A stretch of DNA of 64,000 nucleotides from Torpedo marmorata (lineage: Eukaryota). The position numbers and the translations under genes were made by a program. The DNA is taken from NCBI GenBank assembly GCA_977017645.1, contig OZ360219.1, positions 57,598,001-57,662,000 of the forward strand, read 5' to 3'. Below, piece by piece: positions 1-64,000 of the stretch. Below the pieces are notes generated by a model that had not been told where the DNA came from, did no database searches, and saw only the letters and a program-made list of their open reading frames with translations. Within the stretch, counting starts at the first letter, position 1; each line of letters opens with the position of its first letter.

Positions 1-2610
1 GAAATTGTAAAGACATGAAGACCATAATGGGGGTCATTTACAGGCCTCCGAAAAGTAGCTCAGATATAGGAAGTAGTATAAATCAAGAATTAAGAGTGGC
101 ATGTCAAAGTGGTAGCAATACGGTAGTTATGGGGGACTTCAACATGAAGGTGGACTGGGAAAATCAGACGGGGGCAGGAAAGCAAGAGAGTGAGTTTATA
201 GAATGTCTACGAGATTCATTCTTGGAGCAGCTAGTGGAGGAACCTACCAGGGGGAAGTGGATTCTGGACTTGGTGCTGTGCAGCGCCGCAGAGTTAATAA
301 GTGACCTCGAAGTAGGGGTGCCATTAGGGAATAGTATGGTTACTTTTGATCTGCAAATGGAAAGGGAAAAAGAAAGGAAGTCGGAAGCATCTGTACTGCA
401 GTTAAATAGAGGGGATTATGCAGCTATGAGGGAGGAGCTAGCCAAAATAAAATGGAAAGATACACTAGCTGGGAGGACATCTGGGGAAAAATGGCAGGTA
501 TTTATGGGTGTTTTTCACAGGATTCAGGAGAAATTCATTCCAAAGTGGAGGAAAGGCTCTTGGAGATGCAAATGGCAGCCATGGGTAACTAATGAAATCA
601 AGTGCAATATCAAGTCCAAAGGGAGTAAGTATAAGATAGCGAAGCAGAGTGGGAAGTTAGAGGATTGGGAAACCTTCAAAAAACATCAGTGGGTAACTAA
701 GAAAGTCATACGAGAGGGGAAAATTAAGTACGAGAGGAAATTAGCAAATAATATAATAGAGGATAGCAAAAGCTTTTTTAAATATGTGAAGAGGAAGAAA
801 TTGGTTCGGACTAAAATTGGGCCATTAAGAATGGAAAAGTGTGAAATTATTACTGGAAACAAGGAAATGGCTGAGGAATTTAACAAATACTTTGCATCTG
901 TCTTCACCAAGGAGGATATAGGTTATGGTCAGTTAGGGGGTAGTGGTCATGCAGTGTCAAGAGACTTGGGGAACTTTCCTGGGGAAGTAGGGAATCTGAT
1001 GGATATCCGGATCCAGAAGCAGGAGGTTGTGATTAAATTGTTGGGACTGAGGGCTGATAAATCCCCAGGGCCTGATGGGCTGCATCCCAGGGTGCTTAAA
1101 GAGGTTTCTCTGGAAATTGTGGAGGCACTGGTCGACATTTTCCAAAGATCCATAGATTCGGGGGAGGTCCCTGTGGATTGGAGAGTGGCTGATGTGGTGC
1201 CGCTTTTTAAGAAGGGAGGGAGGGAGAAAACGGGAAATTATAGACCGGTCAGCCTGACGTCATTGGTGGGGAAGATATTGGAATCTATCATAAAAGGAGT
1301 AATAGCAGAACACTTAGGCAGAAATAATAGTATAAGGGCTAGTCAGCATGGATTCCTTAAGGTTAAATCATGCTTGACTAACCTTCTGGAATTTTTCGAA
1401 GATGTGACAAAGAGGGTGGACTTGGGAGAGCCAGTGGATGTGGTGTATTTGGACTTCCAGAAGGCCTTTGATAAGGTCCCGCACAGGGGACTAGTGGGCA
1501 AGATCAGGGAACATGGTATTGGAGGTAAGGTGCTGACATGGATAGGAAATTGGTTAAGAAATAGGAAACAAAGGGTTGGGGTAAGCGGGTCATTTTCAGG
1601 ATGGCAGGATGTGACAAGTGGAGTGCCGCAGGGATCGGTGTTGGGTCCTCAGTTGTTTGTCATTTATGTAAATGATTTGGATGAAGGTATTATTAATAAC
1701 ATGAGCAAATTTGCAGATGACACTAAACTGGGTGGTGGTGTAAAGTGTGAGGAGGATGTCAGGAAAATGCAGAGGGACTTGGACAGGTTGGGGGAGTGGG
1801 CTGAGGAATGGAAGATGAAGTTCAATGTGAGCAAATGTGAGGTTATCCATTTTGGGGGCAGTATTATTTAAATGGAGACAAGCTAGGGAGTGGGGAAGTG
1901 CAAATGGATCTGGGTGTACTTGTACACCAGTCACTGAAGGCTAACATGCAGGTTCAGAAAGCTGTGAAGAAGGCAAATGGCATGTTGGCTTTCATAAAGA
2001 GGGGATTGGAGTATAGGAGCAGAGACGCCCTTCTGCAGTTGTACAGGGCCCTGGTGAGACCTCACCTGGAGTATTGCGTCCAGTTCTGGTCCCCAAATTT
2101 GAGGAAGGACATACTAGCTTTAGAGGGTGTGCAGCGCAGATTTACAAGGTTAGTTCCCGGGATGGCAGGATTGGCATATGCTGAAAGGTTATAAAAACTG
2201 GACTTATATCCGATGGAGTTTAGAAGGATGAGGGGGGACATGATTGAGGTATACAAGATTATCAAGGGGATAGACAGGGTGAAATCGGATTACTTGTTCC
2301 TAATGATGGGAGAGACGAGGACTAGTGGGCATAGTTTAAGAATACAGGGAAGGCCCTTTAGGATGGAGATGAGGAAACATTTTTTTACCCAGAGAAGTGT
2401 GAATCTGTGGAATGCTTTGCCACAGAGGGTGGTAGAGGCAGATTCGCTGATTATGTTCAAAAGAGAGTTAGATAAGACTCTAGTGGGCAGGGGAGTTAAG
2501 GGTTATGGGGATAAGGCTGGAAGGGGGTACTGATAGTAGTGATCAGCCATGATCTGTAAAATGGCGGTGTTGGCTCGACGGGCCGAAGGGCCTACTCCAG
2601 CTCCTATCTA
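1..2610 (+). mobile_element. CR1-clade LINE (ORF2 endonuclease C-terminal part plus RT, 3' UTR), disrupted; starts before the window
   Basis: ORF 15..1871 has YRPP, GDFN, SPGPDG, NYRPVSLTS, DFQKAFDKV, GVPQGSVLGP, FADDTKL; continues after a frameshift/stop in 1898..2194 and 2213..2533 (RPHLEYCVQFW, RRMRGD, FFTQR..WN); CR1-type 3' tail ggccgaagggcct. Confidence 0.95.
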
Positions 2611-2639
2611 AAAAAACCAAAAAAAAAAACAAAGGGTGG

Positions 2640-3800
2640 ATATTTGAAATTGTTAAATGTAATATTAAGTCCGGAGGCAGGAGATGAGATGCTGTTCTTT
2701 GTGTTTACATGAGGCATCATTAGAGCAAGGTAGAAAACTGAACACAGAACAGTCAGAGTAAACATGGGAAGGAGAATTAAAGCAACAGACAACTAAAGGC
2801 TCAGTTTTGCCTTGCTGACTGAATGGAGGTGTTCTGCAAAATGGTCGCCCAATCTGCTTTAATTTCTCTAACGTAAGGTGTCTACACTATGAACACCAAA
2901 TGCAGGACACAGGATTGGAAAAAATGCAAGTGAATCACTGCTTCACCAGGAAGGTTTGTCTGAGTCCCTGTAAGGAAGGAAGGGAATAGAAAGGGAATAA
3001 GTAAAAGAGCAGACATCGCATTTCCTGTCGTTGCATGGGAAAAGGGTTGGCAGAATTATTAAAAAAATTTTTTTTTAATGATAAAGCACGATAGAAACCC
3101 ATTGATATCTGTGCTTCTCAATTATACCCAATTAACCTACCAATCACATGCGATTTGGAGGGTGGGAGGAAACTGGAGTACCTGGAGAAAATCTATGCAG
3201 GTCATAGGGAGAATGTGCAAACTCCTTACAGACAGTGCCGGATTCGACCCGGGTCGCTAGCACTGTAATAACGTTGTGCTAATGGCTACGTTAACCATGC
3301 CGCCAGGTGATTGTTGGAGATGGAAGAGTGAAATAGGGAGTCACAGAGAGAACTTTCCCTTTGAAATAATTAAGAGGAAGGGAGGGGAAGGGAGGTGGTG
3401 GAATCCCATTGAAGGTGTTGGAAATTATGAAGAATTTTCAATTGAAAGTGGAGATTTTTAACGTGGAAGGTGAGGGGAAGTGAAATCCTATCTTTATTCT
3501 GGTTGAAAGGGGAAGGGGGGAGTTAGTAAGAACAGACGTGTAGGAAACAGAGAAGACATTTGAGAGCCCTGTCAATCATGGTAGAGGCAAAACTACCGTC
3601 ATGGGTAAAGGAAGACATATGAAAGGCATTGTTATGAAATGCCTTGCGTCAGAGCAGATACGATGAACACAGTAATACTGGGAGAATAGGATGGAGTCTT
3701 CAGAAGGAGCAGAGTAGGAGTAGATGATGCTGAAGTAGCTGCAGAGCCTGTGGACTTATAATTGAAATTTGTCATATATGGAGTTAGAAATATCAAGAAA
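2640..3800 (-). mobile_element. Degraded Penelope-like element remnant (GIY-YIG region), interrupted by a SINE
   Basis: Minus strand around 2820-2930 reads like decayed YCI.C..C..LY.GET...LGD.F.EH endonuclease sequence; boundaries approximate. Confidence 0.5.
3085..3305 (-). mobile_element. tRNA-derived SINE
   Basis: Similar to copies at 23391-23617 and 59877-60110 (head ggcacggttagcg..., B-box ggttcgaatcc, body ggagtttgtac). Confidence 0.75.
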
Positions 3801-3888
3801 GGAAAGAGTCAGGTGTGGATCGTATGAATTTTGAATTATTTATTGTCACAATAAATTGTGAATTATCCCTTAGCGTAGGTTAAAAAAA

Positions 3889-4725
3889 AATGGTGAAGCT
3901 GCCAGAGCTGCTGTAACGGCAGCACTGCCGGTGGTACGAAATCGCGGAGAGCAGGGAGCGAAGTCTCAGCGCTCCTCCATGTGGTCCAACCACCCAGACC
4001 GACTGCATTCGGCTCTGTACAGGCATTAAATGGCCTGTTAAAGGAGCCGACTGGTTTATTTTAAAATCCAGCGACCGTGGCGTCTGGCCCAAGAAGACGG
4101 CGCCTATGATCGGCAGCAGCCACGAGGGGTTGCAGACTCCGGGGTAGCGGAGGACTGGCGCAGGGCACCAGAAACAGGGAGACCACCCCCCCACCCCCAT
4201 TTGAGAAGGAAAAGCAGAGGAGATGACCCACTGGGCGGTGTCCTTGGCGGCGGACAAGTGCTGGACTCTAAGACACAGGAGGTGAGCTGTTGGTGACTCG
4301 AGGGCAAGTTACCCACGTAGGATGCGGGCTGCTGGCGACTGCGGTCAAAGGACTCACATCAGGCTGCAGACTGATGGAGACTGGCTCGAGACTGGCTGAA
4401 GGGGTACCAGGTATCGGAACCAGGATGCGAGAGGGTGAAGGAGGCTTACTGATCATGTCAGAGGTGTGTCTGGAACTCGGATTACTGATGGTTTGGACTG
4501 AAGGCTGTGTGGCTGCGGAGGCTGCGGGAGCACTGGAGGCGAAGCCATGGACATTCAGTGACCCTGGGGGGACTCTCTTTTTCTTCTCTTTCTCTGACTG
4601 TAATGGGCGCCAGGCAATTTTTGCTGATAGCAAATCTTTGTCTGCTGTATGGTAGACAAAAGGAAATTTTGTGTATTGTCACATTTTCTGTTTTATCATA
4701 TGACAATAAAATAATCTTGAATCTA
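3889..4725 (+). mobile_element. Non-coding ~0.8-kb interspersed repeat, copy 1 (Rex-like 3' tail)
   Basis: Homologous to 30383-31200 and 34223-34890 (reverse strand); ends tgacaataaaataatcttgaatct. Confidence 0.75.
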
Positions 4726-5227
4726 AAAGCAAAAAGAATCAAAGAGGAGTTGATGGGCATGTGTGAGTGAAACAAGTTGCAGGAGTACAGGGGAAATAAG
4801 GAGAGGAGAAATGGGACTAATGGGATTGATTCCGTGGGAGCCGGAATGCTCTTGGTGGGTCATATGGCTTCCTTCTCTACCTTTATATGATAGGATAATA
4901 TTTTGTACTTTTCTAACATCAGTATAAATGACCTTTCACGAGAACCCATCAGCATTTCTGATGAAGGTTCATCAGCCTGAAATGTTGACTCTGCAGAGAT
5001 TTTTTTCTGGCACATTCTGTGTGACATCGGAACTAGCAGCACAATAATTTTTACATTAAAGCTTTATAAGTTTATCTAAAATTTGTTATCTAAAGATTAC
5101 ATTGCCATGTTTGTAGCTTTATGCTTACACACATTCACAGGAAGCTCAATTTTCGAAAGTTGAAACTACAGTCCAATATCCTTCTGCTAAAGAGGTCCTT
5201 CAAATTGTCATTATTCATGATTACCCA

Positions 5228-5824
5228 CACTGGCGTCACTAGGGTTGGTGTCACCCAGTGTGGTAACTCATGGTGTCACCCCCCCCCCCCCCACTCATGG
5301 ACCTCCTCCGTAACTGAGTAACTGAGTGGAAGCCCTTTTTGATTTTTCTCCTTCTTTTCCTTTAATTACTACTTCATTCTCAAAAACGTTATTGATATAG
5401 GTTCACAAATACTAATTACCACAATATTGTAGCTAAAACACCAGAAAATTTGACAAAAGCAGCGACTATAAAAACACCAGCAGCAACGAAAACAACAGCG
5501 CGTGCTTGTAGCGCGTGCAGATGAAACCACGTGATTCAAAGCATTATTGTAATTGGGTAATAATGACAGCTCTGACCGGAGTGCATTAGAAGGTTCAAAA
5601 AGTAAATTAAGCATAGAGTTTTAGCCTTGTAGGTATATTGATACATGTAAGCTGGGCTTACGAAAAAAAATTTTGTTGTTATAACTAACTACAGGGATAT
5701 TTTTATAAAAAATAATAAATTTCTGCTGAAACACTGCACAAAAATTTTATAGACAGTCATTTTAGTGTCACCCCCTCTGATGGCATCATCCGGTGCGGTC
5801 CGCACCCCCCTAGTGACGCCAGTG
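5228..5824. mobile_element. hAT-type non-autonomous DNA transposon (MITE)
   Basis: 16-bp TIRs cactggcgtcactagg / cctagtgacgccagtg; perfect 8-bp TSD attaccca at 5220-5227 and 5825-5832. Confidence 0.9.
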
Positions 5825-5945
5825 ATTACCCACTCCGCATTCAGTCGTAAAATCTTCAACCCCATTAATGTATGCTCGCTAACTAAACTTTGCTGGGATT
5901 ATTCCACAAATTAGAGGTGATTTTATGGCATACTTTTGGAAATGA

Positions 5946-6344
<399 letters not shown>

Positions 6345-6594
6345 TAAAATGTTTAATTGTCTGGGCAAATGATATTACTCTTCAGAAAGCATCAGTAATA
6401 TAAAAATGGCAAATCAGACTTTTGGGCCCTTACATTTTGCAGTAGGTCTTCTGGTTTTGCAATATAACTGATCTCTAAGACGTGCAGCACTCAAGCTATA
6501 CCTAGCCAGACAAATTGTTCCAAAAATAATCTCCTGTTAAACTGCCAAGCACCAATATTCCAATTAAGTTTATTGACTGACCAAGATGCCAACA

Positions 6595-7230
6595 ATACCA
6601 TAAGACATAGGAGCAGAATTAGGCCATTCAGCCCATCAAGTCCACCCCACCATTCCATCATAGCTGATTTAAAATCCTTTTCAACCACATTTTACTGCCT
6701 TCTTCCGAAAACCCTTAATTCCCTTCCTCATCAAGAACCTATCTAGCTCTGTTTTAAATATACCCAACGGCTTGGCGTCCACAGCCATCTGTGGCAATAG
6801 ATTCCATAGATTCACCACCCACCTCATCACTGTTTTTTAAATTTAAATTTAAATTTTAAATTTTTAAATTTAGACATACTGCACGGTAACAGACAATTTC
6901 GGCCCATGAGTCCGTGCCACCCAATGTACACCCAATTAACCTACACCCCCAGTACGTTTCAAATGGGATATGTTCTAATGGGATATTTTTGTATTCTGAG
7001 GCTGTGCCCTCTGGTCCCGACTTCCCCACCTTAGGAAACATCCTCTCCACTTCCACTCAATCCTGGCCTTTCAGTAATCGATAGGTTTCGATGAGATCCC
7101 CCTCCCCTCATTCTTCTAAACTCCAGTAAGTACAGAGCCATCAAACGCTCCACATATGATAACCCTTTAATTTCAAGGATCATTCTCGTGAACCTCCAGC
7201 ACATCCTTCCTTAGAAAAGGAGCCCAAAAC
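6595..7230 (-). mobile_element. Old CR1 3' fragment with a partial SINE inserted at about 6838-6965
   Basis: Minus-strand remnants of the CR1 ORF2 C-terminus and 3' tail (ggctgaatggcctaattctgctcctatgtcttatg); SINE tail gtatgtctaaattt inside. Confidence 0.7.
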
Positions 7231-7454
7231 TATTTCACTCTCAGCAAAGAAGTGGGTAACGAATTTTTGGGGTCACAGAGCAATAAAGCTTGCAAATAGG
7301 CCATTCAGCCCAAAGCAGGGAAACAGGCTTTTTGTCCCACTGAGTCGCACTGACCATTAACCATCCATCTTAAACAATCCTATGTTAATTCCTTTTTTTA
7401 AATCTCTGCACGTTCTCTTCAACATCACCCAGATTCTGCCACTCACCAGCATGT

Positions 7455-7612
7455 CTTTGCGCTGTGGGAGGAAATCGGACCGCCATGAGGAAACCCATGC
7501 AGTTATAAGGAGAATGTGCAACTTCACACTCACAGGACCCGAGGTCAGAATTGAACCCAGGTCTCTGGCTCTGTGAGACAGTAGCTCTACTAGCTGTGCC
7601 AATGTGCTGCCA
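7455..7612 (-). mobile_element. tRNA-derived SINE, older family
   Basis: Minus strand ggcagcacattggcacagctagtagagc...gggttcaattctgacc carries A/B-box-like motifs. Confidence 0.6.
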
Positions 7613-9935
7613 AATTAATTCCTGGAGTTAGTGTAGCAATCGTGTTACCTGTATAATCCATAGAGATTCTCTCAATATCTTCAATCATAATGAATCATAA
7701 CTTCAATGAAGATCAATTAAAATCCCAGAGAAACATAATTTTCCACCTACTGTGTCACTGAGGTGTTGCCAAAGTTATGTCAGGAGATGAGGTTACCACT
7801 GAGGAAATTCTACTGTCTGTTTGAAAGAAACAGATTCATGATTTTGTTCATGAAAATCTTCCGTTGTGACTAAATTTTTAACTTTTTTTAATCAAATGAC
7901 CAATTTGTTGCCTGACAGAAATGGAAATGTAAACTCCCAGACTGATTTATCTGAGCATTTTACAACAAACGGAGGACTCTTTCATCCCATTGGTCCAAGT
8001 GGATTCCAAATTAAAATGAGAGGGTGGTACTAACCTACTGGAATATTTGCTTTGTTAAACAAGGTGACCAAATGTTACTGATTTTTGACTGTTGTATCCT
8101 GAACCTAACTCTATTATCCATACTCTATTCAAACTCAGCTGACTCCCTGTTCCCTTACATATTCATCTCATATATGGTACACAGTTTTAGGTGTTATGTG
8201 ACTGAATTTAATTGGAAAACTGGTAACTGATATAAAATCTGGTGCTTCTTGTAACACCACATTTTTTTCTTCTGTACATGTGGTAACTGTGAATATTTAT
8301 TATTTATTTTTTGCATGTATTTTTCCTTTTTATTTAATTTAATCTATACTATTGTAGTTGTTTTTTTTTCTCTTTATGAAGTACCTGTTCGGTTGCAGCA
8401 AGTAAGAATTTCAGTGCATGTGTACATTGTACAATATATATGACACTAAATTCATTTTCCAACCCTGAACCTGCCAACTATAACTCTATCTGCACGCATA
8501 TCTGTTGCAAGAACAGGTCATCTGTGCAAGCCCAATGCATGGTGTGAAATGCCCAGTTGAATTTCTAGAATGGTGTGATTTATCTTGGAAAACTATATAA
8601 TCACATTGTGTTCAGCAAAATGTTGATATTTCAAATCACTGGGGCCTGGATGAATCCTCCAATTTCTCCCTGCTTCACAAAACAGGTAAAAACTAGGAAC
8701 AAATGAAAACCTTTGGATTTCTGGCTCCAATGCTTTTATTTGGTTGTCCTTCTGTTAAACTCGTAGCATTACTCAGCTACTCAGTAAACTTTGCAACATT
8801 TTGTGAAACATCCACATCATCTACTTGGTTGCTGCAAGTTAAGGTAGTACATCTACTTAGTACTCCACTTAAGTGCAGCACAGCTCTCTTTGGCTCCAGG
8901 AAGTATGTGATCCAGGCAATTTTAACTTTCCACTGGTTTGAGCAGGTATATTAAAATAGCTCATCCAACCCCTTCTATATTTGTATCCCTGAGAATTGAT
9001 GGAATGAGAACAAGATAACTTTCTGCATTCCCGAATGGACAATGAAGTAGATAGAAAATGTAAATTGGTTGAGTAAGATCTCCCTCCTGACAAGTAACAA
9101 ATGTGTAATGCAACAAGAAACAGTAGACGTGGCCAATTCAGGCACAGAGTGGAAGTCTGCGTAACATATTCCATTAATCAACATTTCCTGCTTTTCATGG
9201 TTCAGCATCCTTTCCCTTTCCTGACCTTTATAGATCATGAATCCAACTTGTCTTTTTTGGCAAAAAAAACCCATTGTCTAAAAACATTTTCTGATAAGAA
9301 GAAATCACGTTAAAATTAAATTCCACAGAGAGCAGAAATATGGCTTAAATGCCAGGAAACTTTCGGTGGGTAATTAACACAGTGAGAAACCCTTTGTCAT
9401 TTCTCAACTAATCAGCTGGATGATTCTTAAACTTGGCATTCTGACCACCTCAGCCAGTGGAACTGTTTTTGAAGTTGAACTTCTTGATTGTACAACTAAG
9501 GATGGGCCATAATAGACCGTATGTTGGGGAATATGCCTAGCCAGATGATTGAGCTTTCAGTGGGGAAACATTTTGGAAACAGCAATCATAATTCATTAGG
9601 TTTTAGGAGAGTTATGGACAAGGCAAAGACTTAGGGTGAGGGCTAATTGAAACAGTATTATTTGCCCCAGTGCTCCACAGTTTTAAATTTAAAATAAAAC
9701 TATCCACATGTAATTAAAGTGCGCGTTCCAGATTTTGTACAAGGTTCTTTGTATACATTTTGGTTTGACCATGTAGAAATGACAGCACTTTTTATACATA
9801 GTCCCCTCATTTCAGGGCACCATAATGTTTCGGACATTTGGCTTCACAGGTGTTTGTGAGTACTCAGGTATGTTTAATTGCTTCATTGGTGCAGGTATAA
9901 GAGAGCTAGGCTTGCTTCTAAGCTTTTTTTTTATT

Positions 9936-11238
9936 AACCATATAACCATATAACAATTACAGCACGAAAACAGGCCATTAGGCCCTTCCAGTCCGCACCG
10001 AACCGAACACTCCTCTCTAGTCCCACCTACCTGCACCCTGCCCATAACCCTCCACTTCCTTCTCATCCATATACCTGTCCAAATTTTTCTTAAATAATAA
10101 AATTGACTCTGCCGCCACTACTTCTCCCGGAAGCTCATTCCACACCGCTACCACTCTCTGAGTAAAGAAGTTCCTCCTCATGTTACCTCTAAACCTCTGC
10201 CCCTTAACTCTTAACTCATGTCCTCTTGTTTCAATCTCTCCTATTCTTAATGGAAATAGTCTATCCACATCCACTCTGTCTATCCCTTTCATAATTTTAA
10301 ATACCTCTATCAAATCCCCTCTCAACCTTCTACACTCCAAAGAATAAAGACCTAATATGCTCAATCTCTCCTTGTACTCTAGATTCTTAAACCCAGGTAA
10401 CATTCTGGTAAACCTTCTCTGCACTCTCTCCACCTTGTTGATATCCTTCCTATAATTTGGCGACCAGAACTGCACACAGAACTCTAAATTAGGCCGCACC
10501 AAAGCCTTATATAATCTCAACATCACTTCCCAACTCCTATATTCTATGCAATGATTGATAAAGGCCAGCATACTAAAAGCCTTCTTCACCACCCTATTCA
10601 CATGAGTTTCCACCTTCAGGGAACGATGCACCGTTATTCCTAAATCTTTCTGCTCTTCTGTATTCATCAATGCTCTCCCATTTACTACATATGTCCTGTT
10701 CTGATTCTTCTTACCAAAATGAAGCACCTCACACTTATCAGCATTAAACTCCATCAGCCATTTTTCAGCCCACTTTTCTAAGCAGCCCAAATCCCTCTGC
10801 AATCCTTGAAAACCTTCTTCATTATCCACTATTCCACCTATCTTAGTATCATCTGCATATTTACTAATCCAGTTTACCACCCCATCATCTAGATCATTGA
10901 TATATATAACGAACAACAATGGGCCCAATACAGATCCCTGAGGCACACCGCTGGTCACCGGCCTCCAACCTGACAGACAATTATCCACTACCACTCTCTG
11001 GCCTCTCCCTTCCAGCCAATGTTCAATCCATTTGACTATCTCAGAATTTATACCTAAAGACTGCACCTTCCTAACTAACCTTCCATGCGGAACCTTATCG
11101 AAGGCCTTACTGAAGTCCATATAGACAACATCCACCGCGCTACCCTCATCCACATTCCTAGTCACCTCTTCAAAAAATTCAATCAGATTGGTCAAACAGG
11201 ACCTTCCGCTCACAAATCCGTGTTGAGAGTTCCTGATC
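9936..11238 (-). mobile_element. 5'-truncated young CR1 LINE (open RT C-terminal half)
   Basis: ORF ending at 10017 with SQHGF, DFSKAFDKV, YADDTKI; (ttatatgg)n 3' repeats; near-identical to 43027-44278. Confidence 0.95.
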
Positions 11239-11996
11239 AGAAAATACATGAGATAAGATATAAAATTATCAAAATACATGTGATACATTTTCACCCCCCC
11301 ACCCTCCCTCCCCTCCCCAACCCCCCATCCCCACTAATCTAATAAAAAATAAAAATTTAAAGTAAAATAGAAAAAAGAAAGAAAGAAAAGAATAGAATAA
11401 GGGGAATACCTTCTAAACTAATTCTATTATGGAGTTCAAATATGCCAGCAGATCCGATATCCAGAGATCTTCAAATCCTTAAACCCACGGCTCTCATATA
11501 TGGGTTCCAAATTTTCAAAAAAAAAAGATATTTATTACGTAAATTATAAGTAATTTTTTCAAGTGGTATACACGAATGAAGTTCCGCATGCCATCTTTCT
11601 AATCCTAAATCTAAATCAGATTTCCAAGTAATAGCAATGCATTTTTTTGAAACAGCGAAAGCAATTCGCAAAAATTCTACTTGATACATATTTAATTTCT
11701 TCTTAATACTAAATTTTTTAATATCTCCAAATAAAAATAACATAGGATCCATTGGAAACGTAATCTTAAATACTTTATCTAAAATTTTTTTAACTTTCAA
11801 CCAAAAATCTTGAATTTTTGGACAAAACCATGTAGAATGAACAAAAGAACCTTCCTCTCTATTACATCTAAAACATAAGCCTGATAATGTCAGATTAAAT
11901 TTCTTTAATTTTTTAGGTGTTAAGTATAATTGATGAAAAAAATTATATTGTACTAGTCTATATCTAACATTGATAATCTTCGTCATACTTAACTTA
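11239..11996 (-). mobile_element. 5'-truncated L1 (ORF2 C-terminal Cys-rich domain plus 3' UTR)
   Basis: ORF ending at 11471 with CFRC...H..W.CPK; G-rich 3' UTR; TSD ttgcttctaag at 9912-9922 and 11997-12007 surrounds the L1+CR1 unit. Confidence 0.9.
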
Positions 11997-12515
11997 TTGC
12001 TTCTAAGTTTTTGATCACCTTTGGAGTCTGTAGTTGCCATTTTTCAACATGAGGACCAATGAAAGTCAAAGAAGCCATGATGAGGCTGAAAAACAAGAAT
12101 AAAACAGTAAGAGACATCGCCCAAATCAACTGTTTGGAACATCATTAAGAAGAAAGAGCGTACTGGTGAGCTCAGTAATCTCAAAGGGACTGGTATTCCA
12201 AGGAAGACCTCCAACTGCTGATGACAGATGACTCATCATGATGAAGCAAAATTCCCAAACGTATGTCCAACAGATCAGAAACACTCTTCAGGAAGCAGAT
12301 GTGGATATGTCAACGATTACTGTCTGCAGAAGACCATGAAAAGAAATACAGAGGCTACACTGCAAGATGCAAACCACTAGTTAGCCACAGAAAGGATGGC
12401 CAGATTATAGTTTGCCAAGAAGTATTTAAAAGAGCCTGCAGAATTCTGGAAAAAAATGTCTTGAGGACAGATGAGACTAAGATTAACCTGCATTAGAGTG
12501 ATGGCAAGAACAAAG

Positions 12516-12768
12516 TGATAGGCCTATCAATAACCACTCGAAGACTGTGAGAGCGAGTGAATCATAGGCTTTTATTGACTAAGAATGAAGCCGTGCTTCC
12601 TACTCGATCAGGTCCGGACTGGAGGGGGTGGCCAAGATACAGTGGCCTTTATTCAGGTGAGGAAAGGGGAGGGATTACCTGGACACCCAAGGGAGGGGAG
12701 GGAGTAGACATCAGTCCGGCCTGTAATACCTGTACATACCACAAATACAAACACAGTGGTTTACCACA
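12516..12768 (-). repeat. 3' LTR of Gypsy element 1
   Basis: Direct repeat of 16764-17016 with no mismatch seen; adjacent to PPT (aaaaaggaggggtgaa on minus). Confidence 0.97.
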
Positions 12769-12854
12769 TTCACCCCTCCTTTTTAGAAAGAGTCCAGCGG
12801 GGTGACGTGACCACTCTAATCACACAATACAAATATACATATAGACCCTCCTTT

Positions 12855-15800
12855 TCACAGGTCAAGGCGATCCGGCGGCCGAATTTTCCGCTGTGACCTG
12901 CGTAGTGGCGGGTCGGGCTGTGGTGCTAGGGAAGATATTAGTGATGGGGAAGGTGGTAGGTTCGTCTGTGCCGTCGCCTCCTGCCTGGCCTCTCGGAACG
13001 CTTGCAGTCCCGTTGAGGGGGTGGGGTCTAACACATCGGGTGGGGCGTTAGGAAGGGGTTGCGGTGTGTTTTGCAGTACGTGGACTTGCCCGTCGGAATG
13101 CTCCTCTGGCGCCCCATCAGGCGCCAGGTCTCGGATGGAGACTGTGTCCTCTCGTCCATCAGGGAAGACCACGTACGCATATTGGGGGTTGGCGTGCGCC
13201 AACTGCACCCTCTGAACCGTCGGTTCATATTTGCTGCTCCGAAGGTGGTTGCGGAGCAGCACTGGTCCCGGGGACATCAGCCAGGCAGGTAGGGAGGTCC
13301 CGGTGGTCGACTTCCTGGGGAAGGAAAAAAATCGTTCATGAGGAGTTGCGTTGGTGGAAGTGCACAGTAGGGACCGGATAGAGTGGAGGGCTTCGGGGAG
13401 AACATCCTGCCAGCGGGAGACCGGCCAGCCCTTTGACTTAAGGGCTAGGAGCGCGGCCTTCCACACCGTAGCGTTCTCCCTTTCCACCTGTCCATTTCCT
13501 CGGGGGTTGTATGCTGTTGTCCTGCTGGTGGCGATGCCTCGGTCCTGCAGGTACCGGCGCAGCTCCTCACTCATAAAAGCTGCTCCCCGGTCGCTATGTA
13601 TGTAGTTTGGGAAACCAAACAGCGTGAATACCTGGTGGAGAGCTTTTATGGTTGAGGTAGCTGAAGTGTCGGGGCAGGGGATGGCAAAGGGGAACCGCGA
13701 GTACTCGTCAACAACGTTTAGGAAGTACACGTTGCGGTTCGTGGAGGGAAGGGGCCCCTTGAAGTCAATACTAAGACGTTCAAAGGGGCGCGTGGCTTTG
13801 ATCAGCTGTGCCCTGTCCGGGCGGTAGAACTGAGGTTTGCACTCTGTGCAAACACGACAGTCTCTGGTCAAAGTCCTGACTTCCTCCAGGGAGTATGGCA
13901 GGTTCTGTGCCTTCACAAAGTGAAAAAGCCTGGTAACTCCTGGGTGACAGAGGAGGTCATGTAGGGCGTGTAATCGGTCGATCTGCGCGCTGGCGCATGA
14001 TCCCCGGGATAGAGCGTCTGAGGGCTCATTGAGCTTCCCGGGCCGGTAGAGGATGTCGTAGTTATAGGTGGAGAGTTCTATTCTCCACCTCATGATTTTG
14101 TCGTTTTTGATCTTACCCCGCTGCTGGTTGCTGAACATAAATGCTACCGAGCGTTGGTCGGTCAGCAGGGTAAAATGCTTGCCGGCGAGATAGTGCCTCC
14201 AGTGTCTGATTGCTTCCACGATGGCCTGGGCTTCTTTCTCTACCGCGGAGTGCCGAATTTCGGGGCCTTGAAGGGTGCGCGAGAAAAACGCCACCAGCCT
14301 TCCCGCCTGGTTGAGGGTAGCAGCCAGCGCGAAGTCCGATGCATCATTCTCTACCTGGAAAGGTATCTCCTCATCCACCGCGTGCATTGTTGCTCGCGCA
14401 ATGTCCCCTTTTATAAGGTCAAAGGCCTTACGTGCCTCCGAGTCAAGGGGAAATACGGTGGATTTCACCAGGGGTCGGGCCTTATCTGCATAATTCGGTA
14501 CCCATTGTGCATAATATGAAAAGAACCCGAGGCATCGCTTGAGTGCTTTGGGAGTGGGGGGTAGTGGAAGTTCCAGTAGGGGGCGCATGCGATCGGGGTC
14601 TGGCCCAATCACCCCGTTCTCTACCACGTACCCCAAAATAGCGAGGCGCGTGGTACCGAACACACATTTATCTTTATTGTATGTTAGGTTTAGTGCTTTA
14701 GCCGCCTGCAGGAACTTCCGGAGATTGGTGTCGTGATCCTGGCGATCCAGCCCACAGATGGTGATATCGTCCAGGTACGGGAAGGTGGCTTTAAGTTTAT
14801 ATACATCTACAATGTTATTCATCTCCCGCTGGAACACAGAAACACCATTAGTCACCCCGAACGGGACCCGCAGGAAGTGGAACAGTTTCCCGTCAGCCTC
14901 GAACGCAGTGTACTGGCGGTCCTCCCGACGGATAGGGAGCTGATGGTACGCGGACTTCAGGTCAATAGTAGAGAAGACCTTATACTGAGCGATCTGATTA
15001 ACCATATCCGCAATTCTTGGTAGCGGGTATGCGTCCAACAGGGTGAACCGGTTAATCGTCTGACTGTAGTCCACCACCATCCTACTCTTGGCCCCTTTTA
15101 CCACAACCACCTGGGCCCTCCAGGGACTATTGCTCCTTTCAATAATCCCCTCTTGTAGCAACCTCTGTACCTCCGTCTTGATAAACGCCCTGTCCTCCGA
15201 ACTGTATCGCCTGCTCTTGGTTGCAACAGGCTTATAGTCAGGGGTCAGGTTGGCGAATAACGACGGAGGCGAGATCTTAAGAGTGGAGAGGCCACAGGTA
15301 GTCTGGGGCTCATTATTAAGGAACTGGTGGTTGACTACAGTGATCGCAGGGTGGGGACCATCGTACCGCATAGTCACACTGCGCAAGTGGCTCTGAAAAT
15401 CAAGTCCCAACAATACGGGTGCGCACAAACGATTCATTATAAATAAAGAAAAATGTTTATACTTAGTCCCCTGTACAACAATATCAGCCACACAAGCCCC
15501 CCGGATGTCTGTTGTGTGTGACCCAGACGCCATGGCCACCCTCTGGCTTACCGGTATGGTAGTGAGGCCACAGCGCTGGACAGTGTCCGGGTGGATGAAG
15601 CTCTCCGTACTGCCCGTATCGAAGAGGCAGGTGGTTTTGTGTCCCTCCACCAGAATGTCCATCATGGATCTCGACAACTGGTGAGGGATGTTCTGGTCGA
15701 GGGTGACTGAGGCAAGAGTCGCGATGTATTCTTCATCTTCTTCTACTGCCGACAAAAATGGCCGCTCCCGTGGCTCGCACGTGTCGCTGCTGCTGCTGCT

Positions 15801-16655
15801 GTAAGATGGCGGCGGTAGTATGGCCGGAAGTACCGACGCGGGTGGCGCCGGAAGTGCCAGCATCAAAGATGGCCGCCCCCGCGGCTCGCACGAGGCCGAT
15901 TCCGGAAGCTCCCGTAGGTAAGATGGCTGCCCCCGCAGCTCGCACGCGGCGCTGCTCAGACCCGGGCGCGACTTGGAGCGGCAGGCCTTCACGTAGTGGC
16001 CTTTCCTGCCGCATCCGGAACAAGTCGCGTCGCGGGCCGGGCAGCGCTTCCGCGGGTGCTTCTCAAGCCCGCAGAAGTAACACTTCTCGGGCTCGCGGCT
16101 GGCTGCAGCGGCGGTGAGGATCGCAGTAGCGGTCGGGTCGGCACGGATGGCGGCAGCGGCGGTCATCTCGTTCGCAGGGCTGGGAGATGGGGCTGACCAC
16201 GTTGCGGGCTGGGGGTCGCGAGCTTGCATGGCATCGGAGTTCCGCTGCGCGGTCTCCAGCGTGCGGACCATCGCTACTGCCCCCCGAAAGTCCAGGTCGG
16301 CGTGCTCTAGCAGTCTCTGGCGCACATATACCGACCTGAGCCCCATGATGAACGCATCTCGCTCCACCACTCGCAAATGTTCCTCAGCAGTCAGGGCTTT
16401 ACAGTCGCACGCCCGTGCTAGTGACTGTATGGCCCTGACATATTCCACCGTCGATTCCCCTGCTCGCTGCATTCGGGAGTAGAGTCGGTATCGCGCGTAG
16501 ACCGCGTTGACTGGCGACAGGTAGATTCCTCTCAGGGCATCCATAGCCCCCGTGTAGGTTTCGCAGTCTCTTATCGTTATGTACACTCGAGAGCTCACCC
16601 TGGAGATGAGGACTTTCAATCGTTGCACTTCACTTACGGCTTCGATGGTGTCCAT
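12855..16655 (-). CDS. Gypsy Gag-Pol polyprotein (zinc knuckles, protease, RT, RNase H, integrase)
   Basis: 1266-aa ORF: CYFCG..H...C and CSGCG..GH....C, LFDTGS, YLDD, DASD/TDQ, HPG..C..C, DFKG/SDRG/VERE in Gypsy domain order. Confidence 0.96.
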   Translation of the reverse strand: MDTIEAVSEVQRLKVLISRVSSRVYITIRDCETYTGAMDALRGIYLSPVNAVYARYRLYSRMQRAGESTVEYVRAIQSLARACDCKALTAEEHLRVVERDAFIMGLRSVYVRQRLLEHADLDFRGAVAMVRTLETAQRNSDAMQARDPQPATWSAPSPSPANEMTAAAAIRADPTATAILTAAAASREPEKCYFCGLEKHPRKRCPARDATCSGCGRKGHYVKACRSKSRPGLSSAACELRGQPSYLRELPESASCEPRGRPSLMLALPAPPASVLPAILPPPSYSSSSSDTCEPRERPFLSAVEEDEEYIATLASVTLDQNIPHQLSRSMMDILVEGHKTTCLFDTGSTESFIHPDTVQRCGLTTIPVSQRVAMASGSHTTDIRGACVADIVVQGTKYKHFSLFIMNRLCAPVLLGLDFQSHLRSVTMRYDGPHPAITVVNHQFLNNEPQTTCGLSTLKISPPSLFANLTPDYKPVATKSRRYSSEDRAFIKTEVQRLLQEGIIERSNSPWRAQVVVVKGAKSRMVVDYSQTINRFTLLDAYPLPRIADMVNQIAQYKVFSTIDLKSAYHQLPIRREDRQYTAFEADGKLFHFLRVPFGVTNGVSVFQREMNNIVDVYKLKATFPYLDDITICGLDRQDHDTNLRKFLQAAKALNLTYNKDKCVFGTTRLAILGYVVENGVIGPDPDRMRPLLELPLPPTPKALKRCLGFFSYYAQWVPNYADKARPLVKSTVFPLDSEARKAFDLIKGDIARATMHAVDEEIPFQVENDASDFALAATLNQAGRLVAFFSRTLQGPEIRHSAVEKEAQAIVEAIRHWRHYLAGKHFTLLTDQRSVAFMFSNQQRGKIKNDKIMRWRIELSTYNYDILYRPGKLNEPSDALSRGSCASAQIDRLHALHDLLCHPGVTRLFHFVKAQNLPYSLEEVRTLTRDCRVCTECKPQFYRPDRAQLIKATRPFERLSIDFKGPLPSTNRNVYFLNVVDEYSRFPFAIPCPDTSATSTIKALHQVFTLFGFPNYIHSDRGAAFMSEELRRYLQDRGIATSRTTAYNPRGNGQVERENATVWKAALLALKSKGWPVSRWQDVLPEALHSIRSLLCTSTNATPHERFFSFPRKSTTGTSLPAWLMSPGPVLLRNHLRSSKYEPTVQRVQLAHANPQYAYVVFPDGREDTVSIRDLAPDGAPEEHSDGQVHVLQNTPQPLPNAPPDVLDPTPSTGLQAFREARQEATAQTNLPPSPSLISSLAPQPDPPLRRSQRKIRPPDRLDL

Positions 16656-16763
16656 AAACGATTCTAGACATCGCAGCCAGTGTTCGAAGACGTTACCGGC
16701 ATCGTGGGCTAGGTGATCGAGGTCGAGGATAGCCGGCCATCAGAAGTACTTAGTCAATAAAAT

Positions 16764-17016
16764 TGATAGGCCTATCAATAACCACTCGAAGACTGTGAGA
16801 GCGAGTGAATCATAGGCTTTTATTGACTAAGAATGAAGCCGTGCTTCCTACTCGATCAGGTCCGGACTGGAGGGGGTGGCCAAGATACAGTGGCCTTTAT
16901 TCAGGTGAGGAAAGGGGAGGGATTACCTGGACACCCAAGGGAGGGGAGGGAGTAGACATCAGTCCGGCCTGTAATACCTGTACATACCACAAATACAAAC
17001 ACAGTGGTTTACCACA
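16764..17016 (-). repeat. 5' LTR of Gypsy element 1
   Basis: Direct repeat of 12516-12768; lies upstream of gag on the minus strand. Confidence 0.97.
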
Positions 17017-17075
17017 CAAAGTGTGGAGGCGTAAAGGAACTGGCCAAGATTCAAAGCATACCACCTTTACCATGG

Positions 17076-17258
17076 NNNNNNNNNNNNNNNNNNNNNNNNN
17101 NNNNNNNNNNNNNNNNNNNNNNNNNNNNNNNNNNNNNNNNNNNNNNNNNNNNNNNNNNNNNNNNNNNNNNNNNNNNNNNNNNNNNNNNNNNNNNNNNNNN
17201 NNNNNNNNNNNNNNNNNNNNNNNNNNNNNNNNNNNNNNNNNNNNNNNNNNNNNNNNNN
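17076..17258. other. Assembly gap (N run)
   Basis: 183 N characters. Confidence 1.
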
Positions 17259-17318
17259 GGAGAAAGGAAGGAATTTATGTATGGAACCAAAGGAAGTTGG
17301 TGAGGTCATTAATGAGTA

Positions 17319-17543
17319 CAGTAAAAGTCCTAAATTCTGAAGTGCCCAGGGATTGGGTTGGTCAGGATTTTTGAATTTTCTGGATTCTCGGGCAGTACAT
17401 CTGTGGCGCTTACACAATGCACGCACGCAATGCACACACGCAACAATGCATTCACGCACGCACGCACACAAAAGATGAGAGTTGTTAAGAAATCTGGATT
17501 CTCGGGTGGTCCAGATTTCTTGCAGATGTTTGGACTTTTACTG
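17319..17543. mobile_element. Tc1/mariner-pogo-type MITE inserted in an old CR1 fragment
   Basis: TIRs cagtaaaagtcc / ggacttttactg, TA on both sides; flanks rejoin as aatgagta|cttctc (CR1 NEYFS motif). Confidence 0.85.
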
Positions 17544-18205
17544 TACTTCTCATGGGTAATCACTAAGGAGGAGGATGTCAATGATGCTGAGATTAGGAAG
17601 GGGTATGTTGGTATTCTAGGGCATGTCATATTAAGAAGGAGGAGGTGAAAGCAATGCACATAATAAGTTTAGATTTTTATTTGACTGAGTTAAATGATGT
17701 CATACAGTAGATAAAGTTATCAAAGTTCCGGTTGCTAAATCTCCTGATGAGACAATTGGTGAACAGGTTTTCACTCCCAGAGGAGGCAACTGGAGTTATC
17801 ATCTGCTCGGCTCTTCTGATGGTGGTCCTGACTGCTCCTGATGTGCCTGGTGCCCTGCCACCTCTCCCCTCCCCTGTACAAGAGCTCAATCCTGACAGCT
17901 ATTCCAAGGCCATCTCTGCTCTCTGAAATCTGTAATTGTGTGCTATTGGTGTCTGATTGCCATGGGGATTGCACCATTAAGTTGCACCTCTGATTCCTGG
18001 ACAGCAAAGTATTGTCAACTGTCCTGAACTGCATGTGATCCCATCAAGAACCAAATAGCATTTCCTTCTGTTGGAAGCCAGCATAATATTGTTTCAAATG
18101 TCTTTATTACCAATTCCTTAATCGAGAAAGAGGATCTTATTTGTCACTGGCTCCAAACACAACTATGTTTATCTCACCAGAACCAAGAAGAATCCCATCT
18201 TAAAC

Positions 18206-18346
18206 ATTAACCTACAACCCCCGGTTCAAAAACGTACCGGGGGTTGTAGGTTAATTGGGTGTAATTGGGCGGCACGGGCTCATGGGTCGAATTGGCGTGT
18301 TACCGTGCTGTATGTCTAAATTAAAATTTTAAAAAATTAAAATTAA
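18206..18346 (+). mobile_element. SINE 3' fragment with a 20-bp inverted duplication at its 5' junction
   Basis: Tail gctgtatgtctaaattaaaatt; attaacctacaacccccggt (18206-18225) is the reverse complement of 18236-18255. Confidence 0.75.
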
Positions 18347-19360
18347 AGGCAACCATGCAGTAATTTCATTTTAATATTGATCTTGAAAGTGAGGGTATTC
18401 TTGCACTATTTCTGCTTTAGACTTTATGTATTGAGAATAAATGAAATACTTTGGATGCTTCAGTGAAATCTTTCCTTTTGATTTACAATGCCAAGGAGTC
18501 AGACATGTATCATAAATGTGAGCTTTTATTTTTCGATGTGTTGTTAAGGGAGTGAGAATCTACTGAGTTAAATGTTTGACTGGAGAGAAGAATATTTGAG
18601 ATGGAGTTGTTTCTCAGACTGTTTTTGAGAACCATAAAACAAAGGATTGACTGAAAAAAAGGTTTCCCAATACAGTTAACTCACAGATTGGAGCAGGAAA
18701 TTTTAAGATGGATAAAAACTGTTGTTCCTTTCCCTACGGCTGCATTGGGAGAGTCATCACATCAAATCCTTGGTATATGAAATACGTTGTCCTATATTTT
18801 GGGGGTGATTAAGCAGAATTCAAAAGAATCAATAATTAGTGGTAGGTTAATTTATTTTGGGTATGGGAAAAACCGTTTTGTCCTAAGGTTAATGTGCATG
18901 TTGAAGAGAGACGACTTGAACCTTGAGCACAGCTTTCTTTACAGAAACAAAACTGTGATGGTGCATTGGAAGTAGTGAGTCAAAATACAGTTTAAATAGC
19001 TTCATTGGTAATGCATGATAAATGCCCATTGTCTTTTTTATTAAATATTCATATAATCTTCCTCAGATACTTGTGAGTGTGGTACCATCACTTGCATATA
19101 GATTGCCATTGTTTTAAAAATATTTTTTTAGGAGTATGCGATCCTAGCAGATATTGAAGGGGCAATAAACTACTGTCCTTTCAGTGATTCTCCAACCACT
19201 AATGGCTAGAAAATAATAATTTAGAATTAGCTAATCTGTCACATGCAATATATCCCAATGTTTACCTTTGTTGTAAAGTAACAGGGATAGATTGTTTATG
19301 ATGGAGAAAGGAAACTGCATTTCCTGTCTTGAGTTCAGTTTAATGGGGGCATAACACTAG

Positions 19361-19720
<360 letters not shown>

Positions 19721-20529
19721 TAAGTATCTTACTTAGAATGGGAAATTGAAGTTACAGCACAATATGCCATGTTGAAGCCTAATAGACACATTATTTATGA
19801 TAATGTTACATTTATATAGTGATAATATTATGGGTGAGGCAAGCAGTGGAGAGTGACCCACTTACCTCTTCTTTTCCTTAGATCATGATCCGTGGGGAAA
19901 AGCACAAACAATTTGAGGAGATGGACACAAGTATTGTGGTCATTGAACAATGAAACTCTGACAATTAACACTTGTTCCCAATCACACTTTATTTGACTTG
20001 TGCACAAGGAGAGCAGCATGGCCCCTTCACCGAACTGCTCTAAAGAATTCCTTGCAGATTTTAATCAAACTTTGCTCCAATAGGAACTTTATGTGTTATC
20101 AAATTTCTTTAATATAGAAAAGTCACCAATCATATAATTTGAAGGCATGGAAGAATCAAAAATAATTGCAAGCTATTTAATCCTCTATTTGCATGCGATC
20201 TAATCAAGGTGCCAATCACATCTTAGTTTTATTATGGCACACACTGTGTTAATTGTAAATTATTTTTAATTTTTATAAAAAATAATATTTTTATTTTTTA
20301 TGTTCTATGTTCACAGTAAACCTTCCTTTAGCTACTAACATCTGTAACTGTGGGTATCAACCTTTCAAGAACATGTTTATGATTACCTTGCCTTTTATAA
20401 GCAAGTTTGCCTGGGATCCCTGCTTGTACATTCTTCTCAGAGTTGCTTTAGGTGATTTAAATCTCAGTCTGCTGTAACTTCCACAGTATGAATAACTTTT
20501 CCCTCTTACTTTAATCCTTGTTGCTACAT

Positions 20530-22690
20530 GCCATCCCACTCTGACCTCTCTGCTTTTTGCCTTTTACACTGTTCCATCAAAGTCCACACAAAGCTCAAGA
20601 GACAGCATCTCATCTTCCTTACACTTTACAATCCTCAAGACTGTTCGATTAATTCAGCAGCTTCAGATAACCAGCCTTTCCAGTCAGTGATAGAACTGGT
20701 CAGTTATTATTGTAACATTAACTCAGTTTTTCTCTCTCCACAGATGCTGCTTATCCTTTTCGGACATTTCCAACATCCTTTTTTATTTCAGTTTTCCAAT
20801 AACTGTGAGTTTCTCTCCCTTACAGTTCAAGGATTCTTTTCTCTCTCTCCTTTCTCCTCTTTCACCACCTCTGATCAAAGTTTTCTTCAAACAGATTGAC
20901 TGTGATTTACAGACCTTCACTGCCGTCCCTCAGTTTGCACCAGCACCTTTTGTGTCATTTGGCTCCACCTCAACCCCCTCCACTGCAATTTAAAACATGT
21001 TCCATCCCTAACATTTCCTAATTCCGATGAGAAGTCATTGACCTTTGATTCTCTCTCCAGCAATGCTGCATGACGTGCTAATTTCCAATATTTTGAGGTT
21101 CTATGCTAGATTGCGAGCATCTGCAGCTCTATATATTTAAAAAAATCTTTGCTTTTGTGCTTACCAATGCAATATATATCAATTACCTCATTTAGCTAAA
21201 GCAACCGCTCCCCTGCACTGTCTTGTGGAGGAATTGCAAACCAGTCTCAAAATTTTACCCTCATACTTTGTTTCAGCTTTGATTTTGCACAGCAAGTACA
21301 GTTCATTCAAAAGTCAACATTGAACATTGCGCTAAATCAGGCACTTCAGACACATGGCTTCAGATTATGGGAACTACCATCAGACTTCAGGTGTTGATCA
21401 GCACGAACTGCTGGACGAATGCCATGTCAGCTTTATTGCAGAGACTATCAGCGTTGTGCTCCTGCTTCATGTAAATGTGGAGGGTCCATTTACTTGTAAA
21501 TTTAAGACTGCTGTCAATTCCTTAGCTTTATTGGTCATGCTGTAATTACAGCTGCCAGGGGTGGAATTGTAATGTCTGTCCCTGTCTCTCTCAAGACCTC
21601 TTCATTGAGATTGGACTTGCACTATGGTTTATAAATTGCAAGTAAGGGGTGGCACGGTTAGCGTTGATATATATTGATCTCAAGAATATATTCAATTAAA
21701 AAGCATTGCATCAGTAACCAGTATATCATTATTCAAAGATAGCAGCTCTGAACATTGATATAACTGTGGCATAGCATTGACTTTGAGTACAAACATGGAC
21801 ACGTTCACAAACTGTCATGCTGAAGTTGTTAAGTATTTCTAAAATAGGCTCTCTGTCAATATCAGAACACAAATAGCTTCCTGAGTTGCCAGCTATGCTC
21901 CAAGATTCAGTGTGCCTGTCACAAAGGAAAGTGATTGAATAGCTAGAAATAGCAACTGCAGATGGTGGTAATCTAAAAGATATACTGAAAATGTGAGGAT
22001 ACTTCAGCAGTCAGAAAACATCAGTGGAGAGAGAGCAACAGAATTGACATTTCAGGCCAATGAGTCTTCATCAGAACTGAATAGTGAGAATTAAGTGGGT
22101 TTCAAGTTGCACAGAAGCGGAGGGAATGCCTGTGATAGGGTGGAGACAAATGTTATCCAGAGGACACAATGCTGGAAATCAGAAATAATAAAAAATGTTG
22201 GAAATATTCAGCAAATCAGACAGCATCTGTTGAGACAAAAAATGGAGTTAATATTACAGGTAGATTCTGCCTTTTACCTCATCTATTCCCACCATTTATG
22301 TTGTCCTTCAAGAGGAAATAGCAACCCACTTGCACGTATTGCAGCTTGGTACATTGCATTGCATGCTCATGATGTATTCTCCACTACATTCAAGAATCCA
22401 AATGCAGATTGGATGATCACTTTGCAGAACTTTTCCCTTTTGTCCAAAGGTGTGGCTCTGATTGCTGTGTTTTGCACCCCACAGTGCCAGAATGTGTTTT
22501 TATTTCTACCTGTCTTTAATTTCCAGATGGATCAACAATGATTAACTCGCTGGCACCAAAAAGCAGTTGTATCACTGGGACAAACTTGGTCTCTACCCTA
22601 TTCCGGGCACTTTCTTTGTTCTCTACACTTCCCCTCTCGGCAATTTAAACCATACTTATTTTCTTCCTGTTCCATTTCTGCAAAATAATG
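20530..22690. mobile_element. Patchy degraded Penelope-like fragments (about 20530-21130 and 21950-22690)
   Basis: KL..QHLIF-like remnant at 20590-20620, cagatgctgc/gcatctgcag terminal-repeat motifs, hammerhead-like core at 22046-22076; not continuous. Confidence 0.45.
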
Positions 22691-23390
22691 AGTGTGGGAC
22701 TGTCAGAATGGCAGAATGAATTATTCCTCCTCCTTGAAGGAGGAGTAATAATCTCAGTGACAGATGTACTGACATTGGGGGAGCATCTCAGTATAAAATC
22801 GTTCATGACATGAAAGCAGGAGGATGAACATCACACTGTTGGATTGTGCAGGATGTTAACACTGGAGAGGAAAATAATTAAAGGCACAGAGGGAGGTTCT
22901 TGGTCCAAATTCAATATCTCAAAATGATACTTAAGCCATTAATACTGCATATGGGCAAAAAGGGATATATCTATGCCAAGTTATGTTTCTCTTGGGGAAG
23001 AAATAATGCAAAGTGGAATGTTTCTCAGTCCTCGTTCAAAATAAAATATCCTGTTGAGCACTGTGAAATCTGCAGATTGTCTGATGAGCAGCAATGATTA
23101 ACGATCATTCAAGTGGTCCAGATGGTTACGATATATATAAAGCTTCCAGAACAATTTGGATAGATCTTTGTGTAATTAGAATATGAAATCCCTTTGGACG
23201 GTCAAATTTAAGAAGGAGAATTCAGCTGCAGAATCATGGTTGCCAGGGTCACACAGCAGAGTTTGACCATTGCCAGATCTGAAACCCAATGTGTTTACAG
23301 ATCACAAACTCCTGCACAGTCATGGAGGCTGTACTCACCTATATTTATTATTCAGATGAGCAATCAATGAAATAAATCCATTTCGCACAT

Positions 23391-23617
23391 AAATTTAAAT
23401 TTAGACATACAGCATGGTAACAGGCCCTTTCGGCCCACAAGCCAATTACACCCAATTGACCTACACCCCCGGTACGATTTGAACGGTGGGAGGAAACCGG
23501 CACACCCGAAGGAAACCCACGCAGACATGGGAACGTACAAACTTCTTACAGACAGCGAACCCCGGTCGCTGGCGCTGTAACAGTGTTGCGCTAACCGCAA
23601 CGCTAACCGTGCCGCCC
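23391..23617 (-). mobile_element. tRNA-derived SINE, near full length
   Basis: Minus: gggcggcacggttagcgttgcggttagcgcaacactgttacagcgccagcgacc ... atgctgtatgtctaaatttaaattt. Confidence 0.85.
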
Positions 23618-25233
23618 CTTACTTCTATACTGTTTTGAGAATTGAAGGAAGGTTGCAACAAATTAATTTTCATTTGCCATGCAAAGGAAAGAAGGCACCT
23701 TGCAAAGTGTAATTTTGTTAGTTTTGAAGTATAGTCATGGTTGTAATGTTGGAAATGCACATAAAGCTGCCACAGTCAACATTGTAACAATCTGCTGCTG
23801 GATGGATACATGTTTTGGCCAGTCAGCCTTCTTTGAATTGTCCCATAGGATATTTTAGACAGTCAGAGGAATATGGGGATTGTGCAGCAAAGCATTTCTG
23901 AGGCATTGGATTGGCCATGATTTTATTGAAAGTAAAAGCTCATGTGGCCTGCTTTTGCCCCTATTTCATGCACAAAAATGAAACGTATTTTGCACATGAA
24001 CCAAAACCCAGTTTACACTAGCCAATGTTCATTTTTAACAGAGCTGGGCAAGACCTAAACAAGTAGAGTACTACTTGGAAATGTCTCGAGCACTGAATGC
24101 TGAAGACTTTACCTTTGGGCTTTGGGACAGCCTGCAGCTAAAGGAAGGAGATAACCAATGCATGAATGCAGCGCATTTTCATTACTGCTGATGTATTGAG
24201 AGGATTAACCAAGGGTTCCTGTTAACTTCCTTAGTGATCACACTCTCCCCTCAACAATCACTGATCCTCCCACAGTTCCTGACCCTGTTCCAGACTCCAG
24301 CATATCTCTTCCCTCTCCTTCCAGCTCATGTAATACCTTATCTACCTCATTTTCTCTCTCCTTTCTCTCACTGAATCTCTGATTTCTCCTCAAACACCCC
24401 TCTCTCCTTCTAAGCTCTCTCCAATTACCCCCTCCCCCCATTCTCCCTGAATATTATTGGTGGATTCCAACCCAGCCCATAAAACTGCCGAGGACCCTGG
24501 ACCAAATATGCTACCATTGCCATTTGTCATTGGTTGTCCCCATTTCCAGGACCATGAAAAGGCTGTAACTATGCAAATAAACATCAATAGGGACGCATCA
24601 AAAAAATTAAAATATATATATATCCCTTAATTTACTGAAACTGACTACTGTATTCAAATTAATTAATACATGCTTTTATATATTCTCTACAACAAGACAG
24701 TGGAGATATTTATTTAAACTTATTTTCAGTATGTAAAATGGAGATATTCACTGAAAATACTTATTTTTTGCACCGTGATTTTCAGGCATAACAAAAAAAC
24801 TGCATAAAGTTACCACACTTACATATAACATGGCAAGTTTTCTATTTCAAAATAAATCCTTAAAGAATTACATTATAAAATTACTACACAGCAATGCATT
24901 TTATTTTTATGCAAGAAATCAGAGCAAAAGAACTGCTTCATCGAAGGATTTAAATTCAGTTCTTAATAAATGACAAGAAATAAAAGAACAATTTTGAGTC
25001 AAATGTGGGTCATTCAATGGATCATTGAATCAAGGGGTCAACATTGATCAAAGCTAAATCTCTCAGCCAAGAATTTTAAACTCATGTCATTGGAACAGTT
25101 TAGAGGATTCTGAGGATGCCATGCCTCGATGTGACAAACACCCATAGAAAGCTTTTATGCAGCCTGGTAACATGATAAAGGAAATTTAAATGCTCATCCT
25201 GTAATTTAAAATATATGATTTACTTCCATATAG

Positions 25234-25491
<258 letters not shown>

Positions 25492-28491
25492 ATAATTGTT
25501 TGCACTACTGATTAGTGTCCTGTGAAGTATCAAATATTGACAAAAAAGGATCATTCCTCAATGCTTTATTCCTGACAGGAATTTTTTGTATGAATTCCTT
25601 CACATTAAACACTATTATGTATGTTCTTTTAGTTATTAAAAGGTAAGATGAACAATTAAAAAGCAGGACAGATGTCCATAACAAAATATACTTGCCAACA
25701 AAAACACTTAAAGAACAGTAATCCAAATAGAGCACATTTTGTGCAAATTACTTCATCATTAAATCGATTTATCAAAGTATGATTAGTTTATAAGAATGCA
25801 TGTTTGCTTGTCTGAGAACATGTGAACTTTTATATTAAGCAAAGACTTTTAAATATCTATAACTTTTAATTTACCAGGAAGCTGACTACTGTACTTTAAT
25901 GTAACAAGTGAATGTTTCTGTACAGGTATTTTTAAAGCTATTTTCTGTAATATAAAATGAAGTTACTCACATGTTGGACCAGACTTTATTAAAATCATTT
26001 GGGTTCTTCCATATTGTTACATTCATTTATTTAACCCTCAGGCTGTTCTGACATTGTGAGTGCTTAAAAGACCCCCTGGAATGACAAGGTGTTCCTCATT
26101 GTTGGTGCACAGTGGGCTAGTCTGAGTGGAGCAAAAGCAACTTTTTCCAATTTGGTCGTAGGTTGTGGACATTGCTGACAATGCCAACATATATTATCCA
26201 TTCCTGAAAAGCATTTAAGAGTCAGCACATTTTGTTAGGTCTGACCAAATGGCAGATTTCCTCCCATAAAGGACATTAGTGCACCAGCTGTTTCCATTAC
26301 TGATTTTAATTTTTCCTTAAATCACAGACTTTTATTTCATTTCCTGAGTTTAAACCCCGCAGTTGCCATCATGGGATCTGACCTCATGTCTCCGGATAAA
26401 TGATCTAAACTCTATTAATTTTTCACTGTACATGCAATAAATGTTACAAATCTAAAACAAACCAAGGAGGCTGGAAAGGCACAGCAAACCATTTGTAAGT
26501 AAAAACTTTGAGCAATGGGTCTTGAATTTTTCTTTCTTTAACTGCCAATCACCCGCAGATGCTTTCTGGATTTCAAGAAAGACTTTTTTTCTCTGAATAA
26601 TAATTATTAGCATAAACCTTGTGAGTAGTTCTAAGTATAATGCCCTGAAATATATAGAACCAAGGTGCACAACAAACAATGCATGGGTTACATCCAGTCC
26701 TTAAGGATGTGTCTGCCTGTCCCCCATTCACAGCCATGCTTCTATTCTACACACGAGCTGCCACAACTGTAGGGTTGACAGCAGACGGTAGGAATTCCCA
26801 GAACAGTTCCAAGTTTAAAATGAGTGGCCACTGACCAAATGTGGGGAAGAGTGTGGAGATCAGGAGGAGCACTGTGGAAACTGCAGCTGAAGACCCAAGA
26901 TGAGAATTACTGCCATGCTGCTTGTCATATTTCTCAAGCTCGCTTGATGCTGAGTTTGATTCACTTGTGGCTGGGAAAGCTGATGAGTGTTAGCTGATGC
27001 AGTGTACCTGGTTGGAAAGTGGCTCATGCTATGTTTCTGATACAACCATAACATAAGATATCTTCACAACTATACTAGCAAGTAATTTGTTACTTTTCCT
27101 TTTGTTCAGGGTTCCCATATGCCTGGCCTCTGTGACTCCCAACTCTGGACCTTGTGGCTCAGACAGTCACAGAGCCCTGGCTGGAGAACTGATTGAGTCT
27201 AGGCCTTGTTTGACCCTCTAAGCAGAATGTCAGATCTTCCACTCAGGACAGTAGTGGTCAAGTACTTGTGCAAAGATAATCAGCATAGTGACATATCTCA
27301 GTGAGCAATCCCGGCAGTGAAGGATGAAATGCAGACCCTAACAATTTAACAGACTGAGCAATTTGGTTAGATCAATGGGTGGAAAGAACAATGGTCAAGC
27401 CGTGGTTGAAGTACTTGTTGCCATAGTATAGAAAGAGCATGATTACACTGGAGAGGGTGCAGATTATATTTATTTGGATGTGCCTGGGATGTTATGCGGA
27501 GAGACTGGATATGAAGCAGGAAAGACTGAATCAGGACCTGACAGAGTTATACAAAATTTTGTGAGGCATAGATAGGGTAGATTGTAAAGGTTTTCCCCAT
27601 GGAACAAGTATCTTAGACCAGGGGGCATAGGTTTAAGGTGAAAAGTAAGACATTGAGAGGGCATCCTAGGAAGTTAAAAAAAAACCTGATATCAATAGCA
27701 TGGAAATTATCGGAAAAAATTCTTAGAGGCAGGATTTATATTCACTTAGAGGAGTCAACATGACCTTGCTTAGGGAAATCCTGTCTCATAAATCTGATTG
27801 AGTCTTTTGAAGAGGTAACTGAGAAATTTGATGAAGGCAAGAGGGTGATGTGTTTTACATGGACTTTGGCGAAGCTTTTGAATGAGTCCTGCATGCCAAT
27901 TAAACACAAGCTCGGAATTGGGAAGGGTAGCAGACATTTGAGAAATGATTAGTTCCAAAAGGAGATTGACATGTAGGTGGAAATTATGGGGTTGAGTGGT
28001 GTTAGCAAATGTAAAAGAGAGCCAGACATCCTTGGATTCCCCTTGGCCTGCTTTTGCCAATTTCTGTTTGGGGATTAGGTCATGTCCTGCCCACAGTGCG
28101 AGACTATCAGTGCATGTACTGGTACATCCATGGGCAGTTATTGTAGGGGAGGCAGGATGAAAATTACTTTGTGGGCATGGTAAAGAGCTTCCAAGGGGCT
28201 GAATATTAAAATAGTTCAAATTTGCACAGCTGAGAAGAGAGTAATGTTAAAGTGTCAGTCCTGGAGGTTCAGTTATTCCCACATTCAGCTGGAAAACATC
28301 TGTTTGAGGTCCATAGGGTTGTACTGGCTGAACTTCTGGGGGAGGTCAGCACCCCGCCCAAACACACATCCTTGACTTGAGGATGCAACCAGATGATCAT
28401 CCTTTGGACCACCCAAAGAGAAATGGATTTCTGAAATCTGCCACTGCATCCCTTTTTTTCCAAATCCCTGCTGAAAATGTTGTCAACATTC

Positions 28492-30020
28492 TCAGAATCA
28501 GAATTTATTGTCATGAACAAGTCACAAAATTCATTGCTGTGCAGCAGCATCACAGTGCAAACATTCATATAAACCATCTTACAAAAATAAATTAAAAATA
28601 GTGCACAAAAAGTCAAAGTAAGGCAGCATCTTTGGTTCATTGATCATTCAGGAATCTGATGGCAGCGGGGAAGAAACTGTCCTTGTGCCATTGAGTGCTC
28701 GTCTTCAGGCTCCTGTACCTTTTTCCCGATGGTAGCAGAGTGAAGAGGGCATGGCCTGGGTGGTTGGGGTCCTTAAGGATAGAGGCTGATTTTTTAAGAC
28801 ACCGCATCCTGTAGATGTCCTCGATGGAGTGAAGTCTGGTGCCCGTGATGTCGCAGGCCGAGTTAACAACCTTCTGGAGATTTTTCTTGTCCTGAGCGTT
28901 GGCACCTCCGTACCAGACAGTGATGCAACCAGCCAGAATGCTCTCCACGGTACACCTGTAGAAGTTTACGAGAGTCTTTGGTGACATACCGAATTTCCTC
29001 AAACACCTCACAAAGTATAGCCGCTGGCGAGCCTTCTTCGTGATTGCATCGACATGGAGGCTCCAGGACAGATCTCGATGTTGACACCCAGGAATTTGAA
29101 GTTCTTGACCCTCTCCACTACTGAACCCTCGATGAGGACTGGATTGTGTTCTCCTGACTTCCTCCTGATGTCCACAATCATCTCCTTGGTTTTGCTAATG
29201 TTGAATGCAAGGTTGTTGGTGTGACACCACTCAACGACCTGACTATCTCCCTCCTGTACGCTTCCTCATTGCCGTTTGTGATTCTGCCGACAACTGTGGT
29301 GTCATCGGAAAATTTGTAGATAGCATTGGAATTTTGCGTGGCCACACAGTCATGGGTGTATAGTGAGTAGAGCAGTGGGCTAAGCATGCATCCTTGAGGT
29401 GCGCCTGTGTTGATAGTCAGCGAGTAGGAGACGTTTTTTCCAATTCGTACTGACTGTGGTCTTCCGATGAAGAAGTCCAGTTGCAGAGGGTGGTGCAGAG
29501 GCCTTTGGTTTGGAGCTTCTTGACCAGCGCTGAGGGAATAATGGTGTTGAAGGCTGAGCTGTAGTCTGTGAAGAGCAGCCTTATGTATGAGTTGCTGTTT
29601 TCGACGTGCTCCAGAGCTGAGTGGAGAGCCACTGATATTGCGTCTGCTGTGGAGCGATTGTGACGATAGGCAAATTGCAATGGGTCCAGACCTTTGCTTA
29701 GGTACATGTTAATTCTGGCCATGACCAGTCACTCAAAGCATTTCATCACAGTAGATGTTAGTGCTACTGGGCAATAGTCGTTGAGGCAGCTCACTCTGCT
29801 CTTCTTGGGCATCGGGATGTTGATGCCCTTTTGAAGCAGTTGGGAACGTCTGACTGCAGCAATGAGAGGTTGAAAATGTCCGTGAACACTCCGGCTAGTT
29901 GGTTGGCACAGATTTTCAATACCCTGCCAGGTATGCTGTCAGGACCTGACGCCTTGCGAGGGTTCATGCTCTTGAATGTTGTTCTGACGTCGGCCTCAGA
30001 GACAGATATCACAGGGTCTT
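28492..30020 (-). mobile_element. Rex1/Babar-clade LINE, 5'-truncated and frameshifted
   Basis: Fragments KASGPD, DPLQFAYR..RSTADA, DYSSAFNTI, FSDDTTVVG, HPGHALFTLLPSGKRYRS; 3' tail tgacaataaattctgattctga. Confidence 0.9.
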
Positions 30021-30382
30021 GCTGGCGAAATAAACAAAGTAAGGTATAAAGTATAAAATACTTAGAGCAAATTGGTTGGATTGAGAAAATGTTCCCAATT
30101 CTTTACATTCTGTATTCCTGTGACTCTCAAAAGGTTTTTATTTCATCCATTTGGAAATGTGTAAGGGAACAGAGATGATATATTTTTACCGTGACTCCTC
30201 CTGTGTATGGAAACCTTTTCACAAAGAGGCTTTAACTGCTTAATTGGAACATGACAATGCCTCTAATTGTCAATCTGGAACTAAATAGCCATAGCCATAA
30301 AAAGGAATGGGAGCATATTGGTATATTACTGGATAGGTTATTGGGAGGCCTCAATACATTGATGTGAAGTCATAAATTCAAA

Positions 30383-31200
30383 TTTCAAGATTCAAGATTC
30401 TTTTATTGTCACAAAATAAAACAGAAAAAATAATATTACACAAGATTTATTTTAGTTTACCGTAAGGCAGACAAAGATTCTCCATTAGCAGAAATTGTCC
30501 GGCGCCCCTTACAGTCAGAGAAAGAAAAGCAAAAGAGAGATCCCCCCAGAGTTACTGAGTGTCCATGGATTTGCCTCCAGTATCCTTGCTGCCTCCGCAG
30601 TCACACAGCCTTCAGTCCATACCATCAGCAACCCGCGCTCAAGATCCAAACCTCCGACATGATCAGGAAGCCCTTAGCGCCCTCAGCACCCTCTCACACC
30701 TTGTTTTCGATATCTTCAGTCAGTCTCGAACCAGACTCCAGCATTCTGCATCCTGGTGCAAGTCCCTTGACTGTAGTCGCCAGCAGCCCGCAGCCTACGA
30801 GGGTTCCTCGCGTCAAGTCACCAACAGTTTGCTGCTTATGTGTTCTTCAGCCTCAAAGCCCCTCACTGGTCCACCACCGTGGTCACTGAGGACATCTCTG
30901 CTTCTCCTTCTCAAACAGGGGGTGGTCTCCCTGCTTTCTGGTGCCCTGTGCCAGTCCTCTGCTTCCCCAGAGTCTGCCGCTGCCGTACATAGGCGCCGTC
31001 ATCTTGGGCCCAGACCCCGTGGCCATAGGATTTCAAAATAAACTACCGTCGGCTCCTTTAACAGGCTGTTTAAAGCCTGTACAGAGCCAACGGCAGTCGG
31101 ACTGGGCGGTTGGATGCCAAGGGGAGCGCTGTGTCTTCACTCCCTGCTCTCTGCGGGTCCGCACCAGCGGCAGCGCTGCTGTTACAGCAGCTCGGGTTGT
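30383..31200 (-). mobile_element. Non-coding ~0.8-kb interspersed repeat, copy 2
   Basis: Reverse-strand homologue of 3889-4725; tail tgacaataaaagaatcttgaatcttgaa. Confidence 0.75.
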
Positions 31201-31280
31201 AGAATTTAAATTCTGATAATGAAATAAATCTATTTTTGAGCATGAAACCAGTTTATAAAAAAACAACTGGTTCACTAATA

Positions 31281-31696
31281 CAGGTTGTACCTCTCTTACC
31301 CGGCGCTCTGTGGTCCGGAAACTCCCATGGTCCGGCACGTTTGAATCTGCCGCCGTTAGTACAAACTCATTACAGACAGCGCGGGACTCGAACCCAGGTC
31401 CCGATCGCTGGCGCTGTAAAGGTTGAATCTGCCACGATCGGGATAGGGGCTCGAGTCCCACGCAGTCTGTAAGGAGTTTGTACTATCGTCCCGATCGCTG
31501 GCGCTGTAAAGGTGTTGCGCTAACCGCTACGCTAATCGTGCCGCCCCACAGTATTATTTCCTGTTTTAAGCTTTGTTCTACCTTTGACATGTTTACATCG
31601 GGGGTTCCCTTCGGGGTCAATTTCTGTTTTACGGCATTTTCTGTGGTCCGGCAATGGCCAGGTCCCAATGTCGCCCGATTATAGTGGTACAACCTG
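31281..31696. mobile_element. Tc1/mariner-type MITE containing a rearranged SINE
   Basis: TIRs caggttgtacc / ggtacaacctg flanked by TA; internal SINE-derived pieces at about 31359-31547. Confidence 0.8.
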
Positions 31697-32151
31697 TATT
31701 TCTTTTGGGAAGGAAATTTGTTGGCTTTAGCCAGGGCAGTAGGTAATTTGACATCTATTGCAATGTGTTTGACTTTGTGTCAGAGCTATGAATATGAATA
31801 AAACCAAATGTCAGTTTGTCTTACAAAGTTCTCCCCACAAATAGGCACTGATCTTTTGCCAGAATTGTGAGAGTCTTCCCATGGATTTGTGAAGCAACAA
31901 GCAGATTGATTCTGTATGAATGACTCTATGTCCAAGACTCCCCTATCTCCGTGCTGTCCTACTGGCATGGATGATAATGATAATGAGTTTATTGTCATAC
32001 ACATTGTTCAATGTACATATGCACTGAAATTCTTACTTGCTGCAGCTCAACAGTAATTGTGATAAAACAACTACAAAATCAACTAAAAACAACTACAATA
32101 GAACACTTATTTGAATTAAAAAGAGATAATAAATACAATAAAAGATAGATA

Positions 32152-32371
32152 CAGTAAAACCCCTGTTATCCAGAATTCAATCTTACGGCAATCTCAAGTA
32201 ACCGGTAAAAATCTGATGGAAAGTAAATAGGTAAAAAATATGGAAGTTTAAAATTGACGCGCCTCGCTGTTAGTTCGCCAATCACACAACAGACAATCTC
32301 AGGCAACCAGAAAATTCGCTTATCCGGCATCTACCAATCCCCATAGGTGCCGGATACCAGGAGATTTACTG
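32152..32371. mobile_element. pogo/Tigger-like MITE inside an old Rex 3' fragment (about 31975-32635)
   Basis: Imperfect TIRs cagtaaaacccctgttatcc / ggataccaggagatttactg, TA on both sides. Confidence 0.75.
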
Positions 32372-33144
32372 TAATAACTATTCACAGTTATCGTCATGCA
32401 AAATGTGACTTAGCAATAGTGCAGACAATCCTTTTGTGGTGTTGGAGCAGTTCCCGATTAGTGTAACAAGGGGAGGTTCATGAGCCTGACAGCTGTTGGA
32501 AAGAACCTAAAGGTGCTGGTCTTCAGGCTTCTGTACCTTCTGCCCGAAGGTAGCAGTGAGAAGAGGTTGTTACCAGGGTGATAGGGTTATTTAATATGTT
32601 GGCTGACTTCTTGAGCCAGCACCTTGCATAGATGCATTCCAGAAAAGTAACAACTAGACTAGGTCAAAAAAAGTCTGATGCAGGACTCTGGAAGAGTTTT
32701 TTTGTTGAGGGTAACTTATCATCAGGTTCCTACTGGGCACTCAACCTGAGGATAATGAATGTAAAGACATAATCCCATTTCATAGACAAGAGCAAATCAA
32801 CCCTGTCAATATTTATTATCGAAGGTTAACACAGATGGACCAGGAAGAAGTGAAATAAAATGGATCCATTCTTGCCAACCTCTTTGTGTTTCTCTTGATG
32901 ACTGTATTTCTTGTACACTAATTGTGAGCAGGACTGACCTGCACTTTGTACAAAACAGGATAAATCTTGGAAATGTGGAGTACAAAAGAATGGAAGTTAC
33001 CATACCTTTATAAACCCTGGTTAGGCCTGAGTTTGAGTATTGTATATAGTATTACGCAGCATGTTTTAAGTTGTTAATGATATGGGGAGGATCCCAAACA
33101 AATTCAGTGGAAAGTTGAGAGAGATGAGGGAATTTAGTTATGTC

Positions 33145-33812
33145 TTTTCTTTTTAAAATATTTTTATTGAGTTTCAACAATAAACATGTATACAGAGTAA
33201 CAGAATTAAGAAAAACATTCAAAAAATCAGCTGGTATTCATACATGTATATATAAAAAAAAACTAAGTAAATCGTCGTAACTAAATTTGAATATAGGTTA
33301 AAACTCTAGTTCCGTATAATTATCTTAAAAAAAACAATTGAAAATAAAATAAAAAGAAAGAAAAAAAGACAAAAAAACACTAATAACTAATCTATTCTAA
33401 CCCCTCCCTCTAACAAGGTTACCTTGATGTTGGAAAAAAGGAAGGAAAAGAACAAAAAAAAAGGATATGGATCCTGTAGCGACCTCAAAGCATCGGACAG
33501 AGAGTCCTCGGGATAGTCAGTTTTGTTAATTCTTCCAATCATGATAGTATTCAATGAATGGCCCCCAGATCTTTAAAAGTTGAAACTTTCTATCTTTAAT
33601 ATTATATCTAATTTTCTCCAAACTCAGAAAGGACATTACATCTAGTAACCACTGTCTATGTGTCGGTGACAACTCATCTGTCCATTTCAATAAAATTGCT
33701 CGTCTGGCAATCAACGTGGAAAAAGCTAAAACTTTTTCCTGTGATACAGACAAAGGTATGTTAAGTTCATGTGAACAACCAAACAGAGCAATTATAGGAC
33801 ATGGTTCAAAAA
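33145..33812 (-). mobile_element. L1 3' fragment of a second L1 family
   Basis: ORF 33526..33753 (ARRAILLKW...LEKIRY...KIWGPF) followed by 3' UTR and aataaaaatatttt poly(A) end. Confidence 0.8.
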
Positions 33813-33874
33813 AATGAAATGAAGCAGTGATTTTCCCTTTAGAGCAAAGGCTAAGAAAGGATAAATGAGGTTAA

Positions 33875-34060
33875 ACAAGAAAGTCTGCAGTTTCTGTGAC
33901 TGTAGATCAATACACAAAAGTGCTAGAGAAACTCAACAGGTCACGCAGCGTTCTTTATGTAGCAAAGACATGTAACCAACGTTTCGGGCCTGAGTCCTTC
34001 ATCAAGGTATGAGCAAAAAACAGGCAGGCACCTGAATAAAATGTTGGGGGAGGGGCAGGG
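33875..34060 (-). mobile_element. Penelope-like terminal repeat fragment with a hammerhead-like core
   Basis: Minus strand ttgatga-aggactcaggccc-gaaac-gt at 33978-34006 within gctgcgtgacctgttgagtttctc context. Confidence 0.55.
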
Positions 34061-34222
34061 GGAGGAGCACAGGCCCACAGGTTAGAGGTCATATGGGGAG
34101 GGGGGGAGGTAGAGCAGGAGAAAAAATGTGGGAAGTGGTAGGGGGCGGGTATAGCTCTCTGAATGGAGAGGCAAGGGGGTGATTCAACACTGCTAACTGG
34201 ATGGTTTCATGGCAATAGATCA

Positions 34223-34890
34223 AGATCAAGATTCAAGATCAAGATTCAAGTTATTGTCATGTAATAAAAACAGTGCAATATTACACGAAATTGCTTTTGC
34301 CTGCTGTAAGGCAGACATTCGCCATCGGCAGAAATTGCCTGAAGCGCCTCTTCCAATCAGAGAAAGAAAAGCAAAAGAGAGTCACCGAGTGTCCATAGAT
34401 TCGCCTCCAGCGCTTCCTCAGCCTCCGCAGCCATACAGAGTCCAGTCCAAACCATCGGCAACCCGAGCTCCAGATCTGAACCTCTGACACGGTCAGGAAC
34501 CCTTCAGCGCCTTCGGCACCCCCTCGCATTCCAGTTCTGATACCTGGTACCCCTTCAGCCAGTTTCGAGCCAGTCTCCAGCAGTCCGCAGCCCGGTGCGA
34601 GTCCCTGACAGCAGTCTTCAGCAGCCCACAACCTCCGTGGGTTCCCCACCTCGAGTCGCCAGCAGCCCACCGCATGCATGGGTCTTTCAGCCGCCGAGCC
34701 CCCTCGATGGTCCGCCGCCGTGGCCACCATCCCATGGGTCATCTCCTCTGCTTCTCCTTCTCAAACGGGGGGTGATCTCCCTGTTTTCTAGTGCCCTGCG
34801 CCAGTCCTCCGCTCCCCTGGAGTCTGCAACCCCTTGTGGCTGCTGCCGATCATAAGCGCCACCATCTTGGGCGCAGACCCCGCGGTCGCA
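34223..34890 (-). mobile_element. Non-coding interspersed repeat, copy 3 (5'-truncated)
   Basis: Homologue of 3889-4725; tail tgacaataacttgaatcttgatcttgaatcttgatcttgat. Confidence 0.75.
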
Positions 34891-35895
34891 TTCTCAGTGT
34901 ACATCTATAGATTTAGCTAAATTACTATTAGCTAAATCATAAATAGACTTATTCTCCTTTGTGGAATGGTGTTAATGCAATGACATTAATGTTAACTGTA
35001 ACAAGGAAAAAAGTGAGATTGGTGGCTTTTCATTCAAGAACAGAACAATTACCAACTTGCCTTTATTTATTTCCAAACACCTTTCTCATGTAACTAATGC
35101 AAAATGTCCAATAGCATGCAGCAAGTTTCAGGAAAAATAGACATGTATATCATGAGATTGTCAAGGTAACTAATTGTTTATCAGTCAAAGTTACTTATGT
35201 GATCATTTATTATTTTATCACTTCCAGTGGAAAAACATCAAACATTTCCTGTTATTCTTATAATCTTTACCCTGAATGAATTAACAAGAACTCAGCAGTT
35301 AACATCAATATTATGACTTGTCCTTTCCACTGGAACAATCAAGTTGTTTGAGTTGTCGGATTAGAATATTGACCCAACTTTTTTACCTTCCTTTTTTATT
35401 GGGACAATTTATTGTTTACAAAGTGTAACCTCAAAGAAAGAATGTTATCTCTTTCACAGCATTGAGAGGTCACAGTGCATCTTGCAGCTAAAAATAAATA
35501 TGGAAATAGTTTCCTTAGGATTGAAGATTATTTACTTTCACTCAGGTTCGTGGGTTCTTAAGTGGCTGATGATGTTGTTGTGAGATCTGGTGGTATGTCT
35601 CCATTATGTAAGAAATCTTACAAGAGAATACTCTCCACTAGCAGCTCCAACAACTTCCAAGAAGCTCAACAACATCCAAGACAAAGCTTGATTTGTTCAC
35701 TGCTCAAAAAAAGTCATTTGTTCCATAACGGACTCTTGGTGTACCAATGACAAAATGCACTGCAGTTACTTACTCAGACAACTCTTGTAATACCTCCTAA
35801 ACCTGCAACACCTACCACCAAGAGAGGGATGGATTTTAGTGCATGCAGCAATACCAATGTGCCACCGTCTTCGGCTGGAAATACATCTCTTTTCC

Positions 35896-36941
35896 TGGAG
35901 CACCACAGGGCTGTGTTCTTAGCCCCCTGCTCTACTCACTTTACACCTACGACTGTGTAGCTCGGTATGACAATAACACCATCTATAAATTTGCCGACGA
36001 TACCACGGTAGTGGGTTGTATAAAAGAAGGGGATGAGTCAGCATACAGGATGGAGATTGAAAACTTGGCTGAATGGTGCACCAACAACAACCTTGCACTC
36101 AATGTCACCAAAACTAAGGAGCTGATTGTTGACTTCAGGAAAGGAAAGCCAGAGGTATACAATCCAGTGATCATTGGGGGATCAGAGGTGGAGAGGGTGA
36201 GCAAATTTAGGTTTTTTGGGAGTCACTATCTCGGAGGATCTTTCCTGGACCCAACACACCAATGGCAGCGTGAAGAAAGCACGTCAGCGCCTCTACTTCC
36301 TCAGGAGTTTGCGGAGGTTTGGTATGACACCAGAAACCGTGGCAAATTTCCACAGAGGTGTGGTGGAAAGTGTGCTGGCCGGCTGCATCACGGTCTGGTA
36401 TGGGAACACCAATACCCCTGAGTGTAAAGCCCTCCAAAAAGTAGAGGACACAGCCCAGGACATTACAGGCAAAACGCTCCCCACTATTGAGTACATCTAC
36501 GGGGAACGCTGCCGTCAGAGGGCAGCAGCAATCATCGAAGACCCACACCACCTAGCACACGCTCTGTTCTCGCTGCTGCCATCAGGAAAGAGGTATAGGT
36601 GCCACAAGACTCGCATCACCAGGTTCAGGAACAGCTGCTACCCCTCTACCATCAGAATCCTCAACGACAAAGTCAATCAGAGACTCACTTAAGCACTCTT
36701 ACTTGTGCACTTTATTAATTTTCTTTGTTCTCTCTGTATTGCACAGTCAGTTTGTTTGCATTCGTTATCTGTTTACAGTTCTTTTATTTGTTTACATGTT
36801 TACACTGTGTACAGTTTATTTTGTGCACTACCAATTAGTGGTAATTCTGCCGCTCCCGCAGGAAAAAAGAATCTCAGGGTTGTAGGTGATGTCATGTATG
36901 TACTCTGACAATAAATCTGAAATCTGAAATCTGAATCTGAA
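35896..36941 (+). mobile_element. Rex1/Babar-clade LINE, 5'-truncated
   Basis: GAPQGCVLSPLLY, FADDTTVVG, KTKEL, KARQRLYFLR, LLPSGKRYR; one frameshift near 36215; tail tgacaataaa(tctgaaa)n. Confidence 0.92.
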
Positions 36942-37216
36942 TCCCCAAAAGCACTACAGAAGTATTTTCACTGGAGATTTAAAAATAGTGGCTCATGAGC
37001 ATTTTCTTAAGGCAGTAATTGTTGGCCTGTTCCCCAAGAACTTTTGAAGGTGGCCATTGTCTCTGAAGCATACAGGAGTGGGGTGATCATATTCGCCCAG
37101 TGGACACAAGCTTAGTTCAGGAAAAAGGCTGCAATTTTTAACACTCTTTACTTCAGACAGCCAAAGGCTGCAATGATACAATGGAGTCAGTGGTGAATTA
37201 TATCATTGATATCTGC

Positions 37217-37629
37217 TGTAAGGGTTAAAATGACATGCAAACATATTTTTTGCAAGAAACCAGCCAGCGAATATTGTTTACAAATTATTTGAGTGTCTCC
37301 ATAGTAACAGTCTTTGAGCCAAGGTTACAGCTGGGTTTTCGACCATCTTAGAGAGATTGTTTAGTTTTGAATTTTGCTTTTGTACTGTTTAGAACCAGTG
37401 GAACATGGATACAGTCCAGATAATTCTTTGACCGTTCTTTTGAACGTATTAACATTTTATTGTCTGTTTTAAGTAAAGTTTAATTGTTTTATCAAAGTTC
37501 TTAATGCATAAACTTCTAATAAACAGTGAAAAACTCAATGCTATTTTAGAATGGACTTTTCTTTTAACGAGTCAAAACAATGGCGTCTCCATGTTGTCCA
37601 AGTGATTATAAAGAAAAATAGTCGCAATA
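37217..37629 (+). repeat. 5' LTR of BEL element
   Basis: Starts tgtaagggtt, ends gtcgcaata; aataaa at 37518-37523. Confidence 0.93.
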
Positions 37630-37855
37630 TTTAGTCCAAGAATTAGGATTATTGACTCGGTAGTCAATAAAATGGACTATTGACTCGTTAATCAATAGAA
37701 GACTATTTAGTCAAAGAATTTGGATTATTGACTCGTTAGTCAATAAAATGGACTATTGGCTCGTTAGTCAATAGAAGACTATTTAGTCAAAGAATTAGGA
37801 TTATTGACTGGTTAGTCAATAAAATGGACTATTGACTCGTTAGTCAATAGAAGAC
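37630..37855 (+). repeat. Three tandem 76-bp units, each with two hairpins, at the PBS position of the BEL element
   Basis: Units start at 37630, 37706 and 37782; each contains ttattgact-N4-agtcaataa and ctattgact-N4-agtcaatag (two units carry a single mismatch). Confidence 0.92.
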
Positions 37856-38173
37856 GGAATTGAAGACATAGAAAGTTGGAAATTGGATTTGGAAAGGAAG
37901 ACTAGATCGAATGGGCTCTGTTTAGAGCAGATCGATAAAGGAGGCACAAACATCAACAACACCAAGACCATTGAAGAAGCGGTAAGCCCTATTGGAAGTT
38001 CCTTCTGTGTGTTTATTACAATTTAGAACACAGTTTGGTGCAATTGCCTCTTGTCCTATGAGGACTGTTTTGGTTTTGGAGAGGTTGTTGTGCATGTTTG
38101 GTGTCTGAGTGTGACGATTGACTGAATGGAGGAAGCAGCAGCTGTAGCTGCTAAGGAACTATGTGTCGAGTAA

Positions 38174-41100
38174 ATGAAGGTATCAGAACTTATAGAAGAA
38201 TTGCCAAGTCGGCAATTAGAGACAAATGGAAGCAAAGCGACTCTTCAAGCAAGACTGAGGGAGGATATAGATAAGAAGAAGGTTACAGTTGTTAGGGATA
38301 CAAATCCCACAGAATTACTGCAAAAACCATTAATAGAAACTGAGATCGGCCACAAGGTAGTGGCTGAAGCTATACCACAAAATGGTGGTGTGGAGGATGA
38401 GCAATGCAAAATGGAGACAGGGTCAGAGATTAAGGCGAATCTGACATACAGGATGAAATAGGACCAAATGATAGTGCGTCAAATACTTCCAGCAGGAGAA
38501 GCAAGAGGAGCTCTAGAGCAAGCTCCAGAGTTTCAAGTACTGAAACTATATGTTTAAAGATTCAAGCATACGCGACAGCTCTTAAAGTGGAAAAAGCAAT
38601 GCTTCAGTTTAAATTGGTCTTAGAAGATAAGGACGAGCGGATAAGAATGACACGGGTGAGGCGACAACAAGTAAAGGAGCTACAGGAGGTGCAGTGATGG
38701 AGAGATGAGGAGCTACAGGAGGTGCAGCGACAGAGAGAAGAGGAGGTGCAGCGACGAAGAGAAGAGGAGCAGCAGTTGGAGCAGCTAAGAATGGAGGAAG
38801 TGCAGCTAAAAAGGCAAAAGAAGCAACTGGAACTGGACAAAAAAATTGCTGCTAATGAGGCCAGGTCACAGGCACTAGAAGGCTCAGTGATATTTGATGC
38901 TCCAAGTAAATGATCAAAAGTATCAAGTTTTGAGGAAGGACTTCAAAAAAAGAAAATATTGAATACCAAAGATGAGACAGTGCTACAATCACAATACGTG
39001 CTTGGTCCTGAAGTAGAAAGGTCTAGGCATAGGGCTGAGCCAGTGAGAGAACCACAGGACGTGCTTGGTCATGGACTAGGCAGATTAAGACTTGGTGCTG
39101 AGCCAGTGCTACAATCACAATACGTGCTTGGACCTGAAGTAGACAGGTCCAGGCATAGGGCTGAGCCAGTGATAGAACCACAGGAAGTGCTTGGTCATGA
39201 ACCAGGCAGGTTAATGCACAGGGCTAAGCCAGTGCTGCAGATGTGAGATGTGCAAGATCCCGAATTAATCGGGTTGATGCAAGGAGCCAGATCTCAAACC
39301 CCAATGATGGCCGGATTGGACAGAGATGGGAGCCAAATGCCATGTTATGGAGGGTCATACCAGGCGCTCCTGGCAAGTATTAGAAATCCGGGTGAAAAAA
39401 GTAACGTATGTCTAGGCATGACAAGACAAGATGAGATAGCTGCATCATTAATGCAGTTACAGACTCTCTCTGCTCTGCCCAAGAGAGAGATTCCATTTTT
39501 TTATGGTGACCCCCTTGAATTCCAATCGTTTATAAAAAGCTTTGAATGCCGTATTAAAATTAGATGTCAAAACCAGGAGGATTGTTATATTACTTGCAGC
39601 AGTTCACGAGAGGACCACTGCAAGAGTTTGTAAAGAGTTGCCAATATATGAATCCTAATGTAGGATTCAAACAGGCTATGTGGTTACTAGAGAAGCATTT
39701 TGGCGACAAGTATAGAATTTCTACAGCTTATTTACAGAAGGCTCTTTCATGGTCGTTAATAAGACCAGAGGACACAAAAGGTTTACAAGCTTATGCCCTG
39801 TTTCTAAGAGGATGTTGCAATGTCATGACGGAGATTGGCCATCTTCGAGAGCTTGACATATCTCAGAATTTGGTGATCATTGTAAATAAATTACCCAACC
39901 GGATGAGAGAATTATGAAGAAGTCAAGTTGTTGAATTCCAAAAAAGAAACTATGTGACAGCTACTTTTAAGGATTTGGTGGAGTTCATTGAAGGGCAAGT
40001 GGACGTTGTCACAGATCCAGTGTTTGGAATTATTAAAGTTACTCAAACAGTGAGTAAAGAAGTTGAGAAGTTCAAATCGTATCCTCAACCAAAATTGAAG
40101 AAAAGTACATTTGCCACCTCTCTGACAGTGGCGGATAAAGAAATTAAGAAAAATGAAAGTTCGCCTGTTGAGAAGAAATGTTTGTTCTGTAATGAAAAGC
40201 ACAATTTGGAAAAGTGTGTACAGATGGAAAAGAAGACGCATAGTGAGAAAATCGATTTTTTGAAGGAAAATGGAGTATGTTTTGGCTGTCTGTGTAAAGG
40301 ACACATCAGCAAAAACTGCAAAAAGCGACTCAGCTGCGACATATGTAGTCAAAAACATCCTAAGATACTACATATCCTTAAGGAAAAGAAGAATATGGAA
40401 AAGGAACAAACGACAAGGAAAGAGGCAGGTGAAAACAGTGCTGAAGCCTCGGTATTGACAAGTGGTCTTACTGGGGCCGGTGCAGATAACTGCAAACTCT
40501 CAATAGTGCCTGTACAAGTTAAGGCCAAGAACGGGAATGAAACGGTACGTACACATGCATTTCTTGACCCAGGTAGCACTGCGTCATTTTGCACAGTGAA
40601 ACTTATGAAAAGGCTTAATCTTGAAGGAAGAAGGTCAAGGATTATATTGAAAACAATGGGACAAGAAAAGGTCGTTGAAACTAACATCGTTTCAGGGTTA
40701 GAGGTTGCTGGAATACACAGCGACAATTTTTGTGATCTTCCAGGCATATACACACAGAAGACTATGCCTGTGCATAAAGGAAACATCCCACATCAAAATG
40801 ATGTGGATCAGTGGTCATATCTGAGGAAGGTTTATATACCGGAAGATAGCTCTGAGATAGAGATGCTAATTGGTTCAGATGTACCAAAGGCTCTGGAACC
40901 AATAGAAGAAATACCGAGTGTGAGAGATAGACCTTACGCTATCAAAACTATGCTTGGATGGACAATCAATGGACCATTAGAAAGAAAGAATGATATTGCT
41001 CAGAAGCAGTCAACAACAAGTGTCAATATGATATCTGTTGTGAAACTCAACGAACCATTGAAACAACCATTCAAGACAGACTTTCCTGAATGCCTCGATA

Positions 41101-41183
41101 ATGACCAAAAACCTTCAAAAGAATATAAACAGTTCTTAGAAAATCTTGCTGACGAAAATAAATCAAGAGCATCTAACCAGTAA
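38174..41183 (+). pseudogene. BEL gag-protease, disrupted by stops and frameshifts
   Basis: SAP-like N-terminus, LPKREIP.F.GDPL.F motif, three Cys/His knuckles (CLFC...H....C, CFGC...GH....C, CDIC...H...LH), protease FLDPGS, T.LGWTI.GP; 60-bp coding repeats at about 38978-39240. Confidence 0.88.
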
Positions 41184-41218
41184 AGAAGAAATTGTTTTCA
41201 TCAAAAGTGGATGAAAAT

Positions 41219-44200
41219 CTTTATTCCCAAGTATTTAATTCCTTCTTTTGACCATTTAAATTGTGTAATTTCTTTACATTTACTATAATCCCCTTGCGTT
41301 AATGCCATAATTTCACTTTTATCAGAATTAATCTTATATCCAGATATTTCCCCATATTCTCTCAATAAAGCAGACAATTGTACTAAAGAAGTAATAGGTT
41401 TTGTCATATATATCAATACATCATCTGCAAATAAACTAATTTTATGCTCTTCCGTTCCAACTTTAATACCTACAATTTTAACATCTTGTCTAACTAATTC
41501 TGCCAAAGGTTCTATCACAAAAGTAAACAAAGCTGGTGACAAAGGACATCCTTGTCTAGTAGATCTAGTCAGAGGAAATCTTGAAGAAATTTGTCCATTT
41601 GTAACTACTTTAGCAGATGGTTCTTTATATATAGTTTTAATCCAATTAATAAATATAGTTCCAAAACCAAATTTCTCCAATACCTTAAATAAAAAATTCC
41701 ACTCTAATCTATCAAAAGCCTTTTCAGCATCTAACGTTAATACTAATGGTAAATCTTCCTTCTTTTTATGCACGTTAATTAAACTAATTAATCTAGCTAT
41801 ATTATCTTTTGAATATCTATTTTTAATAAAACCAGCTTGATCTACATGAATTAAGTCTGGTAGATAATTAGCCATTCTATTTGCTAAAATTTTTGCCATT
41901 ATCTTATAATCTACATTTAGCAATGAAATAGGTCTGTATGATTCTGTTTTCAACACGTCTCTATCTTTTTTAGGTATAACTGTAATTATTGCATTCGAAA
42001 ATGTATCCGGTAATGAATGAGTTTCCGTAATTTGTTTCAATACATTCATATACGGAGGTATCAATAAATCTTTAAACTCCTTATAAAATTCTGATGGAAA
42101 ACCATCTTCCCATGGAGATTTACCACTCGTTAAAGAAGTAAGAACCTCTTTAACTTCCCTCATTGAGAAAGGCGAATCCAAAAAATCTTTATTTTGAGTA
42201 TTTAATTTAGGTAATTTAATTTTAGATAAAAATCTATTAATTTTAGAGTCATCTTGATCAATCTGAGATTTATATAAATTCAAATAATAATCTTTAAATG
42301 AATCATTTATTTCTCGAGGTTTATACGTTATTTCCCTAGAATTCTTTTTTTTTTACAGCATTTATAGTTCTAGAAGTTCGATCTTTCTTTAATTGCCATG
42401 CCAACGCTTTATGTGCTCTTTCTCCTAATTCATAATATCTTTGTTTAGTTTTTTCAATTAATTTTTCCATTTTATATGTTTGTAATAAATTATAATGCAA
42501 TTTTTTTCCAACTAAGTTATTCCTTTTTTGATCTGATCTGTTTTTTTGCAAATCTTTCTCCAAATATTCAATCTCCTTATAATTTATATAATTTATATAA
42601 ATTAAATTATTTACCATTGTTTATGAAAATTAAAAAAGATTTAGAGAGTTGGAAGGATTTACCTATAACTTTAATGGGAAGGGTAAATTGTATTAAAATA
42701 AATGTTTTTCCAAGAATTCAATATCTCTTTCAATCAATTCTTTATGAAATTCCTCAAAAATTTTTTAAAGATCTAAATTCAATTATTAGGAAGTTTTTAT
42801 GGAAAGGAAAGTTGGCAAGGGTAGGTATAGAAAAATTAACTTGGAATTATGAAATGGGTGGTTTGCAACTTCCTAATTTTCAAAATTATTATAAAGTAGC
42901 TCAATTAAAATTTGTTAATCAACTTTTTGATTTAACTAAATCTTCCGCTTGGATTAGAATAGAATTAAATAATATAGGAGAAGATTCTAAAGAAGAAGTT
43001 ATTTATAAATGGAATTCTAAATTAATTTTTTGAAGAGGTGACTAGGAATGTGGATGAGGGTAGCGCGGTGGATGTTGTCTATATGGATTTCAGTAAGGCC
43101 TTCGATAAGGTACCACATGGAAGGTTAGTTAGGAAGGTGCAGTCTTTAGGTATAAATTTTGAGATAGTCAAATGGATTGAACATTGGCTGAAAGGGAGAG
43201 GCCAGAGAGTGGTAGTGGATAATTGTCTGTCAGGTTGGAGGCCGGTGACCAGTGGTGTGCCTCAGGGATCTGTATTGGGCCCATTGTTGTTCGTTATATA
43301 CATTAATGATCTAGATGATGGGGTGGTGAACTGGATTAGTAAATATGCAGACGATACTAAGACAGGTGGAATAGTGGATAATGAAGAAGGTTTTCAAGGA
43401 TTGCAGAGGGATTTGGGCTGCTTAGAAAAGTGGGCTGAAAAATGGCAAATGGAGTTTAATGCTGATAAGTATGAGGTGCTTCATTTTGGTAAGAAGAATC
43501 AGAACAGGACATACCTAGTAAATGGGAGAGCATTGATGAATACAGAAGAGCAGAAAGATTTAGGAATAACGGTGCATCGTTCCCTGAAGGTAGAAACTCA
43601 TGTGAATAGGGTGGTGAAGAAGGCTTTTAGTATGCTGGCCTTTATCAATCATTGCATAGAATATAGGAGTTGGGAAGTGATGTTGAGATTATATAAGGCG
43701 TTGGTGCAGCCTAGTTTAGAGTTCTGTGTGCAGTTCTGGTCGCCAAATTATAGGAAGGATATCAACAGAGTGGAGAGAGTGCAGAGAAGATTTACCAGAA
43801 TGTTACCTGGGTTTAAGCATCTAGAGTACAAGGAGAGATTGAGCAGATTAGGTCTTTATTCATTGGAGCGTAGAAGGTTGAGAGGGGATTTGATAGAGGT
43901 ATTTAAGATTATGAAAGGGATAGACAGAGTGGATGTGGATAGACTATTTCCGTTAAGAGTAGGAGCGATTGAAACAAGAGGACATGAGTTAAGAGTTAAG
44001 GGGCAGAGGTTTAGAGGTAACATGAGGGGGAACTTCTTTACTCAGAGAGTGGTAGCGGTGTGGAATGAGCTTCCGGGAGAAGTCGTGGCGGCAGAGTCAA
44101 TTTTATTATTTAAGAAAAAGTTGGACAGGTATATGGATGAGAAGGAAGTGGAGGGTTATGGGCAGGGTGCAGGTAGGTGGGACTAGAGAGGAGTGTTTGG

Positions 44201-45573
44201 TTCGGTGCGGACTAGAAGGGCCTAATGGCCTGTTTCCGTGCTGTAATTGTTATATGGTTATATATGGTTATATGGTTAATATCAACAAGAAGGAAAAATT
44301 CTCCTATCCTTAAACATTTGCTAGAAATATGGAACAAAACGGATAAGGAAATAGGAGGAAAAGGATCGATTTCTCCAAAGATGCCTTTATATAAAAATGA
44401 ACTTATTCCATTTACTATTAATAATCAATTATTTAAAATTTGGTTTCAAAAAGGAATGAAGAAAATAAATGACTGTTTTGAAGCTGGGAAATTTATTACT
44501 TTTCAAAGAATGAAAGATAAATTTAATATATTGGACAATACACTTTTTGCTTATTATCAAAGTAGAGCATTTTTGGTTGGGAAATTAGGTTATAGTTTGA
44601 TTTTACCAAGACAGAATGAATTAGAATTATTAGTTACTAAGGGAGATGTAAATAAATTTATTTCTCACATGTATAGATCGTTTCAGAGAAAAATTCCTAA
44701 AGTAGGAATTCATAAATCAAGATTAAATTGGGAATTAGATTTGAATGTAACAATAGATGAAAATCATTGGAAAGAATTATGTAAATTAAGTATGACGAAG
44801 GTTATTAATGTTAGATATAGATTAGTACAATACAATTTTTTTCATCAATTATATTTAACACCTAAAAAATTAAAGAAATTCAATCCGACATTATCAGGTT
44901 TATGTTTTAGATGTAATAAAGAGAAAGGTTCTTTCATACATTCTACATGGTTTTGTCCAAAAGTTTATGATTTTTGGTTGAAATTTAAAAATTTTCTAGA
45001 CAAAGTATTAAAAATTACATTTCCAATGGATCCTATGATATTTCTGTTTGGAGATATCAAAAAAGTTAGTAATAAGATGAAATTAAATATGTATCAAATA
45101 GAATTTTTGCGAATTGCTTTAGCTGTTTCAAAGAAATGTATTGCTATTACTTGGAAATCTGATGTAGATTTAAGGTTAGAAAGATGGCATGCAGAACTTC
45201 GTTCATGTATACCGCTTGAAAAAATTACTTACAATTTACGTAATAAGTATCACTTCTTTTTAAAAATTTGGAGCCCATATATGAAAGTTGTCGGTTTAAG
45301 GATCTGAAGATCTCTGGACATCGGATCTACTGGCGAACCTAACCTTCATAATAGAATTAGTTTATTGATGTATTTTTTAGATTGACATTCTCCTTACTCT
45401 ATCTTTTTCTTTCTTTTTTATTTTATTTTTATTTTATTAGATTAGTAGGGTTGGGAGGGTTAGGGAGGGGAGGGTGGGAGGGGGGGTGAAAATGTATCAC
45501 AAGTATTTTGATAATTTTATATTTTATCTTATGTATTTTGTGATTTAAAATTTTAAATAAAATATTTTTTTTA
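41219..45573 (+). mobile_element. L1 with 5' inversion (41219 to ~42580 inverted, ~42589-45573 sense), itself interrupted by a CR1
   Basis: 16-bp TSD aaaagtggatgaaaat (41203-41218, 45574-45589); minus-strand RT ends KYLGIKI and the plus strand resumes NLYKLNY. Confidence 0.93.
43027..44278 (+). mobile_element. 5'-truncated young CR1 LINE inserted in L1 ORF2
   Basis: Open 382-aa RT fragment (YADD), (ttatatgg)n tail; L1 flanks rejoin as KWNSKLI|STRRKNS. Confidence 0.95.
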
Positions 45574-45991
45574 AAAAGTGGATGAAAATGAAGTATTAGA
45601 AGATGCTGCAAATACTGCTGGTGATTATTCCTGCTAAGCTAAATCTGGGGAAGGAATGAAACAAATGTTTGGGAACAAACCTGAAAGTAGCTTTTGTAGC
45701 CCAGATGCACCAGCAAACAAGATCAATGAAGAAATCTTGCAGTATGTTTTAAAATGGGCGAACACAGAAAATTGCGCTGATGGTATAAAGGAGCATTTCA
45801 TTGACAATATGGTGCAACTGCCTTCAAAGTACAAAATGTTGAAGAAGGACTTAGAAATATTGGATATTCCAGAAAACAGTGACCCAAAGGGTTTTAACTT
45901 TGCACTTGGAAACAAAACTGATTTTCAGAAAAATGGGAACGAATCTGATGATTCTTCAGTTTTGAAAGTAACCAAGAGAGAAGTTCAGAGA

Positions 45992-46311
45992 GCAGTTGAC
46001 AAGAATGGAGAATTAATTGTAAATAGAATTCGTAAAACCAAGCGGAAGAAAAGAATAACTACTAAAGAAATGAATGCAGTTATTGAAGAAAGGGATTTAG
46101 CCTTATCAAGATGCACACAGTTGAAAGAGGAGATTCATTTTTTGAAAGAGAACAAGTCATTGTTTAATGACACAAGCCAACTGACTATGGAAAACAATCA
46201 AGAATGTACCTTGAAAACCCAATTAATAACGATGCAGAAAGAAATAAATATTACATTTCAGCAATGTAAGAAGCAAGGTGAAAAAACTCAAACATCTCGA
46301 GTATACTACAG
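45992..46311 (+). pseudogene. MIPOL1: Captured intronless MIPOL1-like fragment inside the BEL element
   Basis: KNGELIVNRIRKTK..RIT.KEMNAVIEERDLALSRC..L..E...LT.ENNQE..LK..L..MQ...QQ.KK....QT.RVYY aligns with recalled MIPOL1 (KNGAIIVDRIYKTK..RITAEEMSALIEERDAALSKC...LTAENNQERALK...QTLRVYY). Confidence 0.8.
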
Positions 46312-46683
46312 AAGGGCTGAAAGCAGAGGTACCAATGCATCAAATCAAATAACCTTTTTACTCCAAGTCAAGTTACTAACTTCTCAGAAGATAACAGGAA
46401 AATTACTTTCCTATTGAAAGAATTAAATGAAGAGAGAGAATCTAATAAAAGACTTCAAGATAAATTGTCAGAAAATGAGACTGGATTTTACAGTTGCGTT
46501 GAAGGAGTGTCGGAGGAGGAGGAGGAGCGACTGGTGACTGGAGCTTGGTGAGTTAATTGGTGATTTTAAAAGGGCGTGGAGGGCAAAGGGTTAGGTTAAG
46601 TGTTGATCAGTCGTAGTGAGAAATTGGGTATTTGTGTTAATTAGCAGTGACCTATAACAGGAGGGGAAGCTGAGGGAGCGCCC

Positions 46684-46841
46684 AGGGAGTGAGTGGCATA
46701 GGGAGTGAGTGGCATAGGGAGTGAGTGGCATAGGGAGTGAGTGGCATAGGGAAGGAGTGGCATAGGGAAGGAGTGGCATAGGGAAGGAGTGGCATAGGGA
46801 AGGAGTGGCATAGGCAAGGAGTAGCATAGGCAAGGAGTGGC
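46684..46841 (+). repeat. 16-bp minisatellite in the CR1 5' UTR
   Basis: About 10 units: agggagtgagtggcat x4, agggaaggagtggcat x4, then aggcaagg variants. Confidence 0.9.
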
Positions 46842-49015
46842 GGTAGAGTTTCGAGGCTTTGGCTGCAGAGGCTGAGAAAGAGCTTGCTTGCTCTCAGAGA
46901 GGTACGGTTTGTTAGTTTATTACTCTAACTAAATGTTTATATATATATATATATAATGGAGGCAGCTAGGGCAGTGGATCGCTCCACTTGTGGGATGTGG
47001 GAAATCTGGGACAGCTTACTTGTCCCTAATGACTACACCTGCAAAAGGTCCATCCAGCTACAGCTGCTTACAACCCGAGTTAGGGAACTGGAGCTGGAGT
47101 TGGATGAATTGCGGATCTTGAGGGAGGCAGAGCAGTGGTAGACAGGAGTTCGAGGGAGGCAGTCACCGCTAAAATTCAGGAGGCAGGCAGTGGGTGACTG
47201 TAAGGAGAGGGAAATGGAAGGTACATAGAGTGCAGAGTACCCCTGTGGTCATGTCTCCAGCACAGAAGCTGGCCCCCTGGCTCAGAAAGGAAGGGGGGAG
47301 AAGAGGAGAGCGATAGTGATAGGGGACTCATTGGTTAGAAAAGTAGATAGGTGGTTCTGTGGACGAGATCGAGGCTCCAGGATGGTATGTTGCCTCCCAG
47401 GTGCCAGGGTCAGGGATGTCTCTGATTGAGTTCATCGGATTCTAAAGGGGGAGGGTGAGCAGCCGGATGTCGTGGTCCACGTGAGGACCAATGACATACA
47501 TAGGAGTAGGGAAGAGGTCCTGAAGAGAAAATACAGGGAGTTAGGAAAGAAGTTAAAAAGCAGGACCTCAAGGGCGGTATTCTCAGGATTGCTGCCTGTG
47601 CCACGCGCCAGAGAGGGTAGTAATAAGAAGTTATGGCAAATGAATGCGTGGTTGAAGAGTGGGAAGGTCTGACCTCTATAAAAGGGACGGGCTGCACCTG
47701 AACTGGAGAGGGACCAATGGCAGGTTTGCTAGAGCTGTTGGGGTGGGTTTAAACTAGTCTGGCTGGGGGGTGGGAATCAAAATATGGGTGTGAAGATTAG
47801 GGTAGAAGGGAACCAGGGTGTTAAGGTCAAGACAGAGGAATATATAAAAAAGTCAAAAATATTGTTCAGCAAAAATAACAACAAGGACAGGCAGGTGAAA
47901 AGAGAGGGTAATTTGCAGGGCAATAGAAATACAGCAAAATCGCTGACAGATACTGGTCTAAGTGTGCTGAACTTAAATGCACGGAACATTAGAAATAAAG
48001 TAGATGACCTTGATGTGCAGCTACAGATTAAAAGTTATGACATTGTGGCCATCACTGAGACATGTCTTAATGATGGATGTGATTGGGAGCTGAATGTCCA
48101 AGGGTACACAGTGATAGGCAGGTAGGTAGAGAGGGTGGCGTGGCCCTGATGGTAAGCAATGATATTAAATCACTAGAAAGGAGGGACATAGGGTCAGATG
48201 TGGTAGAATCCTTATGGGTTGAGTTAAGAAATGGTAAGGGTAAAAGGACTCTATTAGCAGTTATATACAGGCCCCAAAACAGCAGCTGGGAAGTGGAATA
48301 TGAGTTACAGATGGAAATAGAAAAAACAGTGTCAGAAGGAAAATGTCAAAATAATTATGGGGGATTTTAACATGAAAGGAGATTGGGAGAGTCAGGAAGG
48401 TACTGGATTGCAGGAGAGAGAGTTTGTAGAATGCCTAAGGGATGGCTTTTTGGAACAGCTTGTCGATAATCCCACCAGGGGATCGGCGATTTTGGATTGG
48501 GTGATGTGTAATGAACCTGAGGTAATTAGGGAATTAAGGGTATTGGAGCCCTTAGGAAGTAGTGATCACAATATGATTGAGTTCAGTTTCAAATTTGAAA
48601 AGGGAAAGCTGAGATCAGGTGTGTCAATATTTCAGTGGAACAAAGGAAATTACAGTGGTATGAGAGAAGAACTGGCCCAGGTTGACTGGAAAAGTAAACT
48701 AGATGAAGGGACGGCAGAGCAAAATAGGATGATATTTCTACAAGAAATAAAGAAAGTGCAGGATAAATATATTCCAAGAAAAAAGAAAATTATGAATGGA
48801 AAAATTGCACAAATGTGGATTACTAGAGAGGTTAAGACTAAAATAAAAGCAAAAGATAGGGCATACAAAGAAGCAAAAACTAGTGGAAAAACAGAGGACT
48901 GGGAAACTTTTTAAAAACTTACAGAAAGAGACAAAGAAAGTCGAGATGAATTATGAAAGGAGGTTGGCAAATAATATACAAAAGGATACTGAGTTTTTTC
49001 AAATATATAAAGAGT

Positions 49016-52000
49016 GGGGGAGTGGCGTGATGGCGTAGGTTGGAGATGTGAAAACACACCTCTCCCTACAGAACTAATTAAAACCTGAAAAAAATACTTA
49101 TTTAGTTATTAAAAAAAAAGTTAAGTTGTTTATTAATGATTGAAGAATGACCACTAGAAAAACGAAGGAGCAAAAGTTAAAGAAAACAGTGTTTAAAGAA
49201 AGTATAATTCAAGAGGAAGATCGGCCTACCTTAACGATGGAGCCCCGGGATCAGGTTCCTCTCCCCCCGAGGAAGATGCAGACAAGGACGGTGAAGGTAA
49301 CTGCAGCACCAGTGCCATCCTCCCGAGGAGCTGGGGAAGATGGCGCTGGTGCTCGAAGAAAGACTAAGAAACTACAATTCCCGAAGAAGCGACTGCGCAT
49401 GCGCGAAATTGAAAGCTTATTTAAGAGGTCAAATAATAAGTTATTCAGCAAAAATTAAGAAGGAATATATTCAGGAATTGGATAATTTGGAGAAGGAGAT
49501 TGAGTTTTTGGAGAAGGATTTGCAAAAAAAGAGATCAGAAGAAAAGAGGAAAAACTTAATTGAGAAAAAAATTATATTATAACACGTTACAAACATATAA
49601 AATGGAAAAATTAATTGAAAGAACTAAGCAAAGATATTATGAATTGGGAGAAAGAGCTCATAAAGTCTTAGCCTGGCAATTAAAGAAAGAACAAACCTCT
49701 AGAACTATAATGGCTATAAAAAGGAATTCTAAGAAAATAACATAAACCGCGAGAAATAAATGATTCTTTTTTTTTATTTTTTTTTAAATATTTTATTTAA
49801 ATTTTTAAATCACACATTACATAAAATAGTTTTGCATATAATTCTTAAAAAATACATGTGATTACATTTTCTCCCCCCCACTTCCCACCCTCCCCTCCCT
49901 AACCCCTATATCCCCCTAATCTAAATTTAAAATAAAATAAAATAAAATAATAAAAGAAAAAAGAAAAAAAGGTAGAAAAATAGAATGAGGAGTTGATAAG
50001 CTTAAAAACTAATATATCTTAGAGGTTATTTCGCCAGCGGATCTGATATCCAGAGAGTTTACAATGTTAAACCCATAATCCTCATATATGGGCCCCAAAT
50101 TTTCAAAAAGAAATGATATTTATTTCGTAAATTATAAGTAATTTTTTCTAATGGTATACATGATCGTAACTCTGCATGCCATCGCTCTAAATTTAAATCA
50201 ACATCCGATTTCCAAGTAATAGCTATACATTTTTTTGAAACTGCTAATACTATACGTAAAAATTCTACTTGATACATATTTAATCTATGTCTAATACTAA
50301 ATTTTTTTATGTCTCCAAATAAAAATAACATAGGATCCATTGCAATTTCAACATTAAAAATTCTTTCTAAAAAATTCTTAACTTTCAACCAAAAATCTTG
50401 AATTTTTGGACATGACCATGTACAATGTACAAAAGATCCTATTTCAGTTTTACATCTAAAACACATATCTGATAACGCTGGATTAAATTTCTTCAATTTT
50501 TTAGGTGTCAAATACAATTGATGAAAAAAGTTATATTGTACTAATCTATATCTCACATTAATGACTTTTGTCATACTTAATTTACATAAATCTTTCCAAT
50601 GATTTTCATCTATATTAACATTCAAATCTAATTCCCATTTCAATCTAGACTTATGCACTCCTACTTTAAACATCTTTCTTTGAAACAACTTATACATTTG
50701 TGATATAAATTTATTAACATTGACTTTAGTAATTAATAATTCCAATTCATTTTGTCTTGGTACTGTTAATTCATTCCCTAATCTCTCAATCAAAAAAGCT
50801 TTAACTTGAAAATAAACTAACATTGTATTATCTAATATATTAAATTTTTCTTTTAACCTCTGGAAAGTGATAAATCTACCTGCTTCAAAACAATCTTTTA
50901 AAGTCTTAATTCCCTTTAAAAACCATAACTTAAGTAACTGATTATCCATAGAAAATGGTAAAAGCGGATTCTGATGTATTGGTGTATTTAAAGAAATTAA
51001 TCCTTTTTGACCTATCTCTTTGTCTACTTGTGACCAAATTTCCAACAAATGTTTAATAATTGGTGTATTTTTCTTTTTAAGTAATAATAATTTAGAATTC
51101 CATTTATAAATAATATCTTCTTTATGTATTTCTCCCATATTATTCAATTCTATATTAATCCAAGCAGAAGATTTATTTAAATCAAAGAATTCATTAATAA
51201 ATTTTAATTGAGCCACTTTATAATAATACTGAAAATTGGGGAGTTGTAACCCTCCCATCTCATAATTCCATGTTAATTTATCTATACTTACTCTTGCCAA
51301 CTTTCCTTTCCATAAAAATTTCCTAATAATAAATTTTAAATCTTTAAAAAATTTATTTGGAATACCATAAGGAATCGATTGAAAAAGATATTGAATTCTT
51401 GGAAAAACATTCATTTTAATACAATTTACTCTTCCCATCAAAGTTATAGGTAAATCTTTCCAAAGCTCTAAGTCCTTTTTTATTTTCATAAATAAAGGAA
51501 TATAATTTAATTTATACAAATTCTCTAATTTTGTGTCAATTTTAACTCCCAAATATTTAATACTTTCTGTGGTCCATTTAAAGTCCGTAACTTCTTTACA
51601 TCTAGTATAATCCCCTTGAGATAAAGCCAAAATCTCACTTTTATCTGAATTAATTTTATATCCTGATATCTCACCATATTCTATCAATATAGTAGCCAAT
51701 TGCTGAAGTGATGTAACAGATTTCGTCATATATATTAATACATCATCTGCAAATAGACTAATCTTATGTTCTTCCCTACCCACTTTTATTCCCATTATAT
51801 TTATATCTTCTCTATCATTTCTGCTAAAGGTTCTATTACCAAGACAAACAAAGCAGGTGACAAAGGACATCCCTGTCGTGTTGATCTTGACAACAAAAAT
51901 TTTTGCGATATTTGTCCATTTGTAACTACTTTAGCCGTAGGTTCCTTATATATAGTTTTAATCCAATTTATAAAATTATCTCCAAATCCAAATTTTTCCA

Positions 52001-55000
52001 TAACTTTAAATAAAAAATTCCACTCTACTCTATCAAATGCCTTCTCTGCATCTAATGTTACCACCAATGGTAAATCTTGTTTCTTCTTATGTATATTAAT
52101 CAAACTTATCAATCTAGCTATATTATCTTTCGATATCTATTTTTAATAAATCCAGCTTGATCCGAATGTATTAAATCTGGTAAGTACTTAGCTAATCTAT
52201 TTGCTAAAATTTTTGCCATTATTTTATAATCCACATTTAGTAATGAAATAGGCCTATAAGACTCAGTTTTCAACACATCTCTATCTTTCTTTGGTATAAC
52301 CGTAATTATAGCATTTAAAAATGTCTTCGGTAATAAATGAGTTTCAGTAACTTGATTCAATACCTCCATATATAAAGGTATCAGTAAATCTTTAAATTCT
52401 TTATAAAATTCTACTGGAAACCCATCATCCCCCGGAGATTTGCCACTTTTCAACGTCGATATTGCGTCAATAACTTCTCTCATCGTAAAAGGTAAATCCA
52501 AAGAATATTTACTTTGAACATTCAATTTAGGTAAAGTAATTCTAGATAGAAATCTATTAATCTTCATATCATCATGGTCAATCTCAGATCTATATAAACT
52601 CTGATAATATTCTTTAAAAGATTCATTTATTTCTTGTGGCTTATAAGTTATTTCTCCAGCATTTCTCTTCCTTATAGCATTAATAGTTTTAGAAACTTGT
52701 TCTTTTTTTAATTGCCATGACAAAACTTTATGTGCCTTTTCCCCTAATTCATAATATCTTTGTTTTGTTCTCGTTATCAACTTTTCAGTCTTACGTGTTT
52801 GCAATAAATTATAATGTAATTTCTTCCTTACTAAACGATTCCTCTTAAGAATAGACTTATTTCTCTGTAAATCCTTTTCCATAAACTCAATTTCCTTCTC
52901 TAGTTTTTCCTCTTCTTTCAAATAATCTTTTTTTATCTTTACTGAATAACTTATTATTAAACCTCTTAAATAAGCTTTCAAAGCTTCCCATACCATAAAT
53001 TTATCATTAACCGAATTATTATTTATTCTTAAAAATTCCTGAATTTCTCGTCTCATATATTCACAAAAGTCCTTTCTTTTCAATAAGGAGGAATCAAATC
53101 TCCAATTATATACAGTTTTTTCCTTCTCTGGAATTATACATGTCATTAATAAAGGTGAATGATCTGAAATTAATCTTGCTTTATAAGATATCTGTGTTAT
53201 TCTATCCTGAATTTGCGAAGATAATAAAAACAAATCTATCCTAGAAAAAGAATTATGTCTAAATGAATAAAATGAATAATCTTTCTCTCTCGGTTTCAAC
53301 TTTCTCCAAATATCCACCAAATTCAAATCCTCCATCAAATTAATTATCTTTTTGACTATTTTTGGTCTAGCAGATGTTTTCGAAGTTTTATCCATAATTG
53401 GATTTAAACAACAATTAAAATCTCCACCAATTAAAATATTCTCTTTAGCATCTGATAGATGTAAAAAGGCATCTTGAATAAATTGTTCATCATCAGGATT
53501 TGACACATATAAATTCATAAGAGTCCAAAATTCTGAATAAATTTGACAATATATCAAAACATATCTTCCTGCCGTATCAATCACTGTCGATTGTATCTTA
53601 AAAGGTAACTTCTTATTTACTAAAATAGCTACTCCTCTAGCCTTAGAATTAAATGACGACGCTATAACATGTCCTACCCAATCTCTTTTCAATTTTTGAT
53701 GTTCAATATCTTTCAAGTGAGTTTCTTGTAAAAAAGCTATGTCTACTTTCAACTTTTTAATATATGCCAAAGTTCGTTTAAATAAATGATTCTTTCAAGG
53801 ACTTTTATTTAAATTTATATAAATCTCAAACTGATAAAGATGATTCTAAAATTAATGAATTTTTATCCAAAATTAAGATGCCGAGGTTAAATATTCATAG
53901 TAAAGAATTTTTAGATACACCATTAACGATGAGAGAAGTTAATGAGGTTCTTAGTTCTTTAACTAGTGGAAACTCACTGGGGGAGGATGGTTTCCCATCA
54001 GAATTTTATAAGGAATTTAAGGATTTATTGATACCTCCTTATATGGAGGTGTTAAAACAAATAACGGAAACTCATTCTCTACCGGAAACTTTTTCAAATG
54101 CAATAATAACAGTTATATCTAAAAAAGATAGAGATTTGTTGAAAACAGAATCATATAGACCAATTTCGTTGCTAAATGTGGACTATAAGATAATGGCGAA
54201 AATTTTAGCAAATAGAGTGGCTAAATATTTACCAGATTTAATTCATGTAGATCAAGCAGGTTTTATTAAGAACAGATATTCAAAAGATAATATAGCCAGA
54301 TTAATTAGTTTAATAAATGTGGCGCAAAAGAGAGAGGAATTCGCGTTAGTATTAACATTAGATGCCAAAAAGGCTTTTGATAGATTAGAGTGGAATTATT
54401 TATTTAAGGTACTGGAAAAATTTGGTTTTGGAACTACATTTATTAATTGGATTAAAACTATATATAAAGAACCATCTGCTAGAGTGGTCACAAATGGACA
54501 AATTTTTTCAAAATTTTCTTTGACTAGGTCAACCAGACAAGGATGTCCTTCGTCGCCAGCATTGTTTATTTTAGCAATAGAACCTTTAGCAGAATTAATT
54601 AGACAGGATATTAAGATTGCAGGTATTAAAGTTGGTAATGAAGAGCATAAAATCAGTTTATTTGCAGATGACGTATTGATTTATATGACAAAACCTATTA
54701 CTTCTTTAATGCAATTGACTGTTTTATTGAGAGAATATGGGGAAATATCTGGTTATAAGATTAATTCTGATAAAAGTCAAATTATGGCATTAACACAAGG
54801 GGATTATAGTAAATGTAAAGAAATTACACAATTTAAGTGGTCAAAGGAAGGAATTAAATATTTGGGAATAAAGATTGATACAAAATTAACTAATCTATAT
54901 AAATTAAATTATCTATCATTATTTATGAATATTAAAAAGGATTTAGAAAGTTGGAAGGATATACCTATAACTTTAATGGGAAGGGTAAACTGTATTAAAA

Positions 55001-56610
55001 TGAATGTTTTTCAGAGAATTCAATATCTTTTTCAATTAATTCCTTATGAAATCCCTCAAAAATTCTTTAAAGATTTAAATTTAATTATTAGGAAATTCTT
55101 GTGGAAAGGAAAGTTGGCTAGAGTAGGTATGGAGAAATTAACTTGGAATTATGAAATAGGTGGTTTACAACTTCCTAATTTTCAATATTATTATAAAGCA
55201 GCCCAATTAAAATTTATTAATGAAATGTTTGATTTAGGAAAATCTTCTGCTTGGATTAGAATAGAATTAAATAATATAGGAGAAGATTTGAAAGAAGTTA
55301 TTTATAAATGGAATTCTAAATTATTATTAACAAGATGGAAAAATTCTCCTATTTTTAGACATTTGTTAGAAATATGGAATAGAGTGGATAGAGAAATAGG
55401 AGCGAAAGGGTCATTTTATCGAAAAATGCCTCTGTATCAAAATAAACTTATTCCATTTACTGTTCATAATCAATTATTTAAAATTTAGTTCCAAAAGGGA
55501 ATTAAGAAAATAAATGATTGTTTTGAAGCTAGTAAATTTATTACTTTTCAAAGAATGAAAGATAAGTTTAATGTATCAAATAATACACTTTTTGCTTATT
55601 ATCAAATTAGAGCATTTTTAGTTGAAAGGTTGGGCTATAGTTTGATTTTACCAAGACAGAGTGAATTGGAATTATTAGTTACTAATGGAGGTGTAAATAA
55701 ATTTATTTCTCAAATGTATAGATTGTTACAGAGGAAAATGCCTAAACTAGGAATTCATAAATCAAGATTAAATTGGGAATCAGATTTGAATGTAACAATA
55801 GATGAAGAACATTGGAAAGAATTATGTAAACAAAGTATGACGAAGATTATTAATGTTAGATATAGATTAGTGCAATATAATTTTTTTCATCAATTATATT
55901 TAACACCTAAAATATTAAAGAAATTTAATCTGACATTATCTGGTTTATGTTTTAGATGTAATAGAGAGGAAGGTTCTTTTGTACATTCTACATGGTTTTG
56001 TCCAAAAGTATATGATTTTTGGTTGAAAGTTAAAAAGTTTTTAGATAAAGTATTAAGAATTGCACTCCCAATGGATCCTATGATATTTTTGTTTGGAGAT
56101 ATTAAAAGAATTAGTGTTAAGATGAAATTAAATATGTATCAAATAGAATTTTTACGTATTGCTTTAGCTGTTTCTAAGAAATGCATTGCTATTACATGGA
56201 AATCTGATGTAGATTTAGGGTTAGAAAGATGGCATGCAGAACTTCGTTCAGCTATACCACTTGAAAAAATTACTTATAATTTACGTAATAAATATAATTT
56301 CTTTTTGAAAATATGGAGCCCATATATAAAAACTGTTGGTTTAAGGATTTGAAGATCTCCGGATATTGGATCTGACTGGCGAACCTGTGTTCCACAATAA
56401 AATTTGTTTATAGTTGTTCTTTTTAGAGTGACATTCTCCTTACTTTATCTTTTTCTTCTTCTTTCTTTCTTTCTTTTCGGGAGGGTTAGGGAGGGGAGGG
56501 AGGTAGGGAGGGAGGGAGGGTGGGTGAAAATGTATCACATGTAATTTGATAATTTTGCATTTTAAACTATGTACTCTGTGATTTAAAAATTTTAAATAAA
56601 ATATTTAAAA
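49016..56610 (+). mobile_element. L1 with intact 5' end and a large internal deletion, interrupted by an antisense L1
   Basis: Starts gggggagtggcgtgatggcg; putative ORF1 start at 49147; jumps to ORF2 (KAYLRGQIISY) at about 49408; TSD atatataaagagt at 49003-49015 and 56620-56632. Confidence 0.88.
49770..53779 (-). mobile_element. L1, nearly complete ORF2 (endonuclease, RT, Cys-rich domain) with two frameshifts
   Basis: LQETH, GGDFN, RID, SDH, FADD, CFRC; poly(A) at about 49770-49790; 16-bp TSD aaataaatgattcttt (49754-49769, 53780-53795). Confidence 0.95.
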
Positions 56611-58628
56611 AATATATATATATATAAAGAGTAAAAGAGAGACAAGGGTAGATATAGGACCAATTGAAAATGATGCTGGAGGAATTATAATGGGTAACCA
56701 AGAGATGGCAGAGGAACTAAATGAGTATTTTGCGTCAGTCTTCACTGAGGAAGACAATAGGAATATACCTGATATTCAGAGGATGCAGGGAATAGAATTA
56801 AGTACAGTTAGGATTACTAGGGAGATAGTGCTTGGAAAGCTGATTGGACTAAAGATAGATAAGTCTCCTGGACCGGATGAGGTGCCCCCACGGGTTCTGG
56901 CTTTGGAGATTGTGGAGGCATTGGAAATGATTTTTCAGAAATCAATAGACTCCGGCATGATTCCGGAGGATTGGAAGGTCGCAAATGTAGTTCCGCTGTT
57001 TAAGAAAGGAGGGAGGCAGAAAAAAGGAAATTAGAGGCCTATTAGTCTGACATCAGTAGTTGGTAAGATTTTGGAGTCGATCCTCAAGGACGAGGTTATG
57101 AAATACCTCGAGGTGAATGACATGATAGGTCCAAGCCAGCATGGTTTCATGAAGGGAAGATCCTGCCTGACCAACCTATTGGATTTTTTGAGGAGATATC
57201 AGGTAGGATGGACAAGGGAGAGGCTGTGGATGTTGTGTATTTGGATTTTCAAAAGGCCTTCGATAAGGTGCCGCATAAGAGGCTGCTTAATAAGATGAGA
57301 GCTCATGGAATTACAGGAAAGATATTAGATTGGGTGGAGCATTGGCTGATAGGCAGGAAGCAAAGGGTGGGAATAAAGGGATCCTGTTCTGGTTGGTTGC
57401 CGGTTACTAGTGGTGTTCCGCAAGGCTCGGTGTTGGGTCCGCTTCTTTTTACAATGTATATAGATGATTTAGATTACGGATTGAATGGTTTTGTGGCTAA
57501 GTTTGCGGATGACACCAAGATAGGTGGTGGAGTAGAAAGTGTTGAAGAAATCAAAAGGTTGCAGAGAGAAACCTGGACAGCTTAGGAGAGTGGGCAAAGA
57601 AATGGCAGATGAGATATAATGTTGAGAAATGCACGGTTGTACATTTTGGAAGAGGAAGTAACAGACAGATTATTATTTGGATGGGGAGAAAATTCAAAAT
57701 TTGGAAGTGCAAAGGGACTTGGGGGTCCTCGTGCAGGATAACCTAAAGGTTAACCACTAGGTTGGGTCGGCAGTAAAGAAAGAGAATGCTACGTTGGCAT
57801 TCATTTCAAGTGGAATAATGTATAAGAGTAAAGAGGTGTTGATGAGGCTCTATGGGGCACTGGTGAGACCTCATTTGGAGTACTGTGTGCAGTTTTGGGC
57901 CCCTTATCTTAGAAGGGATGTAATAATGTTGGAGAGAGTGCAGAGAAGATTTACCAGGATCATTCCTGGAATGCAGTGGCTAACATATGAGGAACGTTTA
58001 GCGGCTCTTGGACTGTATTCTTTGGAGTATAGAAGAATGAGAGGGGATCTCATAGGAACATTTCAAATACTGAAAGGATTGGACAGAGTAAATGGAAATA
58101 AGATGTTTCCCTTGGTGGGTGAATCCAGGACAAGAGGGCACAGTCTTAGAATTAGAGGGTACCCATTTCGAACAGAGATGAGGAGGAATTTCTTCAGCCA
58201 GAGGGTCGTGGATTTGTGGAATTCGTTGCCACATACAGCTGTGGGAGGCCTGATCTTTGGGGGATTTTAAGGAGGAGATTGATAGGTATCTGATTGGTCA
58301 GGGTATAAAGGGATATGGGGAAAAGGCCGGAAATTGGAATTAGATGTGAGAACAGTTTAGCTCGGTGGAGTTGCAGAACAGACTCGATTGGCCGAATGGC
58401 CTAGTTCTGTTCCTTTAACTTGTGATCTTTGAATTGGAAGCTGCAAAATTGGATCCAGAATTACAGGAAAAGACAATAGAAGCCAGAGTGGCTGTTGATG
58501 AGTTTGAGGAACCAATGTCGTTTGAGTCCTACCTTTTCTATAACCAACCACAGAAGAGAAAGAAAAAGATGAACAAGCCTGTTGTTGTGAAGGTTAAATA
58601 GACTCGTCAATTGGAATCAAGAGTATCA

Positions 58629-58706
58629 GATGTCACACTTGACCAACCAATGTTGGATGAAGAAGCTGCGCAAGAGGTAATAAATCGTATCCAAAGCTTC
58701 AGAAAA
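58629..58706 (+). pseudogene. Short IARS1 (isoleucyl-tRNA synthetase)-like fragment inside the BEL element
   Basis: DVTLDQPMLDEEAAQEVINRIQSFRK resembles recalled IARS1 DVTPDQSMVDEGMAREVINRIQKLRK; only 26 codons. Confidence 0.6.
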
Positions 58707-58994
58707 AGAAAAAGAGAAAAAGGCCCATCTTGTGCCCTCAAGAACGTGAATACCTTGGAAATTAAGAATCATGTTCAAGCACTGGATAAGGCCGGGGCAA
58801 ACTTGCAAGCAGATTAAGACTAAATATGGCTTTATGAACAGACCAATGACCAAATCTGTCTTTTACAAGAAGCAGAAAGCTTTCATGATTGACTTTCACT
58901 TTCTTTTGAATATTTACCCGATGTATTACTATGTTTGATTTTTTCTTTGTAATGGTAATTATTATTTTTAGATATAATAATTAGGGGCCGGTAT

Positions 58995-59407
58995 TGTAAG
59001 GGTTAAAATGACTTGCAAACATATTTTTTGCAAGAAACTAACCTGCGAATATTGTTTACAAATTCTTTGAGTGTCTCCATCGTAACAGTCTTCGAGTCAA
59101 GGTTATAGCTGGTTTTTTGACCATTTTAGAGAGATTGTTTAATTTTGAGTTTTGCTTTTGTACTATTTAGAACCAGTGGAACATGGATACAGTCCAGATA
59201 ATTCTTTGACCGTTCTTTTGAACGTATTAACGTTTTATTGTCTGTTTTAAGTATATTTTAATTGTTTTATCAAATTTCTTAACGTATAAAGTTCTAATAA
59301 ACAGTGAAAAACTCAATGCTACTTTGGAATGGACTTTTCATTTAACAAGTCAAAACAACTGCGTCTCCATGTTGTCCAAGCGATTATAAAGGAAAATAGT
59401 CGCAATA
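58995..59407 (+). repeat. 3' LTR of BEL element
   Basis: Direct repeat of 37217-37629, preceded by PPT-like ttaggggccggta. Confidence 0.93.
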
Positions 59408-59876
59408 TCTGCTTTCAGTGTAGGATGGCTCCTGAGATACCTTCCAAGATTTTCTTCTGGTCCTTGGCTGTTGGTGGTCAGTTTTGTGCAGCAGGAGCAA
59501 GCTCCTGAAGGATATTTGTCTTCTGGGTGGTTAGTATCAGATCCACTGTCACATAAACTTTAGTAAAGAAGCCAACAATATCTTGGAGCTTGACCTCCAA
59601 ATATGTGCATGCACAAGCATAATTTGAGTATTGCAACTTGATGACCTTGGCTCAGGAGTGAAGCTGACAAAGGTTGAAGAGTTTCCTATTTATCTTGCAG
59701 GCTGCCATCCCCCCAGCATGAAACCTTTTGGAGCTGAGATGTGGCAATGAGATGAGAAAAGTAGAGAGCAGTGTTAGAGCAATGAGACGATCTTGCTGGA
59801 TTCGAGACTGCACTGAGATTTGGTCAGCTGTAAACCTGCAAGTTAGAGTCCTGCCATCAGATAGCAGGTGTTGAAT

Positions 59877-60300
59877 TAATTTAGAATCTCGACATACAGC
59901 AGGGTAACAGGCCATTTCGGCCCACGAGTCTGTGCCGCCCAATTTACACCCAATTAACATTTTGAACGGTGGGAGGAAACTGGGGAAATGCCATGCAGAC
60001 ACGGGGAGAATGTACAAACTCTTTACAGAGAACGCGGGATTCGAACCCCAGTCCTGATCGCTGGCTCTGTAAAGGCGTTGCGCTAACCGCTACGTCAACC
60101 ATGCCGCCCTACGCCAACCGTGCGGCCCAATTACTGAGGGCAGTCATATTTGAGAAGTATTCTCCGTGGCCCCTTTCAGTTGACAGAGCTGAAGGCTTTC
60201 ATTTTTAAAATTTAAACATACAGCTTGGTAACAGGTCCTTCCGGTCCACGAGCCCATGCTGCCCAATTACACCCAATTGACCTGCAACCCCGTATGTTTT
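59877..60300 (-). mobile_element. Two tRNA-SINE copies (about 59877-60110 and partial 60205-60300)
   Basis: Same head, B-box and gctgtatgt tail as 23391-23617. Confidence 0.75.
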
Positions 60301-60721
60301 AGAAGTTCAAAAATGCTATAATGTATTGATCCTTCACTGTGCTTTTTTCTTGGAATGAGCCTGGCAGTGAAGATCTGTGCTGCAATCAAATGTAATGTTA
60401 TGAAGTGTGGGATGTGGAGTCAGGGCAACTGCTAGCCTGGATTGTCCTGGCCTCCTGATTGATTCCTTCCCCACGTTTGTCATTCGCCATTCCCGTCCTA
60501 ATTACACTGTACACCAAGCTTTGTCGTGGATGTCCTCAAAATATCCTGGAAAAATTGTAACATCCTCTCTAACTTATAGCGATTCCTGGTCCATGACTGG
60601 AATAGAACCATCTGAAATGGCACTGTGTGTCTTTGTCAGGAGCAGACACAAGCTTGACAAAAATGGCAGAAGGGTTGACGTAGGCAGGGAGGGAGATTTA
60701 AAAACAGTAAGGAAACCTTAC

Positions 60722-63700
60722 TGATATGCCTATCAATTAGCACTCAAGAGACTATGAGAGGGTTAACGTACCATAGGCTTTAATATACATAAAACAGACC
60801 TGCAGTGGACCTACAGATCTCCCGGACTGAGGGCGGAGCCCTAGCACACAAGCCTTTATTCAAGAGAGAAAAGGGGAGGGATTACCTGGAGACCCAAAGG
60901 AGGGGAGAGGAGTCGTCGGGACAGACAGCAGTACATACAATACACAAACAGTGGTTTACCACATTCACCCCTCCTTTTAAAAGAGTCCAGCGGGGTGGAG
61001 TGGCCACAATACAATCTCAAAGTATTTACAGTCATAATCTACAGGTCAAGGCGATCCGGTGGTTTGGCTCGCCTCTGTGACCTGCGCAGTACCCTGGGTG
61101 CGGGTTGTGGTGCAGGGGGTACCCTGGGTGCGGGTTGTGGTGCAGGGGAAGATGGCAAGGCCGTCGGCTCCTCCTGTGGTGCTGGGTGAGATGGCAGGAT
61201 TGTGGGTTCCATCGCGGGTGCCTGGTCTGACGTTGTAGAAGAGGGACTAGGGAGGGGCCGCAGCGAGTGGTCTTGCCCATCGAGAGGTTCCTCCGGCGCT
61301 CCCGCGGGCGCCAGGTCCCGAATTGAGACCGTGTCCTCTCTCCCATCCGGGAAGACCACGTAGGCGTACTGCGGGTTAGCGTGCGCTAACTGCACCCTCT
61401 GGACCGCGGGCTCATATTTGCTGCTCCGGAGGTGGTTGCGGAGCAGCACCGGCCCCGGAGACGTCAGCCAGGCAGGCAGGGCGGTCCCGGTGTTCGACCT
61501 CCTGGAGAAGGAGAAAAATCTCTCATGAGGCGTTACATTTGTGGCTGTGCACAGTAAGGACCGTATCGAATGGAGGGCTTCGGGGAGAACATCTTGCCAG
61601 CGGGAAACCGGCAGTCCCCTGGACTTGAGAGCCAGGAGCGCCGCCTTCCAGACAGTGGCGTTCTCCCTTTCCACCTGTCCATTACCTCGGGGGTTGTATG
61701 CGGTGGTCCTACTAGTGGCGATGCCCCGGGTCAGCAGGAACTGGCGCAGCTCCTCACTCATAAAAGCTGATCCCCGGTCGCTATGAATGTAGTTCGGGAA
61801 GCCGAACAGCGTAAATACCTGGCGAAGGGCTTTTATGGTTGAGGCAGCCGAAGTGTCGGGGCAGGGAATGGCGAAGGGGAACCGCGAGTACTCGTCAATA
61901 ATGTTCAGAAAATACACATTGCGGTTCGTGGAGGGAAGGGGACCCTTGAAGTCAATGCTGAGACGTTCAAAGGGGCGAGTGGCTTTGATCAGCTGTGCCT
62001 TGTCGGGGCGGTAAAACTGGGGTTTGCACTCCGCGCAAACCCGGCAACTGCTGATCATTGTCCTGACCTCTTCCAGGGAGTATGGCAGGTTCTGTGACTT
62101 CACGAAGTGAAAGAGCCTGGTAATTCCTGGGTGGCATAGGTCGTTATGTAGGGCGTGTAATCGGTCGACCTGCGCGCTAGCGCACGATCCCCGGGATAGA
62201 GCATCGGAGGGCTCATTGAGCTTCCCGGGCCGGTACATGATGTCGTAATTGTAGGTGGAGAGCTCTATTCTCCACCTCATGATCTTGTCATTTTTGATCT
62301 TACCCCGCTGCTGATTGTTGAACATGAATGCCACAGAGCGTTGATCTGTCAGCAGGGTAAAATGCTTACCGGCGAGATAGTGCCTCCAGTGCCTGATGGC
62401 CTCCACTATGGCCTGGGCTTCCTTCTCCACCGCTGAGTGCCGAATTTCGGGGCCCTGTAGGGTTCGGGAGAAAAATGCCACCGGCCTTCCCGCCTGGTTG
62501 AGGGTAGCAGCCAGCGCGAAGTCCGATGCGTCACTCTCCACCTGGAAGGGTGTCTCCTCATCCACTGCGTGCATTGTTGCTCGCGCAATGTCCCCTTTTA
62601 TAAGGTCGAACGCCTTACGTGCCTCCGAAGCAAGGGGAAATGCAGTGGATTTCACAAGGGGTCGGGCCTTATCCGCATAATTTGGGACCCATTGGGCATA
62701 ATAAGAAAAGAACCCGAGGCATCGTTTAAGGGCTCTGGGATTGGCGGGGAGCGGAAGTTCCAGCAGGGGCCGCATGCGTTCGGGGTCTGGTCCAATTACC
62801 CCGTTCTCGACCACATACCCCAAAATAGCGAGGCGAGTGGTACCAAACACGCATTTTTCTTTGTTATACGTGAGGTTTAGAGCTTTTGCCGCCTGCAGGA
62901 ACTTCCGGAGGTTGTTGTCATGGTCCTGACGATCATAACCACAGATGGTAATGTCGTCAAGGTATGGGAAAGTGGCTTTAAGTTTGTAATGGTCCACAAT
63001 CCTGTCCATCTCCCGCTGAAAAACAGAAACACCATTAGTAACACCAAATGGAAGGCGCAAGAATTGGAACAGCCTGCCATCTGCCTCGAACGCGGTGTAT
63101 GAGCGGTCCTCCCGACGGATAGGGAGCTGGTGATATGCCGATTTCAAGTCGATGGTGGAAAAGAGGCGGTATTGGGCAATTTGGTTCACCATCTCCGCTA
63201 TCCGTGGTAGCGGGTATGCATCTAGAAGCGTAAACCTGTTAATGGTTTGGCTGTAGTCCACCACCATTCTGTTCTTGGCCCCTTTTACAATGACCACCTG
63301 GGCTCTCCAGGGACTATTGCTCATCTCTATAATCCCTTCCTGTTGCAACCTTTGTACCTCCGTCTTGATGAATGCTCTGTCCTCGGTACTGTAACGCCTG
63401 CTTTTAGTTGCCACAGGCCTACAGTCCGGGGTCAGGTTCGCAAACAACGACGGAGGCGAGATCTTAAGGGTAGAAAGACCACAGGTGGTTTCGGGCGTGC
63501 TATCCAGAAACTGGTGGTTGGCTACAGTGATCGCGGGGAGAGGACCGTCATACCGCATTGTAACGCTCTGCAAATGGCTCTGAAAATCCAAACCCAGTAA
63601 TACCGGCGCACACAAACGGTTCATCACAAACAAGGAAAATTGTCTGTACTCTGCCCCTTGTACCACAATGTTCGCCACACACGCCCCCCGGATGTCGGTT

Positions 63701-64000
63701 GTGTGGGACCCGGACGCCATGGCCACCCTCTGGCTTACCGGTACGGTCGTTAGGCCACAGCGTTGAACAGTATCCGGGTGGATAAAGCTCTCAGTGCTTC
63801 CAGTGTCAAATAAACAAGTTATCTTGTGTCCCTCGACCAGTATGTCCATCATGGATCTTGTCAGCTGGTGGGGAACGTTCTGGTCGAGGGTGATGGATGC
63901 CAAAGTTGGGGTGAAGTCGTCTTGATCCGAGGTCTTTAAAAATGGCCGCTCCCGTGGGTTGCACGTGTCGCTGGAGGTCTCTGCACAAAATGGCGGCGCC
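60722..64000 (-). mobile_element. Gypsy LTR retrotransposon 2 (same family as element 1); 3' LTR at 60722-60963; 5' part lies beyond the window
   Basis: 242-bp LTR sharing termini with element 1, identical PPT (ttcacccctcctttt on +), open pol. Confidence 0.95.
61039..63999 (-). CDS. Gypsy Pol (protease, RT, RNase H, integrase); frame open to the window edge
   Basis: ORF 61039..63903 with LFDTGS, YLDD, ESDASD, HPG..C..C, DDE; upstream codons stay open (SSDTCNPRERPFL) to 63999. Confidence 0.95.
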   Translation of the reverse strand, partial: APPFCAETSSDTCNPRERPFLKTSDQDDFTPTLASITLDQNVPHQLTRSMMDILVEGHKITCLFDTGSTESFIHPDTVQRCGLTTVPVSQRVAMASGSHTTDIRGACVANIVVQGAEYRQFSLFVMNRLCAPVLLGLDFQSHLQSVTMRYDGPLPAITVANHQFLDSTPETTCGLSTLKISPPSLFANLTPDCRPVATKSRRYSTEDRAFIKTEVQRLQQEGIIEMSNSPWRAQVVIVKGAKNRMVVDYSQTINRFTLLDAYPLPRIAEMVNQIAQYRLFSTIDLKSAYHQLPIRREDRSYTAFEADGRLFQFLRLPFGVTNGVSVFQREMDRIVDHYKLKATFPYLDDITICGYDRQDHDNNLRKFLQAAKALNLTYNKEKCVFGTTRLAILGYVVENGVIGPDPERMRPLLELPLPANPRALKRCLGFFSYYAQWVPNYADKARPLVKSTAFPLASEARKAFDLIKGDIARATMHAVDEETPFQVESDASDFALAATLNQAGRPVAFFSRTLQGPEIRHSAVEKEAQAIVEAIRHWRHYLAGKHFTLLTDQRSVAFMFNNQQRGKIKNDKIMRWRIELSTYNYDIMYRPGKLNEPSDALSRGSCASAQVDRLHALHNDLCHPGITRLFHFVKSQNLPYSLEEVRTMISSCRVCAECKPQFYRPDKAQLIKATRPFERLSIDFKGPLPSTNRNVYFLNIIDEYSRFPFAIPCPDTSAASTIKALRQVFTLFGFPNYIHSDRGSAFMSEELRQFLLTRGIATSRTTAYNPRGNGQVERENATVWKAALLALKSRGLPVSRWQDVLPEALHSIRSLLCTATNVTPHERFFSFSRRSNTGTALPAWLTSPGPVLLRNHLRSSKYEPAVQRVQLAHANPQYAYVVFPDGREDTVSIRDLAPAGAPEEPLDGQDHSLRPLPSPSSTTSDQAPAMEPTILPSHPAPQEEPTALPSSPAPQPAPRVPPAPQPAPRVLRRSQRRAKPPDRLDL

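Follow-up and report, generated by a model that had tools for sequence, protein, structure and literature searches.

The window analysed here, 64,000 nt of the Torpedo marmorata assembly GCA_977017645.1 (contig OZ360219.1, positions 57,598,001-57,662,000, forward strand), contains a non-autonomous BEL/Pao LTR element, here in a decayed copy, in which spliced host RNA of about 1.35 kb has taken the place of pol. Pieces of BRCA1, MIPOL1, Elongin A, IARS1 and NDC80 follow each other in this order, all in frame behind gag-protease and, like the other features given below unless stated otherwise, on the forward strand. The element is bounded by the 5-bp target-site duplication TCTGC (37212-37216 and 59408-59412) and by a 5' LTR of 413 nt (37217-37629) and a 3' LTR (58995-59407), which are identical at 383 of 413 positions. 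The LTRs end in TG...TA and not TG...CA, as they also do in the four W subfamily copies checked (4/4) and in the sampled copy L140. A decayed BEL gag with approximate limits (38170-40480) is followed by an aspartic protease and the start of the BEL pre-RT linker (40480-41138). Three Cys-His knuckles of gag sit in the frame 39918-41183, and a FLDPGS motif is present in the protease. The Pfam match of PF13650 to the protease region is weak (E 4e-4, under the cut-off) and the gag piece of the window alone found no Pfam match; PF03564 is detected in the sister copy L113.

Two later insertions interrupt the cargo. The first is an L1-type element with an inverted 5' part (41219-45589, no strand assigned), in which a CR1 is nested at about 43033-44263. 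It is flanked by a 16-bp duplication (41203-41218 and 45574-45589), in agreement with the sequence-only reading of this stretch, and uninterrupted copies elsewhere show its empty site. The second is a CR1 with nested L1-type elements (46488-58429). Its duplication is likely the 6-nt TGAATT/TGGATT (46482-46487 and 58430-58435) instead of the ttgaa proposed earlier, and positions 46488-46503, formerly counted as cargo, are CR1 sequence. Downstream of the cargo, the BEL tail (58806-58994) comprises the last integrase codons, the 3' UTR and a purine tract, and is identical at 177 of 189 positions to that of the full-pol partner L035. A three-knuckle gag (with DUF1759 in the sister copy L113), the adjoining protease, and the LTR pair with its 5-bp duplication mark the element as a BEL/Pao derivative. 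It is not an autonomous element, as RT, RNase H (Peptidase_A17), integrase and DUF5641 are absent between protease and tail; the lack of the three enzymes had been correctly noted before.

The cargo begins with a BRCA1 splice junction, at which the end of one exon meets the first part of the large exon (41139-41218, with a frameshift near 41173) and continues with the BRCA1 large exon (45590-45992), which is identical to the host exon at 331 of 394 positions and contains a stop at 45635. MIPOL1 follows with part of exon F and exons G and H, spliced (45988-46311, 108 codons), then with exon B and part of exon C (46312-46487, with a frameshift near 46340) and, beyond the CR1, with the remainder of exon C (58430-58494). 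An Elongin A fragment corresponding to about residues 385-434 of P0093 (58488-58631) is interrupted by a stop at 58599. IARS1 is represented by parts of two exons, spliced but separated by an A-rich insert (58628-58740), and NDC80 by the end of a downstream exon (about 31 nt) followed directly by the first part of an upstream one (58736-58808). The 253-aa ORF reported from 45656 exists, yet is a mere remnant between the stop at 45635 and the frameshift near 46340, with its last 24 or so codons outside the family frame. Likewise, the proposed rejoining FYSCVE/LEAAKLDPEL across the CR1 holds for the frame, which is continuous across the insertion site in the family, but not for the residues, which read SENETE-LEAAK in uninterrupted copies.

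Four of the five host genes could be placed in the Torpedo genome, at unlinked loci (BRCA1 on C61, MIPOL1 on C40, IARS1 on C22 and NDC80 on C78). Elongin A is known by protein match, and its host gene ELOA was not located in the Torpedo genome. A locus at C1:100.50 Mb considered as host IARS1 was rejected, as it is another copy of the element. The host exons confirm the MIPOL1 piece, for which 107 codons had been claimed, and the IARS1 piece, for which 26 had been claimed and which comprises 27 (58628-58708). A Pfam search with the cargo gave no match, and the window's 259-aa frame likewise matched nothing in a word-index protein search, in which a natural uninterrupted copy did give matches. 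Taken by itself, the IARS1 piece of the window gave no significant PDB match (E 0.75); its identity was settled by longer sister copies together with the host exon.

The host exons of MIPOL1, BRCA1, IARS1 and NDC80 appear spliced in the element, and between the two LTRs spliced host RNA thus takes up part of what was the internal ORF. Capture at the DNA level was rejected because the introns are missing, and a single genomic source or a BEL accessory region was rejected in view of the four unlinked loci. The mosaic of several unrelated transcripts suggested by the sequence-only reading is real and far beyond chance. The joins between the pieces carry microhomologies of 2-7 nt (AG, 2 nt with the present-day host sequence, GTGGCTG, AGAT and CCTCAG), the microsimilarity at fusion points that such a capture was predicted to leave. 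In longer copies, 33 nt stand between MIPOL1 exon D and ELOA.

Two of the joins reverse the order of exons in the host. At 46311/46312, the donor of MIPOL1 exon H (TACTACAG/gt, C40:64385712) is joined to the acceptor of exon B (TAG/CAGGGCT, C40:64591881), which lies 206 kb upstream of exon H in the host, and this exact junction is found in 78 of 79 copies. At 58766/58767, a downstream NDC80 exon (donor C78:10919601, human residues 411-448+) is joined to an upstream one (acceptor C78:10907662, human residues 293-391). The NDC80 junction is exact in 20 of the 21 copies that carry it; the exact form is present in 14/20 W copies and 6/6 Z copies. Both reversed junctions are exact at donor and acceptor, and the captured MIPOL1 and NDC80 sequence lies wholly within what the implied circles span and is limited to their exons. 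MIPOL1 exon E and the 5' part of the downstream NDC80 exon are missing from the element. Across the contiguous 394.5 kb examined on C40 each MIPOL1 exon is single-copy, and a present-day tandem duplication was rejected on this ground; for NDC80, a duplicate of the upstream exon was sought up to 15 kb beyond the donor. We interpret this pattern as an indication that the MIPOL1 and NDC80 pieces were likely copied from circular RNAs.

The window copy belongs to a family of roughly 70,000 copies (35,000-124,000, an estimate from copy density), which may constitute a few per cent of the 6.2-Gb genome and which falls into at least four subfamilies, among them W, D, Y and Z. In all 19 other copies fetched the cargo is contiguous and free of both nested inserts, and in most of them gag-protease precedes the cargo and the 3' LTR comes after it. 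Dispersed copies come with LTR pairs of their own, whose two members are 88-100% alike wherever a clean pair was available, as expected after further retrotransposition as a non-autonomous element; L140 has identical LTRs and a stop-free frame of 1,337 codons. Gag and protease, as well as the BRCA1, MIPOL1 and ELOA pieces, are kept in all four subfamilies. The short pieces of the window are deletion remnants of longer captures retained by sister subfamilies, and a TACC piece occurs in a sister family. The size of the family, the two back-spliced pieces and the origin of the short pieces by deletion had escaped the sequence-only reading. The partner L035, assigned to BEL/Pao by Pao-specific Pfam hits, possesses RVT_1, Peptidase_A17, integrase and DUF5641, and has the same tail as the window element.

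The junctions are in frame in most copies (pre-RT to BRCA1 47/52, BRCA1 to MIPOL1 75/77, MIPOL1 to ELOA 69/72, ELOA to IARS1 14/15), which bears out the earlier claim that the frame is mostly kept. In subfamily W the IARS1 part runs briefly in another frame, after which the NDC80 frame is restored. The cargo frame stops at 58815 in the window, and from the frame end to the 3' LTR there are about 180 nt in the window and 417 nt in L140. Shared stops number 0 in W, where 6.4 are expected (P 0.001), and 0 in D, where 8.1 are expected (P 0.0002); if only 60% of the differences are counted, the expectations fall to 3.9 and 5.1 (P 0.018 and 0.003). Shared indels are multiples of 3 except for one edge case, an apparent 1-nt deletion in D at the alignment edge, and the frames agree across this join in 30 of 30 copies. 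The net dN/dS of the cargo between subfamilies is 0.78-1.14, every interval spanning 1, versus 0.30-0.41 in the protease, a value to which exchanges with autonomous partners may have contributed. The intervals are wide (0.40-2.43), and weak protein-level selection on the cargo may therefore be compatible with them.

Our preferred reading, to which we give a probability of roughly 0.6, is that of a non-autonomous BEL/Pao element in which five in-frame host pieces took the place of pol, two of them from circular RNAs, and in which the frame is kept for escape from nonsense-mediated decay. In this joint explanation selection acts on the open frame and not on the protein, because dN/dS is close to 1, shared stops are lacking and the frame is kept across the junctions. 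Host mRNAs and circles would have been co-packaged in particles, where template switching by the partner's reverse transcriptase likely copied the circular RNAs into the element. Assembly was presumably stepwise, with BRCA1, MIPOL1 and ELOA first, IARS1 likely gained afterwards by recombination with a sister family, NDC80 added later, and in-frame deletions following; the element would be mobilised in trans. The amino acids appear to drift while the open frame persists, likely sparing the element RNA from decay. None of the listed holders of the family sequence is on record as RNA, and contigs that span cargo joins in a run presumed to be RNA (X12) are not used as evidence. In Copia elements, a long 3' UTR downstream of gag has been considered a risk of nonsense-mediated decay (PMC5580714). 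Decay avoidance by itself leaves unexplained why the cargo was not wholly deleted.

In a rival view the captures are the same, but the open frame serves translation-coupled cis packaging, or Gag-protease processing for which a C-terminal extension would be required irrespective of its sequence. Its frame-only signature would be identical, gag and protease are present in all four subfamilies, and the cargo of W and D shrinks yet stays. Present data do not separate it from decay avoidance, but the stops cluster by the 3' LTR and keep no constant distance from the protease, therefore decay avoidance fits better, and we regard the packaging or processing role as unlikely. A role of the cargo as a functional protein part, with coiled-coil or disordered pieces of spindle, kinetochore and repair proteins (NDC80, MIPOL1, BRCA1 and, in the sister family, TACC) steering Gag in the germ cell or acting as a decoy under loose sequence demands, would agree with the persistence of the BRCA1, MIPOL1 and ELOA pieces, with the stop-free fusion of L140 and with the coiled-coil nature of several source proteins. 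Set against this are the net dN/dS of about 1 in both tested pieces, the loss of different cargo parts in different subfamilies, and the Elongin A domain PF06881, which stops after 55 of 105 positions in the cargo and is gone from W and D; this role thus appears very improbable.

The circular templates and the selected frame can likewise be questioned. The shape of a template is not readable from a DNA copy, and the reversed exons could stem from linear RNAs, by trans-splicing or a lost tandem intragenic duplication, or from chance template switches at exon ends; other routes to non-colinear junctions are noted in PMC4897178, and MIPOL1 exon H ends in AG, as does the intron preceding exon B. 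We consider such origins distinctly unlikely, although a shade less so than a protein function, as donor and acceptor are exact in two unrelated genes, the MIPOL1 exons are unduplicated in the stretch examined, none of the exons outside the circles is seen, and a single random switch would fall on both boundaries with a chance of about 1e-4 by rough arithmetic. That the open frame is a passive, unselected by-product is hardly credible. Back-splices of equal-phase exons are automatically in frame (as in a circle of 780 nt), and Y alone is not significant in the stop test (P 0.09), but W and D pooled have 0 shared stops against 14.5 expected, only 14 of 64 private indels are in frame in contrast to the shared ones, and more than 10 independent joins and deletions kept the frame. 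With the frame protected and the protein sequence not, the preferred reading of decay avoidance would make the family a natural experiment on RNA surveillance of transposons.

More tentatively, with somewhat less than an even chance, the family may exemplify "filler-ORF" LTR parasites, which gave up their enzymes and replaced them with host coding RNA of any kind. Only an unbroken frame to the 3' end would be selected, stable in-frame circles would be over-represented, and such elements, still active, could reach several per cent of a vertebrate genome and hold a readable fossil record of germ-line circles that were packaged in particles of the retrotransposon. In practice, tens of thousands of BRCA1, MIPOL1, ELOA, IARS1 and NDC80 fragments mean trouble for gene annotation, for the mapping of reads and for circRNA calls in these rays. 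In the open literature we found no report of the family, nor of two circles and five genes combined at such scale with frame-only selection. The main text of a shark and ray genome-size preprint lacks BEL, Pao and LTR as whole words, and its supplements could list such repeats.

Gene capture by LTR elements and retrocopies of circRNAs are already known. With autonomous BEL/Pao elements (Belpaoviridae) the ray element shares LTRs, the 5-bp duplication, a three-knuckle gag, the protease and the DUF5641 integrase-end tail, but it lacks RT, RNase H and integrase. Maize Bs1, a non-autonomous LTR element that combines parts of three host genes in a hybrid open frame (PMC13317346, PMC5131818), is a plant element proposed as a functional chimeric gene, whereas the ray family displays neutral amino-acid drift and two back-spliced pieces. 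The LTR-mediated retrocopies of Tan et al. 2016 (PMC5131818) likewise are partial mRNAs between LTRs, with microsimilarity and further retrotransposition. Among them are BEL18_AG, a BEL retrocopy of mosquito, and the mouse "Super" retrocopy with its four genes, a precedent that the sequence-only reading understated. Those retrocopies are described at single or few loci, in a main text without the word "circular", in contrast to five genes in one frame, a few per cent of the genome and frame-only selection in the ray. Closest to the reversed junctions are the circRNA pseudogenes of Dong et al. 2016 (PMC4897178), with 33 circRFWD2-derived copies in mouse, which share the non-colinear exon-exon junction, the restriction to circle exons, the LTR association and the multi-copy state. 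Their flanks are merely LTR-enriched, the mechanism is called mysterious, and the route of circular RNAs back into genomes was left open there. In the ray family, by contrast, copies are about a thousand times as numerous, the junctions lie inside complete LTR elements with template-switch microhomologies, and two circles from two genes are joined in one element in frame with gag. Two independent back-splice junctions within one complete LTR element with template-switch signatures therefore suggest retrotransposon particles as this route, which the ray family makes testable.

The window corresponds to G000:C1:57598001-57662000. The LTR element in it (37217-59407) is flanked by a 5-bp duplication, TCTGC, and its LTRs are identical at 383 of 413 positions. 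Its interior comprises a decayed gag, the protease and a tail identical at 177 of 189 positions to that of a BEL copy with full pol (L035), and is split by two later insertions, an L1 and a CR1. The target-site duplication that the sequence-only reading gave for the L1 was borne out. Its CR1 junction (FYSCVE/LE, with a ttgaa duplication) has to be revised: the sequence in uninterrupted copies is SENETE-LEAAK, which places the start of the CR1 at 46488 and rules out ttgaa as its duplication. Three 76-nt tandem repeats follow the 5' LTR (37628-37855) and a 63-nt in-frame tandem array lies in gag (38973-39287). Elsewhere, CR1 copies at 9940-11187 and 43016-44263, the latter nested in the L1 within the BEL element, are 97% alike in opposite orientation. 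Gypsy-type LTR elements occupy the minus strand at 60700-64000 and 12512-17016, of which the second is young, as its terminal pair (12512-12768 and 16760-17016; 257 nt) is 100% identical.

Continuity of the cargo was judged from natural copies and not from window pieces joined by hand. Searching the genome with 45590-46503 yielded 4,104 first-look candidates; of the 40 that were scored, 39 were other full-length places (93-95%). The cargo formed one contiguous block in 19 of 19 other copies fetched, and copy L002 can be read without interruption from where the protease region ends to a stop adjoining the tail. The family is large, with four subfamilies sampled: W (window type, L001-L020), Y (close to the host sequence), Z (L119-L124, with the longest cargo and all five genes) and D (L145-L174; 6,060 candidates). 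The short cargo pieces in the window are what in-frame deletions have left of a Z-like form. We found eight copies in 644.5 kb around the host genes and three in 34 evenly spaced 10-kb stretches; the pooled 11 in 984.5 kb correspond to about 70,000 copies (35,000-124,000), the evenly spaced sample alone to 55,000 (11,000-160,000), and a search with the MIPOL1 protein returned 57,438 first-look candidates. With full-length copies of 5.4-6.2 kb, the family is therefore estimated at a few per cent of the 6.2-Gb genome, whose MIPOL1 and Elongin A have their closest relatives in an electric ray, which suggests a ray host. Identical LTRs of 691 nt flank L140, a D copy that also shows a 5-bp duplication and reads without a stop for 1,337 codons from gag to Elongin A, so the family has moved recently. 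Subfamily D has kept the cargo but differs from the window in its LTR (691 nt against 413 nt); both LTRs end in TA, not CA. Sequencing runs under five organism labels contain 32-38% of the cargo's words, and contigs in X1, X3 and X11 span cargo joins; one of the runs may come from the source sample.

The suspected mosaic of several host genes was confirmed, with BRCA1, MIPOL1, Elongin A, IARS1 and NDC80 in this order. An origin from one contiguous locus does not apply, as host genes lie on contigs C61, C40, C22 and C78. The BRCA1 cargo is 51% identical to skate BRCA1 residues 227-385, and longer copies carry four exons of the host gene (C61), spliced. Nine nucleotides present in most copies and encoded in skate BRCA1 are absent from host BRCA1 (L105, near C61:25488540), so the capture is likely older than a deletion in the host. 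The MIPOL1 piece named in the sequence-only reading is supported by protein matches, with host exons mapped on C40. The Elongin A segment of a longer copy matches 787 proteins, those listed being elongin-A or equivalents, as well as PF06881; window positions 58488-58631 are 83-88% identical to this segment in six longer copies. The host Elongin A gene was not located in the genome. The IARS1 piece likewise stands: sister copies match human IleRS (E 9e-185), and 58628-58740 aligns over a splice with host exons on C22. In host IARS1 (L132, C22:54709908) a GC donor closes the captured exon. A longer NDC80 piece matches human residues 293-391 (E 4e-16), with the host gene on C78. Fragment joins show microhomologies (AG, GTGGCTG, AGAT, CCTCAG). 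In L081 and further copies of Y and Z, some 33 nt (11 codons, in frame) separate MIPOL1 exon D from Elongin A; they may be a sixth fragment or the end of another back-spliced exon. A sister family of non-autonomous BEL elements (L113, G000:C5:170366500-170376499; L096; L101; dozens of places) carries TACC (coiled-coil, PF05010), a short stretch of BEL RNase H and spliced IARS1 of about 500 codons. The Z IARS1 is 89-92% identical to it, which makes recombination between cargo-bearing elements likely.

The MIPOL1 cargo is permuted, residues 445-553 being followed directly by 295-370. Host exon H ends in TACTACAG/gtaagc at C40:64385712, and exon B starts 206 kb upstream of this end, at C40:64591881, after a tandem acceptor (TAG/CAGGGCT). 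The exact H-to-B join is present in 78 of 79 element copies, and in the 394.5 kb of host sequence between exon A and the final exon each MIPOL1 exon was seen once. A circle of this kind would measure 780 nt, a length divisible by 3. Copy L079 (G000:C42:9563886-9564965) contains an internal 405-nt tandem repeat in which the junction recurs three times without loss of frame. The first ~31 nt of the NDC80 piece are the 3' end of an exon that closes with ATAAAA/gtaagg (C78:10919601; human residues 411-448+), and the piece then runs into the exon starting ttcag/GATCGT (C78:10907662). Of 20 W copies, 14 have this join exactly, one is a base off and five are without it; all six Z copies have it exactly, and it is missing in all 53 Y and D copies, which have no NDC80. 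Directly before the real upstream exon lies a short local duplication of its 3' part and following intron (L180, C78:10907229-10907288). Neither cargo piece showed sequence from beyond its circle, and both were probably copied from circular templates.

Selection was assessed from pairwise distances between natural copies in the host frame (20 W, 23 Y, 30 D; four duplicate places, L079 and all Z excluded), the protease comparison resting on 15, 19 and 29 W, Y and D copies with enough cover. Net dN/dS between subfamilies came to 0.90-0.99 (BRCA1) and 0.78-1.14 (MIPOL1), with 1 inside every interval, and to 0.30-0.41 in the protease, with all intervals below 0.7. Shared stops in the cargo number zero in each of these subfamilies; neutral placement of lineage-wide differences predicts 6.4 in W (P 0.001) and 8.1 in D (P 0.0002), both gathered by DNA likeness and not by open frames, and 2.4 (P 0.09) in Y, which was gathered by protein likeness and is thus biased. 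With only 60% of these differences P becomes 0.018 (W), 0.003 (D) and 0.23 (Y). Of 64 private indels, 14 keep the frame; those that are shared measure 3, 9 or 24 nt, except one 1-nt call in D at an alignment edge. Across copies the frame is kept, with in-frame joins in 47/52, 75/77, 69/76, 69/72, 14/15 and 5/6 scorable copies along the element. At the last join the single scorable W copy is out of frame by the join test, and W translations regain the NDC80 frame after a short shift. Selection acts on the open frame only, not on the amino acids of the cargo; a true protein function of the cargo is disfavoured.

The element joins host sequence, both spliced and back-spliced, at microhomologies and in one frame, and it has a full-pol partner. 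From LTR biology and the model in PMC5131818, particles of the partner would take up host mRNAs and circles along with the element's own RNA, and reverse transcriptase would switch templates. Variants open up to the 3' end may then out-replicate others. Our best guess for their advantage is escape from nonsense-mediated decay, because a 3' UTR of 1.5-2.5 kb would follow if translation stopped behind the protease; PMC5580714 discusses the risk of long-3'-UTR decay for Copia gag RNAs. The main rival to escape from decay is that packaging is coupled to translation and itself needs the open frame.

In the main text of openly available papers we found no description of the family, none of an element with two circles and none of captured cargo under selection for its frame alone. 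Every ingredient of the ray element has precedent: circRFWD2 pseudogenes near LTRs for copies of circRNAs (PMC4897178), LTR retrocopies of several genes, among them one in a BEL element and a mouse locus with four genes (PMC5131818), and Bs1 (PMC13317346). Within its known kind, the ray element family is an unusually clear and large case.

What the first reader, a model, noticed from the sequence alone, without database searches (positions are those of the whole stretch)
45992..46311. Intronless MIPOL1-like segment embedded in an LTR element
The translation AVDKNGELIVNRIRKTK...EMNAVIEERDLALSRC...ENNQE...RVYY follows the MIPOL1 coiled-coil region as I recall it, for about 107 codons without interruption. 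If it spans several exons of the parent gene, it was captured as spliced RNA. Its divergence from the host gene would date the capture relative to the LTR divergence (about 7% by eye).
Basis: partly seen in the sequence, partly recalled or inferred. Interest (0 to 1): 0.7.

Follow-up and report, generated by a model that had tools for sequence, protein, structure and literature searches.

The report
Jumping gene carrying circular RNA copy
A mobile element in a ray-like fish genome has swapped its own enzyme genes for spliced pieces of three host genes, and one piece has its exons joined back-to-front as in a circular RNA, which points to how circular RNAs can be written into genomes.

Summary
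The MIPOL1 match is real (107 codons, 57-64% identical to shark and skate MIPOL1) and intronless across two exon junctions shown by isoforms. It is one piece of a larger chimeric cargo in a BEL/Pao-like LTR element (37217-59407, LTRs 92.8% identical, 5-bp target duplication). After gag-protease the element holds, in order, BRCA1, MIPOL1 aa 241-349, MIPOL1 aa 91-166 and Elongin A pieces, later split by LINE insertions. The two MIPOL1 pieces are in reversed order and meet at 46311|46312, where an exon end joins an upstream exon start. That is the form of a back-splice junction; chance of such a coincidence is at most about 0.6%. Best reading: template-switch capture, with a MIPOL1 circular RNA as one template (0.66), then amplification. 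A tandem exon duplication in the parent is the main rival. Multi-gene LTR capture and circRNA pseudogenes are each known; I found no report of both in one element. A 2026 preprint lists MIPOL1 among the top five retrocopied genes of cartilaginous fishes, which this element may explain. Host gene, copy number and the circRNA itself were not seen.

The parts
37212..37216 (+). 5' target-site duplication TCTGC
   Evidence: same 5 bases follow the 3' LTR
37217..37629 (+). 5' LTR
   Evidence: 92.75% identical to 58995-59407, 19 transitions and 11 transversions, K2P 0.077
37628..37855 (+). three 76-nt tandem copies at the position of the primer-binding site
   Evidence: 93-95% identical copies; primer tRNA not identified
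38174..40373 (+). broken gag region: SAP domain, coiled coil, weak DUF1759, three Cys/His knuckles at 40179, 40278, 40335
   Evidence: Pfam SAP E 2e-8, DUF1759 E 0.014 below cut-off; knuckles; BEL/Pao label for this pattern is recalled
40449..41140 (+). aspartic protease and start of pol, cut off here; no LTR-type RT, RNase H or integrase follows
   Evidence: Pfam Asp_protease_2 E 4e-4, below cut-off; motif FLDPG; exact end of pol not fixed
41180..41218 (+). BRCA1 piece, left part (aa about 236-249)
   Evidence: local alignment to skate and bamboo-shark BRCA1, 5 and 0 of 2000 shuffles as good
41219..45573 (.). later LINE insertion (L1-like label recalled; 5' part inverted) with a second LINE nested at 43016-44270; 16-nt target duplication at 41203 and 45574
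   Evidence: self-BLAST, Pfam RVT_1 and zf-RVT, duplication
45574..45988 (+). BRCA1 piece, right part (aa about 245-387), one stop at 45635
   Evidence: tblastn with skate BRCA1 P0127, 48% identity, E 1e-33
45989..46311 (+). MIPOL1 piece 1, aa 241-349; spliced exon junctions at 46111|46112 and 46216|46217; ends at an exon end
   Evidence: exon borders from isoforms
46304..46321 (+). non-colinear exon-exon junction at 46311|46312: end of the exon closing with YY-AG joined, in phase, to the start of the upstream exon opening with RAE
46312..46479 (+). MIPOL1 piece 2a, aa about 91-144; frameshift near 46345; spliced junction at about 46452|46453
   Evidence: tblastn 28 of 40 identical, E 7e-12
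46480..58430 (.). later LINE insertion (CR1-like label recalled) with further LINEs nested in it
   Evidence: endonuclease and RT Pfam hits, similarity to other copies in the window; MIPOL1 resumes one codon later on the far side
58431..58493 (+). MIPOL1 piece 2b, aa 146-166
   Evidence: 14 of 21 identical to skate MIPOL1, 0 of 2000 shuffles as good
58488..58631 (+). Elongin A piece, aa about 386-434, in frame with MIPOL1 and sharing Val-Ala at the join; one stop at 58599
   Evidence: only hit (Narcine elongin-A, E 4e-10)
58632..58817 (+). unassigned open frame continuing the Elongin A piece
   Evidence: no Pfam hit; no significant match to the three parents
58983..58994 (+). short purine-rich tract before the 3' LTR
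   Evidence: seen in the sequence; function inferred
58995..59407 (+). 3' LTR
59408..59412 (+). 3' target-site duplication TCTGC

Best explanation
A BEL/Pao-like LTR retrotransposon of a ray-lineage ancestor packaged host RNAs. Its reverse transcriptase switched templates several times and replaced the RT-RNase H-integrase region by pieces of BRCA1, MIPOL1 and Elongin A (shown: anatomy and order; inferred: template switching). The MIPOL1 template was a circular RNA of about 780 nt made of the exons for aa 90-350: the enzyme copied about 560 nt of it, less than one turn, through the back-splice junction (shown: exon end joined to upstream exon start; inferred: that a circle was the source). The chimera kept LTRs and gag-protease and moved on as a non-autonomous element (inferred). 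This copy inserted about 12 kb downstream of a FAM198/GASK1 gene, then decayed and was split by LINE insertions (shown).
For: Both LTRs with a 5-bp target duplication. Three parent genes, all sense, each partial, no poly(A) or own target duplication. Three colinear spliced junctions without intron. Exon end after YY shown by exon-skipping isoforms in two sharks (P0123, P0187) and two unnamed proteins (P0128, P0130); exon start before RAE shown by a one-residue tandem acceptor in 6 of 9 shark species compared and by alternative first exons. Both ends meet in phase 2 at 46311|46312; chance 4e-5 exact, 0.006 with 3-nt slack and in frame. All MIPOL1 sequence lies within aa 90-350, with no overlap between entry and exit. 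0 of 161 MIPOL1 proteins with the YY motif show this junction, 0 of 180 show an internal duplication. Exonic Mipol1/MIPOL1 circRNAs are listed in mouse and human tables (passages). Cargo is older than this insertion: 9 of 40 invariant residues changed, about 0.13 changes per base against 0.038 since insertion. 11 runs from 5 organism codes and 5 studies hold 31-35% of the 31-mers, which equals 3.3-3.7% difference, as expected for sister copies or orthologues and not for host exons. MIPOL1 is among the top five retrocopied genes in cartilaginous fishes (preprint 10.64898/2026.06.26.734816, section 6).
Against: The host's own MIPOL1 gene and RNA were not seen; only one named ray or skate MIPOL1 isoform was in hand and it lacks the RAE exon, so a ray-specific tandem duplication is not excluded. 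Microsimilarity at the gene-gene joins is seen only as shared residues (Val-Ala; Arg). The tandem acceptor puts an AG before the RAE exon start, so a 2-3 nt match to the donor end exists on linear mRNA. Grouping with skates has support 86/85 only. The divergence estimate is wide (fraction 0.10-0.35).
Confidence: 0.66

Rival explanations
1. Same LTR capture, but the MIPOL1 template was a linear RNA with repeated exons, from a tandem duplication of the exon block in the parent gene or from trans-splicing.
For: It gives the same exon-end to upstream-exon-start junction. Less than one turn was copied, so nothing in the sequence needs a circle. Ray MIPOL1 is barely sampled.
Against: 0 of 180 MIPOL1-like proteins show an internal duplication and 0 of 161 the junction. 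MIPOL1 circRNAs are on record in mammals.
Confidence: 0.18
2. Two separate template switches, or one backward jump, on ordinary MIPOL1 mRNA; the landing on exon borders comes from a short AG/CAG match.
For: The element clearly underwent several switches; a 2-3 nt match exists because of the tandem acceptor.
Against: Chance of hitting an exon end and an exon start is 4e-5 to 6e-3. The other MIPOL1 borders (aa 241, aa 166) fall inside exons, as switches normally do.
Confidence: 0.07
3. LINE-made processed pseudogenes or a pre-formed chimeric transcript inserted into an existing LTR element.
For: The element is full of later LINE insertions, and the preprint ties retrocopy numbers to non-LTR elements.
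Against: The cargo has no poly(A) or target duplication, and the LTR element's RT, RNase H and integrase are missing rather than pushed apart. Three genes are joined end to end in sense and in frame.
Confidence: 0.06
4. DNA-level capture of genomic pieces.
For: The BRCA1 and Elongin A pieces alone could each lie within one exon (not tested).
Against: MIPOL1 pieces cross three exon junctions without intron; an intron at the aa 282 position is seen in DNA of a distant homologue (L001).
Confidence: 0.02

Closest known systems
LTR-mediated retrocopies (Tan et al. 2016, PMC5131818), including the mouse four-gene 'Super' retrocopy and BEL-flanked insect cases
   Same: Partial sense mRNA pieces replace internal ORFs between two LTRs; several parent genes; no poly(A); can move again (passages, section 7, supplement rows).
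   Different: No circular or non-colinear template is mentioned: 'circular' 0 times in the main text and in 9 supplementary files searched (one file not searched). [quoted passage not shown]
circRNA-derived pseudogenes (Dong et al. 2016, PMC4897178)
   Same: Non-colinear exon junction, only circle exons, no poly(A); the 33 mouse circRFWD2 copies have LTR-rich flanks (main text).
   Different: There the mechanism is called mysterious and LTRs are an enrichment in flanks. Here the junction lies inside one element with both LTRs, gag-protease and target duplication, between pieces of two other genes. I did not see their supplements, which may show a like anatomy.
Maize Bs1
   Same: LTR element whose interior is made of exon pieces of three cellular genes, multi-copy with shared switch points (as described in PMC5131818).
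   Different: Plant element; no back-splice junction described in the passage seen.
MIPOL1 retrocopies of cartilaginous fishes (bioRxiv 10.64898/2026.06.26.734816)
   Same: MIPOL1 is named among the five most retrocopied parents in this lineage (section 6); this copy may be one of them.
   Different: The preprint reads such lists as formation bias plus selective filtering and links abundance to non-LTR elements; 'circular' and 'chimeric' occur 0 times in its main text. Its supplements were closed, so species and counts are unseen.

Membership tests
LTR-mediated retrocopy | cargo between both LTRs of one element | tested here: met
   LTR pair 92.75% identical with 5-bp target duplication
LTR-mediated retrocopy | internal ORFs replaced, not just interrupted | tested here: met
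   gag and protease present; the RT hits between them and the 3' LTR lie in LINE insertions; no RNase H or integrase hit in the frames scanned
LTR-mediated retrocopy | partial, spliced, sense mRNA pieces without poly(A) or own target duplication | tested here: met
LTR-mediated retrocopy | nucleotide microsimilarity at switch points | tested here: inconclusive
   shared Val-Ala at MIPOL1/Elongin A and shared Arg at BRCA1/MIPOL1; parent DNA not available
LTR-mediated retrocopy | co-transcription from the LTR and further retroposition | tested here: inconclusive
circRNA-derived pseudogene | non-colinear exon-end to upstream-exon-start junction | tested here: met
   46311|46312; both borders from isoforms of related species
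circRNA-derived pseudogene | only exons inside the circle, no poly(A) | tested here: met
   MIPOL1 matches confined to aa 91-166 and 241-349
circRNA-derived pseudogene | matching circRNA exists in the host and the parent has no tandem exon duplication | not testable with these tools
   no host genome held; no read data obtained
BEL/Pao (Belpaoviridae) retrotransposon | gag with three Cys/His knuckles followed by aspartic protease (feature recalled) | tested here: met
   knuckles at 40179, 40278, 40335 and FLDPG; the two papers checked (passages) did not state this feature
BEL/Pao (Belpaoviridae) retrotransposon | DUF1759 gag domain | tested here: inconclusive
   E 0.014, 15.8 bits against a cut-off of 25.4, on a broken frame
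BEL/Pao (Belpaoviridae) retrotransposon | RT / Peptidase_A17 / integrase grouping with BEL/Pao | not testable with these tools
   these domains are absent from the element; no related locus found
LINE-made processed pseudogene | 3' poly(A) and flanking target duplication | tested here: not met
   neither at the cargo borders

The most novel reading that the evidence does not exclude
A circular RNA was packaged by an LTR retrotransposon, copied through its back-splice junction and fused in frame with BRCA1 and Elongin A pieces behind gag-protease; the fused frame was kept open while the element spread through several ray species, and this one family accounts for MIPOL1 being a top retrocopied gene of cartilaginous fishes.
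Probability: 0.35. Interest if true: 0.85.

Novelty: new variant of a known kind. Interest (0 to 1): 0.7.

Why it matters
How circular RNAs get into genomes was left open by the paper that described circRNA-derived pseudogenes. An element with both LTRs and a back-splice-type junction between two ordinary template-switch borders is direct anatomical support for copying inside LTR particles, outside mammals. It would also be a fossil of an old MIPOL1 circRNA in the ray germline. And it gives a plain, testable reason why a little-studied coiled-coil gene ranks among the most retrocopied genes of cartilaginous fishes: one capture amplified by a transposon, not many insertions kept by selection.

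Tried and rejected
Whole-genome search: no genome held. Read or contig depth on the cargo: not obtained, so copy number, shared junctions, host exon DNA and expression stay open. Run search: no RNA holder listed; 2 small-share rows and 4 rows with next to no words not used. Pfam copy in hand has no MIPOL1 hit for P0001 or for shark MIPOL1 P0122, so that blank says nothing. Gag-protease relatives in viral and prokaryote collections: 19 and 55 pattern matches, none confirmed. Metagenome scan with a MIPOL1 alignment: 1 of 139 stretches, a distant homologue (L001), useful only for the intron after aa 282. Atlas search of the Elongin A piece: no usable hit. Earlier findings of the scan: none. No tRNA gene in the window. 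Selection for an open frame: 2 stops in 362 codons against about 4.6-5.2 expected at 0.12-0.14 changes per base, P 0.11-0.16 at kappa 3.5, not significant. The codons left of 41180 that look like BRCA1 aa 223-234 are not above chance (482 of 2000 shuffles), so whether pol joins BRCA1 in frame is not settled. My first guess that the upstream piece was a neighbour gene of MIPOL1 was wrong: it is BRCA1. 'Unrelated coiled coil' rejected.

Full report
Observation. A word-indexed search with residues 110-230 gave 1 hit among 12 candidates, P0002, carrying Pfam PF27918 and PF27921, which the Atlas names MIPOL1_N and MIPOL1_C. A full scan of 1.84 billion representatives gave 41 hits at E<=0.001; the best two are named MIPOL1 of Heterodontus and Cetorhinus. 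The segment aligns to white-shark MIPOL1 (P0005) aa 241-349; identity to the 12 shark and skate rows is 61-68 of 107. All MIPOL1 numbers below refer to P0005.

The element. 37217-37629 and 58995-59407 are direct repeats with 30 differences in 414 aligned columns (K2P 0.077, 0.038 per copy) and TCTGC on both outer sides. Inside the 5' end lie a SAP domain, a weak DUF1759 match, three Cys/His knuckles and an aspartic protease. I recall this layout as BEL/Pao gag-protease; the passages checked in two papers did not state it. No LTR-type RT, RNase H or integrase follows: the RT hits further on lie in LINE insertions at 41219-45573 and 46480-58430. The element lies about 12 kb past the last coding exon of a FAM198/GASK1 gene (exons at about 6.0, 19.5 and 25.3 kb), so this is not the MIPOL1 locus.

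The cargo is chimeric. Residues 3-127 of the same open frame match skate BRCA1 (tblastn 48%, E 1e-33), and 13 more BRCA1 codons lie left of the first LINE insertion. Directly after MIPOL1 aa 349 the sequence continues with MIPOL1 aa 91-144 (28 of 40 identical over aa 105-144, E 7e-12; a frameshift lies near 46345). After the second insertion it resumes at aa 146-166. Then follows Elongin A aa about 386-434 (1 hit among 816 candidates, Narcine elongin-A, E 4e-10). An unassigned open frame runs on to 58817.

Spliced origin. With no host genome I took exon borders from isoforms. Basking shark P0011 lacks aa 283-318; Heterodontus P0168 and P0170 diverge after aa 318; P0153 diverges after aa 282. 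DNA of a distant homologue (L001) has a GT right after the codon aligned to aa 282. Skate P0171 and two others diverge before LQDKL at aa 135. The window runs through all three positions without intron.

The reversed junction. Basking shark P0123 and Mustelus P0187 read LYY-R-LERL, skipping the next exon; unnamed P0130 does the same and P0128 ends at YYR. The exon therefore ends two bases after the second Tyr codon, with AG. On the other side, 6 of the 9 shark species compared have isoform pairs differing by one residue just before or at R of RAENRG, a tandem acceptor, and alternative first exons join at the same place. In the window the YY-AG end (46311) is followed by one base and then the RAE codons: an exon end joined in phase to an upstream exon start. 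With 8 internal borders in a 448-codon frame, a random backward jump does this with probability 4e-5, or 0.006 allowing 3 bases either side and requiring frame. The implied circle is 780 nt, of which 558 were copied; entry (aa 241) and exit (aa 166) are inside exons and do not overlap. None of 161 MIPOL1 proteins with the YY motif has this junction and none of 180 has an internal duplication, but rays are barely sampled there.

Age and spread. In a tree of piece 1 the window groups with skate MIPOL1 (86/85, not firm) inside cartilaginous fishes (100/98), on a long branch of 0.38 (20 rows, none left out). 9 of 40 residues invariant in 12 vertebrate sequences have changed, which under neutral change needs about 0.13 per base (range of the fraction 0.10-0.35), against 0.038 since this insertion. 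So the capture probably predates this copy and the protein was not conserved. Of 17 runs listed, 11 from 5 organism codes and 5 studies hold 31-35% of 93 sampled words, none half or more. That share equals 3.3-3.7% difference, close to this copy's own decay, whereas host exons at 10-15% would give 0.7-4%. Two of the holders are small (23 and 69 million letters), which suggests many copies. Stops are fewer than neutral expectation but not significantly (2 against about 5); the two deletions in piece 1 and the one in Elongin A are single codons, while two frameshifts also occur. An open fused frame in the active element is possible, not shown.

Mechanism. Shown: LTR element with lost enzyme region, three parent genes, spliced and sense, one non-colinear splice-type junction, later LINE insertions. 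Inferred: co-packaging and template switching as in Tan et al. 2016 (PMC5131818; passages, section 7 and 9 supplementary files searched); a circular template as defined by Dong et al. 2016 (PMC4897178; main text part 1 of 2, supplements not seen); further retroposition. I put LTR-mediated capture at about 0.9 and the circular template within it at about 0.7. Exonic MIPOL1 circRNAs are listed in mouse and human tables (passages of PMC9888537, PMC8783515, PMC8176118); their exons were not checked. The main rival is a linear RNA with repeated exons.

What is known. Multi-gene capture by LTR elements is established (Bs1; a four-gene mouse copy; BEL-flanked copies in insects). circRNA-derived pseudogenes are established in mouse and human, with LTR-rich flanks; a review takes that as a hint of LTR mediation (PMC5408686, passages). 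Ten searches listed no paper on this element or on a back-splice junction inside a multi-gene LTR chimera; the library lacks most subscription journals and I read listings only for most hits. A 2026 preprint on 244 vertebrate genomes names MIPOL1 among the top five retrocopied parents in cartilaginous fishes, without mention of circular or chimeric copies in its main text (10.64898/2026.06.26.734816; passages and section 6). Its closed supplements may hold counts and coordinates that bear on both novelty and copy number.

Verdict. Real, and richer than reported: a new variant that joins two known kinds in one element. Interest 0.70.

Noticed in passing
window 5946-6344, 19361-19720, 25234-25488 (+): Three consecutive FAM198/GASK1 coding exons (Pfam E 1e-30, 1e-38, 7e-27): the resident host gene of the window.
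   Followed up: partly
window 12512-17016 (-): Very young LTR element in an intron of that gene: 257-nt repeats 100% identical, open 1294-codon frame with protease, RT, RNase H and integrase. An 81% identical relative lies at 60722-63973.
   Followed up: partly
window 37628-37855: Three 76-nt tandem copies directly after the 5' LTR, each starting with the sequence at the primer-binding position.
   Followed up: no
window 38973-39287: 63-nt-period tandem repeat inside the gag region.
   Followed up: no
window 41219-45573: LINE insertion with an inverted 5' part and a 16-nt target duplication, with a second LINE inside that is 97% identical to the copy at 9935-11187.
   Followed up: partly
window 46684-46841: 16-nt tandem repeat near the 5' end of the large LINE insertion.
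   Followed up: no
window 58632-58817 (+): Unassigned open frame after the Elongin A piece; may be a fourth captured gene or the remnant end of the element.
   Followed up: partly
L001 485-610 and 2202-2366: Marine metagenome contig with two exons of a distant MIPOL1 homologue, with an intron after the aa 282 position.
   Followed up: partly
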